Assembly (NCBI GenBank): GCA_947627135.1
Contig: CANQUV010000014.1
Span: 10,533 to 74,532 of the forward strand
Direction: 5' to 3'
Origin: an uncultured Clostridia bacterium
GTDB lineage: Bacteria; Bacillota; Clostridia; Oscillospirales; Acutalibacteraceae
Length of the DNA: 64,000 nt
The notes beneath the pieces are model-generated. The model saw only the letters and a list, made by a program, of their open reading frames with translations, searched no databases and was not told the DNA's origin. Shown here piece by piece: positions 1 through 64,000 of the stretch. Position numbers and translations under genes: made by a program. Within the stretch, counting starts at the first letter, position 1, and each line of letters opens with the position of its first letter.

Positions 1-8
1 TTAAAAAA

Positions 9-1169
9 TTATTTAATAACTCTTACTCTGATCACACCGTCAATTTCTTTAATTGCAGATGTTACGGAAGCATCTGCTCCTGTTGTATCAATAACTGTAT
101 AAGCTACATCTTTACGACTTTTACTCTCCATATTTTCAACATTTGCGTTATTTTCAGTAACAGCTCCTAAAACCTTTGTAAGAATATTTGGCGTATTGTT
201 ATGCATTACGCAGAAACGAACATCGCCTGTTCTCGCCATTGTAACTGATGGATAGTTTACTGAATTTAAAATATTACCGTTTTCGAGATAATCTTTGATT
301 TCGTCAACAGCCATAATAGCACAGTTGTCTTCACTTTCAGGTGTTGAAGCTCCCAGGTGAGGCATAACTGTTACGCCTTCCTGACCTAAAATCTTATCGT
401 CACCGAAATCAGTTATATAAGCTGAAACTTTACCGCTCTTTAAACCTTCAAGAACTGCATCTTCATTAACAAGACCGTTACGGGAATAGTTGAGTATTCT
501 TACACCGTCTTTCATTTTTGCAAGAACTTCAGCATTTACCATATCTTTTGTGTCATCTGTAAGCGGAACATGGATTGTTAAATAATCGCAGTCAGTTAAA
601 ACCTCTTCAACACTGTTCTTTAAAACAATATGTCTGTTAAGCTTTAATGCGTTATTTACTGACATAAACGGATCAAAACCTACAACATTCATTCCAAGTG
701 CAATTGCAGCATTGGCAACTAAAATTCCGATGGCACCAAGTCCTACAACACCAAGTGTTTTGCCCATAATTTCAGGACCTACAAACTGACTCTTTCCTTT
801 TTCTATCATTTTTGCAACAGCGTCGCCGTTACCTTTTAATGTTTCTGCCCATTTTATACCGTCTACAATTTTTCTTGAACTTAAAAGAAGTCCTGTAATA
901 ACAAGTTCTTTAACTGCATTTGCGTTTGCTCCCGGAGAATTAAATACTACAATTCCCTTTTTTGCACATTCATCAACAGGAATGTTGTTTGTTCCTGCTC
1001 CTGCTCTTGCAATTGCCAAAAGTGACTCGGGCATTTTCATTTCGTGCATTGATGCGGAACGTACTAAAACTGCATCCGGATTTGTAATATCATCGCCGAA
1101 TGTGTAATTATCCCCTAAACGCCCTGTTCCCACAGGAGAAATTTTATTTAAAGTTAAAACATTAAACAT
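9..1169 (-). CDS. serA: D-3-phosphoglycerate dehydrogenase (2-hydroxyacid dehydrogenase fold with C-terminal ACT-like domain)
   Basis: 386-aa ORF. NAD-binding glycine-rich motif GVVGLGAIG, a D-isomer 2-hydroxyacid dehydrogenase core, and a C-terminal ~70-aa regulatory-type domain. Lies directly downstream of serC on the same strand. Confidence 0.85.
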   Translation of the reverse strand: MFNVLTLNKISPVGTGRLGDNYTFGDDITNPDAVLVRSASMHEMKMPESLLAIARAGAGTNNIPVDECAKKGIVVFNSPGANANAVKELVITGLLLSSRKIVDGIKWAETLKGNGDAVAKMIEKGKSQFVGPEIMGKTLGVVGLGAIGILVANAAIALGMNVVGFDPFMSVNNALKLNRHIVLKNSVEEVLTDCDYLTIHVPLTDDTKDMVNAEVLAKMKDGVRILNYSRNGLVNEDAVLEGLKSGKVSAYITDFGDDKILGQEGVTVMPHLGASTPESEDNCAIMAVDEIKDYLENGNILNSVNYPSVTMARTGDVRFCVMHNNTPNILTKVLGAVTENNANVENMESKSRKDVAYTVIDTTGADASVTSAIKEIDGVIRVRVIK

Positions 1170-1202
1170 TTTAAACCAACCCTTTTTAATATTTAATATA
1201 AA

Positions 1203-2288
1203 TTATTTATTTTCTGCTTCAAATTTCTTCATAAACTCTACAAGCTTTTCTACACCCTCATAAGGCATAGCATTGTAAATAGAAGCTCTCATACCGCCCA
1301 CTGTTCTGTGACCTTTAATATTAACAAAGCCGCTTTCAGTTGCTTCTTTAACAAATTTAGCGTCTAAATCTGCGTTGCCTGTTACAAAAGGAACATTCAT
1401 TAATGAACGATCTTCAGCAACAACCGTACCCTTAAATAATTCTGAACTGTCGAGAAAATCATAAAGTAACTTAGCCTTTTTCTCATTAAGTTCTTTCATT
1501 TTATCAAGACCGCCGATTTCGTTCTTTACCCATTCAAGAACAAGCTTGCAAATATAAATTGCATAACAAGGCGGTGTGTTAAATAAAGAATCGTTATCAG
1601 CGTGAGTCTTATAATTAAGCATCGTAGGAGTGATATCCATAGCGTTGCCGATTAAATCTTCTCTGATAATAACAATTGTTACACCTGAAGGTCCCATATT
1701 CTTCTGAGCGCCTGCAAATAAAAGTCCGAATTTTGAAACATCGATAGGTTCTGAAAGAATACATGATGAAATATCTGCTACAAGAGGAACATCTCCTGTA
1801 TCAGGAAGTTGATGATATACTGTACCGTATATTGTATTGTTCATACAAATGTAAGCATAATCTGCATCATCACGGAACATTGACTTATCTGTTTTAGGTA
1901 TATATGAGAATGTTTTATCTTCTGAAGATGCAACAATTTTTACATCGCCGTAACGAGCAGCTTCTTTAGCTGCTTTTTTAGCCCACTGACCTGTAACTAT
2001 GTAATCTGCCTTATTGTTTTTGTTCATAAGGTTTAATGCTGTCATGGCAAACTGTGTAGAACCGCCGCCCTGAAGGAATAAAACTTTGTAGTTATCAGGA
2101 ATATTCATAACTTCACGAAGTAATGCTTCTGCACCCTTGATAATTGCATCATAAGTCTTGCTTCTGTGGGACATTTCCATTACTGACTGACCGCTACCCT
2201 CGTAATCCAGCATTTCTGCGGCTGCTTTTTTGAGCACACTTTCAGGTAACATTGAAGGACCTGCTGAAAAATTATAAACTCTTGACAT
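1203..2288 (-). CDS. serC: phosphoserine aminotransferase
   Basis: N-terminus MSRVYNFSAGPSMLPESVL is the classic SerC start. AGGAG lies 10 nt upstream of the ATG at 2288. The ORF-track start at 2300 is a GTG inside that RBS. Confidence 0.9.
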   Translation of the reverse strand: MSRVYNFSAGPSMLPESVLKKAAAEMLDYEGSGQSVMEMSHRSKTYDAIIKGAEALLREVMNIPDNYKVLFLQGGGSTQFAMTALNLMNKNNKADYIVTGQWAKKAAKEAARYGDVKIVASSEDKTFSYIPKTDKSMFRDDADYAYICMNNTIYGTVYHQLPDTGDVPLVADISSCILSEPIDVSKFGLLFAGAQKNMGPSGVTIVIIREDLIGNAMDITPTMLNYKTHADNDSLFNTPPCYAIYICKLVLEWVKNEIGGLDKMKELNEKKAKLLYDFLDSSELFKGTVVAEDRSLMNVPFVTGNADLDAKFVKEATESGFVNIKGHRTVGGMRASIYNAMPYEGVEKLVEFMKKFEAENK

Positions 2289-2394
2289 ATTTCTAAACAC
2301 TCCTATATAAATTATTTTAACCGTATGTTACGATTATAACTCTAATACTTTTTAAAGTCAATAAATACATACATAATATGTATGTTTAATAAAC

Positions 2395-3336
2395 TTATTT
2401 TTGTAATTTTATTTCTCCGACAGAAGATAAAATTTCATCTCTCATACGAATAGCTTCTTTTCTTGCGGCTTGTGCGTATTCTTGCTCATTTGCATTTTGT
2501 TTTTTATATGCACACATAATTCCACGGCTTGAATTGATTACTGCTCCTAATCCGTTTTTATCAAAGGCATATTTAACATCATCTGCTCCTCCGCCCTGCG
2601 CACCGTAGCCCGGAACAAGGAAGAAAGTTGTGCTTAATTTTTCACGAAGCTCTTTTAGCTGCTTAGGATATGTTGCTCCTACAACTGCTCCAACTCCCGA
2701 ATACCCGTATTTACCTGTAAGTTCCTTGCCCCAATCCTCGCACATTTTTCCTATATGTTCGTAGATGGTTTCTCCGCTTTCACTTAATGTTAAGTTTTGA
2801 AGCTCACCTGAGCTGGGGTTTGATGTTTTTGCAAGAACAAAAATTCCTTTATCTTTGGTTTTGCAAATATTAAGTAAAGGTTTTATACCATCACTGCCTA
2901 AATATCCGTTTACTGTTAAGGCGTCTGCTCCAAAAGCTTCTGTCATTTTGCCCTCAATATCTGTTTCTCCTAAATGAGCAGTTGCATAGGCTTCCATTGT
3001 TGTACCGATATCGTTACGTTTACCGTCCGTTATTACAAACATACCCTTTAATTTTGCATATTTAATTGTTTCTGCAAGAGCCTTGACTCCCTGCCAACCG
3101 TACATTTCATAATATGCCGCCTGAGGTTTTACTGCAGGTACAATATCATAAAGATTATCAATAAGTCCCTTATTGAACTGCAAAAGTGCCTGTGCGGCAC
3201 CCTCAAGGTTTTTGCCGTATTTTGAAAAGCACTCTTCCTTAATATATGAGGGAACATAATCAAGCTTCGGGTCAAGTCCTGCAACGGTAGGATTTTGCTT
3301 TTCTGCAATTTTTTTTATCAATCTGTCAAGTGACAT
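2395..3336 (-). CDS. pyrF: orotidine-5'-phosphate decarboxylase (long, type 2 form)
   Basis: 313 aa. The VAGLDPKLDYVP and DGKRNDIG motifs are typical of type 2 OMP decarboxylases. Confidence 0.85.
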   Translation of the reverse strand: MSLDRLIKKIAEKQNPTVAGLDPKLDYVPSYIKEECFSKYGKNLEGAAQALLQFNKGLIDNLYDIVPAVKPQAAYYEMYGWQGVKALAETIKYAKLKGMFVITDGKRNDIGTTMEAYATAHLGETDIEGKMTEAFGADALTVNGYLGSDGIKPLLNICKTKDKGIFVLAKTSNPSSGELQNLTLSESGETIYEHIGKMCEDWGKELTGKYGYSGVGAVVGATYPKQLKELREKLSTTFFLVPGYGAQGGGADDVKYAFDKNGLGAVINSSRGIMCAYKKQNANEQEYAQAARKEAIRMRDEILSSVGEIKLQK

Positions 3337-3406
3337 ATTTATTCTCCTTTACTAATTTGACTTGCGAAACCTCTTAACAAGTGGAACTGTTGAGGTAATT
3401 TTAATA

Positions 3407-3844
3407 TTATAAAAATCCCAGCTTTTCAGCCTGCTTTATAAGTTTTGGCTGAATCAGCGGATAAGTCCAGCTATCAGGCAATTTATCCGTAATGATTATT
3501 TTTTCAATTTCACTGTGTATTTCCTTTTCAAAAGACTTTATATCAGCAAAATAAAGCATACCGAATGTTTCTTCATCAGTATTTTCATTAACTCTTGTTT
3601 TTCCCGTAACGGAATATACGCAAACAGGCTTAATTTCAAAATCAATGGCTCCTGTTTCTTCCATAAGTTCACGCTTTGCCGTATATAAAATATCTTCTCC
3701 TGTTTCACGGTGTCCGCCGGGGATTTCATAGGTATCTCTTTCTTTATGTTTGCAAAATACCCATTTACCCTCATATTTAGAAATTATCACGGCAAATTTT
3801 AATTTTGTATCATCAACTGTTTTATAAAACTTTACTTCAAGCAT
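3407..3844 (-). CDS. NUDIX hydrolase
   Basis: Nudix box GGHRETGEDILYTAKRELMEETG. Confidence 0.8.
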   Translation of the reverse strand: MLEVKFYKTVDDTKLKFAVIISKYEGKWVFCKHKERDTYEIPGGHRETGEDILYTAKRELMEETGAIDFEIKPVCVYSVTGKTRVNENTDEETFGMLYFADIKSFEKEIHSEIEKIIITDKLPDSWTYPLIQPKLIKQAEKLGFL

Positions 3845-3845
3845 T

Positions 3846-4190
3846 TTAAATCACCTTAATTTCTATTCCCAAAACTCCGTATTTTCTTTGCATTTCCCTT
3901 GAATAATAAACATCCATATCACTTGCCTTGGCGCTTGCAATATCCTCTTTTGTATATCCGCATTTTAAAAGAGGCAGGCTTTTATACAACTCATCAAAGG
4001 AATCAAAATGATGTATTGCCGTAATTTTTGCAATAAGTTTTAATTTTGGGTCTTCTGTATTTATAAATTCGATTTCATCGCCTTTATTTAACAAGCTTCG
4101 TTTTTCGTCATTAAGTCTAAGTTCAATGGTTTTTTGACCTGTTTTTATCATATAAAACGGCGACGGGTTTAATCTCATTTGATGTATCAT
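3846..4190 (-). CDS. ASCH-domain protein
   Basis: 114 aa. The N-terminal segment ...PFYMIKTGQKTIELRLNDEKR... resembles the ASCH/PUA-like beta-barrel family. Confidence 0.6.
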   Translation of the reverse strand: MIHQMRLNPSPFYMIKTGQKTIELRLNDEKRSLLNKGDEIEFINTEDPKLKLIAKITAIHHFDSFDELYKSLPLLKCGYTKEDIASAKASDMDVYYSREMQRKYGVLGIEIKVI

Positions 4191-4199
4191 AATTTAAAA

Positions 4200-5180
4200 T
4201 CAGCTATTGATAATATCATAAAGCTCGTTTACAAACTTTGAGTAATCTTTTCTTTCTTCTTTTACATAAGAAATTGCAGGACGGGGATGAGTATTATACT
4301 GACCTGTAAGCATATAAGGAATATCATATCCCCATTTTACTCCGTCTGCTTTAAGCTTTTGAGTATGCTCCTCAATAACCTTAAGAATAGGATTAACCTT
4401 ATATTTTGGATTTTTAAGGAATCCCAGCAAAAGCTCAAGCGCACAGTTTCCTGCACCTCTGCCCATTCCGTCAACAGTAGCGTCAAGATAGCTTACGCCC
4501 TGCGTCATGGCTTCGATTGTATTTGCAAAAGCAAGCTGTTGGTTATTGTGAGCGTGAATACCTACAACCTTATTATATTTATCTGCAATTTCACAGTAAA
4601 GCTCTGCAAGTCTTCTTGACTGTTCAGGATACAAAGCACCGTAGCTGTCAACAATATAAAATGCGTTAACAGGGCTTTTTCCAAGAATTTCAAGAGCCTT
4701 TACAATATCCTCTGTGTTAGCCTTTGACACAGCCATAATATTTATGGTTGTTTCATAGCCTTTCTTTGCACAGTCCTCAATTATTTCAACTGCTGCGGGA
4801 ATCGTATTGATATATGTAGCAATTCTTACTAAATCAATAGGACTTTCCTTTTTGGGAATAATATCCTTTTCAAAGTCTGTTCTTCCCACATCTGCCATTA
4901 CGGCAATTTTCAGCTTTGTTTTGTTATCTCCGATGATCTTTCTAATATCGTCATCATTACAAAATTTCCATTTCCCGAAGTCATCCACATTAAAAATCTC
5001 TTTTGAAGCCTTATAACCAAACTCCATATAATCTACCCCGGCCTTTACATTTGCCTGATACAAATCTTTTATAAATTTATCATCAAACCTAAAGTCGTTA
5101 CATAATCCACCGTCTCGAATTGTAGCGTCTACAACTCTGATATCTTGCCTTACTGAAAGTAAATCTCCTTTTTGTGCCAT
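4200..5180 (-). CDS. HMGL-like (DRE-TIM) aldolase / pyruvate carboxyltransferase-domain protein
   Basis: DATIRDGG motif at the N-terminus and HAHNN metal-site motif. GGAGGA lies 8 nt upstream of the ATG at 5180 (MAQKGD...), so the start is trimmed from the ORF-track 5195. Confidence 0.7.
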   Translation of the reverse strand: MAQKGDLLSVRQDIRVVDATIRDGGLCNDFRFDDKFIKDLYQANVKAGVDYMEFGYKASKEIFNVDDFGKWKFCNDDDIRKIIGDNKTKLKIAVMADVGRTDFEKDIIPKKESPIDLVRIATYINTIPAAVEIIEDCAKKGYETTINIMAVSKANTEDIVKALEILGKSPVNAFYIVDSYGALYPEQSRRLAELYCEIADKYNKVVGIHAHNNQQLAFANTIEAMTQGVSYLDATVDGMGRGAGNCALELLLGFLKNPKYKVNPILKVIEEHTQKLKADGVKWGYDIPYMLTGQYNTHPRPAISYVKEERKDYSKFVNELYDIINS

Positions 5181-5210
5181 TTTATCATCCTCCATATATT
5201 AAAATTTTTA

Positions 5211-6479
5211 TTAATCTTTAAAAACAATCTCGCCGTCTTTTATAGTATATTTGACCTTTCCCTGTAATGTCATATTTTTAAATGGTGTGTTTTTGCTTTT
5301 ACCGTGTAGTTTGTTTACATCAACTGTCCATTTTTCATTTATGTCGAAAATCACAATGTCTGCCGGCGCTCCTGTTTTAAGAGTTCCGCCGCAAATTTTT
5401 AATATTCTTGCAGGGTTTGTACTCATTTTTTCAATTAGTTGATTGATTGTTAATTTATTTGTTGCAACCAAGTTTGTTATACCCGCCGAAAGTGATGTTT
5501 CCATTCCTATTGATCCGTTTGGCGCAGTTGTAAAGTCTGATTTTTCTTCCGGTGTATGAGGTGCATGGTCGGTAGCGATTGCATCAAGGGTGCCGTCATG
5601 CAAGCCTTCTATAATTGCCTGTTTGTCTTCTTCTGTTCGTAAAGGCGGATTCATTCTGAAATCTGCATCCCTTTTTAGAAGTTCCTGTTCCGTAAAGGTA
5701 AAATAATGGGGAGCTGTTTCGGCAGTAACCTTTACTCCTCTTCTTTTTGCGTCCCTTATTAATGCAACTGATGTTTTTGTGCTTACGTGGCAAATATGAA
5801 CGGGAACATTATCCGCCGCCGCAAGGGCAATTTCTCTGGCTGTTCCGCAATCTTCTGCCGCTGCGGGAATTCCCTGAATATTAATCTGCTCTGAAACCTT
5901 TCCCTCGTTAATTTTTCCTTTTCCTGCTAAAAACAGGTCTTCACAATGAGCAACGACCGTCATTTTATTTTGGCTTGCAAACTTCATAGCATTTCTAAGC
6001 ATCGCTGTATTTTCAACGGGTCTGCCGTCATCAGATAAAGCGATCGCTCCTGCATATTTTAATGCTTTAAGATCGCTTGGCTCTTTGCTTTTCAGACCTT
6101 TTGTAATGCTTGCCGCAACATAAACCTTACTGCTTGCAGTTTTTGCTTTATCTAAAATATAATTTACGGTTTCTTCGTTATCTGTTGTGGGAACGGTATT
6201 TGGCATCGCCAGCAAAGAGGTAACTCCTCCTGCTGCTGCGGCATTACAGCCTGTTATAATATCTTCCTTTTGGGTTTGACCCGGGTCTCGCAAATGAACA
6301 TGCATATCAACAAGCCCAGGAGCCGAAATTAATCCCTTAGCCTCAATAACATTATCGCACTCGGGCATTTCTCCGCCGATTTGCATAATATGTCCGTCTT
6401 TAACATAAATATCCGCCTGAAAATCAATATTTTGAGAAGGATCAATCACTCTGGAATTTTTTATTATTAAATCTTTCAT
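5211..6479 (-). CDS. pyrC: dihydroorotase
   Basis: 422 aa. DMHVHLRDPG metal-binding motif and a later DHAPH motif, in the amidohydrolase fold. Confidence 0.9.
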   Translation of the reverse strand: MKDLIIKNSRVIDPSQNIDFQADIYVKDGHIMQIGGEMPECDNVIEAKGLISAPGLVDMHVHLRDPGQTQKEDIITGCNAAAAGGVTSLLAMPNTVPTTDNEETVNYILDKAKTASSKVYVAASITKGLKSKEPSDLKALKYAGAIALSDDGRPVENTAMLRNAMKFASQNKMTVVAHCEDLFLAGKGKINEGKVSEQINIQGIPAAAEDCGTAREIALAAADNVPVHICHVSTKTSVALIRDAKRRGVKVTAETAPHYFTFTEQELLKRDADFRMNPPLRTEEDKQAIIEGLHDGTLDAIATDHAPHTPEEKSDFTTAPNGSIGMETSLSAGITNLVATNKLTINQLIEKMSTNPARILKICGGTLKTGAPADIVIFDINEKWTVDVNKLHGKSKNTPFKNMTLQGKVKYTIKDGEIVFKD

Positions 6480-6497
6480 AGGCTTTTCCTTATTAAT

Positions 6498-8297
6498 TTA
6501 CTTGTCTTTATTATTTTGTACCGGATATTCGTTTCTGCTGTGTACCTTTAAAAGACCATTTGCATCTTTAGATATATTTTGCTGTTTTCTTCTTAAATTT
6601 TCTTCTCTTCTTCGCTTTGCTTCCTCGTACTGACGTCGTTTAATCATTTCAGCCTTACGACGCTTACGCATGGTTATATTTCTCTTTATCATTCTGTAAA
6701 GATTTGTGAAAAAATATCCTAAATGTATAAAAAATGATTTTACTCCGTTTAAGAAAATTAAAATTCCGTTAAGAATTACTGCACCAACAGTTTTTGCTTT
6801 TTTCTTAACAATCTCTTTATTTACACTGCTTACATGGTTTCTTTCATTTCTTTCATAATTATCTTCATCATCAACAGTTTTTCTGGAATAAATATCATTA
6901 TCTAATTCTAATTCTTCATCAAAATAGTCCTCGCTTTGCTCAAAACTTCTCTCACTTCCGATTACAGGACTATCCTCGAAATCTACATATTCTTCTTCAT
7001 ATTCTTCTTCATATTCCTCTTCTTCATCTTTGCTATATTCCTGTGTTACTTCACCCTCAAAATGGCTATGTGATACTACTTTGGTTTTCTTAAACGATTC
7101 TTCTTCATACTTATCTGTTACAGAATCTTTCTGTTCGGCTTCTTTAGTTTCTTTATCAGGAGTAACAACTTTTAATATAGGATTTTCTTCTGAGGTAAAT
7201 GCTGTATTGCTATTTTTATTTTGTGTCTCTTTTTCACTTGACGTACTAACTATATTATTTTCACTTACAATACTGATATTATCTGAATTTATCTTTTTTT
7301 CTTCTGTTTTTGCTTCTTCTTTTGACAAAGCCTCTCTTTTTTTATTGATTTCTTCAAAATCTTTTGAATTTCTGAACTGTGTAATAATATCATCTGCAGT
7401 TTCTTCATCATAGGCTGAATTCTTTAATGCTTTTTCTGTTGGAGACATATCTCCCGAAAAATTATTTTGTGAAATAATCGGATGAGATGAATATTCCTTT
7501 GCAAGCTCTGAAAGTATCTCTTGATTTTTGATTTTTTTCTCGTTGTTTTTTATATTTTTTTTCTTTTTCTTGTGCTTTTTCTTTATCATAAAAACAATAA
7601 GAACAATTAATATGATTATTACAAATACTATTATCCAAAAAATTGGATTTGTAATTAAATTCTTCACTTCAAACATTTTATGACCGTCAAACTCTACACT
7701 TTGAAGTATAATATCCATATTCTGATAATCTTCATTTGTAAGCTCGCTGTCTTTTGCAGGCTGCAAGGTTAATGTAATATTTTGACCGTCAATTACTGTG
7801 TTGCATTGAGTTGCATATACAGTTTGATCGTTTGATTTTGTTTTTAGCTGTAACTGCATAAATACATAATTGTTATATCTTTTAACTGTACAGCTTGTAT
7901 ATTCCGCTTCCGCTAAAAAGGAATTTTGAACATTTAAAAGCTGCTCATCATTTAAATCACTATAATTGCCCACGCTTTTACTGTTTTCATCAGAAAACAT
8001 TGTAACAGTAAAAACTCTTGAGCTGTCTTCATACATACCTTGCAAATAAATATTGTTACTATTAAAATTGTTCATAGTTGTAGAATAATCTAAACCAAAA
8101 AGAGAAAAATATTTATCTGTTTCGGGACTCTCTCTTGTAATTGCATACATATTATCAGGTAGATCTAAACCCATATTCAGTTCTTTTATGTAATAATGAT
8201 TTTCTGCAGCAAACGCTGAAAAACATGAAAAAGACAATAGCATTAAAACTACAAAAAAAACGGAATAAATACAAAATCCTTTCCTCATATTAAACAT
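6498..8297 (-). CDS. membrane protein with signal peptide, ~200-aa extracytoplasmic domain, TM helix and long E/K-rich low-complexity cytoplasmic region
   Basis: N-terminal hydrophobic signal ending FSAFAAE. TM segment IFWIIVFVIIILIVLIVFMI followed by KKKHKKKKK. Acidic repeats EEEYEEEYEEEY. A second hydrophobic segment and a basic tail follow. No recognised catalytic motif. Confidence 0.5.
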   Translation of the reverse strand: MFNMRKGFCIYSVFFVVLMLLSFSCFSAFAAENHYYIKELNMGLDLPDNMYAITRESPETDKYFSLFGLDYSTTMNNFNSNNIYLQGMYEDSSRVFTVTMFSDENSKSVGNYSDLNDEQLLNVQNSFLAEAEYTSCTVKRYNNYVFMQLQLKTKSNDQTVYATQCNTVIDGQNITLTLQPAKDSELTNEDYQNMDIILQSVEFDGHKMFEVKNLITNPIFWIIVFVIIILIVLIVFMIKKKHKKKKKNIKNNEKKIKNQEILSELAKEYSSHPIISQNNFSGDMSPTEKALKNSAYDEETADDIITQFRNSKDFEEINKKREALSKEEAKTEEKKINSDNISIVSENNIVSTSSEKETQNKNSNTAFTSEENPILKVVTPDKETKEAEQKDSVTDKYEEESFKKTKVVSHSHFEGEVTQEYSKDEEEEYEEEYEEEYVDFEDSPVIGSERSFEQSEDYFDEELELDNDIYSRKTVDDEDNYERNERNHVSSVNKEIVKKKAKTVGAVILNGILIFLNGVKSFFIHLGYFFTNLYRMIKRNITMRKRRKAEMIKRRQYEEAKRRREENLRRKQQNISKDANGLLKVHSRNEYPVQNNKDK

Positions 8298-8448
8298 CCC
8301 TTTTACTTATTCTTTATAAAAAATACTCATACATTTTTATTATACAAAAAAATAATGTAAAAGACAAGAGCAAAAATAAAAATACAGTCTTGACAATTGA
8401 AAACGGTTACTGTATAATAATAAAGCTTTATAAAAAAGATAACTATTT

Positions 8449-8525
8449 CGAGGTGTAACTCAGTTTGGTAGAGTGCTTGGTTTGGGACCAAGATGCCGCA
8501 GGTTCAAGTCCTGTCACCTCGACCA
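8449..8525 (+). tRNA. tRNA-Pro (anticodon UGG)
   Basis: Cloverleaf read by eye. 7-bp acceptor stem CGAGGTG/CACCTCG, anticodon loop TTTGGGA with TGG at 8483-8485, T-loop TTCAAGT, encoded CCA. Confidence 0.9.
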
Positions 8526-8531
8526 TAAAAT

Positions 8532-8563
8532 AAGGAATGCCCTTGGGTATTCCTTATTTTTTT
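8532..8563 (+). terminator. intrinsic terminator after tRNA-Pro
   Basis: Hairpin AAGGAATGCCC/GGGTATTCCTT followed by a T-run. Confidence 0.7.
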
Positions 8564-9026
8564 AATGAAAGTAGTTGAAATAATTTAAAGTTAAATTTTA
8601 ATTAAAAACTTAGTGTGGCGTTTTTAGTAAGAATATATAAATAATATACTTCATCAAACCACAAGAATAAAATGAAATTCTTTACATAATAAACTTATGT
8701 TACCCCCTCCAATTGAATTTTAAAAATCTAATGAGGATTTTAATTTTTCACTAACAACTTCTTACATTATACTATTTGAGAGTTGATTTTTGTAAATAAT
8801 AGCGAAATTTCATTTTAAGCTCTGCTTTTTAAATAATTAAATTAATAATTATTTATTAAAAAATTTTAAAGTCAAAAGTTAAAAATATTTTTATGATCTT
8901 TTGCAAATAGATCTTAATACCTACTAATATAAACCTATTGAAATCTTAACCTTTACATGATAAAATTATTTTTATAAAAATTATTATATAAGTTTACATT
9001 TTAATAATTTTAAAGGAGAAATTTCA

Positions 9027-10097
9027 ATGTCTGATACATCTATATTAAAAAAAAGAGTTTTTTCTTATGATATAATACGAATCATAGCTGTTTTAGCAGT
9101 TATTATGATTCATTCATCGGTAGGTTTCGTTACAAGTAACCCGCAATCCACTAACTTTATTTTCGGTAATATTTTTGACGGCATGTCTAGAATTGGCGTA
9201 CCGTTGTTTGTAATGATTTCCGGAGCACTGATGTTAGATGAAAACAAAACTGTTACTATAAAAATAATGCTTAAGTATGCCTTGAGAATTTTTATACTTC
9301 TATGTATATGGTCGCTGTTGTATGCATTTGTATATCAAATTATAAATCCAATAATTAATAATGCTTCTATTTCAATGGACAAGTTTTGGAACGCATTTGT
9401 TTACGGACATTATCATTTATGGTATCTGTATATGCTGATTGGGCTATACTTAATAACACCTATATTAAAAACATTTGTAAAGAAATCAAATGAAAAAATA
9501 ATTCTTTATTTTATAACTCTTGCTGTAATTATTCAATTCACTATACCTCTATGTAATTTATTGATTAATCAAATTACGGGAACAACTAATTTACTGCAAA
9601 ACTTTTTCAGCAAATTTCAGTTAGGTTTTGTCGGGCAATACACTGCATACTATCTTTTAGGCTGGTATATTACAAACATAAATATAAAAAAGAAACACAG
9701 AAATTTATTGTATGCGTTAGGAGTTGTCGGATTATTGATAACCATATTAGGACCTCAGCTATTAATAAACGATACAAATAAAATATACAACAATTTTTAT
9801 TCGGATACGAGCATAAATGTTATGTGTTACAGCGTAGGAGTTTTTGCATTCTTCTTTTACTCTTTAAGTAATAAAAAATACAAACGAAATAGTTCATTTA
9901 TTATGACACTGTCAAATTTAACATTCGGCGTATATTTAATTCACCCGTATATTTTATATCTATTGGGCAAGTTCATTAATACAGGAAATGCATTGACTCA
10001 AGTACCGTTGAATTGGATAACAGCAACTATAATTTCATTCATTATTGTATTTTTAATGTCAAAAATCCCATTGTTAAAAAAGCTTGTAAGGTTTTAA
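9027..10097 (+). CDS. acyltransferase family 3 (integral membrane O-acyltransferase)
   Basis: 356 aa and polytopic. The N-terminal segment FSYDIIRIIAVLAVIMIHS is typical of Acyl_transf_3. AAAGGAG RBS upstream. Confidence 0.7.
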   Translation: MSDTSILKKRVFSYDIIRIIAVLAVIMIHSSVGFVTSNPQSTNFIFGNIFDGMSRIGVPLFVMISGALMLDENKTVTIKIMLKYALRIFILLCIWSLLYAFVYQIINPIINNASISMDKFWNAFVYGHYHLWYLYMLIGLYLITPILKTFVKKSNEKIILYFITLAVIIQFTIPLCNLLINQITGTTNLLQNFFSKFQLGFVGQYTAYYLLGWYITNINIKKKHRNLLYALGVVGLLITILGPQLLINDTNKIYNNFYSDTSINVMCYSVGVFAFFFYSLSNKKYKRNSSFIMTLSNLTFGVYLIHPYILYLLGKFINTGNALTQVPLNWITATIISFIIVFLMSKIPLLKKLVRF

Positions 10098-10213
10098 AAA
10101 TACAGGTAAATCTTTTATTATTTTAATTTTCAAATTACTTATTTTATAACTTATTATTTTTCTTTATATTAAAATACAAAAACAAAGTCAATTAATTTTA
10201 AAAAGTTACATAT

Positions 10214-10275
10214 TGTGCCGCAATAATACAAATTTTGTCATATTTATTGACAATTTTTTTCACATTATTTATTTT
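10214..10275 (+). promoter_or_regulatory. putative AgrA(LytTR)-dependent promoter of agrB
   Basis: Half-sites GTGCCG (G at 10217) and TTGTCA (G at 10237) lie 20 bp apart. The proximal half-site is 10 bp from -35 TTGACA (10247-10252). A 17-bp spacer leads to a weak -10 TATTTT (10270-10275). Geometry matches the modules at 10905 and 13517. Confidence 0.45.
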
Positions 10276-10297
10276 ATTTATAAAGAAGGCTGGTAAT

Positions 10298-10888
10298 ATG
10301 ATTGCGGAAATTTCAGAAAAGATCTCATCTTTTATTTTAAGCAATTCCGATAACAGCAATAAAGAACTTAAAAGTATTTATAAATACGGTATAGAAATTT
10401 TTATTTCTTCTCTACTTAATATATTTTTAATTTTTATTATTGGCTTTGTTACTGATACTTTAATTCAAAGTCTTTGGTTTTTGATTTGTTTTATTCCTTT
10501 GAGACAATTTACCGGAGGATGGCATGCAAATACTTACTTTAAATGTAATCTAATATTTTGTATATCATATATACTTATAATTCTGTTTTCATTTTTATTT
10601 TCTCATATTGAAAACGCATATCTTATCTTTATACTGCTCTTAACAGGTTTATTGCCTGTAATAATTTTAAGTCCTGTTGAAAATAAAAATAAAAAAATTA
10701 AAAATAGAAAAAAATTAAAATTTTTAAGTACTGTATTGTATATCATATTTTCTATAACAAGTCTTTGCTTTTACTTTTTTTATAAGGAGATATCTTTTAT
10801 AATATTATTTACACTGTTGTGTGTATCAATTGCAGTAATTGCAGGGCGTTTATCAGAAGTTCTACAAACCTTTAATCGACAAAGTTAG
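10298..10888 (+). CDS. agrB: AgrB-family accessory gene regulator B (AgrD-processing membrane peptidase)
   Basis: Polytopic membrane protein with LRQFTGGWHANTYFKC. His and Cys are 7 residues apart, as in the S. aureus AgrB catalytic pair (HAPSSFWC). GAAGG RBS precedes the ATG at 10298. The ORF-track start at 10235 would overlap the promoter. Confidence 0.8.
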   Translation: MIAEISEKISSFILSNSDNSNKELKSIYKYGIEIFISSLLNIFLIFIIGFVTDTLIQSLWFLICFIPLRQFTGGWHANTYFKCNLIFCISYILIILFSFLFSHIENAYLIFILLLTGLLPVIILSPVENKNKKIKNRKKLKFLSTVLYIIFSITSLCFYFFYKEISFIILFTLLCVSIAVIAGRLSEVLQTFNRQS

Positions 10889-10904
10889 ATAAAATAATAC
10901 AAAC

Positions 10905-10970
10905 TTTGCCTAAATTATACATATTATGCCTAAATCATTGACTTTATAATTAAATAATTTATTCTAAAAT
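10905..10970 (+). promoter_or_regulatory. putative AgrA(LytTR)-dependent promoter driving an intergenic transcript
   Basis: Direct repeats TTGCCTAAAT and ATGCCTAAAT with G at 10908 and 10928 (20-bp period). -35 TTGACT at 10938-10943, 10 bp from the proximal repeat. -10 TAAAAT at 10965-10970 with a 21-bp spacer. About 27 of 41 positions match the agrD promoter module, including the blocks TTGCC, TACATATT, TGCC and ATTGA. Confidence 0.55.
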
Positions 10971-10977
10971 TACCAAA

Positions 10978-11228
10978 GTAATGTAGCCTATTAAATTAAT
11001 TTTTAATTTACTATCTTTTGCACAACAGTCCTGCTGCATTACTTGGGTCAATTTCGGACCATGGTGTTTGTAATTCTTTGTAAAGGATGCGGCTTTTGCA
11101 TGAAGTGTTGTCGGCTCCTTCTTCAATTTCGACAACTCAGTTTTATAAACGAGGGCGTATAATTCTTTTTTCTGTTGTGCTTTTACGATAGACTAAAGAC
11201 CTTCCCGCATCGGAAGGTCTTTGTGTTA
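10978..11228 (+). ncRNA. candidate quorum-sensing-controlled small RNA (ends approximate)
   Basis: Bounded by the promoter module above and the intrinsic terminator at 11198-11228. Closing helix GCACAACAG (11020-11028) / CTGTTGTGC (11172-11180). Internal hairpin GTTGTCG/CGACAAC (11107-11136) has a 16-nt CU-rich loop GCUCCUUCUUCAAUUU. No ORF has a usable RBS. Confidence 0.4.
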
Positions 11229-11229
11229 A
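11198..11229 (+). terminator. intrinsic terminator of the candidate RNA / agrB read-through
   Basis: Hairpin AGACCTTCC-CGCAT-CGGAAGGTCT followed by TTTGTGTT on the plus strand. Confidence 0.7.
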
Positions 11230-11261
11230 GCTTTTTATATTTTCATTTTCCTTTTTACCCT

Positions 11262-11300
11262 AAACAGACTAATTGATCGATCGGTCAATTAGTCTGTTTT
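11262..11300. terminator. bidirectional terminator (terminates agrC on the minus strand)
   Basis: Near-perfect 15-bp stem AAACAGACTAATTGA / TCAATTAGTCTGTTT, flanked by T-runs on both strands. Confidence 0.75.
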
Positions 11301-11333
11301 ACTTTTAATGCCGGTTTGTAATAATATAATTTT

Positions 11334-12662
11334 TTAATCTGTTCTTAGAATTACAGTTACGCAAAACATATTGTCGGGACTTTCGTATATATCAAGTTTT
11401 CCGTTGTATTTATTTACAATATGATTTACAGAAGTGAAACCAAATCCATGCTTTGATGAATCTTTCTTAGAAGTTAAAAGCTTAGAATTATTTTTCAACA
11501 CGGATTTTTCAATTGAATTTTTAATGGATAGAGTCATCATATCGTTATCAGCGCTTATTTGTATTTTTATGTATCTTTCATTTGATGTGATCTTTTCGCA
11601 GGCTTCAATGGCATTATCAAGTAAATTGCCCAGAAGATTACATAAATCAATATCATCAATATTAATAATATACTTGCTTGACTGCACAAACACATTTATA
11701 CCCACACTTTTTGCATAAATTATTTTAGAATTAATAATTGCATTTACAGTCTCATTATCTGTGCAGACTGTTCCTCCTAAAAACACCTGTTGGTGAAGAA
11801 GCGTTGAAATATATTTTTGAGTTTCTTCAATTTTTCCTTGTTTAAGCTGCGCTTCTATTACAAACAAATTATGCTTTAAATCGTGGCGAATGGTTTTAAT
11901 TTCTTTTTCCTCAAGTTTTATATTCTCCACATAATGAGCCTGATACTCATTTTGAAGTTTCAAGAGTTTATTTTCTGATTCAATATAGTTCGTGCGACTG
12001 AGCCTGACAATCATATAAAATGAAACAATATTCAGTATAACCAGACATAACAGTCCAAATAAGGCAAGAATTTTACCCATTTCATTGAGTTTGTTCTCAA
12101 TATTTATTAAGTCAATGATTGTAAAAACTGCAGTTGAAATTAAAAATGTTGTTATAATTGAAATCCATTCACTGAAACTCATACTGAACTTTTTTTCTTT
12201 TTCAAAAACTTTCTGAATTACAAGTAATAAATAATAGAGTAAAAACTTTGTAATTACAACAGTAAAGGTACGATAAATACTTTGCTGATAAATTAAATTT
12301 TCGAGCCCCTCTCCGCAAATTGTGGAAACTGCTGTTGCAACAACACTATTTACAATAATTATACTTACAATGGGAATAAGCGACACAATAAACTTTATGG
12401 GAATACTTCCGTTTAAGTAAAGCAAACAGAAAATGAATACAATAGTTGAATATAGCACTGCCCCAAAGCTTTCAAATTCAGTTATGCTGTTGACTGCTGT
12501 TACAAGTAAAGAAAACAACAACCAAAAAATCCAAAAGCCCATTATAAATTTTTTGCCGTTTACTTTTTTGCCCAAAAATTCTTTGGCAAAATTTAAAATA
12601 ATAAGGGTTTCAAAACAAGTTGCCAATATTTCAAATACATACCAACAAATTTTTTCCATCAT
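11334..12662 (-). CDS. agrC: AgrC-like sensor histidine kinase (HPK10 family, GHKL ATPase)
   Basis: About 6 N-terminal TM helices. H-box IRHDLKHNL, N-box NLLDNAIEA, G-box HGFGFTSV. Its start overlaps the stop of the LytTR regulator by 4 nt. Confidence 0.8.
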   Translation of the reverse strand: MMEKICWYVFEILATCFETLIILNFAKEFLGKKVNGKKFIMGFWIFWLLFSLLVTAVNSITEFESFGAVLYSTIVFIFCLLYLNGSIPIKFIVSLIPIVSIIIVNSVVATAVSTICGEGLENLIYQQSIYRTFTVVITKFLLYYLLLVIQKVFEKEKKFSMSFSEWISIITTFLISTAVFTIIDLINIENKLNEMGKILALFGLLCLVILNIVSFYMIVRLSRTNYIESENKLLKLQNEYQAHYVENIKLEEKEIKTIRHDLKHNLFVIEAQLKQGKIEETQKYISTLLHQQVFLGGTVCTDNETVNAIINSKIIYAKSVGINVFVQSSKYIINIDDIDLCNLLGNLLDNAIEACEKITSNERYIKIQISADNDMMTLSIKNSIEKSVLKNNSKLLTSKKDSSKHGFGFTSVNHIVNKYNGKLDIYESPDNMFCVTVILRTD

Positions 12663-13381
12663 ATAGTTTTCCTCAAATAATCCGTAAATTTTTCATCCGC
12701 AAAATTTTTATGATTTCGACTTATTTCAAGCCGTTCACCGTTTTTTAAAATTAAAATTTCTCTTCGTTTGTCAACAAACTGAACATATTTTAAGTTTACC
12801 AAATATCTCTGATGAATTTTGATAAAATCATATTCTTCAAATTCTTTGTCTTTGTCTTTCATAACATCTCTTACTTTTATAACTTTATCATTTGATAAAT
12901 GATATTCTATGTAATGTCTGTCACTTTTAAGATATAGTATATCCATATAAGAAACAACTGTATTAATACCTTCCGCATTTAAAATAAGTGACTTGTTTTG
13001 CTTGTTGAACAAAAGTAGTTTTTCAATAACTTTTCTAATATTATTTTTTATATTATTTGATCCGTCTTTTCTAATAAAATAAAAGGGTTGGTAGTTAAAG
13101 CTGTCATATACAAGTTCATCTTTTGATGTTATAAAAATAATTATTGCATCCCTGGAATCCTTTCTTATTTTTTCCGCAATTTTAAATCCATCTATATCCG
13201 GCATTGAAATATCAAGAAAAAATACATCGTAATGTTCCTTGCCAAGATCTTTTAAAAGTTTTATGCTGTCATTAAATGGAGTAATTTTTGCTGAAGATTT
13301 ATGTTTTTTAAATTCATCACAAACAGTCAGATATATGAAATCCAATGACGACGGATTATCGTCACAAATAGCTATTTTCAT
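12659..13381 (-). CDS. agrA: AgrA-like response regulator (REC + LytTR DNA-binding domain)
   Basis: N-terminus MKIAICDDN, phospho-acceptor region FLDISMPDIDG, and a C-terminal LytTR-type domain (...HQRYLVNLKYV...). AAGGAGGG RBS. Confidence 0.85.
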   Translation of the reverse strand: MKIAICDDNPSSLDFIYLTVCDEFKKHKSSAKITPFNDSIKLLKDLGKEHYDVFFLDISMPDIDGFKIAEKIRKDSRDAIIIFITSKDELVYDSFNYQPFYFIRKDGSNNIKNNIRKVIEKLLLFNKQNKSLILNAEGINTVVSYMDILYLKSDRHYIEYHLSNDKVIKVRDVMKDKDKEFEEYDFIKIHQRYLVNLKYVQFVDKRREILILKNGERLEISRNHKNFADEKFTDYLRKTI

Positions 13382-13435
13382 AATTACCCTCCTTATCTAC
13401 TCATCATTAAAATACAATTATATGTAACTAAAATA

Positions 13436-13494
13436 ATTATATCATTATTTGTCATTTTTTCAATAATAGGCGCAAAACAACCGTAAATGTACAA
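13436..13494 (-). promoter_or_regulatory. putative promoter of agrA-agrC with weaker LytTR-like half-sites
   Basis: On the minus strand: -35 TTGAAA (13458-13463), 16-bp spacer, -10 TATAAT (13436-13441). Half-site TTGCGC lies 10 bp upstream of the -35, and TTGTAC lies 19 bp further upstream. Confidence 0.35.
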
Positions 13495-13516
13495 TTTATT
13501 ATGTTTATAAAACATT

Positions 13517-13579
13517 TCTTGCCATAATATTACATATTTTGCCAGTTTAATTGAACATTTATACAAAGCATAGTAAAAT
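13517..13579 (+). promoter_or_regulatory. putative AgrA(LytTR)-dependent promoter of agrD
   Basis: Repeats CTTGCCATAA and TTTGCCAGTT with G at 13521 and 13541 (20-bp period). -35 TTGAAC at 13551-13556, 10 bp from the proximal repeat. 17-bp spacer, then -10 TAAAAT at 13574-13579. Confidence 0.55.
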
Positions 13580-13632
13580 ATTTTCACAAATAAATGATAG
13601 TTTTCTATTATAAAACGAAGGAGGTAAAAATT

Positions 13633-13773
13633 ATGAAGTTTAAAAGAACACTTGCAAATGCAGTTGAGTCTGTATCTGTAAAAATGGCTAAAGCAGCTCA
13701 AGGCAGTGCATCAATCTTTGGTTTTCATCAGCCTAAAGAGCCTGATATGTCTAAACTTACAGAAAAGAAGTAA
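13633..13773 (+). CDS. agrD: AgrD-like autoinducing peptide precursor (46 aa, below the ORF-track cutoff)
   Basis: AGGAGG lies 8 nt upstream of the ATG. Product: MKFKRTLANAVESVSVKMAKAAQGSASIFGFHQPKEPDMSKLTEKK. It has an amphipathic N-terminus, a five-residue SIFGF segment, then the charged HQPKEP tail typical of clostridial AgrD C-termini. An intrinsic terminator follows. Confidence 0.7.
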   Translation: MKFKRTLANAVESVSVKMAKAAQGSASIFGFHQPKEPDMSKLTEKK

Positions 13774-13785
13774 TTAAATTTTAAA

Positions 13786-13822
13786 AAGAGAGTAACAGCA
13801 TTTAAGGCTGTTACTCTTTTTT
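13786..13822. terminator. bidirectional terminator (agrD on plus, Zn-ribbon membrane gene on minus)
   Basis: Stem AGAGAGTAACAGC / GCTGTTACTCT followed by a T-run. Abuts the stop of the minus-strand gene at 13825. Confidence 0.75.
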
Positions 13823-13824
13823 TA

Positions 13825-14235
13825 TTAAAATAAAATATTCTTTTTAAATTGGTGCCTGCATTTTGGGCAGCGAACTGTATGAACTCCCTTTTTTCTGGGA
13901 ACTCTCAACTGTGCCTTGCAATTGGGACATTTAAAGTAACATAAGCTCTTAATATCTCTGATCTTTTTTATTTGAAATGAAAAAAATGAATTAACCTTTT
14001 TATAAACAGGTAAAAACTTGTTATTTTCATACAATCTTTTTGTAATATTTTTAGATAACGATCTGTAAAGGCATAATCCTAAAAAAAACAGACCTATTAT
14101 ACTTAAAATCCAATTTCTGAAAAAAAGGTTTATTACAAAAATTATTCCCCACAGAATCAGTAAAAAAGTATTGAGCTGGTCGTTACCATAACGACCCTGC
14201 ATAAAATAATACAGTTTTTGTATTAACATTCTCAT
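13825..14235 (-). CDS. small membrane protein with C-terminal zinc ribbon
   Basis: Two hydrophobic helices, then CPNC...(17 aa)...CPKC. Confidence 0.5.
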   Translation of the reverse strand: MRMLIQKLYYFMQGRYGNDQLNTFLLILWGIIFVINLFFRNWILSIIGLFFLGLCLYRSLSKNITKRLYENNKFLPVYKKVNSFFSFQIKKIRDIKSLCYFKCPNCKAQLRVPRKKGVHTVRCPKCRHQFKKNILF

Positions 14236-14321
14236 ATAGAATTATCCTTTCTGTATGATATAAGCTAATACTAGCACATTTTTATTTAAACAACAATATA
14301 CATATCATAATTTTTATAAAA

Positions 14322-15512
14322 TCACTTTAATATTTCTTCCGCAAGCTGATTAAGCGCTTCCATATCTGATGATTTAAGTGAGGATTTTATAGTTAAACTG
14401 CTGTCTATAACTTCTATTTTCATAGTTTCCAAAATTTCAAGCATTTGCTTTCTTGCAGACGCTGCCCAGCTTCCGTTATCAAAAACGGCTACTTTTCTGT
14501 TCTTTAATGCGTGAGCCTTTAAATCAAGCAACAAGGTTTCCATTTTCGGATAAATACCTCCATTATAGGTAGGTGCTGCAAAAACAATTCTCTTGTATTT
14601 AAATGCGTCGCTTAAAATATAAGATACATCAGTCTTGGAAACATCGTAAACCTTAATGTTTTTAACGCCCTTTTCTGCAAGTAATGTTGCCAGTACATTA
14701 ACCGCATTTTCAGTATTCCCGTACATTGAAGCATAAGCGATTAATACTGAATCAAGTTCAGGCTCATAAAGACTCCATTTATTATATTTATCAATGATAT
14801 ATTCAAGGTTTGTTCTCCATACGGGACCGTGTAAAGGACAAATCATTTTTATATCAATTTCTGAAGCTTTTTTCAAAACTGCCTGAACCTGTGCACCGTA
14901 TTTGCCTACAATATTTGTATAGTAGCGGCGTGCCTCCTCTAAAAATTCAGCTTCAAAATCATATTCATCGTTAAATATATTTCCGCCTAGTGCCCCAAAT
15001 GTACCGAATGCGTCTGCGGCAAACAAAGCTTTTGTATATATATCATAGGTAAGCATAACCTCCGGCCAATGTACCATCGGCGCATTTACAAATGTAAGGG
15101 TATGCTTGCCAAGCTCAAGGTTGTCTCCCTCTTTTACTGCAATAAAACGATTTATTACTTCAATATCGTAAAACTGTTCAATCATTTTGAGCGTTTTTAC
15201 ATTACCCACAACCTTAACTTCCGGGTATCTTAATATAAGTTCGTCCAGGTTTGAACAATGGTCAGGTTCCATGTGGTTTATTACAACATAGTCAAGTTTT
15301 CTGCCGTTTAATACACCTGCAATATTGTCAAATCCCTGCTTGCTTACACTGTCATCCATTAAATCAAGAAGTGCAGTCTTTTCATCTGCAATTATATAAG
15401 AGTTATAGGAAACGCCTTTTGGAATCGGAAAAATATTTTCAAATAATGCAAGTCTTCTGTCGCTTACTCCAACATAAAATGTGTCTTCTGTAATTTTTCT
15501 TGTAAAATACAT
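14322..15512 (-). CDS. FprA-type flavodiiron protein (metallo-beta-lactamase fold + flavodoxin domain)
   Basis: Diiron motif HMEPDH and a C-terminal flavodoxin-like domain (LIAYASMYGNTE). 396 aa. Confidence 0.85.
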   Translation of the reverse strand: MYFTRKITEDTFYVGVSDRRLALFENIFPIPKGVSYNSYIIADEKTALLDLMDDSVSKQGFDNIAGVLNGRKLDYVVINHMEPDHCSNLDELILRYPEVKVVGNVKTLKMIEQFYDIEVINRFIAVKEGDNLELGKHTLTFVNAPMVHWPEVMLTYDIYTKALFAADAFGTFGALGGNIFNDEYDFEAEFLEEARRYYTNIVGKYGAQVQAVLKKASEIDIKMICPLHGPVWRTNLEYIIDKYNKWSLYEPELDSVLIAYASMYGNTENAVNVLATLLAEKGVKNIKVYDVSKTDVSYILSDAFKYKRIVFAAPTYNGGIYPKMETLLLDLKAHALKNRKVAVFDNGSWAASARKQMLEILETMKIEVIDSSLTIKSSLKSSDMEALNQLAEEILK

Positions 15513-15698
15513 AATACCACCGCCAAATAATAATTATTATTATTTTATCCGATTTTTCAAATAATATCCAAAATTTTCAAAATAATTATACCACAAAAAT
15601 GCTTATTATTGTTCTATATGAGAATTTATTTTACAACTGTATAAAATGAAAAAATACAAGCAAAATAATATATATAGAAATCAGAAAGGTTTGATATT

Positions 15699-16643
15699 AT
15701 GTCTAAAAGCGGAAGAAAAGTAGTTTTAATCGGCACAGGAATGGTTGGAATGAGCTTTGCTTATGCTTCTTTAAACCAAAATGTATGCAGTGAGCTTGTT
15801 TTATGCGACATAAACGAGAAAAAAGCCATTGGCGAAGCACAGGACTTAAACCACGGACTTGCCTTTTCAAATTCAAGCATGAGAATTTATCAAGGCAGTT
15901 ATGAAGACTGCAAAGATGCAGAAGTTGTGGTTATATGTGCAGGAGTAAACCAAAAGCCCAAGGAATCACGTCTTGAACTTTTACAGAGAAATGTCCAGGT
16001 ATTTCAGTCAATTGTTGAGCCGGTAGTAAAATCAGGTTTTGACGGTATTTTTCTTGTAGCAACGAATCCTGTTGATATTATGACAAGCGTTACTTGTTCA
16101 CTTTCCGGCTTTGAGCCTACAAGGGTTATCGGAACAGGAACAACTCTTGACACAGCAAGACTGCGATATTTATTAGGCAGCTATTTTGAAGTAAGTCCTC
16201 AAAATGTTCACGCTTATGTTATAGGCGAACACGGTGACAGCGAATTTACACCATGGTCGCAGGCACTGGTCTCAACAAAGCCGGTACTTGATATTGTTGA
16301 AGATAACGCCAATCTATACAATTTAGACAGCTTAAATGAAATAAGTGAAAATGTAAAAAATGCTGCGCAGGAAATTATTGCCGCAAAAGGTGCAACTTAT
16401 TACGGAATCGGCATGGCAACAGCAAGAATTGTAAGAGCTATATTATCTGATGAAAATTCTATTCTTACCACATCAGTTCTACTCGAGGGAGAATACGGAC
16501 AAAATGATGTATTTGTAGGAAATCCCAGTATAATAAACCACTCCGGAATAAGCAGAAAAATTGAGCTTTCATTAACAGATAACGAGCTTGAAAAGCTTAA
16601 TAATTCCTGCAATATTTTAAGAAAAAATTTAAACAGTATTTAA
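15699..16643 (+). CDS. ldh: L-lactate dehydrogenase
   Basis: KVVLIGTGMVGMS Rossmann motif, a GEHGDS catalytic-region motif, 314 aa. Confidence 0.9.
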   Translation: MSKSGRKVVLIGTGMVGMSFAYASLNQNVCSELVLCDINEKKAIGEAQDLNHGLAFSNSSMRIYQGSYEDCKDAEVVVICAGVNQKPKESRLELLQRNVQVFQSIVEPVVKSGFDGIFLVATNPVDIMTSVTCSLSGFEPTRVIGTGTTLDTARLRYLLGSYFEVSPQNVHAYVIGEHGDSEFTPWSQALVSTKPVLDIVEDNANLYNLDSLNEISENVKNAAQEIIAAKGATYYGIGMATARIVRAILSDENSILTTSVLLEGEYGQNDVFVGNPSIINHSGISRKIELSLTDNELEKLNNSCNILRKNLNSI

Positions 16644-16699
16644 ACTATACTAAAATATTTTTTGTTTTAACTTAAAATTAATAGCTTTCTATAATTTTA

Positions 16700-16740
16700 C
16701 CCCGATCGTTGTATATTAACAATCGGGGCAGTTTTATTTT
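16700..16740 (+). terminator. intrinsic terminator after ldh
   Basis: CCCCGATCGTTG / CAACAATCGGGG-type stem followed by TTTTATTTT. Confidence 0.7.
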
Positions 16741-16782
16741 TATTCATCTTTCGCTTTATATATAATACAGATTGTAAACAGT

Positions 16783-16841
16783 CGGGCAGAAAAGGCATTT
16801 TTTATATGGCGCTGTCTGCTCGAAAAAACAGCCCACCGGCT
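16783..16841 (+). repeat. intergenic hairpin-forming repeat, copy 1
   Basis: CGGGCAGAAAAGGCATTTTTTATATGGCGCTGTCTGCTCGAAAAAACAGCCCACCGGCT. Nearly identical to copy 2, which lies 94 bp downstream. Confidence 0.8.
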
Positions 16842-16876
16842 TTTGCAAAGTTTATTATAAACTGCCATGTAGCAAC

Positions 16877-16935
16877 CGGGCAGAAAAGATATTTTTTATA
16901 TGGTGCTGTCTGCTCGAAAAAACAGCCCACCGGCT
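16877..16935 (+). repeat. intergenic hairpin-forming repeat, copy 2
   Basis: CGGGCAGAAAAGATATTTTTTATATGGTGCTGTCTGCTCGAAAAAACAGCCCACCGGCT. Ends at the stop codon of the DHHW gene. On the minus strand it begins with the hairpin CAGCC-GGTG-GGCTG plus a T-run, which looks like a terminator. Confidence 0.8.
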
Positions 16936-16936
16936 G

Positions 16937-18103
16937 CTATTTTAACCAGGCAAGATCAGTATCCGTTGCAAAATTGTCAATACCGTAAAGAACTAAAACC
17001 TTATCAAAGTTTCCTTTTTTTACAATCTCTGAAACAGAACCCTTATAATACCTTAAATCAACAAGGGTTATACTGTTGAAATTATCTGCTGCAAAGGGTG
17101 CAAAACAATGTGAAAAACTGTCTTTGATAATTAAAAGATTTCCTGTTTTTACATTTGTATTTGTTATATGTTCAATTGGATGGTTTCCGTCGAGAAAAAT
17201 CGGATATTTATCATCTTCTTCCAGATGATTAAAAAAATACATATTATGATATGTTTGTTGGGTATCTCCTTCTACAATTTCTAACGTAATATTTTTTTCC
17301 GTATCATCAGGATTGTTCCATACCTGAACTTTATCGGGATCTGTAAACCAGAACCCGCTTGTAGAATATGTTGTTCCGTAAAAATCATCGTAAGTTTCTA
17401 TATTGAACTTCTCTTCGCTTGTTGGTGTAATTCCCCATTTATCGCAAAGCTGTTTATATCCTTCGTATGCTCCTTGCGTTGTCCAATGGTGGTCGGTTTT
17501 ATAGTAAAGCTGGATACCGTCGCTTGAACTTTTCTTAAATCTTTCCCGTAAATCTATAAATTCTATATTGTTTGTACTGCAAGCGTTTATAATTTGATTA
17601 AAATAAATATCATCATTATAATTAAAATGATTTACAGGAAGTTTATCGCTCATTATATATCCTGTGCTGGGAACGATCTCCACAGATACCGGAACATCAA
17701 TACTTTTACTGAACTTTACAACTGTATTTATATTATTTTGTACTTTACTGTTCTTTTCTTCTACGGGAACATTTATTAAATAACCGTCTTTACCGTTGTA
17801 AACGCCGTCAGCTCCGTTATGACCTATATAAAGATTATAATATGAATTTAAACCCTTCCAGAAATTTCTGCCATAGAATTGGTCTGCAAGGTAAGTTTCA
17901 AAATTTTCGGTAAATTCACCGCTAAACAAGGTTTCAAAAGAAAACTCCGGAAATTGCTCTAAATACCTTTTTTCGGTTGAGCTGTAATCACTTTTCGGCA
18001 TTATTATAAAAAGTATGCAAAAGGTAAAAATAAATCCAACAAACAAAACTAATGGTCCAAATCTTAAAATACTTTTATTTTCTTTTGTATTATCCATAGT
18101 CAC
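16937..18103 (-). CDS. DHHW-family protein (AlgX/AlgJ/PatB-like SGNH-type O-acyl transfer partner of MBOAT)
   Basis: N-terminal TM anchor and the signature YYKTDHHWTTQGAY. Immediately downstream of the MBOAT gene. Confidence 0.75.
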   Translation of the reverse strand: MTMDNTKENKSILRFGPLVLFVGFIFTFCILFIIMPKSDYSSTEKRYLEQFPEFSFETLFSGEFTENFETYLADQFYGRNFWKGLNSYYNLYIGHNGADGVYNGKDGYLINVPVEEKNSKVQNNINTVVKFSKSIDVPVSVEIVPSTGYIMSDKLPVNHFNYNDDIYFNQIINACSTNNIEFIDLRERFKKSSSDGIQLYYKTDHHWTTQGAYEGYKQLCDKWGITPTSEEKFNIETYDDFYGTTYSTSGFWFTDPDKVQVWNNPDDTEKNITLEIVEGDTQQTYHNMYFFNHLEEDDKYPIFLDGNHPIEHITNTNVKTGNLLIIKDSFSHCFAPFAADNFNSITLVDLRYYKGSVSEIVKKGNFDKVLVLYGIDNFATDTDLAWLK

Positions 18104-18120
18104 AGCTCCTTTCTAAAAAA

Positions 18121-19515
18121 TTAAAATCTAAAATACAAAAACGGATTGTAGCTTTGATTTACCAATGAAGCTGTGCATAAAAGAAGTACAACTGCACAAT
18201 AAGCTGTTTCCGGAATCCATATAAATCCTCCGGATTTCACCTTTTCGTATAATTTTGCACCGAGAGGCGTACTTGCCAGAGCTGCAATAATAAACAACGG
18301 CAAGTAAGATATAGTAATGGACAAAGCCTCCTGACCGATAATACCCTGAGTAAAATCAAACATACCCGCAAGATAAGACATAAGCTGACCCATATCTTCA
18401 AAGTAGAACAATGTCCAGCCTATCATTACAATAAATAATGTATATATATGCTGAACTGCCGATGGCAGTTTTTCAAGCCATTTCATTAAAATGAACTTTT
18501 CTATAATTAGAATTATGCCGTAGTAAAGTCCCCATAATATAAAATTGTACGCCGCACCGTGCCAAAAGCCTGTTAGAAACCATACAACAAGCAAATTGAA
18601 TATTTGGCGTTTAACACCCTTTCTGTTGCCGCCGAGAGGAATGTAAACATATTCCCTGAACCATGTACTTAAGGAAATATGCCACCTTCTCCAAAATTCG
18701 GTAATTGTCTTTGAAATATACGGATAATTAAAGTTCTTTAAAAATTCAAACCCGAACATATTTCCAAGACCGCACGCCATATCGCTGTAACCGCTGAAAT
18801 CAAAGTAAATTTGAAAAGTATATGCCGCAATACCAATCCAACTGCCCAACACACCGTTAGCTTGTCCCGTTTCACGGATTGCGTCCCACATAGCTCCCAT
18901 CTGATTTGCTATTAAAACCTTTTTGCCAAGGCCTACCATAAACAGTTTAACACCGTGTGTTACCTGGTCAAGTGTTTCTTTTCTGTGGTCAAGCTGATAA
19001 GCAACATCTTTGTATCTTACAATAGGACCTGCTATCAACTGCGGAAACAAAGCCACATAAGTTCCAAAGGTAATTATATTTTTCTGAACAGGAGCGTCTC
19101 CTCTGTAAACATCTATTGAATAGGACATCGTCTGGAATGTATAAAAGCTTATGCCTATTGGCAGAGGAATCGTTAAAACAGGAAGATTTACAAAGGGCAA
19201 AACATTTAATGTGTTTGTAATAAAACCTGCATATTTGAAGAATCCCAGCAAAGACAAATTAATTACAACCGATGATATTAAAAATACCTTCGCTTTTCTT
19301 TTGTTATCCCTGTATTTGTCAATAAAATAACCGTGGGTATAGTCTACTGCCGTTGAAAAGAGCATAAGAAGAACAAAAACAGGCTCTCCCCAGCCGTAAA
19401 AAATCAAGTTTACTATAAATAAAAATAAGTTTCTGAATTTTCGGGGAACTATATAATAAACTAAAAGTACAAAGGGCAGATACATAAATAAAAATATAAT
19501 ACTTGAAAATACCAA
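18121..19515 (-). CDS. MBOAT-family membrane O-acyltransferase (AlgI/DltB/PatA-like)
   Basis: Polytopic, with the conserved region WRRWHISLSTWFREYVYIPLGGNR and FLTGFWHGA. Likely TTG start at 19515 (giving MVFSSIIFLF...) with AGGGGAG 6 nt upstream. The ORF-track start at 19560 adds 15 atypical residues. Confidence 0.8.
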   Translation of the reverse strand: MVFSSIIFLFMYLPFVLLVYYIVPRKFRNLFLFIVNLIFYGWGEPVFVLLMLFSTAVDYTHGYFIDKYRDNKRKAKVFLISSVVINLSLLGFFKYAGFITNTLNVLPFVNLPVLTIPLPIGISFYTFQTMSYSIDVYRGDAPVQKNIITFGTYVALFPQLIAGPIVRYKDVAYQLDHRKETLDQVTHGVKLFMVGLGKKVLIANQMGAMWDAIRETGQANGVLGSWIGIAAYTFQIYFDFSGYSDMACGLGNMFGFEFLKNFNYPYISKTITEFWRRWHISLSTWFREYVYIPLGGNRKGVKRQIFNLLVVWFLTGFWHGAAYNFILWGLYYGIILIIEKFILMKWLEKLPSAVQHIYTLFIVMIGWTLFYFEDMGQLMSYLAGMFDFTQGIIGQEALSITISYLPLFIIAALASTPLGAKLYEKVKSGGFIWIPETAYCAVVLLLCTASLVNQSYNPFLYFRF

Positions 19516-19677
19516 ATTTTGCTCCCCTTTCCTTAATACATTAAAGTCAACATTATCCAATTATAATTTTAGAGCAAAAAGTACAAATAGTCAATAAAAA
19601 ATCATACAATGATTTAAAAATACTTTTTTATAAGCAAAAAAGCTGTCTAAAAACAAATAAACTTTCAAGACAGCTCT

Positions 19678-19932
19678 TTATGATTTATTATTATCGTCAT
19701 CAAAGGAATAATCGTTTAATTCCTTAAAATCTAAAAATTCAGCTAAAGTCATATTAAAAGTAGTTGCTACTTTGTGAAGTGTTTTTACTCCGGGATTTTT
19801 TGTTATACCTCTTACAATATTATCTAATGTTGATTGCTTAACATCACTCATATATGCAAGCTTATTAATACTTAGTCCCCGATTTTTGCAAAGTTGACGA
19901 ATTCTTTTTACATATATTTCCGAATAATCCAT
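19678..19932 (-). CDS. XRE-family HTH transcriptional regulator
   Basis: HTH segment LCKNRGLSINKLAYMSDVKQSTLDNIVRG. AAGGAG RBS before the ATG at 19932. The longer ORF-track N-terminus lacks an RBS. Confidence 0.75.
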   Translation of the reverse strand: MDYSEIYVKRIRQLCKNRGLSINKLAYMSDVKQSTLDNIVRGITKNPGVKTLHKVATTFNMTLAEFLDFKELNDYSFDDDNNKS

Positions 19933-20092
19933 ACTAAGCTCCTTTATTATCATTATTACCCGTTTAAGGGTTAATATAATGATAATACGAGCCATAGGGT
20001 AAATTACCCGAATACGGGTTGACAATTCAGGTGATTATAAATACAATAAAGGTTACCCATATTAAGGTAACCGTTTTGTTTGATCTTTTGCT

Positions 20093-20377
20093 TTAATCTA
20101 ACTCTTCCAGCTCTTTTATAATTTGCGAAAAAGCGTCATTCCAGCCCTCAATGGCGTTTACTCCGCCTCCGTTTACACTTCTTAATTTACTGTCATTCAT
20201 ATCTTCGCCGTATGCAAAAAGCTCACCCGGATAAATTTCAAAACCGTTTTGTAAGCAAACATCACAAAAGCTTTTTAGCGGATCCTTATCCTCAGAAGCA
20301 TTCAGCAAAGCTTTTCTTAACTTTTTATCTTCTCTCGCCTTTTCGCTAAGACGGATTAGTTCGCTGTATATTGCCAT
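20093..20377 (-). CDS. Nif11-domain protein with internal GG(G) motif
   Basis: The N-terminal ~55 aa match the Nif11 pattern (L..L..K...D..L...L.......L...C....GFEI...EL). Then LRSVNGGG, then the 22-aa acidic amphipathic tail VNAIEGWNDAFSQIIKELEELD. Confidence 0.55.
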   Translation of the reverse strand: MAIYSELIRLSEKAREDKKLRKALLNASEDKDPLKSFCDVCLQNGFEIYPGELFAYGEDMNDSKLRSVNGGGVNAIEGWNDAFSQIIKELEELD

Positions 20378-20393
20378 AACAACACCAACCGTT

Positions 20394-20828
20394 TCAATTT
20401 TGCTTGTTTAAAAGTTTTTTCATATAATATCTACAATGCTCAAAGGGACAATCCTCCAACACTCCAAATATTTCATATCCATGTTTTATATAAAAATCCT
20501 TTGCCTGAAAATCAAACGTATCTAAATGAATAAGGTTACATTTCTTTTTTGAGGCTATTTTTTCAACCTCTTTAAGCAGTTTACTGCCTATTCCTTTGTT
20601 TCTGAAGCTTTCATCGACCCATAGAATATCCACATAAACTACATTCCAACAGTACATTTTGGCAATACAACCGCCAATTATATTTCCGTCTTGGTCAACA
20701 CTTTTAATATTTATATTTTCAAAATCAATTTCCTGAGTTTTAGGAACCTTTGATAAATTATATTCAACAAGTCTGTCGCAAATATAATCAGAGTCGCTTT
20801 TTTCACAATTTACAATTTTATAATTCAT
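20394..20828 (-). CDS. GNAT-family N-acetyltransferase
   Basis: Acetyl-CoA binding motif FRNKGIGSKLL. 144 aa. Confidence 0.8.
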   Translation of the reverse strand: MNYKIVNCEKSDSDYICDRLVEYNLSKVPKTQEIDFENINIKSVDQDGNIIGGCIAKMYCWNVVYVDILWVDESFRNKGIGSKLLKEVEKIASKKKCNLIHLDTFDFQAKDFYIKHGYEIFGVLEDCPFEHCRYYMKKLLNKQN

Positions 20829-20920
20829 TTTATCTCTTCTATAATTATCTTTTTATCGGATGTATATAATGCCTTTGTATATAATATAACCTCTCCGTGA
20901 AAAATTTCACAAGAGAGGTT

Positions 20921-20996
20921 TGGAGCTGATGACGGGACTTGAACCCACGACCTGCTGATTACGAATCAGCTGCTCTACCAACTGAGCTACATCAGC
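20921..20996 (-). tRNA. tRNA-Thr (anticodon CGU)
   Basis: The reverse complement gives GCTGATGTAGCTCAGTTGGTAGAGCAGCTGATTCGTAATCAGC... with anticodon loop TTCGTAA, a perfect 7-bp acceptor stem and encoded CCA. Confidence 0.9.
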
Positions 20997-21194
20997 ATGT
21001 AAAAAATATTATATATTAAAAATTTTTTATTTTCAATACCTAAAAAGAATAAAAAATAGGGAAAAGTGCATAATAATCCAGTAAAAAATAGCTTTTTGAG
21101 TGATTATACTTCACAATATGTGTCAGAAAAAATTTTTCCATTTATAATGTAGATAAATTAAAAATTTTGTCACAAGGAGGTATGAAATATAGTT

Positions 21195-21620
21195 ATGAAG
21201 AAAAATGAAAATCGTGAAAAATTCGGCCAGCGTCTTAAAAAATTAAGAAACAATAATGATTTTACCCAACAGCAGGTTGCTGATGCTTTAAAAATCGACC
21301 GCTCAACATACAGTTATTATGAAACAGGCAAAACCGAACCTAATTATGAATCTACATTAAAGCTTGCTAAAATTTTCGGTGTAACTGTTCAAGAGCTTTT
21401 AACTGGTGAAATTCCTAAAAGTTCCGGCGTATCAGAACCTCCCCCATTTAACTTACCCACTACCCTTAACGATAACCTATCAAATGATGAAAAGTTTTTA
21501 ATAATTAATTTCAGAACTCTTCCTAAAGAACAGCAAAGAAAAATTTTGGAAGGGATTATTAATAATGAAAACACCATAAATAACGAAAACTCTGATAAAA
21601 CTCAAAAGAATAATTTTTAA
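21195..21620 (+). CDS. XRE-family HTH regulator with low-complexity C-terminal tail
   Basis: HTH segment FTQQQVADALKIDRSTYSYYETGKTEP. Confidence 0.75.
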   Translation: MKKNENREKFGQRLKKLRNNNDFTQQQVADALKIDRSTYSYYETGKTEPNYESTLKLAKIFGVTVQELLTGEIPKSSGVSEPPPFNLPTTLNDNLSNDEKFLIINFRTLPKEQQRKILEGIINNENTINNENSDKTQKNNF

Positions 21621-21774
21621 TGTTTTTCCATTTTTTACTTTACTTTTGAAAATCAGTGTGATATAATTCAACTGTTACGCCCCTTTCTCGGGTTTAGGAT
21701 TAAGCCGTATTGCGGAATTTCACAGCCTTTTCCTGAGATTGAACGGGAAAATTTTATATAAAGGTGGAATAAAA

Positions 21775-22038
21775 ATGCTTAAAGAAGAAAAGCAGGCCAT
21801 TATGGCTGAATATGCAACTCATGAAGGCGATACAGGTTCTCCTGAGGTTCAAATTGCATTATTAACAAAAAGAATCAATGATTTAACAGAACATTTAAAG
21901 GTTCATAAAAAAGACCATCACAGCCGCCGAGGTTTATTTAAAATGATTGGTCAGAGAAGAAGCCTTCTAAACTACCTTATTAAGGTTGATATTGAAAGAT
22001 ACCGTTCAATTATTTCAAGACTCGGTATTCGTAAGTAA
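21775..22038 (+). CDS. rpsO: 30S ribosomal protein S15
   Basis: [31 protein letters not shown]... 87 aa from the ATG at 21775, preceded by AAAGGTGG. Followed by pnp, as in most bacteria. Confidence 0.95.
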
Positions 22039-22226
22039 TTTTAATACTATTGGGGCAGGCGGTTTCCGTTTGCCCTATATTGCGTTTTTTACAGGTTTTT
22101 TATATTGGCACTTTAGCGGTAAAACGAGCTTGTATTTTTTAAAATTCAAGTTGGTTTTATTGCTAAGACAATGTAAAAATCCTGTTATTATATAAAATGA
22201 AAGTTTTACTTTCGGAAAGGATTTTT

Positions 22227-24434
22227 ATGAACAAACCAATGATATTTGACAAGTACAAAGTATTTGAAACAGAATTTGCCGGCAGACCATTAAAGGTCGA
22301 AACAGGCAAAATGACTCAGCTTGCTAACGGTGCGTGCTTAGTACACTACGGCGAGACGGTAGTACACGTTGCTGTTACTGCATCAGAAAAACCCAGAGAG
22401 GGAGTCGATTTCTTTCCGCTTTCGGTTGATTACGAGGAGAAACTTTATTCAGTAGGCAAAATTCCCGGCAGTTTTTTAAAGCGTGAGGGCAGACCAACTG
22501 AAAAGGCAATTTTAACAAGTCGTGTTATCGACAGACCTATTCGTCCATTATTTCCTAAAGATATGAGAAACGACTGTTCTGTTGTCTGCACAGTTATGGC
22601 TGTTGACCCTGACTGCTCACCTGAAATTACAGCTATGATAGGTACATCAATTGCCATATCCATTTCCGATGTTCCTTGGAACGGACCTATTTCAGGCTGT
22701 TCCGTAGGTTATATTGACGGAGAATTTGTAATCAATCCTACAAACGAGCAGAAAGAAATATCAAAGATGGCAACAACCGTTGCATCAACCGACAGCAGAA
22801 TTGCCATGATCGAAGCAGGTGCCGACTGCGTAAGCGACGAAGTTATGTACAATGCAATCATGGCAGGTCACGAAGCAAATCAGAAAATAATTGAATTTAT
22901 CAAGGGCATTCAGGCAGAGATCGGAAAAGACAAGTTTACTTATCCAAGTAATGACCCCGAACACGAAATGTTTGAAGCAATTATGGAATTTGCAGAGGCA
23001 GATGTTAAAGCAGCTCTTGATACTGACGACAAAACAGTAAGAGACGAAAGACTTTTGCCGATTTATGACGCAGTTCACGCTAAATTTGACGAGATTTATC
23101 CAGAATGTGAAGCAAAAATCGACGAATGTCTTTATAAAACACAAAAGACTATCGTACGCCGTTGGTTATTAGACGAACAAAAGCGTGTTGACGGCAGAGG
23201 AATGAACGATATCAGACCGCTTGCCTCAGAAGTATCAGTACTGCCGAGGGTTCACGGATCAGGCTTATTTACAAGAGGTCAGACACAGGTTTTGACTGTT
23301 GCTACGTTAGGGCCTGTATCAGACAAGCAAATTCTCGATGGCATTGACGGTGAAGACGAAAAAAGATATATGCACCATTACAACTTCCCAAGCTATTCTG
23401 TTGGAGAGACAAAGCCAAGCAGAGGCCCCGGAAGAAGAGAAATCGGTCACGGCGCATTGGCAGAGCGTGCATTAGTTCCTGTAATACCGTCAGTTGAGGA
23501 TTTTCCTTATGCAATCAGACTTGTTTCTGAAGTTCTTTCATCAAACGGTTCAACATCACAAGGTTCTATATGCGGTTCTACTCTTGCCCTTATGGATGCA
23601 GGTGTTCCCATTAAAGCACCTGTTGCAGGTATCTCCTGCGGTCTTATTACAGAGGGCGACCGTTGGATGACTATGGTTGACATTCAGGGGCTTGAAGATT
23701 TCTTCGGTGATATGGACTTTAAGGTTGCAGGTACTCACGACGGTATAACTGCAATTCAGATGGATTTAAAAATCAGCGGACTAACTCCCGAAATGGTTAA
23801 AGAGGCTCTTGAAAAAACTCACAATGCAAGAAATTATATTCTTGATGAAGTTATGCTAAAAGCTATTGCAAAACCTAGAGAAGAACTTTCAAAATATGCT
23901 CCTAAAATGTTTACAACAACAATTCCGGCTGAAAAAATCAGTGAGGTTATCGGTAAGAGCGGTAAAGTTATCAAAGAGATTCAGACAGAATGTGAAGTTA
24001 AAATCGACATTGAAGAAGACGGCGATATAGGACAGGTATTTGTATCCGGTCTTGATACCGAAAAATGTAAAAGAGCAGTTGAAATCGTTAATACTATTGC
24101 AAGGGACCCTGAACCGGGTGCAATATTCCTCGGAAAAGTAACAAGAATTATGGACTTTGGTGCGTTTGTAGAGATTGCTCCGGGCAAAGAAGGACTTTGC
24201 CATATTTCACAACTTGATGTAAAACATACCAATAAGGTTACCGACGTTGTAAACGTAGGTGATATTATCAGAGTTAAGGTTCTTGAAATTGACGATAAGG
24301 GTAGACTTAACCTTTCAAGAAGAGACGTTCTAATTGAGGTTGACGGCTTAACTCCTGAAAACGATGCCGATTCAGAACAGTCACGTCCGAGAAAGCCATT
24401 TAACGATAGAAGAGGAAAAAATAACAGACATTAA
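22227..24434 (+). CDS. pnp: polyribonucleotide nucleotidyltransferase (PNPase)
   Basis: Two RNase PH domains, KH (IGKSGKVIKEI) and S1 (GKVTRIMDFGAFVEI) domains. GAAAGGA RBS before the ATG at 22227. Confidence 0.95.
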   Translation: MNKPMIFDKYKVFETEFAGRPLKVETGKMTQLANGACLVHYGETVVHVAVTASEKPREGVDFFPLSVDYEEKLYSVGKIPGSFLKREGRPTEKAILTSRVIDRPIRPLFPKDMRNDCSVVCTVMAVDPDCSPEITAMIGTSIAISISDVPWNGPISGCSVGYIDGEFVINPTNEQKEISKMATTVASTDSRIAMIEAGADCVSDEVMYNAIMAGHEANQKIIEFIKGIQAEIGKDKFTYPSNDPEHEMFEAIMEFAEADVKAALDTDDKTVRDERLLPIYDAVHAKFDEIYPECEAKIDECLYKTQKTIVRRWLLDEQKRVDGRGMNDIRPLASEVSVLPRVHGSGLFTRGQTQVLTVATLGPVSDKQILDGIDGEDEKRYMHHYNFPSYSVGETKPSRGPGRREIGHGALAERALVPVIPSVEDFPYAIRLVSEVLSSNGSTSQGSICGSTLALMDAGVPIKAPVAGISCGLITEGDRWMTMVDIQGLEDFFGDMDFKVAGTHDGITAIQMDLKISGLTPEMVKEALEKTHNARNYILDEVMLKAIAKPREELSKYAPKMFTTTIPAEKISEVIGKSGKVIKEIQTECEVKIDIEEDGDIGQVFVSGLDTEKCKRAVEIVNTIARDPEPGAIFLGKVTRIMDFGAFVEIAPGKEGLCHISQLDVKHTNKVTDVVNVGDIIRVKVLEIDDKGRLNLSRRDVLIEVDGLTPENDADSEQSRPRKPFNDRRGKNNRH

Positions 24435-24455
24435 TCAAAATGAATTTATTTTTTA

Positions 24456-24490
24456 AAGGCAGTATTATCAATTGATAATACTGCCTTTTC
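24456..24490 (+). terminator. intrinsic terminator after pnp
   Basis: Stem AAAGGCAGTATTATCAA / TTGATAATACTGCCTTT followed by TTTC. Confidence 0.75.
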
Positions 24491-24581
24491 TGTAATTATC
24501 AATAATAAGTTGCAAAAGTGCAACTGTAAATTGGTAGAAAAATAATTTAATTTATTGTAAAATTAAATTAAGGTGATAAAT

Positions 24582-25187
24582 ATGAAATTTGGACAAAAAA
24601 TTCAAACATTAAGAAAAATTCAATGCTATTCTCAGGAGGAACTGGCACAAATATGTAATGTGAGCAGACAAACAGTTTCAAAATGGGAAACCGATAATAC
24701 TTATCCCGAAATTGAAAAAATAGTGTTATTAAGCAAAATTTTTAATACCACTTTAGATATATTGCTTAAAGATGATTTATCCCTTAATACAATAAAAAAT
24801 GTAAGTTATTGCGGAGGTAATATTTTGGAAGAAAAGAACACATCGATTTTTGAAGGAATACTTATAAAGGAAAGCATAGATGATGAAAATTTGCTTGATT
24901 TTTTATCTGTAAATAAAATAGAATTATGGCATACAAACGATAAACCAAAGTATTGGACAGTTTTGTTTTTTACCTCTTCGGTACAAAATTTACCCGAATT
25001 GATTTCCAATGCTGTAAAACCTGATAATCAATGGTTTGTTGATTTTAAATCGGGTAATATAAAATATATCGTTTTTAAAAATAAAATATTAAAATATACT
25101 ATCGGAAATATTGAAGAAAAAAATACCGTCTGTAACGAATGCAGAAGGCTGGGAATAAAAGAGGAACAATTACAATGGGCGGAATAG
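24582..25187 (+). CDS. XRE-family HTH regulator with ~130-aa C-terminal domain of unknown function
   Basis: HTH segment YSQEELAQICNVSRQTVSKWETD. AAGGTG RBS before the ATG at 24582. Confidence 0.7.
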   Translation: MKFGQKIQTLRKIQCYSQEELAQICNVSRQTVSKWETDNTYPEIEKIVLLSKIFNTTLDILLKDDLSLNTIKNVSYCGGNILEEKNTSIFEGILIKESIDDENLLDFLSVNKIELWHTNDKPKYWTVLFFTSSVQNLPELISNAVKPDNQWFVDFKSGNIKYIVFKNKILKYTIGNIEEKNTVCNECRRLGIKEEQLQWAE

Positions 25188-25540
25188 TTACCTCGGAAAA
25201 ATTACAAAAGCTTTGTGAAGAAAAGTTTGGTGCTTATATTGACTTTCCCTTTGGTGACTTACCGATATGCTATAAGGTTAAAGGAAAAATATTTGCAGAA
25301 ATCTACCCTGCCGAGGATTTAAAAATTACAGTTTCGTTAAATGCTGATGACAATGATTTTTTCAGAAACTCGTATCCTGACGCAGTTGCAAGAGGATACC
25401 ATTGTCCTGCCTCTTTACAGCCATATTGGAGCACCGTATCTGTAAATAAACTCTCAGAACATATATTATTTGAAATAATAGACCTTTCATACAAGCGAGC
25501 AGTTTCAAAATTACCTGTAAAAGTACAAAAAAGTATATGA
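25175..25540 (+). CDS. MmcQ/YjbR-family protein
   Basis: Pattern ...FGAYIDFPFGDLPICYKVKGKIFAEI... Start ATG at 25175 with an AGAGGA RBS. Overlaps the upstream stop by 13 nt. Confidence 0.6.
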   Translation: MGGIVTSEKLQKLCEEKFGAYIDFPFGDLPICYKVKGKIFAEIYPAEDLKITVSLNADDNDFFRNSYPDAVARGYHCPASLQPYWSTVSVNKLSEHILFEIIDLSYKRAVSKLPVKVQKSI

Positions 25541-25681
25541 AAAAAGACTAATTTATAAATTTTTGCAGTTCAAATTAAATTACTTACCCGAACTTAATAA
25601 ATTTTTAAAATAAAATATTTATTTCCTTTTTATAAAATCACCGGAAGAATTTATCTTCCGATGATTTATCTAAAGTTATTT

Positions 25682-25900
25682 TTAATTTTCTCTTATTTCA
25701 AATAGTTCATTGGGCGTACATTTTAATAATAAACACAAAGTTTCAATGTTTTCATAACGTATGGATTTTGTTTGATTATTTATCATTCTGCTAAAATTCT
25801 GATAACTCATTCCAAGCTGTTTATATAACCAATATTTTGTTTTGCCGTTTTTCTCCAATAAATTTAATACATTTAATTTTATCATAAGATATTTCTCCAT
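25682..25900 (-). CDS. small XRE/Cro-type HTH regulator
   Basis: 72 aa with HTH segment KYWLYKQLGMSYQNFSRMINNQTKS. Confidence 0.7.
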   Translation of the reverse strand: MEKYLMIKLNVLNLLEKNGKTKYWLYKQLGMSYQNFSRMINNQTKSIRYENIETLCLLLKCTPNELFEIREN

Positions 25901-25946
25901 AACTTATTTTATAATGAGATAATATCTTATTATTTCACTTTACATA

Positions 25947-25978
25947 TAGACTATTACATTATATAATGTAATAGTCTA
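25947..25978. promoter_or_regulatory. perfect 32-bp palindrome (candidate operator) in a divergent promoter region
   Basis: TAGACTATTACATTAT|ATAATGTAATAGTCTA. The two 16-nt arms are exact reverse complements. Lies between the Cro-like gene and the Cys-rich small ORF. Confidence 0.6.
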
Positions 25979-25999
25979 CAAACTTTCAGGAGGTATAAA

Positions 26000-26179
26000 A
26001 TGATACTTGATGTTACAGGGATAGGGATAACTCCCAGCAAAAAAGGGGTTGATTGTATAGGTAACGGAAAATATAAGGATAAAAACGGAAACTATATTGA
26101 ATGTTGCTGCGATGAATGTGATTATTTTATATATTGTTTTGAAGAATATATAAATAAAAATTATCATATTAAATTTTAA
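26000..26179 (+). CDS. unannotated 59-aa cysteine-rich small protein
   Basis: AGGAGG lies 6 nt before the ATG. Product: MILDVTGIGITPSKKGVDCIGNGKYKDKNGNYIECCCDECDYFIYCFEEYINKNYHIKF. A terminator hairpin follows at 26224-26252. One codon below the ORF-track length cutoff. Confidence 0.6.
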   Translation: MILDVTGIGITPSKKGVDCIGNGKYKDKNGNYIECCCDECDYFIYCFEEYINKNYHIKF

Positions 26180-26251
26180 TATGATATAAATATTTTTAAA
26201 TTGCAATACTGCAAAGCTGCAAAAAATCCTCAGCTTAATAGCTGAGGATCT

Positions 26252-26950
26252 TTATTTCAATAAATGTATTGCTGTCTCCGCTTTATCAATAATTCTTAAA
26301 TCATTATCATAAGTACATAATTTCCTTGCCTGCTGTATATCCACCCAAATATAGCTGTCTATTTCTGATTCCTGAATTTTTACATTATCAGTAAACGCCC
26401 TAGCCAGAAAAAATACAACTCTTTTTCTTATTTTTCCAAAAGGACAATACTCGCTGATTTCTCTGAAATCACCGCAGATTTCAACATCAAGGTTTGTCTC
26501 TTCCTTAATTTCTCTTACAGCAGTTTCCTGTTCTGTTTCGTTTTTTTCAATATGACCTTTCGGAAAACTCCAATATCTTCCGTTGCTGTTCTTGACCAGC
26601 AAAAGATTTACGCTGTTCTGTCGGCCTTTATAAAAAATTACTGCGCCGCAGGATTTTTCATATAAACATTTAATTTTTTCTACAACTACATTTTTAAGTA
26701 CAGATAAAATTTCTAAAAGCTCCGGCTCATAAAAAATCTCGCCGTCACAAGCAATTATCTGCTTTTCTTCTCCGTCTTTAAATGTTACTACTGCAATAAC
26801 CGTACCGTTAAAAAAGTCAGCGGGCCTTTTTCTGGATACTATATATATACTTTTGTTTTTTTCGGAATCTGTGTTTGCATATCCTGTATAAAGACCTGCT
26901 TTTTCAGACAATATTCCGAAAACATTTGCCTCTGCCCTTTCTGCCAGCAC
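26252..26950 (-). CDS. NUDIX hydrolase with ~100-aa N-terminal extension
   Basis: Nudix box GHIEKNETEQETAVREIKEETNL in the C-terminal half. Confidence 0.75.
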   Translation of the reverse strand: MLAERAEANVFGILSEKAGLYTGYANTDSEKNKSIYIVSRKRPADFFNGTVIAVVTFKDGEEKQIIACDGEIFYEPELLEILSVLKNVVVEKIKCLYEKSCGAVIFYKGRQNSVNLLLVKNSNGRYWSFPKGHIEKNETEQETAVREIKEETNLDVEICGDFREISEYCPFGKIRKRVVFFLARAFTDNVKIQESEIDSYIWVDIQQARKLCTYDNDLRIIDKAETAIHLLK

Positions 26951-26989
26951 GGTAATACCTCCTTTTCAATTCTTTATTTATGCTTTTTT

Positions 26990-28264
26990 TCAGAACAAAG
27001 AGTCCATAGCTCTGATCTGCATAGGCGTATTGGCAGACATAATTCCATTTATAAACAATACTTCATCTATTTTGTTTTCACTGCAATACTTCGGAAGATT
27101 GCCTGTCCAGTGTCTAAAATCTATTACATGAACTTCGTCATAATTATAGGTAAGATAAGGTACAAATGCATTTCCGTAACTTTCCTTAATAACAGCAATT
27201 TTCTTGCCTGTTTCCCTGTTTGATTTTAAAATTGAGAGAGGATTATCTCCGTATATAAACACGCCGTAAGAATTAGAACCGCCTGTTTCTCCCTCATAAT
27301 ATACAGAATCATAAGTATTCATTTCCGATTCTGTTTCGGTTGCCATTTCCATTGTTGTTTCATAAGGGAATTTCCAATATGATACTGTATCAGTTCCTAA
27401 ATCTTCACTTACCATATTTGTAAACGATCCTGTAAATCCCTCTATTTTCCCCTCTGTACATTCTGTCAAAGGAAGTACTTCCTGATTTGTTGTCTTTGCA
27501 AATGCTTCATAAGCATAATATGAACCTAAACCCGTCCAATGATGATCTGTGTTAAAATATATATACTCATTACAATGCTTCGATAAATTATTATAACAGT
27601 TTATCGGTGTAACATTAGATCCCAATTTGCTGTATATTGTTTTTATATTTTCTGCTTGAGATGTTGTAGTGTATCCTTCACCATTTTTTAGTCTTTCAGG
27701 CAGACCCATTTCCGTGTGATTAGGCACTACCATACTGTAAACAGTAACTGATGGTCCCAGACTTTCAGCATAACCGTTTATTGCCTGGGAATAACTTGTT
27801 GCACTATCTTCAGAACCGTAAAAAAGCTCATATCCGGCGTTATTCCATATTAAAATATTTCCGTCAAGAGTTGCACTTTCGTTATTATCCTCCGGTTCAG
27901 GTGTTAAAAACTCTGTTGTGCTGGTAATATCAGAAATATTGTTTGATGTTCCGCTTGATGACGCTTTAGATTCACTTGCAGACGGTGCAGCTGTTGTTGC
28001 AGCAACAGTTTCTGTATTTATCGTTTCTGAATCTTTCCCGTTATCTCTACCTCCAAAACAACTTTTAAACATAACCGACAGCAACAGAATAATCAATACA
28101 ACAATAATAATCATTGAAGAAACAATAAGGATCCTGTTTCTTAATCTTTTTCTGTTACGTCTTCTTCTGTTATTTCTGTTATAATTTCTATTTTGAGAAG
28201 GTCTGTTATAATTACTGCTTCTGTAATTTTTGTTGTAATTCCTGTTGTACCCGTTATTTGCCAC
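26990..28264 (-). CDS. DHHW-family protein (second paralog) with N/R-rich cytoplasmic tail
   Basis: Signature FNTDHHWTGLGSYYAY. TM anchor follows the NRNYNKNYRSSNYNRPSQNRNYNRNNRRRRNRKRLRNR tract. Likely GTG start at 28264, 5 nt after AAGGAGGA. Confidence 0.7.
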   Translation of the reverse strand: MANNGYNRNYNKNYRSSNYNRPSQNRNYNRNNRRRRNRKRLRNRILIVSSMIIIVVLIILLLSVMFKSCFGGRDNGKDSETINTETVAATTAAPSASESKASSSGTSNNISDITSTTEFLTPEPEDNNESATLDGNILIWNNAGYELFYGSEDSATSYSQAINGYAESLGPSVTVYSMVVPNHTEMGLPERLKNGEGYTTTSQAENIKTIYSKLGSNVTPINCYNNLSKHCNEYIYFNTDHHWTGLGSYYAYEAFAKTTNQEVLPLTECTEGKIEGFTGSFTNMVSEDLGTDTVSYWKFPYETTMEMATETESEMNTYDSVYYEGETGGSNSYGVFIYGDNPLSILKSNRETGKKIAVIKESYGNAFVPYLTYNYDEVHVIDFRHWTGNLPKYCSENKIDEVLFINGIMSANTPMQIRAMDSLF

Positions 28265-28395
28265 AACTTTCCTCCTTAATTCACGAATTCCCCTATTTAA
28301 GTACTTATAATATGTTATTATACTACAAACCGTATTTAAATACAATCATTTTTTACAATCTTAAATCTTTTTCTGTTTTAAAAAAATATTTTTTA

Positions 28396-28424
28396 TTGAC
28401 AGTTAGTATGATGAATTGTATAAT
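28396..28424 (+). promoter_or_regulatory. sigma-A type promoter of the T-box leader
   Basis: TTGACA (28396-28401), 17-bp spacer, TATAAT (28419-28424). Confidence 0.7.
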
Positions 28425-28430
28425 GTACTT

Positions 28431-28720
28431 AATATTTTAAACCTGTGATCAAGAGTAGTAAGAATCATATTCTGCTTACAGAGAACCGTGTTTGGTGGAA
28501 ATCGGCAGCAGAATTTTTCCCAATGGACTTGTGAGGGCAGAGCAAAATCATATTAATATCATTTGTAATGTGCAAAAAGCAGTATGAGAGTAGTATCTGA
28601 CGGTATCCTCCGTTACAGGAAATGTTTTTGCAAAGTGGATGTTTACATCAATTTGGGTGGCACCGCAGAAGTTTTTTAGCTTTTGTCCCTTGTTATATAG
28701 GGATAAAAGCTTTTATTTTT
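28431..28720 (+). promoter_or_regulatory. T-box riboswitch leader, specifier UGG (Trp)
   Basis: AGAGA element in stem I. Specifier-loop UGG at 28496-28498, followed by A. Conserved T-box sequence AATTTGGGTGGCACCGC at 28650-28666. Terminator AGCTTTTGTCCC / GGGATAAAAGCT plus a T-run at 28678-28720. Confidence 0.8.
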
Positions 28721-28829
28721 AAAACATTAATTTAAAATAAAATTAAAAATGCCAAGTGGTTATCTGCCTCCGTATAATTTGGAAATATAACTTAATATAT
28801 TACTTAATTTATTAAAAAGGGTGATTTAA

Positions 28830-30017
28830 TTGGAATATAAATTTTCACAAAGGGTAAAAAATTTAAAACCCAGCGCAATCAGAGAAATTTTTAAATATGC
28901 ATCGGATCCGGAAGTTATTTCTCTTTCAGCAGGAAACCCTTCTCCCGAAGCTTTTCCATGTAAAGAAATTGAGGAAATATCAAAAAAAATATTTGAAGAA
29001 AATCCGATTTCCGTTTTACAATACAGTGTTACAGAAGGCTATACTCCATTAAGAGAACATCTTAAAAAGTATTTAAAGGAAAGTCAAAATATTGGCTCTC
29101 AAAATGATGATATTTTAATTACATCAGGCGCACAGCAAATTATGGATTTATGTTCTAAATCACTTCTTAACGAGGGCGAAGTTGTAATTTGTGAATCACC
29201 CAGCTTTATCGGCTCTTTAAATACCTTTAGAAGCTACAACGGTAAGCTTGCAGGAGTTCCCGTTGAATCAGACGGTATGAATATGCAGGCTTTAGAGAAA
29301 GTTTTGCAGGAAAACAAAAATACAAAATTTATTTATACCATTCCCAACTATCAAAACCCGTCGGGAGTTACAATGAGTCTTGAAAAACGCAAAAAAATGT
29401 ATGAACTTGCAAAAAAATACGGCGTACTTATTATTGAAGATAACCCCTACGGAGAACTTCGGTACAGCGGCGAGGCAATTCCCGCAATCAAATCATTTGA
29501 CACAGATAACATTGTAATTTATGCAGGAAGCTTCAGCAAAGTTGTTGCTCCGGGTATTCGTGTTGCATATACTGTTGCACCAAAGGAAATTTTTTCAAAG
29601 TTTGTTGTATGCAAGCAAGGCAGTGATGTTCACTCAAATATATGGGCACAGGTTGTTTGTTATGAATATATGACAAAGTATAATTTTGAACAGCATCTTG
29701 AAGAATTAAGAAAAATATACAGTATTAAAGCAAATTTCTGTATGGATTTGCTTGATAAATATGCTCCTAAAATCAAATATCATAAAATCGACGGCGGTTT
29801 ATTTATATGGTGTGAGCTTCCAAAGAGCGTTGATATGCCCGAGTTTTGCAAGACAGCAGTATTAAATAAGGTATGCGTTGTACCGGGAAACGCTTTTTTA
29901 ACTGACGAAAATGAAAAATGCCAAAGTTTCAGAATCAATTTTTCTACTCCTACCGACGAACAACTGGAAAAAGGAATTAAAATTTTGGGTAAACTGGCAG
30001 ATAAAATAATTAAATAA
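28830..30017 (+). CDS. PLP-dependent aminotransferase, class I/II fold
   Basis: 395 aa. PLP-lysine motif SFSKVVAPGIRVAY. TTG start after GGGTGA. Confidence 0.75.
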   Translation: MEYKFSQRVKNLKPSAIREIFKYASDPEVISLSAGNPSPEAFPCKEIEEISKKIFEENPISVLQYSVTEGYTPLREHLKKYLKESQNIGSQNDDILITSGAQQIMDLCSKSLLNEGEVVICESPSFIGSLNTFRSYNGKLAGVPVESDGMNMQALEKVLQENKNTKFIYTIPNYQNPSGVTMSLEKRKKMYELAKKYGVLIIEDNPYGELRYSGEAIPAIKSFDTDNIVIYAGSFSKVVAPGIRVAYTVAPKEIFSKFVVCKQGSDVHSNIWAQVVCYEYMTKYNFEQHLEELRKIYSIKANFCMDLLDKYAPKIKYHKIDGGLFIWCELPKSVDMPEFCKTAVLNKVCVVPGNAFLTDENEKCQSFRINFSTPTDEQLEKGIKILGKLADKIIK

Positions 30018-30051
30018 AACATAATTATAAAATAATAAAAAGGTGATAAAA

Positions 30052-31053
30052 ATGGAAAATACAGAAAAGAAAAAAATTGTTTTCAGCGCAATTCAGCCAA
30101 GCGGAACTATTACATTGGGCAACTATTTAGGTGCTGTAAGAAACTGGGTAAAAATGCAAGATGAATTTGACTGTATTTATGCTCTTGCAGATTTGCACAC
30201 AATTACCGTAAAACAGGAACCGGCGCAAATGAGAAAAAATATAATAGACGCTTATGCTTCTATCATGGCATGCGGTATTGATATAGAAAAAAGTTTATTT
30301 TTTATACAGAGTCATGTTCATACCCACGCAGAACTTGCATGGATATTAAACTGCAACACGCAATTTGGAGAGCTTTCAAGAATGACGCAATTTAAAGACA
30401 AATCTGCAAAACACGCAGATAACATAAACGCAGGATTATTTACCTATCCTTGTTTAATGGCGGCAGATATTTTGCTTTACCAAGCAGATTATGTTCCTGT
30501 TGGAGCAGACCAGAAACAACACCTTGAATTGACTCGTGATATAGCGCAGAGATTTAACGGTCTTTACGGAAATGTATTTAAGGTACCCGAGGGATACTAT
30601 CCAAAGCATGGTGCAAGAGTTATGAGTTTACAGGATCCGTCTAAAAAAATGAGTAAAAGTGATGAAAATGTAAACGGCTGTGTTCATCTTCTTGATACAC
30701 CTGAAGTTATTATGAAAAAATTTAAGCGTGCGGTAACAGACAGTGATTCTTGTGTTCGTTTTGCAGAAGGAAAAGATGGAATTAATAATCTTATGTCTAT
30801 TTACGGCGCAGTAACAGGGCTTACAAATGAGCAGATCGAAAAGGATTTTGAGGGTAAAGGCTACGGAGATTTTAAGGTTGCAGTAGGCGAAGCGGTTATT
30901 GAGGCTTTAAGACCCATAAGAGAAAAATACGAACAGTTAATTAAAGATAAGTCATATCTTGAAGAATGTTACCGTAAAGCTGATGAAATTGCCTTTAAAA
31001 TCAGCAGAAGAACTCTTAATAAGGCTATGAAAAAGACAGGATTTATTCTTTAA
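30052..31053 (+). CDS. trpS: tryptophan--tRNA ligase
   Basis: Class I aaRS motifs: IQPSGTITLGNYLG (HIGH region variant) and KMSKS. 333 aa from the ATG at 30052 with an AAAGGTG RBS. Confidence 0.92.
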   Translation: MENTEKKKIVFSAIQPSGTITLGNYLGAVRNWVKMQDEFDCIYALADLHTITVKQEPAQMRKNIIDAYASIMACGIDIEKSLFFIQSHVHTHAELAWILNCNTQFGELSRMTQFKDKSAKHADNINAGLFTYPCLMAADILLYQADYVPVGADQKQHLELTRDIAQRFNGLYGNVFKVPEGYYPKHGARVMSLQDPSKKMSKSDENVNGCVHLLDTPEVIMKKFKRAVTDSDSCVRFAEGKDGINNLMSIYGAVTGLTNEQIEKDFEGKGYGDFKVAVGEAVIEALRPIREKYEQLIKDKSYLEECYRKADEIAFKISRRTLNKAMKKTGFIL

Positions 31054-31162
31054 TTTGATAATTCATATTTAAAGTTTTAAAATAATCAAAATCATCCCTC
31101 AAAAGACGGTTATGTGTTTTTCTCTTAAAATCGGAACTGTCTAAAGTTATTAGTTTAAATAA

Positions 31163-31208
31163 CGCAAAAGGTTGACCAAAAATGCGGTCAACCTTTTGCG
31201 TTTATTTT
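31163..31208. terminator. bidirectional terminator between trpS and the convergent lipoprotein gene
   Basis: 15-bp stem CGCAAAAGGTTGACC / GGTCAACCTTTTGCG with T-runs. Confidence 0.75.
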
Positions 31209-31216
31209 ATTTACTG

Positions 31217-31687
31217 TCATTTACTTGATCTTTCTAAATACTTAACATAAGCTTTTTTGATAGCATCATATTTTTCCTCATCAGTATATGATTGATTCCA
31301 ATCGGTACCGCTTACTATGGTTTTGCCAATACAGCCCATAATTCTCGTGTGTGTATCGGTATCATATACATCGGCCTGTTCTATTCTTTCCATAGTGCCA
31401 TCATCTAAAACATAATAACCGGCTCCCAAAACATAATTCACATCATAAGATACAAAGAATGAGAGTTTTCCTGTTCCGTCAAAATCAAAGAACATAATTT
31501 TATTTATATATTCATCAGTGGTAGTCCCTGTTTGAGACGGTGTATCCCATTCGGAATTTAGTTTAAAAACATTATCAATGTTTTTACTGTCAGAATCCGT
31601 CAATGTAACACCCTGATTTGATGTGCATCCAACAAAAAGCAAAGTTAAGATTAAAACTGCTGATAGTGTAATATAAAACTTTTTCAT
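31217..31687 (-). CDS. lipoprotein of unknown function
   Basis: Signal peptide with lipobox LFVGC. ATGA overlap with the upstream gene. Confidence 0.55.
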   Translation of the reverse strand: MKKFYITLSAVLILTLLFVGCTSNQGVTLTDSDSKNIDNVFKLNSEWDTPSQTGTTTDEYINKIMFFDFDGTGKLSFFVSYDVNYVLGAGYYVLDDGTMERIEQADVYDTDTHTRIMGCIGKTIVSGTDWNQSYTDEEKYDAIKKAYVKYLERSSK

Positions 31688-32166
31688 TTCGGCTTAACCT
31701 CCCCGCATCCGCATGTTCCGACATAACTTGAATTGATTTTACCACACTTTTTACAAACCCATTCGCCTGTATGTACTGATCCTTTTGTTGTATTATAATC
31801 CAATTTAGTTCGGCACTTAAAGCATTGTGTATTATTGCTGCCGTTTAATTCACCGCAATTAGGGCACTCTATAAAACAAGGTTTTTTAGATACAGGAACA
31901 TTATCATTATCGTTTGGATTAATTTGTTCTTTGATGTTCAAAACCGCAATTCCGGCTATAAAAAGAACAATGCCGACAATTAAAAACAGCACAAATAAAG
32001 TATCGTAAATTTCACTCCAACTGCTTCTGCCGATATAATGCCCCAGAAAATAAATACTTGTTTTTGAATGGCTTGCGTCATTTGCAACATTTTTTATTAT
32101 GATTGCAAAGACAATAGATATTATTCCGGAAACAACATAAATTGAACCTGCTGTATTTTTCTTCAT
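31684..32166 (-). CDS. membrane protein with two C-terminal zinc-ribbon motifs
   Basis: Two TM helices, then CPNCG...CFKC and CKKCG...CGCG. Confidence 0.5.
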   Translation of the reverse strand: MKKNTAGSIYVVSGIISIVFAIIIKNVANDASHSKTSIYFLGHYIGRSSWSEIYDTLFVLFLIVGIVLFIAGIAVLNIKEQINPNDNDNVPVSKKPCFIECPNCGELNGSNNTQCFKCRTKLDYNTTKGSVHTGEWVCKKCGKINSSYVGTCGCGEVKPK

Positions 32167-32306
32167 ATTAAACCACCCCCTTATTATAAAAAATCAATAA
32201 ATGCCTTGTGTTAATTATAATATGCTTTCTATTAAAAAGCAAGTGCTTTTTAAAAAAATATTTAAAACTTTTATTTCATGGAGTATTATAAAAATGAGGT
32301 GTGAAT

Positions 32307-32558
32307 ATGTCTAAATCAAAACCAATATCCTTTGACAATGTAGATAAGTTTGTTGAGCTTGGGTTGAATATTGCATTTTACAGAAAGAAAAAAGGATTTA
32401 CACAGGAAGAATTGGCCGAAAAAATCGGTATAAGCCGTTCGCATCTCAGCGCTATCGAGGCCCCTAATGTTATTAAGGCGTTTTCCATTGAATTGCTCTT
32501 TGATATTGCAAATGTTCTTGATATTGAACCCTACAAGTTATTGGTTTTTAGAGATTAA
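32307..32558 (+). CDS. XRE-family HTH regulator
   Basis: HTH segment FTQEELAEKIGISRSHLSAIEAP. GAGGTG RBS 5 nt before the ATG at 32307. Confidence 0.7.
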   Translation: MSKSKPISFDNVDKFVELGLNIAFYRKKKGFTQEELAEKIGISRSHLSAIEAPNVIKAFSIELLFDIANVLDIEPYKLLVFRD

Positions 32559-32577
32559 AATTTTTAATAAAAACAAA

Positions 32578-32616
32578 AGATCACCCTGATATTACAGAAA
32601 ATATCAGGGTGATCTT
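32578..32616 (+). terminator. intrinsic terminator
   Basis: Stem AAGATCACCCTGATATT / AATATCAGGGTGATCTT. Confidence 0.7.
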
Positions 32617-32719
32617 AATTTTAGAATAATTTTTAGAAAACTGCCTGCAAACAGTTTTGAACAAAAGAAAACTTTTATATGATATTGTCATTCGGAAGAA
32701 ACATTCCGTTTTATTGTAA

Positions 32720-34258
32720 TTAGATTTTTATCATTAAAAAGCTTTGTGCTCCTAATGTAACTTTGCCGCTTTTTACTTTGCTTTCCTTGATTTTATATAC
32801 AACTTCTTTAACAGGAGTATCAAAATCAACAGAAGCGTCATTTAAGGTTGGATTTACAAATATTACAAACTGACCTCTTTTATATACAAAAGGAAACTTA
32901 TTTTCCTCTGCATAAAGTACTTCAAAATCTCCGTCTGCTTGTAAATCTTCATTTTCATGACGAAGCTTAATAATATCCGTTACAACCTTATAAATGCTGT
33001 CAGGGTCGTCTTTCTGATTTTCAACAGTGGGTGCGTCTGAAGATGGGTCAACCGGTAAATATGGATTATCTGATGTGGAAAAGCCCAGGTTTTTTCCGCT
33101 GTTCCACTGCATCGGAGTACGGGTTCCCGTTCTGCTGAAACCTCCTTCTTTACTTACAAGTCCTTTTATATATTTCATTCCGATTTCATCACCGTAATAA
33201 AGAAACGGCACTCCCGGAAGTGTAAAAATTACTGCATCACCAAGCTTAATTGCTTCCTTGTCAAGATAATTTGTCAGTCGGGGTGTATCGTGATTACAGG
33301 TAAACATACTGATATATCCGTTGCCTTTTGTTTTTTCATAACCTTCAAGATAAGTTCTTGTAAAGTCTTTAATGTTGCCTTTTCCGTTTTTATTGAAAAA
33401 TCCCTTGTTTTCTCCGTCCTCTGAAAAACGGAAAAGATAGTTGTTGGGATTTTTAAAGTGGTCAAGACAAAAATCCATGTGAAATCCTGCATTATTAATA
33501 GCTCGTACCGGATTAGACCATTCTGCTACAAGTGCAGCCTCCGGGTATTCCTCATCAAGCATTTTGCGGATACCTCTCCAGATTTTTGCAGTTGCAATTT
33601 TTTCTTCATCATTTTTTACAAGTGAATCAGCCATATCCACTCTGAATCCGTCTGCCCCCATATCAAGCCAAAAACGCATTATATCCTTTAACGCCTCAAC
33701 AGTTTTAAGACAGTCGGGATGGTCGCAGGGCAGCTGCCATGCAGGGTGTGTAATATCGTAAAAACCATAATTTAATGCAGGCTGTGAACTGAAAAAGTTT
33801 ACAAGATAATTGCTGTCTCTTTCACATATTCCGCACATTAATCGGTATTGCGGAGGTGCTTCCCATACACTGTCTGTAAAAATATATCTGTTTGACAAAT
33901 CATTTTTTTCAGCTTTCTTTGCCTGTTGAAACCACGGGTGTGTATCTGATGTATGCCCCGGAACTAAATCAAGCAAAATTTTAATTTCTTTTTCGTGAGC
34001 AACTTTAAAAAGCCTGACAATATCTTCATTTGTTCCGTAACGCTCTGCTACTTTTTTATAGTTCCTTACATCGTATCCTGCATCCATAAATGGTGAATCA
34101 TATATGGGATTTATCCAAATCGCATTACAGCCTAACCCTTTTACATAGTCGAGCTTTTGTATAATACCCTCTATATCCCCGATACCGTCGCCGTTAGTAT
34201 CATAAAAGCTTTGAGGATAAATTTCATAAAACACTGCGTTTTTTAACCACTTAGGCAT
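32720..34258 (-). CDS. cytoplasmic GH13 alpha-glucosidase / oligo-1,6-glucosidase-like enzyme
   Basis: GH13 regions: YEIYPQSFYDTNGDGIGD, DLVPGHTS, GFRVDMAD, and NHD in FTCNHDTPR. No signal peptide. ATG at 34258 after AAAGGA. Confidence 0.8.
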   Translation of the reverse strand: MPKWLKNAVFYEIYPQSFYDTNGDGIGDIEGIIQKLDYVKGLGCNAIWINPIYDSPFMDAGYDVRNYKKVAERYGTNEDIVRLFKVAHEKEIKILLDLVPGHTSDTHPWFQQAKKAEKNDLSNRYIFTDSVWEAPPQYRLMCGICERDSNYLVNFFSSQPALNYGFYDITHPAWQLPCDHPDCLKTVEALKDIMRFWLDMGADGFRVDMADSLVKNDEEKIATAKIWRGIRKMLDEEYPEAALVAEWSNPVRAINNAGFHMDFCLDHFKNPNNYLFRFSEDGENKGFFNKNGKGNIKDFTRTYLEGYEKTKGNGYISMFTCNHDTPRLTNYLDKEAIKLGDAVIFTLPGVPFLYYGDEIGMKYIKGLVSKEGGFSRTGTRTPMQWNSGKNLGFSTSDNPYLPVDPSSDAPTVENQKDDPDSIYKVVTDIIKLRHENEDLQADGDFEVLYAEENKFPFVYKRGQFVIFVNPTLNDASVDFDTPVKEVVYKIKESKVKSGKVTLGAQSFLMIKI

Positions 34259-34468
34259 AAAAGAACATCCTTTCAAAACAGGTAAATACCCTTAATTATT
34301 TTAATAAAGTTTACCATTTTATTATAACTATTGCAATATATTTTTCATCTCCAAAATAAATTTTATTTTATAAAACATGTAAATTTTAGTTACCAATAAT
34401 ATTCACTTGCAAATTTTAATAATTCATCATAATATGGTAACAGAAACTTTATTTTTAAGGAGATAATT

Positions 34469-35038
34469 ATGACAATAGAGCAAATAGACAGCTCAAAGGT
34501 GTTGATTGCACTTTGTAATCAGGATATGAAGGATTACGAACTTGAATTTGACTCTATGGGCTTTGAAAATACTCATTCAAAAAAGATTCTCAACAGGTTT
34601 ATCACAATGGTTTGCAACAAAACAGGCTTGTCTACTAATAACAAAAGGCTTTTAATGGAAGCCCTTCCACATCAAAACGGATGCTTGATACTTGTAACAT
34701 TTATGGAAAAACGGATTCCGAGAACAAAGTACAGAATAAAAAAGCCAAAAGAAAATACCTGCTTTTGTTTTGAAAAAACTGAAGATTTTTTAAATGCAAT
34801 ATCACTTATTTACAAAGAAAATATTTATATTCGTTCAAGCAAGGCATATTTGTTTAAAAAGGAATATTACCTTGTTTTTGACTATCAGCCTATCCCCCAG
34901 ATTGCTAAAAGGATACTAAATGAATACGGAAAGCGAAAAAAATGCACAAGAGCATTTTTATCTGCCTTAAAAGAGGCAGGAACGACAATATGCGATAAAA
35001 ATGCAGTTGATACCATAGGCAAAGCTTTTTCAAGATAA
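34469..35038 (+). CDS. mecA: MecA-like adaptor protein
   Basis: Start M.IE.I....V resembles MecA (MEIERINEHTV in B. subtilis, recalled from memory). The C-terminal half (AYLFKKEYYLVFDY ... LNEYGK) parallels the MecA ClpC-binding domain. Confidence 0.55.
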   Translation: MTIEQIDSSKVLIALCNQDMKDYELEFDSMGFENTHSKKILNRFITMVCNKTGLSTNNKRLLMEALPHQNGCLILVTFMEKRIPRTKYRIKKPKENTCFCFEKTEDFLNAISLIYKENIYIRSSKAYLFKKEYYLVFDYQPIPQIAKRILNEYGKRKKCTRAFLSALKEAGTTICDKNAVDTIGKAFSR

Positions 35039-35041
35039 TTA

Positions 35042-35072
35042 AAGCGGTCATCATTTTTGATGACCGCTTTAG
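35042..35072 (+). terminator. intrinsic terminator after the mecA-like gene
   Basis: Stem AAAGCGGTCATCA / TGATGACCGCTTT. Confidence 0.7.
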
Positions 35073-35291
35073 TTTATTAAAATAATTACTTTCCAAAATT
35101 GACTGTGAAAAATAGTTTTGTACTTTACTTTAAATTCTTTAAAATATACATTTTATGTATTATTAAAGTTTCGCTAAAATTATTCGGCGGCAAAGGGATT
35201 CTTGCCTTTTGAACTCGTCGGCTTTTTTTAAAAATCTAAGAAAAAACTTTTAATATATTAAGGTATAAGCTTATTTTTTATACCCTGAACT

Positions 35292-35951
35292 TTATATTTC
35301 CAGATCTGCAGCAGCTTTTAAGTTTTCAATGGCTTTTTTGCTGTTTTGAGCTTTAAAAACAGCCGTTCCTGCAACGCATATATCAACTCCTGCCTTTGCT
35401 GCTTGTCCGATTGTATCTTCTGAAATACCGCCGTCAACTTCAATTAAAAGAGCTGGATTTTCTGTTTTTGTTTTTGCCTTTATTTCTATAACTTTTGAAA
35501 GCATATCTGCCATAAAGCTCTGTCCTCCAAAACCGGGCTCTACTGTCATTACAAGCACCATATACAAATCCTTTAAATACGGAAAAACCGAGCTTGCAGG
35601 GGTATTGGGCTTAATTACAAGGCCTGCCTTAATTCCCTTGCTTTTAATTTTATTAATCGTCTGTTTAATATCAGAGTCGCTTTCTACATGAAAAGTTATT
35701 ATATCTGCACCTGCAGAAGCAAAATCATCAATATATTTAAGCGGCTCCGAAATCATTAAATGAACATCAAAAGGAATTTTTGTATAAGAACGAACAGCCT
35801 TAATTACAGGGGCTCCAAAGGTTATATTTGGTACAAAATGACCGTCCATTACATCAAGATGAATAAAATCAGCTTTAGCTTCTTCCATTCTTTTTATTTC
35901 TTGACCCATTTGTGAAAAATCACAAGATAAAAGTGATGGAGCTATTAACAT
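35292..35951 (-). CDS. rpe: ribulose-phosphate 3-epimerase
   Basis: PSLLSCDF, HLDVMDGHFVPN and VDGGI motifs. 219 aa. Confidence 0.92.
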   Translation of the reverse strand: MLIAPSLLSCDFSQMGQEIKRMEEAKADFIHLDVMDGHFVPNITFGAPVIKAVRSYTKIPFDVHLMISEPLKYIDDFASAGADIITFHVESDSDIKQTINKIKSKGIKAGLVIKPNTPASSVFPYLKDLYMVLVMTVEPGFGGQSFMADMLSKVIEIKAKTKTENPALLIEVDGGISEDTIGQAAKAGVDICVAGTAVFKAQNSKKAIENLKAAADLEI

Positions 35952-35963
35952 AAAATCTTCTCC

Positions 35964-38780
35964 TTAAGACCTTTTAATTAATGGTGCTATAACTGCGGCA
36001 GCTGCCCAAAATACGGAATAAATCAATATTTCCATTGTTCCGATCACTTGTACTCCTGCATACAAGCACAAAAGACTGCACATAAGTACACCTAAAATTA
36101 TTGATATAAGCTGAATCATTACAGATAAGGAAATATTGCTGTTAAGTCTTACACAACCGGAAACTCCTCTGATAAATGAAGTAAACTTTCCTCTTGTTGC
36201 TAGATATGCACGGGATGATTCTTCAACTTGTTCCTGAATTTCCTTACCCTCGTTGCCCAGTCCTGTGGGAAGCACCTTGACGGAACGGTAAAAAATTCTG
36301 AAATCTTCTGCAATTTTATCTGATGTAATATTGTTATCGGTAGTTCTTACTAAAATGCTTACTCCGTTTTCTTCTGCACGCCTCAATTCTTCTGCAATTT
36401 CAGGGTCTGCGCTGTATTTCAATACAAACATAGCCGCAAGCTGACCCGCTTTAGATAAATAAGTAATTTCCTTACCCTCTAAACGGTATTTTTCTTCATA
36501 ATCGTCGGAAGGGGTTTCAATATTATATTTTTCCATAAGCTCTTTTGAACCTATTAGTATGCGTTCGCTGTTTACCCAGCCTAAAAGTCCCATCGAATCC
36601 TCATATAAAAAGCTTTCCACCTGCGGAAGTCCTTGACCTTTATCAATAGCTCTGTCAAAAATTGTCGACATAGGACTCTCTGCCTCTCTTAAAATTGCCG
36701 CACAAGCTATCAGAGCCTCATCTGCACCGTGCTCAATAAAGGTTTTTATTCCGTCAAGCATAACCCTCCCCTCGGGATACAGTTCTTTTGCATCTACTAT
36801 AACTCCGGTACTGTCGCAAAATTGTTTAACTGAAGGATAACTTGAAACCATAGCATCCTTTGACAAAAGATTTTTGCATAACATTTTAAGGGGAATATTT
36901 ACAGCAAGTAATGTTGCAACCGGAATACTGATTGCCGTCATTACCGCAAAAACGTTAATTACGCCGTCAAAAGACTGATGAAAAAAGCCATAGACAATTG
37001 CAACAAGAAGAGAAATAATAATTGTAAAAGGTGCAAATTTGCCTGCAAGCTCTTCACTAGGGTCAGGTGCATAAGAAATTTTAAGAAAATTGGATAAAAA
37101 TTCTGTTTTATGCTGATAAGCAACAATCGGCCTTTCAAAAACCGTTCCGCTCATCATTTTTGATGCGACATCTTCGTTAGTATAAATTTTTGCAGCATAT
37201 TTAGGTGCATTAGAGCTTACAAACTTAAAGTTATCCTTAACTCTTAAAACCATATAGAGTTTGCCCAGCGTATTTGCAAAGAATCCTAAAATAACAATTA
37301 CACTAAAGTATTGTACCGTAAAAGTATTTGCCCCAATTAAAAAGAAAAAGCTGATTACAGCCTGAAGGCAAGCCGCAATTGCTGCTGCTGACAACGCAGT
37401 ATCCGAATTTCCCTTAAATTTTACAAGAGGCGTTAATCCACTGATTATGGTAACACGGTTAATAACCACCGAAATTCCTAAAAGCAGTAGATTTATAACT
37501 GCATAAACAATTGGTGCATTTGCAATACCTGCGCAAAGCTGCCGGGGAATTATTCTTACTAAAAAAGAAATTACAATTGCTATAAATGAAATTATTCCCA
37601 TTCCCAGACTTCTTAAAAACAGTCTTTTTATATTAAGTTTAATTTCATCCAATATACTTTTTGCGTCTTCTTTTGAGGTATAATCCTCAACGGTTTCAAT
37701 CTTTTCCGGTGGAACATCCTGCGCAATTTGCTGTTCTTCACTGGAAAAAAAGCCTACAACCGCTTGGAGTACCTTTTCTGCAAAGGGTTTGCTGTCTTTT
37801 TTATTTATCTGCGGTTCTTCCGAAGCTGTACTGCCTTCCTTTTTTATAACATGAGAAATTGACGGATCGTTGGCATTTAAATACATTTCATATTCTTCTC
37901 TGACAACTGTTGAAAATTTGCCTGCTCTGATATGTACTTTATCAACATCTTCTTCTCTTTGATACACAGGAACCTTTGAAATGATCACCTGAGTTTTCGG
38001 CTTCTTAATTCCGAACAGTTTTTCGTAATTTCCTTTTATTTCTTCTTTTAATTGCTCCGGATTAATTGTTTTATCCTTTTTGCTTTTATTTTCTTTCTTA
38101 ACTTCCTCTTTATTTTCCCGTTCACTAGAAAAATTTTCTATGGCTTCTTCTTTTTGCTTTTTATCAAGGTCTAAATCTATATCTATTGTGTCAAAATCAG
38201 TTACCGTTACATTTCTTATGTGCAAATCTTCAACATCATCTAATACATCTTCTGAAAATGTAGTGTTTTCTGTGTATTCCGGCTTAAGGGTAACAACTGA
38301 CTTTTCTTTTTGTTCTTCCTGTTCCTTTTCTGTATCTTCAGATGCTTTTATTTCATCAGATTTTTCTCCGTCTATTTCTGCATTTTTCTGTTTCTCTTTT
38401 TCTGATGAGGCGGCTATCTGCGGAATTATTCCTTCAGGATTATTGATCAATATTTCAGTCTGCATTGTTACGGCAGATTCTTCATCAACGAGTGAATTTT
38501 CTTCTTGAATGATTTCCTGACTTTTTTCTTCACTGTCCAATTCAAGAGGATTTGTATTTTTATATCTTATTTTTTTAGAGGCATTACTGAATATTTCATC
38601 CATCTTCGGCTTTGCACGATATTTTTTTGCAGTTTCTTCCATTCTATCCTTTTCTGTTAAAAAATGAGTTTCTTCAAGAATGTTATCTATTACTAAATCT
38701 TTATTTTTAAACTTAATGGTATCCTGTTTTACTTCCGAATGATTTTGCGAAATATCCATTTTTTTATCTTTATTTTTCAA
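35964..38780 (-). CDS. membrane protein homologous to P1B-type (heavy-metal) P-type ATPases but with degenerate catalytic motifs, plus ~370-aa charged N-terminal extension
   Basis: The C-terminal ~560 aa align by eye with the CopA-like core. VIVDAKELY replaces VVFDKTGTLT. ESPMSTIF replaces SEHP. LPQVESF...ILIGSKELM matches LPEVEDF...VLVGNRRLM. VRTTDNNITSDKIAE replaces MLTGDN..TA.AIA. ATRGKFTS replaces VGDGIND. No CPC motif was seen. Confidence 0.6.
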   Translation of the reverse strand: MKNKDKKMDISQNHSEVKQDTIKFKNKDLVIDNILEETHFLTEKDRMEETAKKYRAKPKMDEIFSNASKKIRYKNTNPLELDSEEKSQEIIQEENSLVDEESAVTMQTEILINNPEGIIPQIAASSEKEKQKNAEIDGEKSDEIKASEDTEKEQEEQKEKSVVTLKPEYTENTTFSEDVLDDVEDLHIRNVTVTDFDTIDIDLDLDKKQKEEAIENFSSERENKEEVKKENKSKKDKTINPEQLKEEIKGNYEKLFGIKKPKTQVIISKVPVYQREEDVDKVHIRAGKFSTVVREEYEMYLNANDPSISHVIKKEGSTASEEPQINKKDSKPFAEKVLQAVVGFFSSEEQQIAQDVPPEKIETVEDYTSKEDAKSILDEIKLNIKRLFLRSLGMGIISFIAIVISFLVRIIPRQLCAGIANAPIVYAVINLLLLGISVVINRVTIISGLTPLVKFKGNSDTALSAAAIAACLQAVISFFFLIGANTFTVQYFSVIVILGFFANTLGKLYMVLRVKDNFKFVSSNAPKYAAKIYTNEDVASKMMSGTVFERPIVAYQHKTEFLSNFLKISYAPDPSEELAGKFAPFTIIISLLVAIVYGFFHQSFDGVINVFAVMTAISIPVATLLAVNIPLKMLCKNLLSKDAMVSSYPSVKQFCDSTGVIVDAKELYPEGRVMLDGIKTFIEHGADEALIACAAILREAESPMSTIFDRAIDKGQGLPQVESFLYEDSMGLLGWVNSERILIGSKELMEKYNIETPSDDYEEKYRLEGKEITYLSKAGQLAAMFVLKYSADPEIAEELRRAEENGVSILVRTTDNNITSDKIAEDFRIFYRSVKVLPTGLGNEGKEIQEQVEESSRAYLATRGKFTSFIRGVSGCVRLNSNISLSVMIQLISIILGVLMCSLLCLYAGVQVIGTMEILIYSVFWAAAAVIAPLIKRS

Positions 38781-38818
38781 ACGGCTCTCTCCTGCTATTA
38801 AAACTTTTACTTTTATTT

Positions 38819-39568
38819 TTATCTTTGCTGTGCAATTTGATACATTAATATTCCTGCTGCAACTGACGCATTTAGGGAATCTATATGTCCCTTTATCGGA
38901 AGGCTTACTATTGCGTCACAATGTTCCTTTACAAGTCTGCCTAAACCCTTGCCCTCATTTCCTATTACAATTGCAACAGAACCTTTAAAATCACATTTAG
39001 TATAATCTGTTCCGTTCATATCAGCTCCGAAAACCCAAAGACCTCTATCCCTAAGGTCGTCAATGCAATTCACCAAATTCCTTACCCTTGCAACCGGCAA
39101 ATATTCAACGGCTCCTGCCGATGCTTTTCCTACCGTATAATTTAATGTTGCACTTCTTCTTTCAGGAATAATTACTCCGTGTGCGCCTGCGCATTCGGCT
39201 GTCCTTATTATTGCTCCCAGGTTGTGGGGGTCTTCTATTTCATCAAGTACTATTACAAAAGGATCTTCTCCCCTGCTTTTCGCCAAAGAAAAAATATCGT
39301 CTACCGTTTGATATTCTTTTACAGACGCTGTTGCAATAATTCCCTGATGAACTGTTCCTCCGCTTAAAAAATCAAGCTTTTTGGAATCAACTTCTCTAAC
39401 GGGAATTTTTTTCTCTTTTGCTTTCGCAAGGATCCCCACGATCGTTCCTGTTTTAGCCCCTTTGGCTATAAGAATTTTATCAATGTTTCTTCCGCTTTTT
39501 ATCGCTTCTGATACAGGATTTCTTCCGGCTATTACATCGGATTTTGACTCTTTTAATTTTTTTTCCAT
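38819..39568 (-). CDS. rlmB: TrmH-family 23S rRNA (guanosine-2'-O)-methyltransferase (RlmB/YacO-like)
   Basis: N-terminal substrate-binding domain (AGRNPVSEAI). SpoU motifs DPHNLGAIIRTA, GNEGKGL and LNASVAAGI. Confidence 0.8.
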   Translation of the reverse strand: MEKKLKESKSDVIAGRNPVSEAIKSGRNIDKILIAKGAKTGTIVGILAKAKEKKIPVREVDSKKLDFLSGGTVHQGIIATASVKEYQTVDDIFSLAKSRGEDPFVIVLDEIEDPHNLGAIIRTAECAGAHGVIIPERRSATLNYTVGKASAGAVEYLPVARVRNLVNCIDDLRDRGLWVFGADMNGTDYTKCDFKGSVAIVIGNEGKGLGRLVKEHCDAIVSLPIKGHIDSLNASVAAGILMYQIAQQR

Positions 39569-39731
39569 ATTTTATCCTTATTAAAATACTATATTAAAAT
39601 ACTACATAATGACAATTATTTTAATTAACCAACAAGATAATACTAAATGTTGTTTACATATATATTTTAGTATAACATAATTGACTTCGTTTTAGAATAG
39701 AAAATTTATAAATATTTATATAGAAAAAAGG

Positions 39732-40316
39732 TTAATTTCCGTACAAACTGTCAAGAAAAATTGCACCTTTATCGAAATTTGGGGGAATAATTCCGTACAA
39801 GTTGTTTTGAAAATCAAAAAATATCGGAATTTTTAAAGGATACGGAGTAAAACAAATATAAGAAACAGAAAAAAGCAAAAGCATAAAAAGACTGGGAACA
39901 AAAAGATAACTTACATTGAGTTCTTTCAATAACAGCTGATACGATAATGAGTAAATTACTGCCGAAAGCAACATTATAAAAATCGTCTCTATAATTCCCT
40001 TTACTTCAACTCCTAAAAGCTGAAGCAGGGTTGCTGCAATACAATATAATGCTCCCATTGAGTAAACAAGAAATGTTTTTATTACAACAAAGGTTTTAAA
40101 CTTAGGAATTATTACACACAGCTCAATTACGCTCCATCCCAAAAATGCCAGCAAATAAAGTTTAATACTTTCCCATACACTGTTGTTGGCCGAACCGAAA
40201 AACAAGTTGAGCAAATGGTCGCTTTCAAGAGAATTGAAATGGTGCAGTATAAACCAAATCAAAAATGTCACTGCTGCTCCTGAGATCTCTAAATATTTTA
40301 AAGTTTTTTTATTCAT
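39732..40316 (-). CDS. polytopic membrane protein of unknown function
   Basis: 194 aa with 5-6 hydrophobic helices and no diagnostic motif. Confidence 0.45.
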   Translation of the reverse strand: MNKKTLKYLEISGAAVTFLIWFILHHFNSLESDHLLNLFFGSANNSVWESIKLYLLAFLGWSVIELCVIIPKFKTFVVIKTFLVYSMGALYCIAATLLQLLGVEVKGIIETIFIMLLSAVIYSLSYQLLLKELNVSYLFVPSLFMLLLFSVSYICFTPYPLKIPIFFDFQNNLYGIIPPNFDKGAIFLDSLYGN

Positions 40317-40448
40317 AAAAATGCCCCCGTCATAATTCTAGTTAAATATATGACAAGGGGTAAAATTAAATGATTTAGTTTTTAACGAAAAAAGTCCAAT
40401 AAATACAATGTGAAAATTTTATTTTAAACGCAAAGCAATATCAGCTGT

Positions 40449-40724
40449 TTATCGTACAGCTCCTAAGATCCCGATACAGCATAAAGTTAGTACCGCACCT
40501 GCCAACATAGGCATTATAAGAAATACAAGCCTTTTTATAAATTGTCTTTTATTTTTTATTACAGACGGAGGGTTTAAATCTTTTAACATTCTCTTTGCTT
40601 CTTTTTCAAGCAGTCGTTTTTCTTCTCCCGTAAACTCAGGTCTTACAATCAAAATGGCTCTTTCATAATAAATATTGTCAGTTTTTGTAACCTCTATTAC
40701 ATGTCTGTTTATTCCTTTTATCAT
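40449..40724 (-). CDS. small protein with C-terminal TM helix, unknown function
   Basis: 91 aa. Soluble N-terminal domain MIKGINRHVIEVTKT... and C-terminal segment LVFLIMPMLAGAVLTLCCIGIL. Confidence 0.45.
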   Translation of the reverse strand: MIKGINRHVIEVTKTDNIYYERAILIVRPEFTGEEKRLLEKEAKRMLKDLNPPSVIKNKRQFIKRLVFLIMPMLAGAVLTLCCIGILGAVR

Positions 40725-41423
40725 AAATTCTCTCCCAGAATAAAAATTTTCAAAAATATTATGGGTAAAAATCTGGAAAACTATACATTTATTTCTTTTA
40801 AAAATTTAAAAAGTTTTCTTTTTTTCGATAAAAAATATATTTAAAGAATTATACTTTAAGTATTATTCTGTTTTATTAACAAAAATGTTGATAACTATGT
40901 GGAAAGTGTTAATAACTTAATAAAAAATACTTGATTTTCACTTAATAAACTTTAATTTCTAACTTTTTTTAATTTTTTAGACTTTTCAACATCAAGTTTT
41001 TTTAATAAAAATTGTTGTAAAATTCATTACATTTAGTATAAATATGTGTGTCAACAAAAATTTTAGCATATAACAAAAATGTAACTTTTGTAATAAATTA
41101 TCATTTTCCCTGATAAAAAACTATATAATAAAAGATTTTAAATTTTCAATAAAATTATTAAAAAATTGATAAATCAACATTATTATGTTAAAGTCATTTA
41201 ATGCTGTTTAACACCTCAAAAAAATTTATATATTTTTATATATTACATAATAAAATTTGCTGTTAAGATAAAGCAATTCACCCAACTGTTGTGTTATGCT
41301 GTAAAAAAGTTACCGGAAAAATTTCCGTTTTTATATTGCTACTTTTTCATATAACTGAAATCGGCAGCCGAATATTTCAGCTGCCGATCTTTTCTTTTAA
41401 TATATAGTTAATATTATGTAATT

Positions 41424-42359
41424 TTAACCAAACAATGAACCTAATGATGAAATTCCGCTCATTGCGCTGTTCATTGTACTGCCTAATAAACTGGCAACTC
41501 CCAAAATGCCTGATGCCCATAAACATACAAACACAATAATAAACAGAGCAATTGTAATAAACAAAGCATTCAGTAATATAAATTTGCAATCGTTAGTAAT
41601 TTGTACGATAATAGTATTTTTTATTTCATTTAACAAAGCAACTATTAAATAAATGATTGTAAAAACAAGCAATATTATCATTAAATAAGCTGATATAAAT
41701 GAGCAAAGTCCTGCTAAAATAAATCCGATAGAGGCAGGGATTGAAAGGATTGCAAAGCTGACAAATGAATTTACAAAAGCATTTTTGGTATCAGGATTTT
41801 TGTTAAATATTTTTTCCTGTAATAATAAAATCACAGTAAAGCAACCGCCTATAAGAACCGTTATCACTACGGATACAAGCAAGGATTTAGGAAAATCCAA
41901 CACACTTGCTCCGGACCAACCTATTAGGGGCTTAAGCAAATTATCAAAAGATAAAGGAACAAAAATATTGAACAGCAAAACTGAAATAAACAAAATTACC
42001 GAATAAATAACTGATACTGCAATATCCTTTGTTTTTTTAGCAACATTTATTGTCTGTCTTAAGTTTTTCCAAAATGACATAAAAATAACCGGAGTATTTT
42101 TTAAGGCTTTAACCACATTACCGTCACCTGAAGAAGCAGAAGCCGCCTCTACCTTATACGGTGACTGATTTATAACAGGAGGCTGTTGAACAAACTGCTG
42201 ATTCTGATTGTTTTCAAAAGCGACCGTTTGATTTTCTTGTTGATTTTGTTGTACCGAAGCCTGTTTGGCAGCATTTTCTGCTTGTTCTTTTAATGCCTCC
42301 TCACAATTACATACTGCATTGTCATCTAATTGTTTACCACAATGTCTGCAAAATTTCAT
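41424..42359 (-). CDS. zinc-ribbon membrane protein
   Basis: N-terminal CRHCG...CNC ribbon, Q-rich linker, then 4-5 TM helices. Confidence 0.5.
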   Translation of the reverse strand: MKFCRHCGKQLDDNAVCNCEEALKEQAENAAKQASVQQNQQENQTVAFENNQNQQFVQQPPVINQSPYKVEAASASSGDGNVVKALKNTPVIFMSFWKNLRQTINVAKKTKDIAVSVIYSVILFISVLLFNIFVPLSFDNLLKPLIGWSGASVLDFPKSLLVSVVITVLIGGCFTVILLLQEKIFNKNPDTKNAFVNSFVSFAILSIPASIGFILAGLCSFISAYLMIILLVFTIIYLIVALLNEIKNTIIVQITNDCKFILLNALFITIALFIIVFVCLWASGILGVASLLGSTMNSAMSGISSLGSLFG

Positions 42360-42428
42360 AGTTTTTTCTCCTTTAATTAATTTTATATTATTCCAAATAA
42401 TTATTCCAAATAATTATATTTTATAAAA

Positions 42429-44228
42429 TCAGCCCGCAATTTTTGTATATGAATAATTATCAGAATTTAAATATGTAGCATATTTTATTGCGTCATTAAC
42501 ATTTTTATTTGATGAATCATATTCATCACGGCTATAAACAAATTTACCGTCTGATACATAGCAGTCTATAAAGTAATAAACCAAATAACTGTCTTCTTCT
42601 TTATCGCTCAGCCAACCTTTATATTTACCCTTAACGACTGCAGCAACAACATTAGTTTTGCTGTCTGTATTCTTTTTAGGTGTAACATAATATATTGAAA
42701 CAACCTCCGGATTTGTAAAATTATAAAAATCTTTATCCTTTAAAACTTCGTTAAAGGTAGTTTTTATAAGTTCTACATTACTTTTAGCTTCATCTAATGT
42801 TAACGGTGTATTAGCCTCTACAACAATATCTTTTTTAGTTTCAGTAAAGAATAAACCTTCTTCAGGAATATATTCTTCATCAAGATAAAGAGTTACCTTC
42901 TCTCCGCTTGATAATCCGGAACTGTAATAACTATCATCATTTTTTACGGAAATTCCTACTTTATCAACAATAACAGAATCTTTCTTTATCGTAATGTAAT
43001 AATCATCTGTATCATAGCTGTATGTATAATCTCCTTCTGTGTATTCAAAATCACTTAAAGAAAATTCCAGTTCTTTATCTTTAAAACCGGTCACTGTATA
43101 TAATTTATTGCTCTCTATATATCCCAGAGGATCGGAATCTGTTGCCTCTAATACCGAAATACCTTCGTCTTCTAAAATACTGTTTAATGCAAATTCATAT
43201 TGTCTGTCGCTTTTATCAAATGAAATTCCAAGTTTCTTTTCTGCTTCTTCAATTGTTCTCAAATCACTTTTACTTTCAGGCCATTTAACGCTTACTATAA
43301 TTACATCGCTGCTTTTCAAGTTGGTAAGTCTTGCATCATCATCGCTTGATGAAAATTCTGTTTGACTACTTGCTTTATCTCCGCCTGAATTAGAATCCGC
43401 ATCATCATTTGTTGCTTTTTCATCAGCGTCTTTAACTTCTGCTGAAATATCACAGTACGATATTATTGAATATATACTTGCCGATGAACTTGATGAACCG
43501 CCGATACTGTTTATAAGATCTCCTAAATCTTTAATGTCATCAATATCTTCAAGACTTTCAAGACCATCTTTTGCTTTTATATTGACATCATAGTCATCTG
43601 ATAATTTTTCTTCATCAATAGAAACTGTTAAACTTCCGTGACCTTCATAAAATTTACTGCTGTCAAAATTGAATTTTATGTATTCTTCATTTATTTTTAT
43701 TTTGTTAAACATAGGAATCACAATAATTAAAGTAACTACTATTGCAATTACTAATACTGCTGCTACTGCGCATAATATTATTGCCTTTTTATTAAGAGGC
43801 TTTTTTTGTTTTTGTGGTTTTGCTGCAGTTTGAGTTATGTCAACATTTTGCGGCTGTACCGCAATCTCGTTTGTTAAATTATAAGTTTGCTGTATTGACT
43901 CTTGATTTACTGAATTGTCAGCAATACTTTCAGGGGCTTGATTTTCTGCTTTAGTTTCATTTACTGAATTATCAGCAGTATTTTCAGGGACTTGGTTTTC
44001 TGCTTTAGTTTCATTTACTGAATTGTCAGCAGTATTTTCAGGGACTTGATTTTCTGCTTTAGTTTCATTTACTGAATTGTCAGCAGTTCTTTCAGGGACC
44101 TGATTTTCAGTTTGTTCTTGATTTGTTGCAGTTTCTTCCGATACAGGCAGCAATCTATTGCCGCACTTTTCACAAAACTTGTCTCCTTCATTAATTTTTG
44201 CTCCACACTTCGTGCAAAACATACCCAT
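42429..44228 (-). CDS. zinc-ribbon / single-pass membrane protein with 18-aa tandem repeats and large extracytoplasmic domain
   Basis: N-terminal CTKCG...CEKCG ribbon. Repeats ENQVPENTADNSVNETKA x ~4. TM segment AIILCAVAAVLVIAIVVTLIIVI. Confidence 0.5.
   Translation of the reverse strand: MGMFCTKCGAKINEGDKFCEKCGNRLLPVSEETATNQEQTENQVPERTADNSVNETKAENQVPENTADNSVNETKAENQVPENTADNSVNETKAENQAPESIADNSVNQESIQQTYNLTNEIAVQPQNVDITQTAAKPQKQKKPLNKKAIILCAVAAVLVIAIVVTLIIVIPMFNKIKINEEYIKFNFDSSKFYEGHGSLTVSIDEEKLSDDYDVNIKAKDGLESLEDIDDIKDLGDLINSIGGSSSSSASIYSIISYCDISAEVKDADEKATNDDADSNSGGDKASSQTEFSSSDDDARLTNLKSSDVIIVSVKWPESKSDLRTIEEAEKKLGISFDKSDRQYEFALNSILEDEGISVLEATDSDPLGYIESNKLYTVTGFKDKELEFSLSDFEYTEGDYTYSYDTDDYYITIKKDSVIVDKVGISVKNDDSYYSSGLSSGEKVTLYLDEEYIPEEGLFFTETKKDIVVEANTPLTLDEAKSNVELIKTTFNEVLKDKDFYNFTNPEVVSIYYVTPKKNTDSKTNVVAAVVKGKYKGWLSDKEEDSYLVYYFIDCYVSDGKFVYSRDEYDSSNKNVNDAIKYATYLNSDNYSYTKIAG
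43903..44110. repeat. 54-bp in-frame tandem repeat (~3.8 copies) inside the CDS
   Basis: The TTTAC landmark recurs at 43906, 43960, 44014 and 44068, an exact 54-bp period. Confidence 0.9.
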
Positions 44229-44270
44229 CTCTCCTTTAAAATTATATTTTAATTATAAACATATTTTTGT

Positions 44271-44810
44271 TTATAAAAAAGATGCAACCAGATGCTCAAA
44301 AATAGAAACTGATGCCCAACCGCATATTAATCCTAAACATGCCCCTGCCACTACATCAGACAAATAATGTACCCTTAAATAAAGTCTTGAAAATCCTATA
44401 AGCAAAGCTAAACACAATACACAAAGTATTACAGGCATACTACATCTAAGCATTGTCACTCCAACAACTGAAAAGGATGCCGTTGTATGTCCGGATGGGA
44501 ATGAATAATACTTTGGCTTATTGATTATCTGTTCTTCTTCTTTTAAATCGTGACAAGGTCTTGTTCTTCTTACAATATGTTTAATAATAATCTCGCCCAT
44601 TAAATGTGCAATAGCAAGTCCAAAAATAATATTTGCACCTGTTGCCCGCCATGGAGCATTTATTAAAAAGGGCAAACATATAGCAAACCATACAAGTCCC
44701 ATATTGCCGGCAGTTGAAACAGCAATCATTATTTTATTTTTTATCGGTGAATGCAGTTTAGCAATTCGCTCAATAACTACATCATCGATATTCTGAATGC
44801 GTTTAAACAT
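44271..44810 (-). CDS. PAP2-family lipid phosphatase (undecaprenyl-diphosphate / phosphatidate phosphatase-like)
   Basis: Tripartite motif KHIVRRTRP ... PSGH ... SRLYLRVHYLSD. The start is uncertain: ATG at 44810 versus TTG at 44831. Confidence 0.8.
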   Translation of the reverse strand: MFKRIQNIDDVVIERIAKLHSPIKNKIMIAVSTAGNMGLVWFAICLPFLINAPWRATGANIIFGLAIAHLMGEIIIKHIVRRTRPCHDLKEEEQIINKPKYYSFPSGHTTASFSVVGVTMLRCSMPVILCVLCLALLIGFSRLYLRVHYLSDVVAGACLGLICGWASVSIFEHLVASFL

Positions 44811-45043
44811 AAAAATACCCCAATATATCAATTAAAATAATTATATCACAATAATCACAATTTGAAAAGTATAACTATATATAATTTTGGAAATCATTAA
44901 ATGTTATAAAAAAGAAACTCATTTACTATAAAAAAAATTATTATATTATATAAAATATAAAAAGAAACATTAATATATAAAAACCGATGAATTGTTAAAT
45001 TAATTACAAATCATCGGTTTTGCTTTTTTGTTCACAATTAAAA

Positions 45044-45110
45044 CAGCAGCCAATGGGTTGCCATTCTCGAACAGACAGCTCCATATATAAACAATTTTTG
45101 TACCCGACTG
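45044..45110 (-). repeat. intergenic hairpin-forming repeat, copy 3 (inverted relative to copies 1 and 2)
   Basis: The reverse complement reads CAGTCGGGTACAAAAATTGTTTATATATGGAGCTGTCTGTTCGAGAATGGCAACCCATTGGCTGCTG. This aligns with the 16.8-kb copies over its whole length. Confidence 0.7.
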
Positions 45111-45245
45111 TTCTCGGGCAGTTTTTTATAAAGTAAAAAATGTCCCCTTCATAACAAATAACCTGAAAATACTGGGAAAACTATATTAAAAACAAATATT
45201 ATCGTCAAGAATATTAAAAATTTTTGCGTCTCTTTTTCAAATGGA

Positions 45246-45310
45246 AACCGGCAGACTGCACCACGTATCCTATCAAACAGCACTATATAAAATCCATTTT
45301 TTATGCCCGA
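45246..45310 (-). repeat. intergenic hairpin-forming repeat, copy 4 (more diverged)
   Basis: The reverse complement reads TCGGGCATAAAAAATGGATTTTATATAGTGCTGTTTGATAGGATACGTGGTGCAGTCTGCCGGTT. It shares the CGGGCA..AAAA...TATATRGYGCTGTYTG...CCGG framework. Confidence 0.6.
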
Positions 45311-45348
45311 TTTTTTACCGATAATTTTCTAAAAAGTAAAATATAAAA

Positions 45349-46359
45349 TTATCTCATTTTTATATTTACTGCGTGAGCTATTCCGGGAATGCTTTCACCC
45401 TGAAAACAGGTGGTAGGACTCATAAGCGCTCCTGTTGCCATAAAAATTATATTATTAAATGTACCATTTTCCATATTATTTAAAATATAAGAACACAATA
45501 CACTTGCACTGCATCCGCAGCCTGAACCTCCACAATGGACATCCTGTTTTTTCCCGCTATAAATCATAAGTCCGCAGTCATGATGTTTATCGCTTATATA
45601 TATTTTCTCTTTAGCCAGTACCTCATAGAGCAAGTCACTGCCAAGTTTACCCAAATCTCCTGTAAAAATTGCGTCATAATCATTTGCTGTTGTAGCAGTA
45701 TCTTCAAAATATCTCATTAGAGTCTGTGCTGCTGCAGGTGCCATAGCTGCCCCCATATTATTTACATCGTTTACTCCGTAATCTACTATTGACCCTACCG
45801 ATGCCCTGGCTATACATGGTCCTTTTTTTGCATTAGATAAAATACAACTTCCACTTCCGGTTACTGTCCATTGTGATGTTGGGGTTCTTTGACCACCATA
45901 CTCAAGAGGAAAACGGTATTGTCTTTCTGCGCTGCAAAAATGTGAAGACGTAACACACGCGGCAGTTTTCGCAGCACCGCTTTCTACCATTACGCTTGCC
46001 ATTATAAGTCCTTGCGCCATAGTTGAACAAGCTCCGTACTGGCCTAAATAAGGTATATCAAAGCCTCGCATTGAAAAGCTGGATGAAACACACTGATTAA
46101 GCAGATCCCCTGCAAAAATAAAATTTACCTCTTCATTTGAAATTTGGGATTTTTGTAATGCAATTGTAAATGCCTCTTCCTGAAAAAAGCTTTCTGCTTT
46201 TTCCCAACTATCCTTACCTGCATAAGAATCATATATTATCTTATCAAAGTAATTTTTAAGAGGTCCTTCTGATTCTTTCTTTCCTGCCACTGAACCGTAT
46301 CCGATAATTGCAGGCATTTCTTCAAATCCTAAAGTATAATGTCCTATTCTTCGTATCAT
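45349..46359 (-). CDS. spoVAD: stage V sporulation protein AD
   Basis: Thiolase/KAS-III-like fold. Start MIRRIGHYTLGFEEMPAIIGYGSVAGKKESEGPL is typical of SpoVAD. AAAGGAG RBS before the ATG at 46359. Confidence 0.85.
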   Translation of the reverse strand: MIRRIGHYTLGFEEMPAIIGYGSVAGKKESEGPLKNYFDKIIYDSYAGKDSWEKAESFFQEEAFTIALQKSQISNEEVNFIFAGDLLNQCVSSSFSMRGFDIPYLGQYGACSTMAQGLIMASVMVESGAAKTAACVTSSHFCSAERQYRFPLEYGGQRTPTSQWTVTGSGSCILSNAKKGPCIARASVGSIVDYGVNDVNNMGAAMAPAAAQTLMRYFEDTATTANDYDAIFTGDLGKLGSDLLYEVLAKEKIYISDKHHDCGLMIYSGKKQDVHCGGSGCGCSASVLCSYILNNMENGTFNNIIFMATGALMSPTTCFQGESIPGIAHAVNIKMR

Positions 46360-46494
46360 AAAAAACTCCTTTTTGCATAAAGCTGACTTAATACATGTTT
46401 TAGCTTTATTATCTGCAAAAAGGAGTAAATTAATCATTTATTGAGCAGGCATAATCTAAAAATTTTATTAAATGCTGAATTTTAAAAATTAAAT

Positions 46495-48489
46495 TCATTC
46501 ATTTGCATTTTCATCATTAGAGTTACCTTCAGTTGCGTGTAAAGTTTCAGGTTTAGATTGTTCAACAGGAGGTGTTTGACTATCGGTTGTATTTGATGAA
46601 GACGAATTATTACCATTATCAGAGCCGGTTGCAGTATTACTGCTTGGCGACGAATCTGTTACCGTACTGTTTTCTCCTGCGTTATTATTGTTATTATTGC
46701 TAACCTCTGATTGAGAATCGTTATCTCCGCTGTTATCAGCTGTATCTTGTTTCGGTTTGTCTGAACTGTCATCTTCCGATGAATTACTTGTTACATTTGC
46801 CGCTCCTTCGGGTCTTTTCCTGTGTGTACCTTCGTCAGAATACTGAACATAGTGACCTTCGGTAAGGCTGTAATGTGAGCTTGGAAGTTCTTCTCTTGAA
46901 ACCTCGTTACCGTTTTTATATAATACTCTGTAAGATGTGGTATCGTAGCTTTCTCCGCTTACTATATCATAGTTTTCAGAGTATGTTACTATATCATCAT
47001 AGCTTGGATCTTGATATCCGTAAATAGTACAAGACAACTCTCTGCCGTTAATTGTACATTCCATAAACATTTGATAATCTGTTATATTTTTTAATTTTAA
47101 ATCTAATCCGGGATAGTCAATAGTTGCATCAAGACCTGCCGGAACATACACAGACGCCCAAAAATGATTATGTCTTTCTACGATTTCCATATTTGCAAAA
47201 ACTGCTGCATTGTATATAGTACTGCTTGCCTGGCAAAGTCCGCCCCCGATACCTTGGGTCATACTTCCGTCTGAAATCACTCCGGCAGGTAAATACCCGT
47301 TTGACTCAAGATTGCTGTCGCCTGTACATTCATTAAACGACCATGTCTCACCCGGCTCAATTATTGAACCGTTGCAGGCTGATAAAGCAGTTCCCATATT
47401 TAAGGTTGCATTTTCAGTATTAACAGAAGTAGTTGTGAAATATGAAAGCGGCACTATGTTTTTCTTAACCATTTCTTTTGTAATTTTCGGTTCAACCACA
47501 TCAATCTTTGCGGATATTACTCCTGTTTTTTGCTTTGCATTTATAAATGCTTTTATTGCGGCAACAAGGTCTTCTTTATTGGTTTTATAGCCAACTGAAC
47601 CGTCTTCATATTCAAATTTATTCTCTGCAAAAGGAGTAAATTTTGATACGCGTGCATTTTTCACTTCAACATCTGTATCTTCTGCAATCTTGTTTGAAAC
47701 CGCTTCTATTGAATCCTCAACAACAGTTGCCGTAACGGTGTACATATCGCTATAATGACCTTGATCATCTGTTGTTGGTTGAGTTACATCAATTTCTCCC
47801 TTATGAGCATCTTCACAATATTTTTTTGCCTGATTAAGAATTTCTTCTATGTTATAAGTATATGTAAAATCTTTTGAAGCAAATTCATAGCTTTTTTCAT
47901 TTGCTTCAACAGTCATGGTAAAATCATCTGCAAATTTTGACTTATTATCCTCTAAAAGCTTTTTTGCTTCATCATAAGTTTTTCCGGAAATATCTATGCC
48001 GGAAATTTGTACTCCGGATAAAAATGTGAACTCTCCCTCTTCATTTACAATAGGTCCCACTGTTTCTTCAAATGGATTAGGTATAATTCCGTTTGAAGCA
48101 AGCTGCCATAAAACTACTCCTACTGCCGCTATAACCACAACAGCAGCACTTGTTATAATAAAGAGAAGCTTGTGTTTAACAAAAAAGTTCTTTTTTTCAG
48201 ATGTTGAATATCTTTTTTTCTGTTTTGAATTTTCTTCAGAACTTTCACTTGAATTTTCAATACTTTTAACATCTTGAACAAATTCTATTTCTTTCGTAGG
48301 TTTATCGGATATATATTTATCAGTTTCTAAATTGGAACTGATTTGATTTATATCGGTTTTATCATCTTCAGACTTTTCATCATCATTGTAATCAGGTTTA
48401 ATAAAACCTGCACTTTCGGAAGAAATATCTACAAATTCTTCTTGAGTATTGTCAAAATCACTTTGACCGTTTAAGTTTTTATCCTGCAT
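46495..48489 (-). CDS. VanW-family protein (TM anchor, PG-binding-like region, VanW domain, S/N-rich C-terminal tail)
   Basis: VanW core GGGLCQASSTIYNAAVFANMEIVERHNH. TM segment LLFIITSAAVVVIAAVGVVLW. Confidence 0.8.
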   Translation of the reverse strand: MQDKNLNGQSDFDNTQEEFVDISSESAGFIKPDYNDDEKSEDDKTDINQISSNLETDKYISDKPTKEIEFVQDVKSIENSSESSEENSKQKKRYSTSEKKNFFVKHKLLFIITSAAVVVIAAVGVVLWQLASNGIIPNPFEETVGPIVNEEGEFTFLSGVQISGIDISGKTYDEAKKLLEDNKSKFADDFTMTVEANEKSYEFASKDFTYTYNIEEILNQAKKYCEDAHKGEIDVTQPTTDDQGHYSDMYTVTATVVEDSIEAVSNKIAEDTDVEVKNARVSKFTPFAENKFEYEDGSVGYKTNKEDLVAAIKAFINAKQKTGVISAKIDVVEPKITKEMVKKNIVPLSYFTTTSVNTENATLNMGTALSACNGSIIEPGETWSFNECTGDSNLESNGYLPAGVISDGSMTQGIGGGLCQASSTIYNAAVFANMEIVERHNHFWASVYVPAGLDATIDYPGLDLKLKNITDYQMFMECTINGRELSCTIYGYQDPSYDDIVTYSENYDIVSGESYDTTSYRVLYKNGNEVSREELPSSHYSLTEGHYVQYSDEGTHRKRPEGAANVTSNSSEDDSSDKPKQDTADNSGDNDSQSEVSNNNNNNAGENSTVTDSSPSSNTATGSDNGNNSSSSNTTDSQTPPVEQSKPETLHATEGNSNDENANE

Positions 48490-48838
48490 AATGACCCCCG
48501 AGAATAAATTATTTTGTTAAATTTGCAATTTACAAATATAATTCATAAACAAAGATATATATTATATATTACTATATATTTTTAAAAAAATAAAGCATTA
48601 ATTTTAAATTTTAACTTAAATTTTTATAAGAAAATATATTAAATATGACAAATAAGTTTAGCAATTTTTACCACAGTTATTTTAATAAACTTACTAAAAA
48701 CATGATGATAAGATCAATTTACTTTTAATTTTTCATAAAACGAAATGCAAATTTATAATTATTATTGAAAAATATTGAAAATTGTATATAATTATATTTA
48801 TGTAAGCTTAATTTACTAAATTATTAAGGAATAATTAA

Positions 48839-49999
48839 ATGAAAATTTTAATTTTAACAGCTTCAACCGGCGGCGGACATAAAAGTGCTGCCGCTGCATT
48901 ATTGGACACAATTAAAAAGACCTCTACTGATACTGTTGTTGAAATTGAAGACGGTCTTAAATATTGCGGAAAACTGTATAACAAACTTATATGCGAAGGA
49001 TATGTGGTTTTAGCAACCAAGACTCCGAGACTTTACGGAAAGCTTTACAACATAAGCGATAAGGAAAGCACAATTAATTCTATTTGCAACAATATAAACT
49101 ATAAGGAAGGTAAAAAACTCATCTCCCTTTTTAATGAAAAAAAACCTGATGTTGTAATTTCCTGCCATGCATTTGTAACAACAATGCTTGCCATGCTAAA
49201 ACGCAAAAATAAGATTTCAGTTCCTATAATAAGTCTTATTACCGATTTTGCTCCGCACAGAACTTATTTTGCTTCGGGAATAGATGCTTATGTTACATCA
49301 AACGAAAATATGCTTGAAGAAATAGAAAACTACAACTTAATTTCAGCCGATAAAATTCATGCTTTGGGAATACCGATTGCCGATAAGTTTTATAAGCCGC
49401 AAAACAAAAAGCAAATTGCCAAAAAATTGGAGTTTGACATCAACAAACCTACTGTTTTGTTGATGTCCGGCAGCTTTGGGGTTTCTGAAGTTCTTGATTT
49501 TTACGAAAGTCTTATGCTTACAGACGTTGATTGTCAGTGTATTGTTATAACAGGTCACAATAAAAAACTATACAATGAATTTAGCAAATATTTAAGTAAT
49601 CCTAATGTATCCCAAAAGCCTACAAGACTGTTTGAATTTATTTCAAATGTTGAAGAATATATGCATTTTGCCGATTTAGTAGTTACCAAGCCCGGTGGAC
49701 TTACTGTTACGGAAAGTCTCGCCTGCTCATTACCTATGGCAATTTACAATGCAATTCCGGGGCAGGAAAACGAAAATGCACAATATCTGATCAGTCAAAA
49801 TGTTGCCATATCCCTTAATGATGCCAAAACAGGCGGAAAACAAATTGCAGAACTTATTAAAGATAAAGATAAACTAAACGAAATGCGTGAAAACTGCAAA
49901 AAAATAAGAAAAGAAAATTCTGCTCTTAATATATTCCGTTTGGCGCAAAACCTTGTAGAACAAAGTCAAATTAATAGTAAATTCGGAGAACAGGTATGA
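48839..49999 (+). CDS. MGDG-synthase/GT28-family diacylglycerol glycosyltransferase (UgtP/YpfP-like)
   Basis: MKILILTASTGGGHKSAAAAL N-terminal motif. C-terminal GT28 motif TKPGGLTVTESLA. Confidence 0.8.
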   Translation: MKILILTASTGGGHKSAAAALLDTIKKTSTDTVVEIEDGLKYCGKLYNKLICEGYVVLATKTPRLYGKLYNISDKESTINSICNNINYKEGKKLISLFNEKKPDVVISCHAFVTTMLAMLKRKNKISVPIISLITDFAPHRTYFASGIDAYVTSNENMLEEIENYNLISADKIHALGIPIADKFYKPQNKKQIAKKLEFDINKPTVLLMSGSFGVSEVLDFYESLMLTDVDCQCIVITGHNKKLYNEFSKYLSNPNVSQKPTRLFEFISNVEEYMHFADLVVTKPGGLTVTESLACSLPMAIYNAIPGQENENAQYLISQNVAISLNDAKTGGKQIAELIKDKDKLNEMRENCKKIRKENSALNIFRLAQNLVEQSQINSKFGEQV

Positions 50000-51270
50000 A
50001 AAAATTATTTTTTCTTTTTTTGACTGCTTTAATTACAGCCACATTTTTATGTTCCTGCAACACAGATCCTTCAAAAGTTTCTGAAAACGATAATTTAATT
50101 ACAGATATTCAGCTGGATTCTTCAGAAAAAAATTATAATTATCAAGAGGGTAATACTTCTCCTCCTACGTCTTATACTGAATATCAGGCAAATAGCTTAA
50201 ACTTTGCCTTCAATTTGTTAAAAAACAGCTACATTCCTAATCAAAATACAGCTGTATCACCTGCCAATACTTATTTACAGCTTTCACTTATAGCAAACGG
50301 TACTGCAAAAAATACAAAATCAGAAATATCTTCTGTTTTAGGAAGTAACTTAAACTCGGACAATTTAAATCAATGCTCACAGTATTTTCAAACAAGAATA
50401 AACAGCTTTACTGACAAAAAAGATAATAAATATTCTCTTTACCTTAAAAACTTCTTCTGGTGTAATGATACCTTTGATATAAAAAGAGATTTTCTTAAAA
50501 CTGACAAAACTTACTATGATATTGAAATTTACAGATTTTTGTTTTCTGATGAAAATGCACTTTCTAAAATAAATAATCGTACTGCTGATTTTACAAATCA
50601 AGATATTACAATAAAAGAAATAAATAAAGACGATCATATTTATTTTACAAGTGCTGCTGAAATAAAGGACAATTGGCTTGAAGATTATGCAGAGAAAAAC
50701 ATAGTTAAAGATACCTTCAGCGGAACACAAAAAAAATCTGTTGCAGAATTTTATGCAAGCAGTGAATTTTTACTTAAGGACAGCACAAGCACCGGATTTG
50801 TTAAAAGCTTTAAAAACACTCCTCTCAAAATATGTGTTATGGTTCCAAATGATGATGTATCCTTATCTGATTATTTAAAAAACTTAAGCAGTGAAAAATT
50901 TATTAATTTTCTTAACAGTTTAAATCCAACAACACGATGTAATGCTTATTTGCCTGCATTCTCAAAAAGTGAATCCGTTGATATAACAGACGCTCTTAAA
51001 AATATGGGTATTAATTTGCTTTTTACCGATGAGGCAAATATTTTCAATATTACGCAATCGGAAAATGTATATGTAAACAAAATTGTAGAAAGCATAGATT
51101 TCAGTATATCCGAAAACGGTATTTCTTCTGACATCATAAATGAAAAAACAGCTTCAAATACTGAACTTAACAATGATACTGATGTTAAAGTAAACAAGCC
51201 ATTTATTTATGCAATAATTGATAATGAAAGTAATATTCCTATTTATTTGGGGATCGTGGAGAATTTATGA
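49996..51270 (+). CDS. serpin-family lipoprotein
   Basis: Lipobox FLCSC. Serpin N-terminal pattern NFAFNLLK......NTAVSPANTYLQLSLIANGT. C-terminal signature VKVNKPFIYAIIDNESNIPIYLGIV (compare VKFNKPFVF in alpha-1-antitrypsin). ATGA overlaps at both ends. Confidence 0.8.
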   Translation: MKKLFFLFLTALITATFLCSCNTDPSKVSENDNLITDIQLDSSEKNYNYQEGNTSPPTSYTEYQANSLNFAFNLLKNSYIPNQNTAVSPANTYLQLSLIANGTAKNTKSEISSVLGSNLNSDNLNQCSQYFQTRINSFTDKKDNKYSLYLKNFFWCNDTFDIKRDFLKTDKTYYDIEIYRFLFSDENALSKINNRTADFTNQDITIKEINKDDHIYFTSAAEIKDNWLEDYAEKNIVKDTFSGTQKKSVAEFYASSEFLLKDSTSTGFVKSFKNTPLKICVMVPNDDVSLSDYLKNLSSEKFINFLNSLNPTTRCNAYLPAFSKSESVDITDALKNMGINLLFTDEANIFNITQSENVYVNKIVESIDFSISENGISSDIINEKTASNTELNNDTDVKVNKPFIYAIIDNESNIPIYLGIVENL

Positions 51271-52352
51271 AACTAAAGAAAAAAATTTCAGGCAAGTTGA
51301 TATTTAATATATTAGTTGTTTTTCTGTGTTTGTTTATCATTTTTTACTTTTTTTACAGCGAAAACGGTTTAAACGATTTACTTCATTCATCCATTCAGAT
51401 AAGCGTTTTATGGATTTTGGCTGCAATCGGATTTCAGCTTCTGTATATGTTTATTGAGGCTTTTATTATCTATTATTTTATAAAGGCCGATTACGCAAAT
51501 TTCACTTTTAGAGACGCCGTTAAAGTTTCTTTTGTGGGACTTTTTTGGTGTGCGGTAACGCCTTCTTCAACAGGGGGACAGCCAATGCAGATTTATCTGC
51601 TTCATTCAATGGGTATTGATATAGGTTACAGTACCTCCAGATTATTGCAGAAATTCCTTGTATATCAGGTGGTTTTAACCAGCATCAGCATTATGGCGTT
51701 TCTTTATAAACTTGATTATTTTATAAATGCCATGTCGTCACCTATAATTGTAATATTTATAATTGTTGGATTTGGCTCACAGCTTATAATAACAGGTGCA
51801 TTAATGCTGGTATCCTTTAAACCTATTATTACTAAAAAATTTATTTTCTTTATTGCTAAAATTCTTTCTAAAATTAAATTACTTAAAAATATAGATAAAA
51901 AAACTTCTCATATTCAAAAACAACTTGATTTATTTCACGAAAGCAACAAGACGCTTTATAAGCATAAAAAAGCTTTAGCAATAACTGCTATTTTGACATT
52001 TATTCAGTTTATTGCCATGTTTACCGTTCCATACTGCGTTTATCGCAGTTTAGGATTAAATGAAGCTACCCCGCTTGATATGATAAGTTCACAAGCCTTT
52101 GTAAACCTTGTTTCAGGTATGATTCCGATCCCCGGCGCTTCAGGTGCAGCAGAGCTTGGATTTACTGCATTTTTCAACGGATTTTTCACTCCTGAAACCT
52201 TAAAGAGCGCAACTCTTATCTGGAGAATGATCAACTATTACGGCGTTGTAATTTGTACTGCTCCGTTTGCTTATATTACAAACGGAAAAACCAGAGGTGC
52301 AAAAATTGAAAAAACAATAGAAGATGAATTTTCAAAAGAAAATAATAAATAA
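51267..52352 (+). CDS. flippase-like / lysylphosphatidylglycerol-synthase TM-domain family (UPF0104) membrane protein
   Basis: 361 aa with ~8 TM helices and a basic N-terminus MKLKKKISGK. Typical partner of lipid glycosyltransferases. Confidence 0.55.
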   Translation: MKLKKKISGKLIFNILVVFLCLFIIFYFFYSENGLNDLLHSSIQISVLWILAAIGFQLLYMFIEAFIIYYFIKADYANFTFRDAVKVSFVGLFWCAVTPSSTGGQPMQIYLLHSMGIDIGYSTSRLLQKFLVYQVVLTSISIMAFLYKLDYFINAMSSPIIVIFIIVGFGSQLIITGALMLVSFKPIITKKFIFFIAKILSKIKLLKNIDKKTSHIQKQLDLFHESNKTLYKHKKALAITAILTFIQFIAMFTVPYCVYRSLGLNEATPLDMISSQAFVNLVSGMIPIPGASGAAELGFTAFFNGFFTPETLKSATLIWRMINYYGVVICTAPFAYITNGKTRGAKIEKTIEDEFSKENNK

Positions 52353-52417
52353 ACAAAGTCATTTTTAAAACTTTATTTTTAAAACTTTATTTTTTAATTA
52401 ATAATTATTAAGTCATA

Positions 52418-52452
52418 TAAAACCTCCCTCTTAAATTAGAGGGAGGTTTTTG
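52418..52452 (+). terminator. intrinsic terminator after the three-gene operon
   Basis: Stem AAAACCTCCCTC / GAGGGAGGTTTT followed by T. Confidence 0.75.
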
Positions 52453-52611
52453 CGGGTAATTTTCCCAGTTTTATTACAGGTTTATTACAGGTTTAAATCT
52501 TGAGATCGACTGCGAGTTTTTTATGTTTTTCTATTAAAAACGAAAGTACCTATATTTTATATAATCCTCATTAAATATAGCACAACCGAATCAGATATAC
52601 AAATTTACCGT

Positions 52612-54942
52612 TTACTCATTATCAATAAGCTTTATTGCTATTGCTGTTATATCGTCGTCATGACCGTCGTTTCTCCTTACTGCGGCTTCCTTTACAATTT
52701 GCTGCGCAAGTTCAACCGTACTTGCCTCATTCCATGTTTTTATTAATGATTCAAGCCACATATCGTCGTTTTGAAACAAGGCTCCGTCTGATATCATTAC
52801 TATTAAATCTCCTGCCGACAAACCAATTGTCTCTTTTGAAAATTTAATATCCGTTAAAATCCCCGCAGGCAGAGATTCTGTCTGCTTTTTTACTAAATGC
52901 CCGTTTTTCTTGATGTATGTTAGCGGTGCACCTGCTTTCATAAGCGTAACCTTTCCTGTAAACAGGTTTATATCTGAAACATCTAAAGTTGCAAGTGATT
53001 CATCTTCAGATTTCACCATAAGCGCTGCATTTACTACCTGTAAAGCGCTGTCATAAGACAGTCCTGATTTACAAAGCTTTGTCATTATGGAAACTGCCAT
53101 ATTTCCGTCAACTGCGGCTCTGCCTCCTGTTCCCATTCCATCTGAAATCATGGCTACCATGCTCCCGAAGCTGTTGTTAAAATAATTTAAACTGTCACCG
53201 CACAGCTTTCCGTTATTGCAAACATGTTGTGCTGAACCAATCTCTACATCAAAATACGGCATTTCGTTAAATGTCATTCTGATTCGATTTCCAAGCTCTG
53301 TAATACAGGGAGTATCAAATCTTCTTCCGCAGCATTTGGATATCTCATTCATTAAAATACTTTTTCTGATTTTTTCTTTATAGTTTCTGGCAAGCTCAAC
53401 TTCAACTGACATTCGTCCGTTTCTATCAAGCATACAACTGCATTCCATTGGCACAAGTCCGTTGTAATGCAAATAATCCTCCACTCTGTTTGCACTTTCT
53501 GTATCATAAGTTATATAATTCTCAAATTCCCCCGACATATCTTTAAGAATTGAACTTAACCCTGCAAATTGTCCCGCAACAACGCTCCTTACACCTGTAA
53601 CACGCCTTTGAGCCTCCAGACAAGATAAATATTCGTTGTAATTATAGTTTACTCTATCGGCAATTTCCTGCTGTTTACAACAGTTCTTTGTAAATAATAC
53701 ATTAACTGTTTCTGCGCTAATTCTGCCTTCATTTTTAAGCGGTCCTGTCAAACGTGAAAAATCATCCTTTGTAAGTTCCTTTTGCTTATCCCAGCAATAA
53801 ACCTTTAATCCGCAATTTGTGCAAACTTCATTATTTACATTTTCATATACCCAATTCATGGTTGGAGAATAAAGCCTTTTGAGTTTGTCCGATACTTTAT
53901 TGACACAGTCGGTTACACTTTCCATAGCCTTTGATGCAAAATCCAAGCGCATAACAATATTCTGTTTAAGCGCCTCATGATTTTTAACACTTTCCGACGG
54001 CATAAATATTGCCGATACAAAGTTTCCCACCTGTTTTGGAAGTATCATAAAAACTGTTGACGCAATCAAAGTTTCTATGAACAAAGCTATAATAAGCTGA
54101 TTATCACCTGAAGCAAAGGTCATTATTGTACTGCAAATCGTAAAGGCAATTGCGCAGCCTGCTTTACCTACTCCTGCAAAAAGACCTGCCATCAGTCCTC
54201 CGAAAGCATATCCTCCGCAAAGATATGACATTGTATATGAACTCAGGCTGAATATTGAACCTGTTGCAATTCCGCTGATACTTCCTCCTGTTACATTACC
54301 GTATCTTGCGCAAAAAAGAATTATCATAACTGCAAAAATTCTGCCTATTGAAACATTTTCTACTGCTATACTGCCCAGAGATAAAATAAGAATACAGCCT
54401 GTCATTACAAGACTTGCGATCTCCTGCTGACTAAAGCTTTTAAAGGTACGTCTGGAATAGTACATTTCAGTTGTTTGCTTGAGAAAAAATGCCGCCGCTC
54501 CTGCAAGGCAGGATTCAATAACAGTTTGTGTTATCTGAGTTGTGCTTGACGTTGTAAAAGATAAAATCACCCCTGTTAAAAGTACGGGAATAAACGCTGC
54601 CAAACAGGAAAAAAGGCGGCTTTGTGCTATCTTTTTAATGTCGCTTAACATCCAACGTAAAACCCCTATTGCAATCACTATCGCCATATATCTGAAGCTG
54701 TTTCTGGGATTGAGCGTTATGTAACCCAAGCTTGTCCCGGCTACCGCCCAAACTAATTGTTTTTTAGGTACTGCTGCTGTATATGATGCACCAAACGGTG
54801 AAAGTTCTCCCATTAATGCACCCCTTGAAATTATAATACCGCACAAAAAATAAATTCCATGCATCACAACAGCTTTTACGGCTGCATAATCGTCTTTTGC
54901 ATTTTTTTTATAAGTAACCTTTGTTGATTGCCTTGCTTCCAT
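52612..54942 (-). CDS. spoIIE: stage II sporulation protein E (membrane PP2C phosphatase)
   Basis: 776 aa. About 10 N-terminal TM helices, a central regulatory region and a C-terminal PP2C domain (MISDGMGTGGRAA ... VMISDGA ... DDITAIA). Confidence 0.85.
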   Translation of the reverse strand: MEARQSTKVTYKKNAKDDYAAVKAVVMHGIYFLCGIIISRGALMGELSPFGASYTAAVPKKQLVWAVAGTSLGYITLNPRNSFRYMAIVIAIGVLRWMLSDIKKIAQSRLFSCLAAFIPVLLTGVILSFTTSSTTQITQTVIESCLAGAAAFFLKQTTEMYYSRRTFKSFSQQEIASLVMTGCILILSLGSIAVENVSIGRIFAVMIILFCARYGNVTGGSISGIATGSIFSLSSYTMSYLCGGYAFGGLMAGLFAGVGKAGCAIAFTICSTIMTFASGDNQLIIALFIETLIASTVFMILPKQVGNFVSAIFMPSESVKNHEALKQNIVMRLDFASKAMESVTDCVNKVSDKLKRLYSPTMNWVYENVNNEVCTNCGLKVYCWDKQKELTKDDFSRLTGPLKNEGRISAETVNVLFTKNCCKQQEIADRVNYNYNEYLSCLEAQRRVTGVRSVVAGQFAGLSSILKDMSGEFENYITYDTESANRVEDYLHYNGLVPMECSCMLDRNGRMSVEVELARNYKEKIRKSILMNEISKCCGRRFDTPCITELGNRIRMTFNEMPYFDVEIGSAQHVCNNGKLCGDSLNYFNNSFGSMVAMISDGMGTGGRAAVDGNMAVSIMTKLCKSGLSYDSALQVVNAALMVKSEDESLATLDVSDINLFTGKVTLMKAGAPLTYIKKNGHLVKKQTESLPAGILTDIKFSKETIGLSAGDLIVMISDGALFQNDDMWLESLIKTWNEASTVELAQQIVKEAAVRRNDGHDDDITAIAIKLIDNE

Positions 54943-55361
54943 AGTTTTAACTTCCTTATAATTTATTGTGTAAATTATTATAAAAGTTAAGGTTTGATAG
55001 TTTTGTCATTTACTGTTTGCATTTTTTTAAATTGTTTTGTAAAAAACAGGAGGTGAGTAACTGTTTTTTTAAACTAAATATACTTAATAAACCGTTTGCT
55101 GTTGCAAAAATAAATTTTATGACGAACTTTTTTAAAGATTTTTTATTATTATACAAAAGTTTTAAGGCAACCGTGCGGAGTTAAATGGTTTTAGTCCCCT
55201 GAACCTTAGCAGTTTTTTGAAAAAATACAAAACTTTTATTTTCCTTATTAATTCCTTTACATTTTATAGAAATTACTATTTTGTTTTTGCAAATGGTTAT
55301 CCCCGACTAAACTTTTATAATTTAATTTCTTATTTTCATTTAATAATGATAACCCTTCTTT

Positions 55362-56315
55362 TTAAATATATTTATCTAAAAAATTTTTTACGGTACCCCA
55401 ATAAAGTTCAGGATCAGTACCTGATGAACCTACATGACCTGCTCCCTCTACAACAAGCTTTTCTTTTGGACAGGCTGCTGCGTTATACACCTTATCGAGC
55501 ATTGAAAAAGGAACAAATTCATCTTCACTTCCGTGAATAAACAATGTGGGCGTTTTTGATTTTTTAACCTGCTCAACACTTGAAGCTTGTTCAAAAGTAT
55601 AACCTGCCCTGAACAAACATACTATATCCGATGAGGTTATAATAGGAAATGCAGGCAATCCGAAAAATTCCTCGATTTGAATATCAAATTCCTCTTTTAC
55701 AGAACTGTAACCGCAATCTTCGATTGCACATTTAACATTCTGAGGAAGTTCCTCACCGGTGACCATCATAACTGCCGCCCCGCCCATGGAAACGCCGTAA
55801 AGTAAAATCTCTGATTTTTCGTCAATTGCAATAATATAATCAAGCCATCTTAAAATATCTATTCTGTCAAGCCAACCCATTCCTATTGCACTGCCTTCAC
55901 TTTCACCACAGCCCCGCATATCAGGCATTATAATATTATATCCCATATTGTAGATCTGCTCTGCCTCTGTACACATTTTCAGCGCATTTCCGCCATAACC
56001 GTGGAGTATGATTGCCCATTTTTTTGTTTCGGGATTATCTATTCTATATCCATGTAGCTTTAAATTATCATCTGATGTAATATAAACATCTTTCTCCTTA
56101 TCTGTCATCCAATTTATCGATTTAACCCGATTTGCTTTTTTATTCTCTGATAAATCTAATGCTTCAGATATAACTATACTTTTATCCGAATCTGAATTTA
56201 ACGCTAAATCATAAAAAAAATTTCCTACACACCCTAAAGCAATAATAACAACAATTAACAGCGAAGATAATACAAATATTGTTGTTTTTAACGCTGCTTT
56301 TCTTTTTCCCTTCAT
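55362..56315 (-). CDS. membrane-anchored alpha/beta hydrolase
   Basis: TM anchor, HGYGG oxyanion region, nucleophile elbow GVSMGG. GGGAG RBS before the ATG at 56315. Confidence 0.75.
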   Translation of the reverse strand: MKGKRKAALKTTIFVLSSLLIVVIIALGCVGNFFYDLALNSDSDKSIVISEALDLSENKKANRVKSINWMTDKEKDVYITSDDNLKLHGYRIDNPETKKWAIILHGYGGNALKMCTEAEQIYNMGYNIIMPDMRGCGESEGSAIGMGWLDRIDILRWLDYIIAIDEKSEILLYGVSMGGAAVMMVTGEELPQNVKCAIEDCGYSSVKEEFDIQIEEFFGLPAFPIITSSDIVCLFRAGYTFEQASSVEQVKKSKTPTLFIHGSEDEFVPFSMLDKVYNAAACPKEKLVVEGAGHVGSSGTDPELYWGTVKNFLDKYI

Positions 56316-56424
56316 TTCAACAGCTCCCAAGTTCTCTTTAAGTATTTTCCCTTATATATTCTTGACATAAAAAAGCAAAGCAATCATAAAAATTGCTTCG
56401 CTTAAAATTTATTTTTATCTTTTC

Positions 56425-58044
56425 TTACTTATTTGTTTTTAATATTACCGTTGATTGTTCAGGCAGGTAAAGTTTACTTTCATTTAATGTTATATGCTTT
56501 GAATTTTCTTTTGATGACGCCGCCGTTAAATCTGCCCTTATTTGTGGAGCTTCAATCATTTCAGCTGTAATTGTCAGATTTTTTTCTTCTGTACTGCTTA
56601 AATTATGAATTATCATCAGTTTACTATCATTGTATTCTACATAGTATGCTAAAATATTTTCATCTCCAAAATCCTCTGACGCAGTAATTTTTCCTCTTGC
56701 AATTTCAGGATTTTGATTTTTTATCTTAATTATCCGTTTATAAAAGTTAAGCAGTGAATATTCATCTTCCTGCTGTTGCTTGACTCCTCCCCATTGTGGG
56801 TCTGATACTATATTTTGACCGTCTACATTTATGTTGGAAGGATTTTCACTGTCCCAAATCATAGGCGTTCTGAAATTTTCATCACCAGATGATTCAGGTG
56901 CTGTCATACCGATTTCTTCTCCGTAATAAATATATGAGTTACCCGGAAACAACATATATACTGAAGCTGCCATTTTTTCAAATGAAACACCTTTGCTTCC
57001 TAAAGCATTACCGCTTCGTATCATATCGTGATTACTTAAAAACATGGCATTTATTGCGTTTTTATTTCTTTTTGTTATATTTTCATTATATTTTTCTATC
57101 TTATCCGCAAGCTTTCCGTTTTGCTCTGTTCTTACAGCATTTATAATTCCTCCGGATGTAGTTGCATATTGAAAACAAAATTGGCTGTCTATTCCCGATT
57201 TATAAATGTTGTAAATATCACCCGGAGTAGTCCAATTTTCTCCTACCATATAAATATCTTCTTTGTATTCTTTGCAGGCATTATAATACCAGTTTAGAAA
57301 CTCTTCTCCGTCTGTTGTATTGTTTGTAAAGTATTTTACAGCATCAAGCCTGAATCCTCCTACTCCTCGGTCTATCCAGAACTTTGCTATATTTAAAAAT
57401 TCTTCTCTTGTATCTTCAGAACTTAAATTCCATTCAGGCATATACGATGAAAAGTTGGATTCACACCAGTAATCACCTGCAATATGTGTATAAGCGTTTT
57501 CATTTACAGGACCGTCCTTATATTCCTCTATCTGAAAATATTTTGCATATCCGTTAAGATTGTCCTCTGCAACTTCTTTACAGGCTTGCTCAAACCAAGG
57601 ATGAAATTTTGAACAATGGTTTAATACCATATCAATTATAATTTCTATTCCCCTTTTATTACATTCTGAAACAAGCTGATCAAAATCATCTAATGTACCG
57701 AAGGTTTCATCAATCTCATAATAGTCAATTACATCATACTTATGATACGATTGAGACGGCATAATCGGAGTAAGCCAGATTGCGTCAACACCTAAATCTG
57801 TATCTGTATCGGGATTTCCGTCGTTTAAATAATCTAATTGAGATATTATCCCCTGTAAATCTCCTATACCGTTATTATCTGAATCACAAAAGGAATTAAC
57901 AAAGATCTCATAAACATTCTTGTATTTATCCTCTGAAACAGTTACCTTAATATCTTTTACCGGGTCATTATAAGATGAACAGCTTGTTAAAATGCAGCAG
58001 GCCAGTATAGATATTGCTACTAAAACGGAAATGAGTTTTTTCAT
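56425..58044 (-). CDS. GH13 alpha-amylase-family lipoprotein
   Basis: Lipobox ILTSC. GH13 regions DMVLNHCS, GFRLDAVK and SNHDMIR. Confidence 0.85.
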   Translation of the reverse strand: MKKLISVLVAISILACCILTSCSSYNDPVKDIKVTVSEDKYKNVYEIFVNSFCDSDNNGIGDLQGIISQLDYLNDGNPDTDTDLGVDAIWLTPIMPSQSYHKYDVIDYYEIDETFGTLDDFDQLVSECNKRGIEIIIDMVLNHCSKFHPWFEQACKEVAEDNLNGYAKYFQIEEYKDGPVNENAYTHIAGDYWCESNFSSYMPEWNLSSEDTREEFLNIAKFWIDRGVGGFRLDAVKYFTNNTTDGEEFLNWYYNACKEYKEDIYMVGENWTTPGDIYNIYKSGIDSQFCFQYATTSGGIINAVRTEQNGKLADKIEKYNENITKRNKNAINAMFLSNHDMIRSGNALGSKGVSFEKMAASVYMLFPGNSYIYYGEEIGMTAPESSGDENFRTPMIWDSENPSNINVDGQNIVSDPQWGGVKQQQEDEYSLLNFYKRIIKIKNQNPEIARGKITASEDFGDENILAYYVEYNDSKLMIIHNLSSTEEKNLTITAEMIEAPQIRADLTAASSKENSKHITLNESKLYLPEQSTVILKTNK

Positions 58045-58121
58045 AATTACACCTCCTTAAAATATTATTTACAAAAAGGGTGGCAGCATAAGCTTCCACC
58101 CTTAATAAGTATTTTAAAATC

Positions 58122-58976
58122 TTATCCTTTAACACCGCCGGCTGTAACACCTTCAACATAATATTTTTGCATCATAAGGAAAAGTACAGTAATCGGAACT
58201 GCAACTAGTACAGAACCTGCCATAAACTGTTTAAAGTAATTTACTTTAAACTCATTGGAAACCATTAACTGCAAACCTATGGCAACAGTATAATTATCTC
58301 TGTTATCACCCATAATCAATTTACAAAGAATGAAGTCTGTCCAAGGACCGATGAATGATGTAAGAACTGTATATACTACAATCGGCTTTGACATAGGAAG
58401 TATAATCTTCCAGAAAATCTGATTTCTTGTAGCACCGTCAACTGTTGCTGCTTCGTCAAGAGCTCTGGGGATTGTATCAAAGAAGCCCTTTGAAATCTGG
58501 AATCCAAGACCTGCACCTGCACTGTAACATATAACAAGAGCAACCAGTGTTTGTGAAAGGTTCATAGCTTTAAGCAGATAGTAAATAGCAATCATTGTCA
58601 TGAAACCCGGGAACATACCCAAAATCATACCTACATTGATAAACTTTTTACGACTCTTAAATCTTAAACGGCTGAATGCGTAACTTACCATAAGAACTGA
58701 AAGTGTAGAAATTACGCAGGCACAACAAGCAACAACAAATGTGTTCAAATACCATCTTGGGAAATTAAGAGTACCTGTATTTACAAACAAATTAATATAA
58801 TTATCAAATGAATATGAATGAGGAATAAGGTATGGTACGGTTGCCAAACCCTCTGCTCTGAACGAGTGCAATACTAAATATACCAGGGGAGAAACCCATA
58901 TTATACCCAATACTGCAAGAACAATATAAATAATTGTATTAGAAATAATTCTTCTGGCTTTATAACTTTTTATCAT
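58122..58976 (-). CDS. carbohydrate ABC transporter permease (MalG-like)
   Basis: 6 TM helices. EAA loop ALDEAATVDGATRNQIFWKIILP. Confidence 0.85.
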   Translation of the reverse strand: MIKSYKARRIISNTIIYIVLAVLGIIWVSPLVYLVLHSFRAEGLATVPYLIPHSYSFDNYINLFVNTGTLNFPRWYLNTFVVACCACVISTLSVLMVSYAFSRLRFKSRKKFINVGMILGMFPGFMTMIAIYYLLKAMNLSQTLVALVICYSAGAGLGFQISKGFFDTIPRALDEAATVDGATRNQIFWKIILPMSKPIVVYTVLTSFIGPWTDFILCKLIMGDNRDNYTVAIGLQLMVSNEFKVNYFKQFMAGSVLVAVPITVLFLMMQKYYVEGVTAGGVKG

Positions 58977-60469
58977 GAGAACGCCTCCTCGTCTTTCATA
59001 GACTTAGACATATTGAATGTAATCAAGGACAAGGTTGCGCAAACAATAAATACTAAGATACCTATGGCGGCAGCAAGGTCGTAATCCTGCTGGTTCATAG
59101 TTAATTTAAACAGCCATGTTACCAAAATATCGGTGTAACCTGCCTGATAGAATCTCTCTGTTGACGGACCTCCGCCAGTTAACAGGTAAATAACATTAAA
59201 GTTATTAATATTACCTACAAACTGTGTAATAAGTGACGGTGCTGTTACAAACAGCATATAAGGTAATGTGATCTTCGTAAACTGTTTAACAGGACCTGCA
59301 CCGTCAATTCTTGCACTTTCGTACAAGTCGGCAGGAATATTCATAAGAATACCCGAAGCAGAAAGAATGGTATATGGAATACCTACCCAACAGTTAATGA
59401 TTATTACAGTAATTCTTGCCATCAATGCATTGGTATTTAGGAACTGTATCGCCACTTCCTGACCTGTTATGTCAGATAAAAGAATATTGATAGCGCCGTT
59501 TACCTGTAACATCTGGTTCATGAGAAGAAGTGATACGAACTGAGGAACAGCTATTGTAATTACAAAAAGTGTTCTCCAAAGTGATTTAAGCTTAATGCCT
59601 TTTTTATTAATCATAAGGGCAACAATCATACCCAAAATGTAGTTTGTAAATGTAGCAAAAATTGCCCAAATTATGGTCCATTGAGTAAGTTCAATAAATG
59701 TAACTCCTCTTTTACCACCTGTTGTAACATTTACAAGCTGTGAAAAGTTTTCAAATCCGACCCAAGTAAATAGTGTTCCGGGCGGCATGTGGCTCTTATT
59801 ATAATTTGTAAATGCAATTAAAATCATAAAAATCAAAGGCATTATTGTGAAAATTGCAATAAGAGTTACCGGCAAAGAAAGCATTGTAACATGGAATTTG
59901 CCGTCGAGGAAATCTTTTGTTTCCTCTTTAAATGTCATAATATGTTTTCCTTCTGATTTTAATTGCTGTAATTTATATGCTGATTTTGTATTTGTTATGT
60001 AGATAAATAATACAACAAATGTAACTGCAATAGTAACAACACTATAAAGCAGAATAAGCATTGAGTTATCGCCGAAAACAGTCTTTTTAAATGGACCGTC
60101 ATCAACTAATTGTGTTTCAACTGTACCTAATGTATTAAATTTGGAAAGGTTTGGCCAACCAAATGTAATCATAAAGTAAATATACGCTACCTCAGTAGCT
60201 AAAAACAAAAGACCTTTTATAATTTGACCTTTTGCGAAGTTTCCAAAACCAAAAATAAGGTAAGAAAGCTTTACAGCAAAATCTCCCTTAATAAATCTTG
60301 TAACGTAATTAGCTACGCCCTTACCGATACCAGTGAATAATTTTACAAAGAATCTTCCGATTGCTTTAAAGAATGCTGCCACTCTGCCCGGAAGCTTTTT
60401 AAAGAATTCTGTAAAATTATATGCAAACTTCTGGAAAGGATTAAGCTGTTTATAATCGATATATTTCAA
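58973..60469 (-). CDS. carbohydrate ABC transporter permease (MalF-like, extended N-terminus)
   Basis: EAA loop YESARIDGAGPVKQFTKITLP. 4-nt overlap with the MalG-like gene. Confidence 0.85.
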   Translation of the reverse strand: MKYIDYKQLNPFQKFAYNFTEFFKKLPGRVAAFFKAIGRFFVKLFTGIGKGVANYVTRFIKGDFAVKLSYLIFGFGNFAKGQIIKGLLFLATEVAYIYFMITFGWPNLSKFNTLGTVETQLVDDGPFKKTVFGDNSMLILLYSVVTIAVTFVVLFIYITNTKSAYKLQQLKSEGKHIMTFKEETKDFLDGKFHVTMLSLPVTLIAIFTIMPLIFMILIAFTNYNKSHMPPGTLFTWVGFENFSQLVNVTTGGKRGVTFIELTQWTIIWAIFATFTNYILGMIVALMINKKGIKLKSLWRTLFVITIAVPQFVSLLLMNQMLQVNGAINILLSDITGQEVAIQFLNTNALMARITVIIINCWVGIPYTILSASGILMNIPADLYESARIDGAGPVKQFTKITLPYMLFVTAPSLITQFVGNINNFNVIYLLTGGGPSTERFYQAGYTDILVTWLFKLTMNQQDYDLAAAIGILVFIVCATLSLITFNMSKSMKDEEAFS

Positions 60470-60665
60470 TCAGTACACTCTCCTTATGTAAGTTTGCGGA
60501 ATATTCCGTTTACTAAGTAATTTTTGTCTTGCTCCCCTTTATTTCAAAATATTATTTTTAGATAATAAATCGAAATTTCTTTAGCAAGAATACATCGTTT
60601 TATGTATTTGTTACAAATATTTTAAGATTATTTTCTATTATACCTAAATTATGTGGAAATAAAAA

Positions 60666-60702
60666 CCGTTTCAGACAGCCCCTAAAAGGGGCTGTCAAAA
60701 CG
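60666..60702 (-). terminator. intra-operon hairpin/partial terminator after the binding-protein gene
   Basis: 17-bp stem CCGTTTTGACAGCCCCT / AGGGGCTGTCTGAAACGG (one mismatch), followed by TTTTT on the minus strand. Lies between the malE-like and malF-like genes. Confidence 0.65.
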
Positions 60703-60752
60703 GAAATATACTCTAAACACTAAACTTTATAAAATGTTTTTACAAAATTACA

Positions 60753-62042
60753 TTAAACATCCTTAATGTTTGTAAGTGTTTCATTGAGAAGTTGCTTCAT
60801 AGCATCTGTGTTAGTAGGATCTGTCTTTTCTGCAATAAGCTGGTTACCTAAGTTGCCCATCGGATCCCAGAACTGATCAGCAAGATCTGCCTGTGCAACA
60901 GAATTTTCTGCCTGTGCAAGAATAGCAGAAATTGTTACATTATTCTTTACAAAATCAGACTGTGCAGCCGCTTTATTTGATGGACCCCAACCAAGTTCCT
61001 GTGCTCTTTCAAGCTGGCAATCTTCAGATGTTAAATAGTTAGCAAGAATCTGTGCTGCTCTTGGGAATTTTGCAGCAGCATTAACACCCACATACTTATA
61101 ACCGAACATTGAAACGATTTGTTTGTCTTCGCCGTTAACATTGATTGTTGGTAACTTAGCAGCTCCGTATTTATCTCCTAAAGCTGTCTGGTTTGCAACT
61201 ACATCCCATGTACCGTCAATTCCTGCTCCGCATGTTCCGCTTGAGAAACCAGATGCGATATTAGATACTTCCAATGACTGGAATGTACTTGAATAATCAT
61301 GGAATAATTTTGAGAATGCCTGCATTGTTGCAACAACATCGTCTTCATTATAATCTGTGAATTTTTGTGTTAATCCGTCTTCTTCAAGACCGTCTGTCTT
61401 TAATCCGCCTGTAAATACGAACATACATGAATAGAATCCGTTACCGGCATCCATGATGAATTTCTTTCCGGCTGCCTTACAGTCTTCAAGAATTGTTTCT
61501 AATTTAGCTTCGTCTCCTGATTTTACAACAGAATTATCATATACAAGATAATAACCGTTGTCTGCTGTTTCAGGATATGCATAAATTTTGTCGTCGATTG
61601 TAGCAGCTTCTACAACATTTGTATCATTGTTAGCTTTAACCTCGTCAGCAAAAGCAACTTCCTGAATAACCTTTGCGTTTACAAGTTTATTGATCTGATC
61701 ACTTGGAAGTCCGAATACATCGGCTGCTGTTGATGCATCGTTAAGAAGCTGTGTAGCTGCGTCACTTTCACCCTGAGCAACAACTTCAATTGAAATTTTC
61801 TTTTCCGGATAAAGAGCAACAAATGCATCGCACTGTTTCTTTAACAGATTAATTGAAGCATCAGGTCCCCAAACTTTTAACGAAATGTTATCTTCTTCAC
61901 CAAATAACGATGTATCTGTTGATGAACCTTCTCCTGAAGATCCATTTGAAGATCCTTCGCCTGTTGATGTTTGCCCACCGCAACCTGCAAATGCTGTTGC
62001 CATCATCATTACTGCGAGCAAACCTGCAATAATTTTCTTCAT
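60753..62042 (-). CDS. maltodextrin/sugar ABC transporter substrate-binding lipoprotein (MalE-like)
   Basis: Lipobox FAGCGG, an S/G-rich linker, and a type 2 periplasmic binding fold of the expected length. Confidence 0.8.
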   Translation of the reverse strand: MKKIIAGLLAVMMMATAFAGCGGQTSTGEGSSNGSSGEGSSTDTSLFGEEDNISLKVWGPDASINLLKKQCDAFVALYPEKKISIEVVAQGESDAATQLLNDASTAADVFGLPSDQINKLVNAKVIQEVAFADEVKANNDTNVVEAATIDDKIYAYPETADNGYYLVYDNSVVKSGDEAKLETILEDCKAAGKKFIMDAGNGFYSCMFVFTGGLKTDGLEEDGLTQKFTDYNEDDVVATMQAFSKLFHDYSSTFQSLEVSNIASGFSSGTCGAGIDGTWDVVANQTALGDKYGAAKLPTINVNGEDKQIVSMFGYKYVGVNAAAKFPRAAQILANYLTSEDCQLERAQELGWGPSNKAAAQSDFVKNNVTISAILAQAENSVAQADLADQFWDPMGNLGNQLIAEKTDPTNTDAMKQLLNETLTNIKDV

Positions 62043-62566
62043 AAATTATTTCCTTCTTTCTTTTTTTAATAAAAAATCACAAATTATTTTCGGAAGATAC
62101 CGAAGCAACTAACGACACAAACGCATCATTGTTACTATTAAAATAATACCACAAAAAGTCTTAAAATTGCAACTCCCTTTGTACTTTTTGTCTAAAACGA
62201 TAATTTTATTCACCTGTTTTGTGCAAAAAGACAATGCGTTTTTAGAAATTTTATTTTACTGTCAAAATTTAATTTAAATTTTTGTTTAATTTGCTAAAGC
62301 CGCTTTGTTAAATATGACAATAAGATTTTTTGTTTATAGCAAAATCGCCTATACTATATGTTTTTAACTTCTAAATTTGACCGTGTGTTTTTAGTAAATT
62401 TTTAAAACTTAAATCTTTAGTAGTTAAAATCCTCAAAACCTTATTTTAATACAAATTAATAACTCAAAGTTGTAATTTTTCTTTTATGTTGATATAATAA
62501 TTATATATTGAAAAGATATATTTTATGTACAACCTATATATACATATTAAACAAGGGGATAAATTT

Positions 62567-64000
62567 ATGACACTTGAAAATCTTTTAATAAATACAAGTT
62601 TTAATTTGGTACAGGGTAATACTGACATTGAAATTTCTGATTTAATTTACGATTCAAGAAAAGTTTCAAAAAATACCGCTTTTGTTTGTCTTGTGGGATA
62701 TAATACCGACGGTCATCAATATATTCACGACGCTGTAACAAAAGGTGCTTCTGCTCTTGTGGTATCAAAAGATATTAAAATCGATGATAAAAATGTAACC
62801 GTAATTAAAGTTGATGATACCAGAAAAGCTCTTGCCTTTATGAGTGCAGAATTTTTCGGCAACCCTGCTAAAGAACTTATAACAATTGCTTTAACGGGAA
62901 CAAAAGGTAAAACTACAACAGTTGCTATGATAAAATCAATTTTGGATGCAGAAGGAATTAAAGCTGGAACTATTGGAACTTTGGGAATTATTATAGGCGA
63001 TGAGCTGATAAAAACTAATAATACAACTCCTGAATCCTATGAAATAGAAAAATCAATGAGAAAAATGGTAGACTCGGGTTGTAAGGCTATGATTATCGAA
63101 GCCTCTTCCCTGGGCCTTAAATGGCACAGAGTAGACGGTATTACTTTTGATATCGGTGTGTTTACAAACTTTTCAGATGACCACATCGGCGATAGTGAAC
63201 ATAAGGATTTAAATGAATACTTGTTCTGCAAAAGTTTGCTCTTTCAAAAATGTAAAACGGGAATTCTAAATCGTGACGATAATGCTTTCATTAAAATTCT
63301 TGAAAACAGTACTTGTGAGGTTACAACCTTCGGTTATTCTGAAAATGCCGATTTAAAAGCTGATAATGACCACCTTATCTCAAAACCCGGCTTTATCGGA
63401 GTTCATTTCAACACAACAGGTCTTGCAAATATGTCTGTTGATGTTGCTATTCCGGGTAAATTCAGCGTTTATAACGCCCTCTCTGCTATTGCCGTTTGCC
63501 TTAAGTTGGGAGTTTCTCAAAAATCAATTCTTGAGGGTCTTTATAATGTTAAAGTCAAAGGCAGAGTTGAGGCAGTTAAAGTTCCCGGAAATTATACTCT
63601 ACTTATCGACTATGCTCACAATGCTATGTCTATGGAGAATGTGCTTACAACTTTAAGGCAATATAACCCCAACCGTCTTGTGACAATGTTCGGTGCAGGA
63701 GGTAACAGACCAAAGGTTCGCCGTTATGAAATGGGTGAAGTTTCCGGTAATTTGTCTGACCTTTCTGTTATTACCGAAGATAATTCAAGGTTTGAAGATG
63801 TTATGGATATTATAGAAGATATTAAAGTTGGTATTAATAAGACAAATGGTAAGTATGTTGTAATTCCCAATAGAAAAGATGCTATAAAATATTGTATGGA
63901 AAATGCTCAAGACGGAGATATTGTTGTTCTTGCAGGTAAAGGACACGAAGATTATCAGGAAATAAAGGGTGTTAAATATCATCTTGACGAAAGAGAAGTT
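62567..64000 (+). CDS. murE: UDP-N-acetylmuramoyl-L-alanyl-D-glutamate--2,6-diaminopimelate ligase (3' end beyond the window)
   Basis: ATG at 62567 after AAGGGGA. Open frame of 478 codons to the window edge, so it is absent from the ORF track. ATP-binding P-loop LTGTKGKTTT, and GKGHEDYQEIKG...LDEREV near the C-terminus. Confidence 0.9.
   Translation, partial: MTLENLLINTSFNLVQGNTDIEISDLIYDSRKVSKNTAFVCLVGYNTDGHQYIHDAVTKGASALVVSKDIKIDDKNVTVIKVDDTRKALAFMSAEFFGNPAKELITIALTGTKGKTTTVAMIKSILDAEGIKAGTIGTLGIIIGDELIKTNNTTPESYEIEKSMRKMVDSGCKAMIIEASSLGLKWHRVDGITFDIGVFTNFSDDHIGDSEHKDLNEYLFCKSLLFQKCKTGILNRDDNAFIKILENSTCEVTTFGYSENADLKADNDHLISKPGFIGVHFNTTGLANMSVDVAIPGKFSVYNALSAIAVCLKLGVSQKSILEGLYNVKVKGRVEAVKVPGNYTLLIDYAHNAMSMENVLTTLRQYNPNRLVTMFGAGGNRPKVRRYEMGEVSGNLSDLSVITEDNSRFEDVMDIIEDIKVGINKTNGKYVVIPNRKDAIKYCMENAQDGDIVVLAGKGHEDYQEIKGVKYHLDEREV

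What the first reader, a model, noticed from the sequence alone, without database searches (positions are those of the whole stretch)
35964..38780. P1B-type P-type ATPase homolog with every catalytic signature degenerate, fused to a ~370-aa charged N-terminal extension
The C-terminal ~560 aa line up with the copper/heavy-metal ATPase core:
- LPQVESF..GW....ILIGSKELM versus LPEVEDF..G......VLVGNRRLM.
- EGKEITYLSKAGQLAAMFVL versus EGKTVVLVAVDGKLAGLIAL.

The catalytic motifs are not preserved:
- DKTGT reads DAKEL.
- TGDN reads TTDN.
- GDGxND reads RGKFTS.
- The SEHP nucleotide-site motif reads ESPM.
- I see no CPC/CPx ion-path motif.

Only the Asp aligned with the phosphorylated residue remains. 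The N-terminus is a long E/K/D-rich low-complexity region rather than an HMA metal-binding domain.

This suggests a pseudo-ATPase adapted to a structural, scaffolding or signalling role. It sits between rlmB and rpe on the same strand.
Basis: partly seen in the sequence, partly recalled or inferred. Interest (0 to 1): 0.65.

Follow-up and report, generated by a model that had tools for sequence, protein, structure and literature searches.

The report
Dead copper-pump relative paired with rlmB
This gene encodes a well-conserved membrane protein that keeps the shape of a copper/zinc-pumping ATPase but has lost the chemistry needed to pump, carries a long acidic tail with a conserved tip, belongs to a large unnamed family of gut Clostridia, and always sits just after the ribosomal-RNA methylase gene rlmB; its job is unknown.

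Summary
ORF 35964-38780 (-) encodes a 938-aa protein. Its C-terminal 569 aa are homologous to P1B heavy-metal ATPases:
- HMMER E = 1e-14 to the CopB fragment.
- hhalign probability 99.1% to CopA/ZntA.
- AlphaFold pLDDT 95, with top Foldseek hits CopA, ATP7B and ZntA.

The catalytic kit is gone:
- DKTGT reads DAKEL.
- The A-domain is cut to about 50 aa and has no TGE.
- The catalytic Lys is Leu.
- GDGxND reads TRGKFT.
- CPC reads IPV.
- There is no HMA domain.

It is not a decaying gene. dN/dS is 0.04-0.12 in every segment. The substitutions themselves are conserved across more than 1,000 50%-identity clusters, all called "hypothetical".

New findings:
- In 9 of 9 divergent contexts and 78 of 80 Ruminococcus-type genomes, the gene lies 12-55 bp downstream of rlmB on the same strand. 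The rpe linkage is clade-specific.
- The acidic, disordered, length-variable N-terminus carries a conserved tip motif, [FY]-[ST]-x-[DE]-[DE]-I-L-x-E.

Best reading: a non-pumping pseudo-ATPase that serves as a membrane anchor or sensor and presents a tethered peptide to a cytoplasmic partner. The function is untested. It is a new variant of a known kind.

The parts
35964..38780 (-). Whole CDS of the pseudo-P1B-ATPase ('X'): 938 aa, TTG start, TAA stop.
   Evidence: ORF list. Start and stop verified. 100% identical cluster P0001 exists in the protein collection.
38788..38793 (-). AGGAGA ribosome-binding site, 7 nt upstream of the TTG start. It lies in the 38-bp gap after the rlmB stop.
   Evidence: Sequence read directly.
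38652..38699 (-). N-terminal tip motif (aa 28-43, DLVIDNILEETHFLTE). This is the family-wide short linear motif [FY]-[ST]-[LVI]-[DE]-[DE]-I-L-x-E.
   Evidence: Motif HMM: 65/143 representatives score >=8 bits, against 1 reversed and 0 shuffled; 64/65 hits lie in the first 40 aa. Present in the most divergent clades. It is the only hit among window ORFs (12.1 bits).
38544..38609 (-). Second conserved N-terminal motif (aa 58-79, PKMDEIFSNASKKIRYKNTNPL).
   Evidence: Invariant M60, I63, F64, S65, R72, N75, P78, L79 in alignment A1. A [ED]-[ED]-I-[FY]-S-type motif occurs in the first 140 aa of 22 representatives.
38001..38543 (-). Acidic, predicted-disordered linker (aa 80-260; 29% D+E, net charge -26). 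Variable in length and sequence between relatives.
   Evidence: Composition. AF2 pLDDT <50. Gaps and indels in A1. Family N-terminal extensions run 155-1208 aa with median net charge -29. Still under purifying selection, dN/dS 0.08-0.12.
37674..38000 (-). Conserved juxtamembrane segment (aa 261-369): VPVY, AGKFSxVVRxEYExYL, VVGFFS, acidic run, VEDY.
   Evidence: Invariant and near-invariant columns in A1. AGKF...R.EYE and DY..E.DA consensus also appear in long divergent members, A6. No Pfam domain.
37215..37664 (-). Four N-terminal transmembrane helices equivalent to MA, MB, M1 and M2 of P1B pumps (aa 373-522), ending in the new motif RVKDNFKF.
   Evidence: AF2 helices H4-41, H53-71, H92-112, H124-153 in core numbering. 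hhalign aligns from CopA residue 212 (MB) onward. G448, D460, Q473, N503, G506, R513, N517 and F518 are >=85% conserved.
37062..37214 (-). Remnant of the actuator (A) domain, about 50 aa instead of about 130. The TGE dephosphorylation loop is deleted; only the 'AGT' beta-hairpin (here SGT) is left.
   Evidence: hhalign gaps opposite CopA ~315-430; MSGTV aligns to CopA VHAGTV. AF2 shows only two strands and two short helices between M2 and M3.
36861..37061 (-). M3 and M4 (aa 574-640), preceded by the new motif SYAPDPSE. The M4 ion-site CPC is replaced by I619-P620-V621 (36918-36926); the proline kink is kept.
   Evidence: HMMER alignment to 3rfu. Family table: P620 in 135/147, flanking positions hydrophobic, N628 in 124/147.
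36741..36860 (-). N-terminal half of the P-domain (aa 641-680). The former phosphorylation motif DKTGT reads D663-A-K-E-L667 (36780-36794).
   Evidence: HMMER and hhalign alignments. Family consensus D-[AS]-x-[DEQ]-L-[YF]-P; D in 125/147. The Asp is Ser or Ala in the divergent clades P0317 and P0320.
36411..36740 (-). Nucleotide-binding (N) domain fold (aa 681-790). SEHP reads A-E-S-P (His lost). Glycines G731, G734 and G744 are retained.
   Evidence: Alignment to CopB and CopA N-domains. G731 and G744 in 147/147, G734 in 107/147; the His position is G or S. AF2 pLDDT >90.
36186..36410 (-). Truncated C-terminal half of the P-domain (aa 791-865). TGDN reads TTDN (36333-36344). The catalytic Lys becomes L841 within LPTGL (36258-36272). 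GDGxND reads T-R-G-K-F-T (36180-36197). The last beta-alpha-beta unit before M5 is missing.
   Evidence: T813 84%, D815 98%, L841 in 87/147 with no Lys among the five commonest residues, T-[KR]-G-[RK]-x-[ST] with G864 in 141/147. In the AF2 model the helix leading to M5 starts 2 residues after G864.
35976..36185 (-). C-terminal helices M5 and M6 (aa 866-935), with conserved Q890, G897 and W925. No Cu/Zn-site residues.
   Evidence: AF2 H497-539 and H546-566 in core numbering. Conservation.
38819..39568 (-). rlmB (23S rRNA Gm2251 2'-O-methyltransferase), immediately upstream on the same strand. This is the family's conserved partner gene.
   Evidence: TIGR00186 at 243.8 bits against cutoff 160. 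Pfam SpoU_sub_bind + SpoU_methylase. Adjacency in 78/80 close genomes and 9/9 divergent contexts.
35292..35951 (-). rpe (ribulose-phosphate 3-epimerase), starting 12 nt after X's stop. Its GGAGAA RBS begins directly after the stop codon of X.
   Evidence: TIGR01163 at 278 bits. Sequence. Linked in the Ruminococcus clade (78/80) but not in the other divergent contexts.
39588..39615 (-). Sigma-70-like promoter candidate upstream of rlmB (TTGTCA-16-TATAGT). Consensus match only.
   Evidence: 10/12 matches. Such matches are only slightly enriched over shuffles, so this is weak evidence.
35040..35071 (.). Strong 14-bp-stem hairpin between rpe and the convergent mecA-like gene. It is the likely bidirectional terminator that ends the rlmB-X-rpe unit.
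   Evidence: No comparable hairpin lies between rlmB, X and rpe.

Best explanation
**What it is (shown).** X is a non-pumping descendant of a P1B (Cu/Zn-type) P-type ATPase.
- It keeps the 8-helix membrane domain with the M4 proline kink, the N-domain fold and the core of the P-domain.
- It cannot run the phosphorylation-dephosphorylation (Post-Albers) cycle. The KTGT part of DKTGT, the catalytic Lys and both Mg2+-binding aspartates are replaced. The A-domain with its TGE loop is largely deleted and the P-domain is truncated.
- It has no metal-coordinating residues in M4-M6 and no HMA domain.
- The family is ancient, abundant and under strong purifying selection.
- It is co-transcribed with, or at least always adjacent to, rlmB.

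**How it most likely works (inferred).** The pseudo-pump acts as a membrane anchor and possibly as a conformational sensor. Its former catalytic pocket retains D663, T813 and D815 and has gained R812, K/R863 and R/K865, which could form a locking salt-bridge cluster or a new anion-binding site. From this anchor a long acidic, disordered, length-variable cytoplasmic tether extends. Its conserved tip peptide (...[DE][DE]ILxE...) and a second motif (MDEIFS) recruit one or more cytoplasmic partners to the membrane. Given the invariant rlmB linkage, the partner may belong to ribosome or RNA metabolism, but that step is speculative.
For: **Homology and fold:**; model pLDDT 95.

**Loss of catalytic residues, conserved in 147 representatives down to ~28% identity**:
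- DKTGT becomes D[AS]x[DEQ]L[YF]P.
- The catalytic Lys becomes Leu.
- GDGxND becomes T[KR]G[RK]x[ST].
- CPC becomes [VI]-P-hydrophobic.

**Domain losses:** the A-domain/TGE deletion and the P-domain truncation.

**The Asp is dispensable:** it is Ser or Ala in the divergent clades, while the adjacent [DE]-L-F-P motif is kept.

**Purifying selection:** dN/dS 0.04-0.12 in the N-terminus, acidic linker, core and P/N-domain.

**New invariant motifs:** RVKDNFKF, SYAPDPSE, LPTGLGN.

**Family size:**
- 1,076 50%-identity clusters at E <= 1e-30, all covering the full core at the C-terminus.
- More than 7,000 90%-identity clusters at E <= 1e-5.

**N-terminus:**
- Acidic: net -27 here, family median -29.
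- Predicted disordered.
- No Pfam domains.
- Tip motif in 65/143 against 0-1 in controls, almost always within the first 40 aa.
- Length polymorphism of 1421-1677 aa among near-identical-scoring Pseudoruminococcus variants.

**Operon:**
- RBS and 38-bp gap after rlmB; the rpe RBS begins directly after X's stop; the only strong hairpin lies after rpe.
- rlmB is immediately upstream in 78/80 close genomes and 9/9 divergent contexts.
Against: - No experiment or expression data exist. The scaffold/tether role is inferred from architecture alone, and no partner is identified.
- D663 (85%), T813 (84%), D815 (98%) and the N-domain glycines (73-100%) are retained. The old active-site region is therefore still under selection, so ligand or nucleotide binding, or even unusual chemistry, is not excluded.
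- The TMEM94/ERMA dispute shows that motif-based calls of inactivity in P-type-like proteins can be contested (PMC12134183 against PMC13322241).
- Gene adjacency to rlmB may reflect only shared housekeeping expression.
- The GDGxND register rests on position and predicted secondary structure, not on a significant sequence alignment.
Confidence: 0.5

Rival explanations
1. Ligand-gated sensor ('transceptor without transport'). The remodelled P/N headpiece or the polar residues in the membrane core (Q473, N503, N628, Q890) still bind a small ligand such as a nucleotide, a phosphate-containing messenger or an ion. Binding switches the conformation, which is then read out by the N-terminal region. 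This overlaps with the best explanation but puts sensing, not anchoring, at the centre.
For: - The N-domain glycines G731 and G744 are 100% conserved, and T813 and D815 are kept.
- Two basic residues replace the Mg2+-binding aspartates around the invariant G864.
- The M4 proline kink and conserved amide side chains sit in M1, M2, M4 and M5.
- The idea that P1B pumps can act as receptors is discussed in PMC10654040.
Against: - The ATP-contacting His of SEHP is lost, and the Glu is kept only in close relatives.
- The first Gly of GxGxxG is not conserved.
- The retained glycines may be purely structural.
- No ligand is suggested by the genomic context.
Confidence: 0.2
2. Still an energy-coupled transporter with non-canonical chemistry. 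D663 is phosphorylated with help from the new residues, or the TM domain mediates passive or secondary transport of an unknown substrate.
For: - D663 is retained in 85% of representatives, and T813 and D815 are retained.
- The complete 8-TM bundle with the M4 kink is preserved.
- ERMA/TMEM94 is claimed to be an active ATPase despite lacking TGES (PMC13322241).
Against: - The catalytic Lys and both Mg2+-ligand aspartates are lost.
- The TGE loop and most of the A-domain are deleted, and the P-domain is truncated.
- The Asp is absent in divergent clades that keep the rest of the motif.
- There are no ion-coordinating Cys, His or acidic residues in M4-M6.
- 99.77% of recognised P-type ATPases carry DKTGT (PMC3896382).
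Confidence: 0.07
3. Sporulation-specific morphogenetic membrane protein. X acts at the forespore or mother-cell membrane of endospore-forming Clostridia.
For: - The host encodes SpoIIE and SpoVAD in the same window.
- Divergent members lie near SpoIIE, the GPR protease or an FtsW/SpoVE-family gene.
- All identified hosts are Clostridia.
Against: - The gene is packed between housekeeping genes (rlmB, rpe) with no room for its own promoter: a 38-bp gap with an RBS.
- The sporulation neighbours differ from context to context, and such genes are common in these genomes.
- No sporulation-sigma promoter test was possible.
Confidence: 0.1
4. Decaying pseudogene or mis-annotated broken pump.
For: Canonical motifs are missing, and Pfam and NCBIfam scores are far below their cutoffs.
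Against: - The 938-codon frame is intact with an RBS.
- dN/dS is 0.04-0.12.
- The same substitutions and new invariant motifs are conserved across more than 1,000 clusters.
- Synteny is conserved.
- The AF2 model has pLDDT 95.
Confidence: 0.01

Closest known systems
P1B-type (heavy-metal) P-type ATPases: CopA, CopB, ZntA, ATP7B
   Same: - The overall architecture matches: MA, MB and M1-M6 helices, the M4 proline kink, the P-domain Rossmann core with an inserted N-domain, and both termini cytoplasmic.
- These are the best sequence, profile and structure matches.
- Ancestral non-catalytic motifs are kept: MDT-like D460, the G-K of M2, the AGT hairpin, and T/D of TGD.
   Different: - There is no DKTGT, no TGE or full A-domain, no catalytic Lys, no GDGxND, no CPx or M5/M6 metal ligands, and no HMA domain.
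- The P-domain is truncated.
- Pfam and NCBIfam scores fall below every cutoff.
- A 155-1208-aa acidic disordered N-terminus with a tip motif has been added.
- The gene is fixed in position after rlmB.
TMEM94 / ERMA (eukaryotic P-type-ATPase-like protein with disputed activity)
   Same: It has a P-type-like fold with A/P/N-like cytoplasmic domains and a proline-broken M4, but lacks the TGES dephosphorylation motif. One structural study found no phosphorylation, no Mg2+ binding and no ATPase activity (PMC12134183).
   Different: - It is eukaryotic, has 10 TM helices and is P2-like rather than P1B-derived.
- It retains a candidate phospho-Asp.
- Another group reports it as an active ER Mg2+ ATPase (PMC13322241).
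- There is no detectable sequence relationship to X.
P4-ATPase-like modules fused to guanylate cyclases in Apicomplexa and ciliates
   Same: These are a precedent for a P-type ATPase module used for regulation, localisation or sensing rather than, or in addition to, bulk transport (papers listed). From my own knowledge, not checked here: the GC-beta module is regarded as catalytically degenerate.
   Different: - They are eukaryotic and of the P4 (flippase) lineage.
- They are covalently fused to an enzyme output domain.
- In P. falciparum GC-alpha the catalytic Asp is required (bioRxiv 10.1101/2020.09.07.285734).
- X has no output domain, only a disordered tail.
Membrane-anchored disordered scaffolds of bacteria, such as the RNase E C-terminal half or the FtsZ C-terminal peptide on a flexible linker (own knowledge; analogy only)
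   Same: The architecture is a conserved short peptide at the end of a long, variable, disordered linker attached to a membrane-associated body. This is the classic arrangement for capturing partners.
   Different: There is no homology. The partner of X is unknown, and the anchor here is a whole pseudo-pump rather than an amphipathic helix or a polymer.

Membership tests
P-type ATPase superfamily (functional pumps) | DKTGT phosphorylation motif with the acceptor Asp | tested here: not met
   The motif reads D663-A-K-E-L. The family consensus is D[AS]x[DEQ]L[YF]P in 147 representatives, none with DKTGT. The Asp itself is Ser or Ala in divergent clades.
P-type ATPase superfamily (functional pumps) | Actuator domain with the TGE(S) dephosphorylation loop | tested here: not met
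   The M2-M3 cytoplasmic segment is about 50 aa against about 130 in CopA. hhalign shows gaps opposite CopA ~315-430, which includes TGE. AF2 shows only 2 strands and 2 short helices.
P-type ATPase superfamily (functional pumps) | TGD(N) motif of the P-domain | tested here: inconclusive
   It reads T813-T-D-N. T (84%) and D (98%) are conserved, and G is replaced.
P-type ATPase superfamily (functional pumps) | Catalytic Lys and the GDGxNDxP Mg2+ site | tested here: not met
   The Lys position is L841 (Leu in 87/147, and Lys is not among the five commonest residues). GDGxND is T-R-G-K-F-T here and T[KR]G[RK]x[ST] in the family. The GDG register is inferred from position and AF2 secondary structure.
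P-type ATPase superfamily (fold level) | TM bundle with a proline-broken M4, plus P-domain Rossmann fold with inserted N-domain | tested here: met
   AF2 pLDDT 95, pTM 0.90. Foldseek top 50 hits are all P-type ATPases, the best at E 4.9e-18. hhalign probability 99.1%. P620 is present in 135/147.
P1B subfamily (heavy-metal pumps) | 8-TM topology with the extra MA and MB helices | tested here: met
   Four helices precede the A-domain remnant and four follow it. P1B structures outrank KdpB and the P2/P3 pumps. hhalign starts at CopA MB.
P1B subfamily (heavy-metal pumps) | CPx/SPC/TPC ion-site motif in M4 and metal ligands in M5/M6 | tested here: not met
   CPC aligns to I619-P-V621. The family has [VI]-P-[VMILF]. 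M5/M6 carry Q890, G897 and W925 only.
P1B subfamily (heavy-metal pumps) | N-domain SEHPL / GxGxxG nucleotide-site signature | tested here: not met
   SEHP reads A-E-S-P here; the family has G/S at the His position. Of the GxGxxG glycines, the first is lost, the second (G731) is 100% conserved and the third (G734) 73%. G744 is 100% conserved.
P1B subfamily (heavy-metal pumps) | N-terminal HMA metal-binding domain(s) (common, not universal) | tested here: not met
   There is no HMA or any Pfam domain in the N-terminus of X or of 57 other members, and no GMxCxxC motif (for the divergent members).
P1B subfamily (heavy-metal pumps) | Curated model cutoffs (Pfam Hydrolase/E1-E2_ATPase; NCBIfam TIGR01525, PRK10671) | tested here: not met
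   Pfam Hydrolase 20.6 bits against 26.4, and E1-E2_ATPase not detected. TIGR01525 49 bits against 346; PRK10671 58 bits against 1316.
Pseudoenzyme (general definition) | Homologous to an enzyme family, lacks its catalytic residues, yet is maintained by selection | tested here: met
   Homology. Residue loss. dN/dS 0.04-0.12. Family-wide conservation.
Pseudoenzyme (general definition) | Demonstrated lack of catalytic activity | not testable with these tools
   This needs purified protein: phosphoenzyme formation and ATPase assays.
Anti-phage defence systems (PADLOC) | Match to any known defence-system protein model | tested here: not met
   No PADLOC hit for X or for four upstream ORFs at E <= 0.01.

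The most novel reading that the evidence does not exclude
X and RlmB form a functional pair. The pseudo-pump is a membrane station that couples late 50S ribosomal-subunit maturation, or ribosomes and RNA metabolism more broadly, to the membrane or to an ionic or energetic signal sensed by the fossil pump. The conserved N-terminal tip peptide on its acidic, nucleic-acid-mimicking tether docks RlmB, a ribosomal protein or the large subunit. This would be the first bacterial pseudo-P-type ATPase with a defined non-transport role, and a new link between the membrane and ribosome biogenesis in gut Clostridia.
Probability: 0.1. Interest if true: 0.85.

Novelty: new variant of a known kind. Interest (0 to 1): 0.68.

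Why it matters
**Why the finding is unusual.** P-type ATPases are defined by DKTGT. In one large survey 99.77% of recognised members carried it, and the exceptions were single point variants (PMC3896382). A recent broad review of open questions in the field contains none of the words 'pseudo', 'inactive', 'degenerate' or 'non-catalytic' in that sense (PMC10654040).

**What is new here.**
- An ancient, abundant family of more than 1,000 50%-identity clusters has shed the whole catalytic cycle.
- It is strongly conserved in dominant gut and rumen Clostridia (Ruminococcus, Ruminococcoides, Pseudoruminococcus, Acutalibacteraceae).
- It is invisible to Pfam and NCBIfam and is annotated only as 'hypothetical'.

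**What it offers.**
- A clean natural example of how a primary pump is converted into something else.
- A specific handle for study: the invariant rlmB pairing and the tip motif on a disordered tether.
- An immediate annotation gain for thousands of metagenomic proteins.

If the rlmB link is functional, it would point to an unknown membrane-ribosome connection.

Tried and rejected
- **Pseudogene or decay: rejected.** dN/dS is 0.04-0.12 and the substitutions are conserved.
HMMER, hhalign and the family table agree that no intact DKTGT or GDGxND exists anywhere in the protein or in 147 representatives.
- **HMA or any other known domain in the N-terminus: none found.** Pfam found nothing in X, in 24 closer members or in 33 long members. 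The only hit was Lysostaphin_N-type repeats in one Pseudoruminococcus-like sequence.
- **Tandem DNA repeats in the window's N-terminal coding region: none of note**.
- **Defence-system or mobile-element origin: no support.** There are no PADLOC hits, and the context is housekeeping and syntenic.
- **Full-length AlphaFold with a shallow alignment: uninformative** (pLDDT 51). It was replaced by a core-only model built on 79 diverse sequences.
- **Using the weak hits P0317, P0319 and P0320 as canonical pump references: not possible.** They turned out to be still more divergent pseudo-ATPases. E. coli CopA and ZntA were used instead.
- **GTDB scan with the very diverse alignment: failed.** No stretch was conserved enough. 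The scan with a closer alignment returned only Ruminococcus-like genomes among the 80 kept, so the taxonomy of the most divergent clades remains 'Clostridia/Clostridiales bacterium' at best.
- **Literature searches: nothing relevant found.** Searches for pseudo or non-catalytic bacterial P-type ATPases, FUPA families and pseudo-transporters gave no description of this family.

Full report
**1. The object.**
- Window 35964-38780 (minus strand) is a 938-codon ORF with a TTG start.
- An AGGAGA ribosome-binding site lies 7 nt upstream, in the 38-bp gap after the stop codon of the preceding gene.
- The next gene starts 12 nt after its TAA stop, and that gene's RBS (GGAGAA) begins directly after the stop codon.
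- The flanking genes pass NCBI equivalog cutoffs for RlmB (23S rRNA Gm2251 methyltransferase, 244 bits against 160) and Rpe (278 bits against 213) (Pfam).
- The only strong hairpin in the region lies after rpe, facing a convergent mecA-like gene. A sigma-70-like hexamer pair precedes rlmB.
- I therefore read rlmB-X-rpe as one transcription unit. This is inferred from spacing, not measured.

**2. Is it a P1B-ATPase homolog?** Yes.
- Pfam sees only a sub-threshold Hydrolase match.
- NCBIfam CopA and heavy-metal ATPase models match aa 576-851 at E 5e-16 and 3e-13, but at 4-14% of their cutoff scores.
- Against PDB sequences the best hits are the A. fulgidus CopB catalytic fragment (E 1.3e-14) and L. 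pneumophila CopA (E 1.1e-12). A family profile raises LpCopA to E 1.1e-15.
- A profile of 79 family members aligns to E. coli CopA+ZntA with 99.1% probability (E 1.6e-18), from helix MB to the P-domain.
- A full-length AlphaFold run with a shallow alignment was poor: pLDDT 51, with aa 1-368 disordered.
- The core (aa 370-938) modelled with 79 diverse sequences gave pLDDT 95 and pTM 0.90.
- Foldseek against the PDB ranks LpCopA, ATP7B, AfCopA, ZntA and HMA4 first (E 5e-18 to 1e-11, TMq up to 0.60), then KdpB, then the P2/P3 pumps.
- The model has four helices before and four after a small cytoplasmic insert. That is the 8-TM P1B topology.

**3. What is lost and what is kept.** Residue-level alignments and a table over 147 representatives down to 28% identity give the following.

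Lost or replaced:
- DKTGT becomes D663-A-K-E-L. The family has D[AS]x[DEQ]L[YF]P, with no DKTGT anywhere.
- CPC in M4 becomes I-P-V. The proline is kept in 92%.
- SEHP becomes A-E-S-P. The His is lost family-wide, and the Glu is kept only in close relatives.
- The catalytic Lys becomes L841.
- GDGxND becomes T-R-G-K-F-T. The family has T[KR]G[RK]x[ST]: both Mg2+-ligand aspartates are gone, and basic residues flank the conserved Gly.

Partly kept:
- TGDN becomes T-T-D-N, with T at 84% and D at 98%.
- The N-domain glycines G731 and G744 are invariant, and G734 is at 73%.

Domain-level losses:
- The actuator domain is reduced from about 130 aa to about 50. The TGE loop is deleted and only the 'AGT' hairpin (here SGT) remains.
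- The P-domain lacks its last beta-alpha-beta unit, because the helix leading into M5 begins two residues after G864.

In the most divergent clades even the phospho-acceptor Asp is Ser or Ala, while the neighbouring [DE]-L-F-P is kept. Selection is therefore acting on something other than phosphorylation.

Two motifs are one residue out of register, and 'only the Asp remains' overstates the loss.

**4. Not decay.**
- Against four orthologous loci, dN/dS is 0.04-0.07 for the core and the P/N-domain and 0.06-0.12 for the N-terminus and its acidic part. dS is about 1 or higher, so the values are approximate but far below 1.
- New invariant motifs have appeared: RVKDNFKF after M2, SYAPDPSE before M3, KQFCD, RTTDxN and LPTGLGN.

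**5. Size and naming of the family.**
- An exhaustive phmmer search of 1.84 billion representatives finds 3,173 clusters at E <= 1e-3 and 1,076 at E <= 1e-30.
- All of the top 150 match the entire 569-aa core at their C-terminus. Their N-terminal extensions run from about 0 to 1,200 aa.
- A profile search collects more than 7,000 90%-identity clusters.
- Every source name is 'hypothetical protein', apart from one JGI 'cation transport ATPase'.
- Named hosts are Ruminococcus, Pseudoruminococcus massiliensis, and 'Clostridiales' or 'Clostridia bacterium'.
- In GTDB species representatives, 211 species matched one peptide pattern. The 80 kept are Ruminococcus, Ruminococcoides, Acutalibacteraceae, Oscillospiraceae and one mis-named Eubacterium.
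- Weak hits that I first took for genuine pumps (P0317, P0319, P0320) are in fact still more divergent members with the same architecture.

**6. Context.**
- In 78 of 80 close genomes the order is rlmB-X-rpe, usually preceded by a DUF6512 gene (72/80).
- I looked up nine divergent members. Five have other downstream neighbours (LepA, EF-G, radical-SAM/DUF2344, trehalase, peptidase M23), one has an ABC transporter, one contig ends right after X, and two still have rpe.
- In all nine the gene directly upstream, on the same strand and 12-55 bp away, is a SpoU_sub_bind+SpoU_methylase gene.
- The four of these that I scored pass the RlmB equivalog cutoff.
- rlmB-then-X is thus the family's signature synteny, kept over divergence to about 22-28% identity. 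rpe is a clade-specific passenger.
- From my own knowledge: in Bacillus the gene after rlmB (yacO) is yacP/rae1. X occupies that slot here but is unrelated to it.

**7. The N-terminus.**
- It is acidic: net -27 here, with a family median of -29 and a range from -196 to +21.
- It is predicted disordered and has no Pfam domain.
- Its length is polymorphic even within Pseudoruminococcus (1421-1677 aa, with Lysostaphin_N-type repeats). That probably explains the many 'partial' NCBI entries.
- It is not featureless. A tip motif [FY]-[ST]-[LVI]-[DE]-[DE]-I-L-x-E (YSVDDILEEIK, FSLDEILAEAR; here DLVIDNILEETHF, aa 28-40) occurs in 65 of 143 full-length representatives, against 0-1 in reversed or shuffled controls.
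- Of those 65 hits, 64 lie in the first 40 residues (median position 11), and the most divergent clades are included.
- Other subclades start with S-P-I-R-N-L-F-[RK] or carry M-[ED]-E-I-[FY]-S. The window protein has the latter as well (aa 59-66).
- No other ORF in the window has the tip motif.
- A conserved peptide at the end of a long variable tether is the usual design for capturing a partner protein. That is my inference.

**8. Mechanism.**
- Shown: a P1B fold; loss of every residue class needed for phosphoryl transfer, dephosphorylation, Mg2+ binding and metal coordination; strong selection; the rlmB pairing; and a tail with conserved motifs.
- Inferred, about 0.5: a membrane anchor or sensor that presents tethered peptides to cytoplasmic partners.
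- The old active-site pocket is still conserved (D663, T813, D815, with R812, K/R863 and R/K865 gained). It is either a salt-bridge lock that freezes the headpiece or a new anion or nucleotide site. The second option is the main rival, a ligand-gated sensor at about 0.2.
- A residual unconventional pump (about 0.07) is hard to reconcile with the deletion of the A-domain and the dispensability of the Asp.
- A sporulation-specific role (about 0.1) has only circumstantial support. The window encodes SpoIIE and SpoVAD, and sporulation genes appear near some divergent members.
- Pseudogene: about 0.01.

**9. Comparison with what is known.**
- Structurally X belongs to the P-type ATPase fold and, within it, to the P1B lineage.
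- It fails the defining catalytic features, so it should not be annotated as a cation-transporting ATPase.
- The nearest conceptual precedents are eukaryotic. TMEM94/ERMA has a P-type-like fold without TGES and disputed activity (PMC12134183 and PMC13322241). The other precedent is the P4-ATPase-like modules of alveolate guanylate cyclases.
- I found no description of a bacterial family of this kind. Surveys of the superfamily report DKTGT in 99.77% of members.

**10. Verdict.**
- It is a new variant of a known kind. It is a large, conserved, unannotated family with a sharply defined genomic partner and a testable architecture. Interest 0.68.

Noticed in passing
window 38652-38699 (-), and the N-termini of family members P0121-P0269, P0306, P0312, P0316-P0320: A conserved tip motif [FY]-[ST]-[LVI]-[DE]-[DE]-I-L-x-E sits within the first ~40 residues in 65/143 members (0-1 in controls). 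Other subclades carry alternative N-terminal motifs (SPIRNLF[RK], M[ED]EI[FY]S). The partner is unknown.
   Followed up: partly
proteins P0323-P0427 (Pseudoruminococcus massiliensis-like); locus L094:1059-5723: Within one species-level group the protein varies from 1421 to 1677 aa, with Lysostaphin_N-type (PF25533) repeats in the N-terminus. NCBI entries for it are often 'partial'. This suggests a repeat-length-polymorphic tail that breaks assemblies.
   Followed up: no
window 39732-40316 (-): A DUF6512 membrane protein lies just upstream of rlmB and is conserved there in 72/80 Ruminococcus-type genomes and in locus L093. It is absent from the other divergent contexts. It may or may not belong to the same unit.
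   Followed up: partly
window 52612-54942 (-) and 45349-46437 (-): SpoIIE (SpoIIE_N + PP2C domain) and SpoVAD are encoded in the window, so the host is an endospore-forming Clostridium-class organism.
   Followed up: no
window 32720-34276 (-) and 56425-58044 (-): Two GH13 alpha-amylase genes, one with a SusG_C-like tail. Together with the closest relatives (rabbit, horse and ruminant gut Ruminococcus MAGs at 89-90% identity), this fits a Ruminococcus bromii-type starch degrader.
   Followed up: no
window 41424-42359 (-), 42429-44228 (-), 31684-32166 (-): Three ORFs with N- or C-terminal zinc-ribbon motifs. At least two are followed by hydrophobic or low-complexity regions. No family assignment beyond the zinc ribbon, and no PADLOC hit for the two tested.
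   Followed up: partly
window 34469-35038 (+) and 35040-35071: A short MecA-like adaptor gene (matching only the C-terminal domain of the Pfam MecA model) converges on rpe. A perfect 14-bp-stem hairpin lies between them, a likely bidirectional terminator. The MecA-amylase pair is syntenic in some relatives (6/80).
   Followed up: no
window 38080-38508 (+): A 142-aa ORF lies antisense to the acidic-linker coding region of X. Its S/F-rich translation is what the reverse strand of E/K/D codons produces, so it is almost certainly spurious.
   Followed up: no
window 22197-24434 (+): The local G+C peak (0.41 against ~0.32) coincides with the PNPase gene (RNase_PH x2, KH, S1). This reflects the composition of a highly expressed conserved gene, not an island.
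   Followed up: no
loci L081, L082, L083, L092, L093: In several divergent contexts an OGG/HhH-GPD DNA glycosylase gene, in most of them together with a DUF6062 gene, lies upstream of rlmB-X. This is a second, weaker recurring neighbourhood.
   Followed up: no

Follow-up and report, generated by a model that had tools for sequence, protein, structure and literature searches.

A gene for a serpin-fold lipoprotein sits, translationally coupled, between the genes for a glycolipid glycosyltransferase (GT) and a flippase-like membrane protein, an arrangement shared by about 50 Ruminococcus-type species of the gut. Its conservation, together with the loss of inhibitor hallmarks from the serpin sequence, suggests a non-inhibitory function of this bacterial serpin that has gone unrecognised. 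What bacterial serpins do has been called enigmatic, and the members characterised so far all inhibit proteases. In the clade described here the inhibitory switch is dismantled, the fold is under selection and the gene is always wired to that of a membrane-glycolipid synthase. The analysis was of a 64,000-nucleotide stretch of DNA from an uncultured Clostridia bacterium (the window) together with related loci, which carry L numbers below.

Organization of the three-gene unit

The features that define the unit are as follows.

48765-48792, plus strand: predicted promoter candidate, sigma-70-like TTGAAA-16-TATAAT, 11/12 matches
48839-49999, plus strand: GT gene, 386-residue ORF
49996-49999, plus strand: ATGA overlap of the GT stop and serpin start codons
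49996-51270, plus strand: serpin gene, 424-residue ORF
51267-51270, plus strand: ATGA overlap of the serpin stop and flippase start codons
51267-52352, plus strand: flippase-like gene, 361-residue ORF
52424-52452, plus strand: intrinsic-terminator-like hairpin and T-run closing the unit

The original prediction proposed translational coupling of the three genes through ATGA overlaps at 49996-49999 and 51267-51270. Both positions are exact, and each downstream gene is preceded by its own Shine-Dalgarno site, GGAG at 49985-49988 for the serpin (7 nt 5′ of the ATG) and GGAG at 51258-51261 for the flippase (5 nt 5′ of the ATG). The promoter candidate upstream of the GT gene is the top sigma-70-like site in 48400-52700. 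Separate promoters for the three genes were not apparent, internal promoter-like matches being no more numerous than in shuffled sequence (27 versus 23.4 ± 5.0). The hairpin (CCTCCCTC/GAGGGAGG, 52424-52447) and the TTTTT that follows it (52448-52452) fall inside the interval 52418-52452 in which a terminator had been predicted. With overlapping genes, Shine-Dalgarno sites and neither an internal promoter nor an internal terminator recognisable at the level of sequence, the three genes probably constitute one co-transcribed operon.

The product of the first gene matches the Pfam profiles MGDG_synth (2.2e-30; 106.4 bits against a cutoff of 25) and Glyco_tran_28_C (1.7e-12; 48.1 bits against 22), which bears out its assignment as a putative UgtP/MGDG-synthase-type (GT28) glycolipid glycosyltransferase. 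It scores 216 bits against the NCBIfam diglucosyl-DAG synthase model NF010135 (UgtP/YpfP equivalog), below the cutoff of 500, and so would be a relative of UgtP/YpfP and not an equivalog. The best PDB sequence match is 9wde, a 'processive diacylglycerol beta-glucosyltransferase' (1.2e-35); the MGD1 structure 4wyi also matches (1.2e-21). The third gene had been taken to encode a UPF0104/LPG-synthase-TM flippase-like protein, and its product indeed exceeds the cutoffs of Pfam LPG_synthase_TM (2.8e-43; 149 bits against 33.4) and TIGR00374 'flippase-like' (79.2 bits against 43.2). These profiles indicate an MprF-flippase-domain-like membrane protein of the UPF0104/LPG_synthase_TM type. Against the GlcN_PG_flip equivalog NF053789 it scores 46 bits, under the cutoff of 320.

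The middle gene encodes a lipoprotein with a serpin fold

The middle ORF was predicted to be a serpin with a lipobox, and it passes the serpin profile decisively (PF00079; 1.2e-51, 176.5 bits against a cutoff of 27, profile positions 3-369 of 370). Serpin was the only family matched in the domain search. Four regions of the protein are referred to below.

49996-50058, plus strand: signal peptide and lipobox, Cys21 codon at 50056-50058
50059-50184, plus strand: N-terminal extension, residues 22-63, with tengpin-like cap and aromatic motif
50374-50397, plus strand: helix-D face with conserved C127, Y130, F131 and R134, aligning to A1AT 92-99
51112-51183, plus strand: hinge and reactive-centre loop, E373-D396, P15 being G375

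By pattern recognition, the N terminus consists of MKK, a hydrophobic stretch and then the lipobox L18-C19-S20-C21. Cys21 does not vary among the 47 family members of alignment A3, and an L-x-[SAG]-C lipobox is present in all GT-linked serpins. The AlphaFold (AF2) model of the protein is confidently that of a native serpin (pLDDT 92.3, pTM 0.90). Its top Foldseek match is native tengpin (2pee_A; E 7.5e-36, TM 0.89), and the top 50 matches are all serpins.

Two elements distinguish the GT-linked serpins of the clade from unlinked ones. The N-terminal extension (pLDDT 80-91 in the model) carries a cap motif, N33-L34-I35, in which L34 is nearly invariant, followed by a clade-specific aromatic motif, Y47...P57..Y60..Y63. 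Y47 (85%), P57 (100%), Y60 (98%) and Y63 (87%) are conserved in linked serpins, whereas unlinked serpins have a gap or other residues. On helix D, C127, Y130, F131 and R134 are 81-100% conserved in linked serpins and differ in unlinked ones. The N-terminal motif occurs in 59 of the 62 top library representatives versus 5 of the 88 next ranked. The N terminus of tengpin touches helix D and keeps that protein trapped in its native state (PMC1905895).

The inhibitory switch is dismantled

Inhibitory serpins follow the hinge consensus E-[EKR]-G-[TS]-x-(A/G/S)4 from P17 to P9 (PMC2770083, PMC8233489), from which the window serpin departs with E-N-G-I-S-S-D-I-I. Threonine or serine at P14 is found in 2/56 linked versus 7/8 unlinked serpins and glutamate at P17 in 9/56 versus 7/8, whereas at least one charged residue in P12-P9 is found in 45/56 versus 0/8. 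P10, which loop insertion would bury, is Lys, Glu or Asp in 31 of the 56. The shutter (Ser53, Ser56, Asn186, His334) and the Glu342-Lys290 breach bridge are likewise disrupted in the window serpin, where position 56 is N, 186 is S, 334 is E and 290 is A. Among the 52 hinge-degenerate members of the linked set, His334 is kept in none, Asn186 in 8, Ser56 in 17 and Lys290 in 4, as against 7-8 of the 8 unlinked serpins. The window serpin, like most of its clade, thus lacks the sequence machinery for suicide inhibition and is probably not a protease inhibitor. The working inhibitor implied by the original prediction finds no support in the hinge and shutter sequences, and assays of this protein against elastase, trypsin, subtilisin and chymotrypsin would probably be negative. 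Some residual conformational mobility is conceivable given the tengpin-like cap, and the P15 Gly and hydrophobic P14 that are conserved in linked serpins.

Inhibition nonetheless probably belongs to the history of the clade. Near-canonical hinges occur in the triads L028, L030, L080 and L102, so GT linkage predates hinge loss, and A/G-rich hinges are found in basal GT-linked members (G-V-K-A-G-A-A-T) and in about 10 of 62 signature-clade representatives. Since a few basal members keep a near-canonical hinge, inhibition was probably ancestral and later dispensed with in most lineages; co-expression of an inhibitor may have been the original reason for the coupling.

These hinges also lend support to a different explanation, which we consider rather unlikely: that the serpin is still a protease-directed surface shield, working either as a cleavable decoy loop or, through an unconventional hinge, as an inhibitor. 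It would then share the operon only because it and the glycolipid genes serve one programme of envelope defence (against host proteases, antimicrobial peptides or bile), and it would not be linked to the lipid physically or biochemically. Such a role would agree with the characterised bacterial serpins, all of which are inhibitors (tengpin, miropin, siropins, Bifidobacterium longum serpin, chloropin), with retention of the N-terminal motif that traps the native state, and with the antimicrobial-resistance function of the hexSDF operon discussed below. ECF sigma/anti-sigma-like genes ahead of both a GT-serpin pair (L005/L023) and an unlinked canonical serpin (L006/L007) fit it as well. The loop is hypervariable, as in arms-race inhibitors, with a mean pairwise identity of 0.14 versus 0.32 for the core (loop pLDDT about 68-87 in the model). 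However, linked serpins share neither a conserved P1 residue nor a conserved loop length, and no conserved cognate protease gene was seen near the related loci. Moreover, hinge, shutter and breach are dismantled together in 52 of the 56 linked serpins, the window's included, and charged P10 residues are ill-suited to burial.

The GT-serpin pair is conserved across species

In a one-genome-per-species collection, the GT gene lies directly 5′ of a clade serpin in 50 species, and the full triad is present in 32, so the triad is not unique to one strain. The carriers belong to Ruminococcus, Ruminococcaceae and Acutalibacteraceae. Across 57 distinct GT-serpin loci the median gap is 3 bp, the two genes overlap in 23 loci, the gap does not exceed 25 bp in 50, and tight co-directional junctions are kept down to 26-35% serpin identity; the same gene order with such junctions in 57 loci is more than chance. 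Every clade serpin with upstream DNA directly follows a GT gene, and none of the 57 loci has it elsewhere. The GT gene itself is kept in 70/70 related loci. No GT linkage was found for more distant canonical serpins.

The other two genes are less constant. The two closest relatives of the window lack the serpin; one (L042) has a 60-codon remnant that still keeps the ATGA overlap with the flippase conserved in the window's clade, and the other (L046) a clean deletion. It is absent from L065-68 as well, and was lost at least twice in lineages that keep GT and flippase. The flippase gene has gone from the locus once, in one large clade. Since serpin and flippase are each dispensable in some lineages, the three proteins do not form an obligate complex. 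The original prediction was to fail if relatives had GT and flippase adjacent and the serpin as a recent insertion. Relatives with adjacent genes do exist, but those in the window's lineage are recent deletions, one with a remnant, and hence the serpin is not a recent insertion.

Adjacency alone is weak evidence of a functional link here, because unrelated neighbours (VanW, SpoVAD, SpoIIE) keep their synteny in these genomes as well, without being co-transcribed. The serpin might have been inserted a single time between the GT and flippase genes of an ancestor and then persisted as a passenger in a region that rearranges slowly, with a present-day function (another cell-surface or a sporulation-associated role, for example) unrelated to glycolipids. 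The shared synteny of SpoVAD, VanW, GT and SpoIIE is in keeping with such a history, as are the independent losses of serpin and flippase and the basal lineages in which GT and flippase are directly coupled without a serpin (gaps -20 to +1). We nevertheless regard a purely historical linkage as unlikely. Junctions have stayed tight over deep divergence, the clade serpin is never found away from GT, and the pair survives rearrangement of its flanks, being intact where the flanking genes differ (L005/L023) and where SpoIIE is inverted (L029/L049/L062).

The serpin is under purifying selection

The serpin is the fastest evolving of the three genes, and purifying selection preserves it in an intact, native-type form: the 10 close pairs compared give dN/dS values of 0.06-0.19 (0.18 for the window versus L001), the fold-core residues W194, F208, P369, F370 and G344 are invariant, and in 56 loci the ORF is intact over its full length, signal peptide and lipobox included. 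That the serpin is a decaying relic, on its way to a pseudogene after losing inhibition, is therefore highly improbable and already close to refuted; its rapid evolution and its loss from the window's nearest relatives and L065-68 would suit decay, but low dN/dS, intact ORFs, an invariant or nearly invariant fold core and clade signature, and a confident AF2 model do not.

A possible non-inhibitory role in a glycolipid module

Because hinge, shutter and breach are lost but the fold is selected, the conserved function of the serpin most likely resides in a clade-specific surface, which would be that of the N-terminal aromatic motif and helix D. We tentatively favour, at somewhat less than even confidence, an old, vertically inherited envelope operon of Ruminococcus-type Clostridia in which the serpin acts near the membrane surface as a non-inhibitory accessory of the glycolipid module. 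The GT would make a hexosyl-diacylglycerol glycolipid at the cytoplasmic face, and the MprF-flippase-like protein would carry it to the outer leaflet. Tethered there through lipidated Cys21, the serpin-fold lipoprotein could serve as an extracytoplasmic binding or chaperone-type accessory, candidate partners being the glycolipid once flipped, a polymer made on it or a membrane-surface protein. No part in lipid biogenesis is known for the serpin fold. The stronger claim, that the clade is the first prokaryotic family of non-inhibitory serpins and a membrane-tethered partner in glycolipid biogenesis through its aromatic motif and helix D, is speculative and on the doubtful side.

The clade comprises about 60 clusters at 50% identity in at least 50 gut and rumen Ruminococcus-type species. 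Its operon is a concrete place to seek non-inhibitory serpin function in bacteria, and suggests that the glycolipid and lipoteichoic-anchor pathways of Gram-positive bacteria may include a further, new accessory component. Strains that have lost the serpin and relatives with near-canonical hinges are natural controls, and cultured carriers exist (R. intestinalis NSJ-71 and Ruminococcus sp. JL13D9). Surveys of the gut 'serpinome' that equate each serpin gene with anti-protease activity would over-count this clade.

Comparison with known systems

The original prediction called GT plus flippase-like protein a familiar pairing, and hexSDF and gpgSDF provide the match. Clostridioides difficile hexSDF encodes HexS, an MGDG-synthase-like GT, HexD, a polysaccharide deacetylase, and HexF, an MprF-like flippase that is not essential for lipid production (PMC10128005, PMC11898633). 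Like the window operon, it is a three-gene Clostridia operon with an MGDG-synthase-type GT first (likened by enzyme type), a stand-alone MprF-flippase-domain protein last and, between them, an accessory protein whose proposed site of action is outside the membrane. At our locus, too, one clade does without the flippase. In contrast, the middle gene here encodes a serpin-fold lipoprotein and not a deacetylase, so that aminoglycolipid chemistry is not implied; no deacetylase was seen in related loci, and the locus has no adjacent two-component regulator.

Pseudomonas aeruginosa gpgSDF consists of a GlcN-phosphatidylglycerol synthase, a deacetylase and a UPF0104 flippase (PMC12713373). The synthase-X-UPF0104 flippase logic is the same, and the window flippase weakly matches GlcN_PG_flip, though far under the equivalog cutoff (46 versus 320 bits). 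GpgS, however, belongs to family GT4 and has phosphatidylglycerol as its substrate, and the X of that operon is a deacetylase of the cytoplasm. The window thus shares with both operons a lipid GT first, a stand-alone MprF-like flippase last and a single co-directional unit, but not the deacetylase as middle gene or the amino-sugar lipid product.

The glycolipid-anchor pathway of Bacillus and Staphylococcus pairs UgtP/YpfP with the lipid translocator LtaA. Processive diacylglycerol glucosyltransferases are the enzymes that the window GT resembles most, and it is likewise followed by a putative dedicated lipid translocator. It falls under the UgtP/YpfP equivalog cutoff (216 versus 500 bits), however, LtaA is an MFS transporter and not UPF0104, and that pathway has no serpin.

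Among serpins, tengpin (Thermoanaerobacter tengcongensis; PDB 2PEE/2PEF/2VH4) is the best match by both sequence (about 1e-39) and fold (TM 0.89), and its N-terminal extension also runs along helix D, N40-L41-M42 corresponding to N33-L34-I35 here. Inhibition by tengpin is proven, and tengpin has both His334 and a canonical hinge (G-T-K-A-G-A-V-T). The window serpin has neither, and is set apart further by its additional aromatic insert, its lipobox and its linkage to GT. Miropin (Tannerella forsythia) is a cell-surface-associated lipoprotein, and its structure 5ncs is among the top fold matches. Miropin, the siropins and the B. longum serpin are, like the window's, bacterial serpins of host-associated organisms, a group for which protective roles have been described (PMC8233489, PMC6718151). 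They differ in being active inhibitors with canonical hinges, and none is reported in the literature to lie in a glycolipid operon.

We know of no characterised non-inhibitory serpin from a prokaryote. One Streptomyces group has only been suggested to be non-inhibitory (PMC8233489). Non-inhibitory parallels come from eukaryotes: ovalbumin, HSP47, PEDF, maspin, the hormone carriers CBG/TBG and the biliverdin-binding serpin. None of these is a lipoprotein or tied to lipid synthesis. All resemble the window serpin in having kept the fold and lost the hinge consensus, with function placed on binding surfaces, and the fold matches of the window serpin include TBG (2ceo) and the biliverdin-binding serpin (7rbw).

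Anatomy of the three-gene unit

Checks of the open reading frames against Pfam and NCBIfam bore out the three plus-strand genes, domain calls and ATGA overlaps of the original prediction. The unit comprises a UgtP/MGDG-synthase-type glycosyltransferase (GT), a serpin lipoprotein and a flippase-like UPF0104 protein, referred to together as the triad.

Features of the unit in the window
48765–48792, plus strand: best sigma-70-like site, TTGAAA-16-TATAAT (11/12), directly upstream of the GT
48839–49999, plus strand: GT, 386 aa; MGDG_synth and Glyco_tran_28_C
49985–49988 (serpin) and 51258–51261 (flippase), plus strand: Shine-Dalgarno GGAG, one per downstream gene
49996–49999 and 51267–51270, plus strand: ATGA stop/start overlaps at the GT/serpin and serpin/flippase junctions
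49996–51270, plus strand: serpin, 424 aa; Serpin, 1.2e-51 across the entire profile
51267–52352, plus strand: flippase, 361 aa; LPG_synthase_TM and TIGR00374 'flippase-like'
52424–52452, plus strand: GC-rich 8-bp hairpin and T-run, 3' of the flippase

Promoter-like matches within the unit showed no excess over shuffles (27 versus 23.4 ± 5.0), and the three genes would be transcribed as a single unit. In the serpin, an initial MKK is followed by hydrophobic residues and then L-C-S-C, and its Cys21 is invariant across 47 aligned relatives.

Recurrence across genomes

We searched 5.8 billion proteins for relatives of the serpin, which fell into a tight family of 13 clusters (47–100% identity) with remoter serpins beyond. 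The gene order is identical on contigs whose serpins share 71%, 54% and 48% identity with that of the window, each locus flanked by VanW/SpoVAD on one side and SpoIIE on the other. An MGDG_synth gene also lies immediately 5' of two serpins at 30–33% identity, one of which has an unrelated neighbourhood; no GT linkage was found at the loci of serpins at 27–29% identity. Serpins directly behind a GT are termed linked, and more distant ones away from a GT unlinked.

Profile-based scans of a one-genome-per-species collection yielded 33 serpin loci and 80 flippase loci, and tblastn mapping with ORF extraction gave 70 distinct GT loci. A genome scan with a single protein returned no matches; alignment-based scans recovered the loci. 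The scans were pattern-based and non-exhaustive, so that locus and species counts are those recovered.

Architecture of the 70 distinct GT loci recovered
GT-serpin-flippase: 37/70
GT-serpin, SpoIIE directly next: 15/70
GT-serpin, contig ends too early to judge the flippase: 5/70
GT-flippase without serpin: 13/70

Recurrence of the triad in related genomes, the check proposed with the original prediction, is thus borne out by 32 species-level genomes, the pair occurring in 50 species (one-genome-per-species collection only). Every clade serpin with upstream DNA lies directly 3' of a GT, at a median gap of 3 bp (23 overlaps; at most 25 bp in 50/57); the median serpin-to-flippase gap is 9 bp. Carriers are recorded as Ruminococcus, Ruminococcaceae, Acutalibacteraceae, Oscillospiraceae, Clostridium sp. 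CAG:964 and several Candidatus genera, from rumen and from the gut of rabbit, chicken, horse, mouse and human. The cultured carriers among them are R. intestinalis NSJ-71 and Ruminococcus sp. JL13D9.

At nine loci (L028, L030, L072, L074, L079, L080, L100, L102 and L112) the GT is recovered as two tblastn segments (query 1–252 and 260–377) about 250 bp apart, which indicates a putative insertion of ~80 residues between its two domains. SpoIIE is inverted in L029, L049 and L062 relative to other loci, and in L017 (6735–8985) appears as three tblastn segments in shifted frames, reflecting either a disrupted gene or MAG assembly errors.

Gains and losses of the serpin and flippase

In a neighbour-joining GT tree (100 bootstraps, midpoint-rooted), loci with GT and serpin only form one exclusive clade (100/100), which fits a single departure of the flippase from the locus. 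Genomes with such a flippase-less locus carry a stand-alone LPG_synthase_TM paralogue of the flippase elsewhere, ~40% identical, as at L105:4896–6155 (Ruminococcus sp. JL13D9, NZ_CP162392.1) and likewise in L098, L111, L116 and L123. Its neighbours (AMP-binding enzyme, thioesterase, CBS, Exo_endo_phos and sigma factor) are unrelated, ruling out that the relocated JL13D9 paralogue belongs to another lipid operon.

Serpin-less loci are nested within triad clades at least twice: L042 and L046 form an exclusive group with the window (100/100), and L065, L066 and L068 cluster with the triad locus L041 (96/100). L042 (Ruminococcus sp. HAN024, JAFLSJ010000021.1), whose GT and flippase are 87% and 90% identical to those of the window, retains an in-frame serpin remnant of about 180 bp, or ~60 codons (L042:6003–6188). 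It has two internal deletions, joins residues ~174–203 to ~395–424 and has no start codon, with the ATGA junction to the flippase intact; its sister L046 has a clean 36-bp gap between GT and flippase. Among GT-flippase loci a remnant was found in L042 only, the 190–305-bp gaps of L085, L087 and L088 giving nothing significant. Since serpin-less relatives nest within triad clades and L042 holds a remnant, we reject the 'recent insertion' of the serpin raised in the original prediction; near the window a recent deletion is seen instead. In basal lineages the GT is coupled directly to the flippase (gaps of −20 to +1), and the midpoint-rooted tree, its root insecure, suggests that GT and flippase may be the older pair, the serpin having entered by a single ancient insertion. 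Recent horizontal acquisition of the serpin is ruled out by its near-neighbour GC content (~0.29, only slightly below that of adjacent genes) and its antiquity in the lineage.

The inhibitory machinery of the serpin

The hinge of inhibitory serpins (P17–P9 of the reactive-centre loop) follows the consensus E-[EKR]-G-[TS]-x-(A/G/S)4, an empirical rule (PMC2770083, PMC8233489). Unlinked relatives and tengpin carry E-x-G-T-[KR]-A-[GA]-A-V-T, and the window serpin E-N-G-I-S-S-D-I-I. Other positions follow alpha-1-antitrypsin numbering, for which the reference sequence was checked at 14 landmark positions.

Residues of the hinge and inhibitory switch
P14 Thr/Ser: linked 2/56; unlinked 7/8
P17 Glu: linked 9/56; unlinked 7/8
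At least one charged residue in P12–P9: linked 45/56; unlinked 0/8
P10 Lys/Glu/Asp: linked 31/56; unlinked 0/8
His334: hinge-degenerate linked 0/52 (Gln/Glu instead); unlinked 7/8
Asn186: hinge-degenerate linked 8/52; unlinked 8/8
Ser56: hinge-degenerate linked 17/52; unlinked 8/8
Lys290: hinge-degenerate linked 4/52; unlinked 7/8
Glu342: hinge-degenerate linked 9/52; unlinked 7/8

These residues show the inhibitory switch taken apart in all 52 hinge-degenerate members, and the window serpin probably does not inhibit proteases. The fold core (Trp194, Phe208, Gly344, Pro369 and Phe370) is invariant in every group. The reactive-centre loop varies in length, with a mean pairwise identity of 0.14 versus 0.32 for the core.

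The gene itself is not decaying. The serpin is under purifying selection, its dN/dS across ten close pairs being 0.06–0.19, compared with 0.03–0.09 for the GT and 0.02–0.14 for the flippase, and the AlphaFold model of the serpin is confident (pLDDT 92.3, pTM 0.90) and native-type, with native tengpin as its best match. These dN/dS values all but rule out a relic in decay.

A clade-specific surface

Linked serpins share an N-terminal insert, Y-x-[YF]-x(5-6)-P-x-x-Y-x-x-[YF] (Y47, P57, Y60 and Y63 in the window), a helix-D face (C127, Y130, F131 and R134) and D225 and L228 flanking the breach Trp, all missing from unlinked serpins. The conserved patch was assigned to secondary-structure elements; helix D offers the surface to which serpin cofactors classically bind. 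Preceding the insert is a (D/N)-L-(I/M) motif, the counterpart of the tengpin cap N40-L41-M42; in tengpin the N-terminal segment lies along helix D and locks the protein in its native state (PMC1905895). When 1.84 billion representatives were searched exhaustively by profile, the N-terminal signature was present in 59 of the top 62 matches and 5 of the next 88, the canonical hinge in 5 and 75, and His334 in 7 and 67, respectively. A near-canonical minority (L028, L030, L080 and L102) is GT-linked and signature-bearing with an A/G-rich hinge, G-V-K-A-G-A-A-T, so both GT linkage and the signature surface are older than the inhibitory loss.

Proposed function

The GT would synthesize hexosyl-diacylglycerol at the inner membrane face, the flippase-like protein would expose it, and the lipid-anchored serpin would act at the outer face. 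Because the inhibitory apparatus has been lost but the fold and clade-specific surface remain conserved, we tentatively favour the serpin as a binding or chaperone-type accessory of this envelope-glycolipid module, engaging a partner through the N-terminal motif and helix-D surface.

The main alternative, that the serpin still shields against proteases or serves as a decoy for them, expressed together with lipid remodelling in a programme of envelope defence, draws on the near-canonical hinge of basal members and on neighbouring ECF sigma genes, and strikes us as rather unlikely for a family whose hinge has largely degenerated. An ECF-type sigma factor and a small zinc-finger/unknown, anti-sigma-like protein lie co-directionally just upstream of GT-serpin in L005 (3498–4441) and L023, and an equivalent gene pair stands before an unlinked serpin with canonical hinge in L006 (3897–4984) and L007, which hints at envelope-stress control of this serpin group. 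A purely historical linkage is hard to dismiss because unrelated neighbour genes are syntenic as well; we consider it improbable. An anti-phage role was rejected, PADLOC matching none of the three proteins.

Other genes in the window

Beside SpoVAD lies a PAP2-family lipid phosphatase (44271–44831, minus strand), a position it also keeps in L001 and L004; so near the glycolipid operon, it might bear on the metabolism of lipid carriers or of phosphatidylglycerol phosphate. An MBOAT membrane O-acyltransferase followed by a DHHW/AlgX-like protein (16937–19560, minus strand), with a second DHHW gene 8 kb away (26990–28345, minus strand), resembles a DltB/PatA-like pair, suggesting cell-surface polymer O-acylation as another possible envelope-modification system. 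A 599-aa protein (42429–44228, minus strand) combines an N-terminal zinc ribbon, three tandem 18-residue repeats (ENQVPENTADNSVNETKA), a single membrane-spanning segment and an extensive extracellular region without Pfam match; a 938-aa ORF (35964–38780, minus strand) matches no Pfam family at E ≤ 1e-5. Two alpha-amylase genes, one encoding a lipoprotein with a SusG_C domain, adjoin an ABC sugar-uptake set of two permeases and a solute-binding protein (56425–58044, 32720–34276 and 58122–62042, minus strand), which fits a starch-utilizing Ruminococcus-type organism.

Comparison with known systems

The original prediction could not explain a serpin between GT and flippase from known pathways; we agree, and the locus is real and conserved. 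A literature search for serpin and glycosyltransferase operons found no relevant report, and the flippase had no match among PDB sequences. Four apparent GT-serpin Rosetta-stone fusions, metagenomic proteins P0054 (1154 aa), P0067 (757 aa), P0136 (775 aa) and P0190 (827 aa), were rejected as evidence for linkage because Pfam shows two to three tandem serpin domains; the hinge of P0054 and P0067 is E-H-G-V-S-A-A-A-A.

C. difficile hexSDF encodes an MGDG-synthase-like GT, a deacetylase and an MprF-like flippase, and its aminoglycolipid product protects against daptomycin and bacitracin (PMC10128005, PMC11898633); P. aeruginosa gpgSDF is a second characterized operon of the same outline (PMC12713373). 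Here, in contrast, the deacetylase is absent and the middle gene encodes a serpin-fold lipoprotein. The GT is related to processive diacylglycerol glucosyltransferases (PDB 9wde) without being an equivalog (216 versus 500 bits), and the flippase belongs to the UPF0104 family, outside the GlcN-PG flippase equivalog. Characterized bacterial serpins are all inhibitors, and those of R. flavefaciens, unlike the window serpin, bear dockerins as cellulosome components. The locus is thus a variant both of synthase-X-flippase glycolipid operons and of bacterial serpins, and its serpins are a candidate for the first well-delimited family of non-inhibitory prokaryotic serpins.
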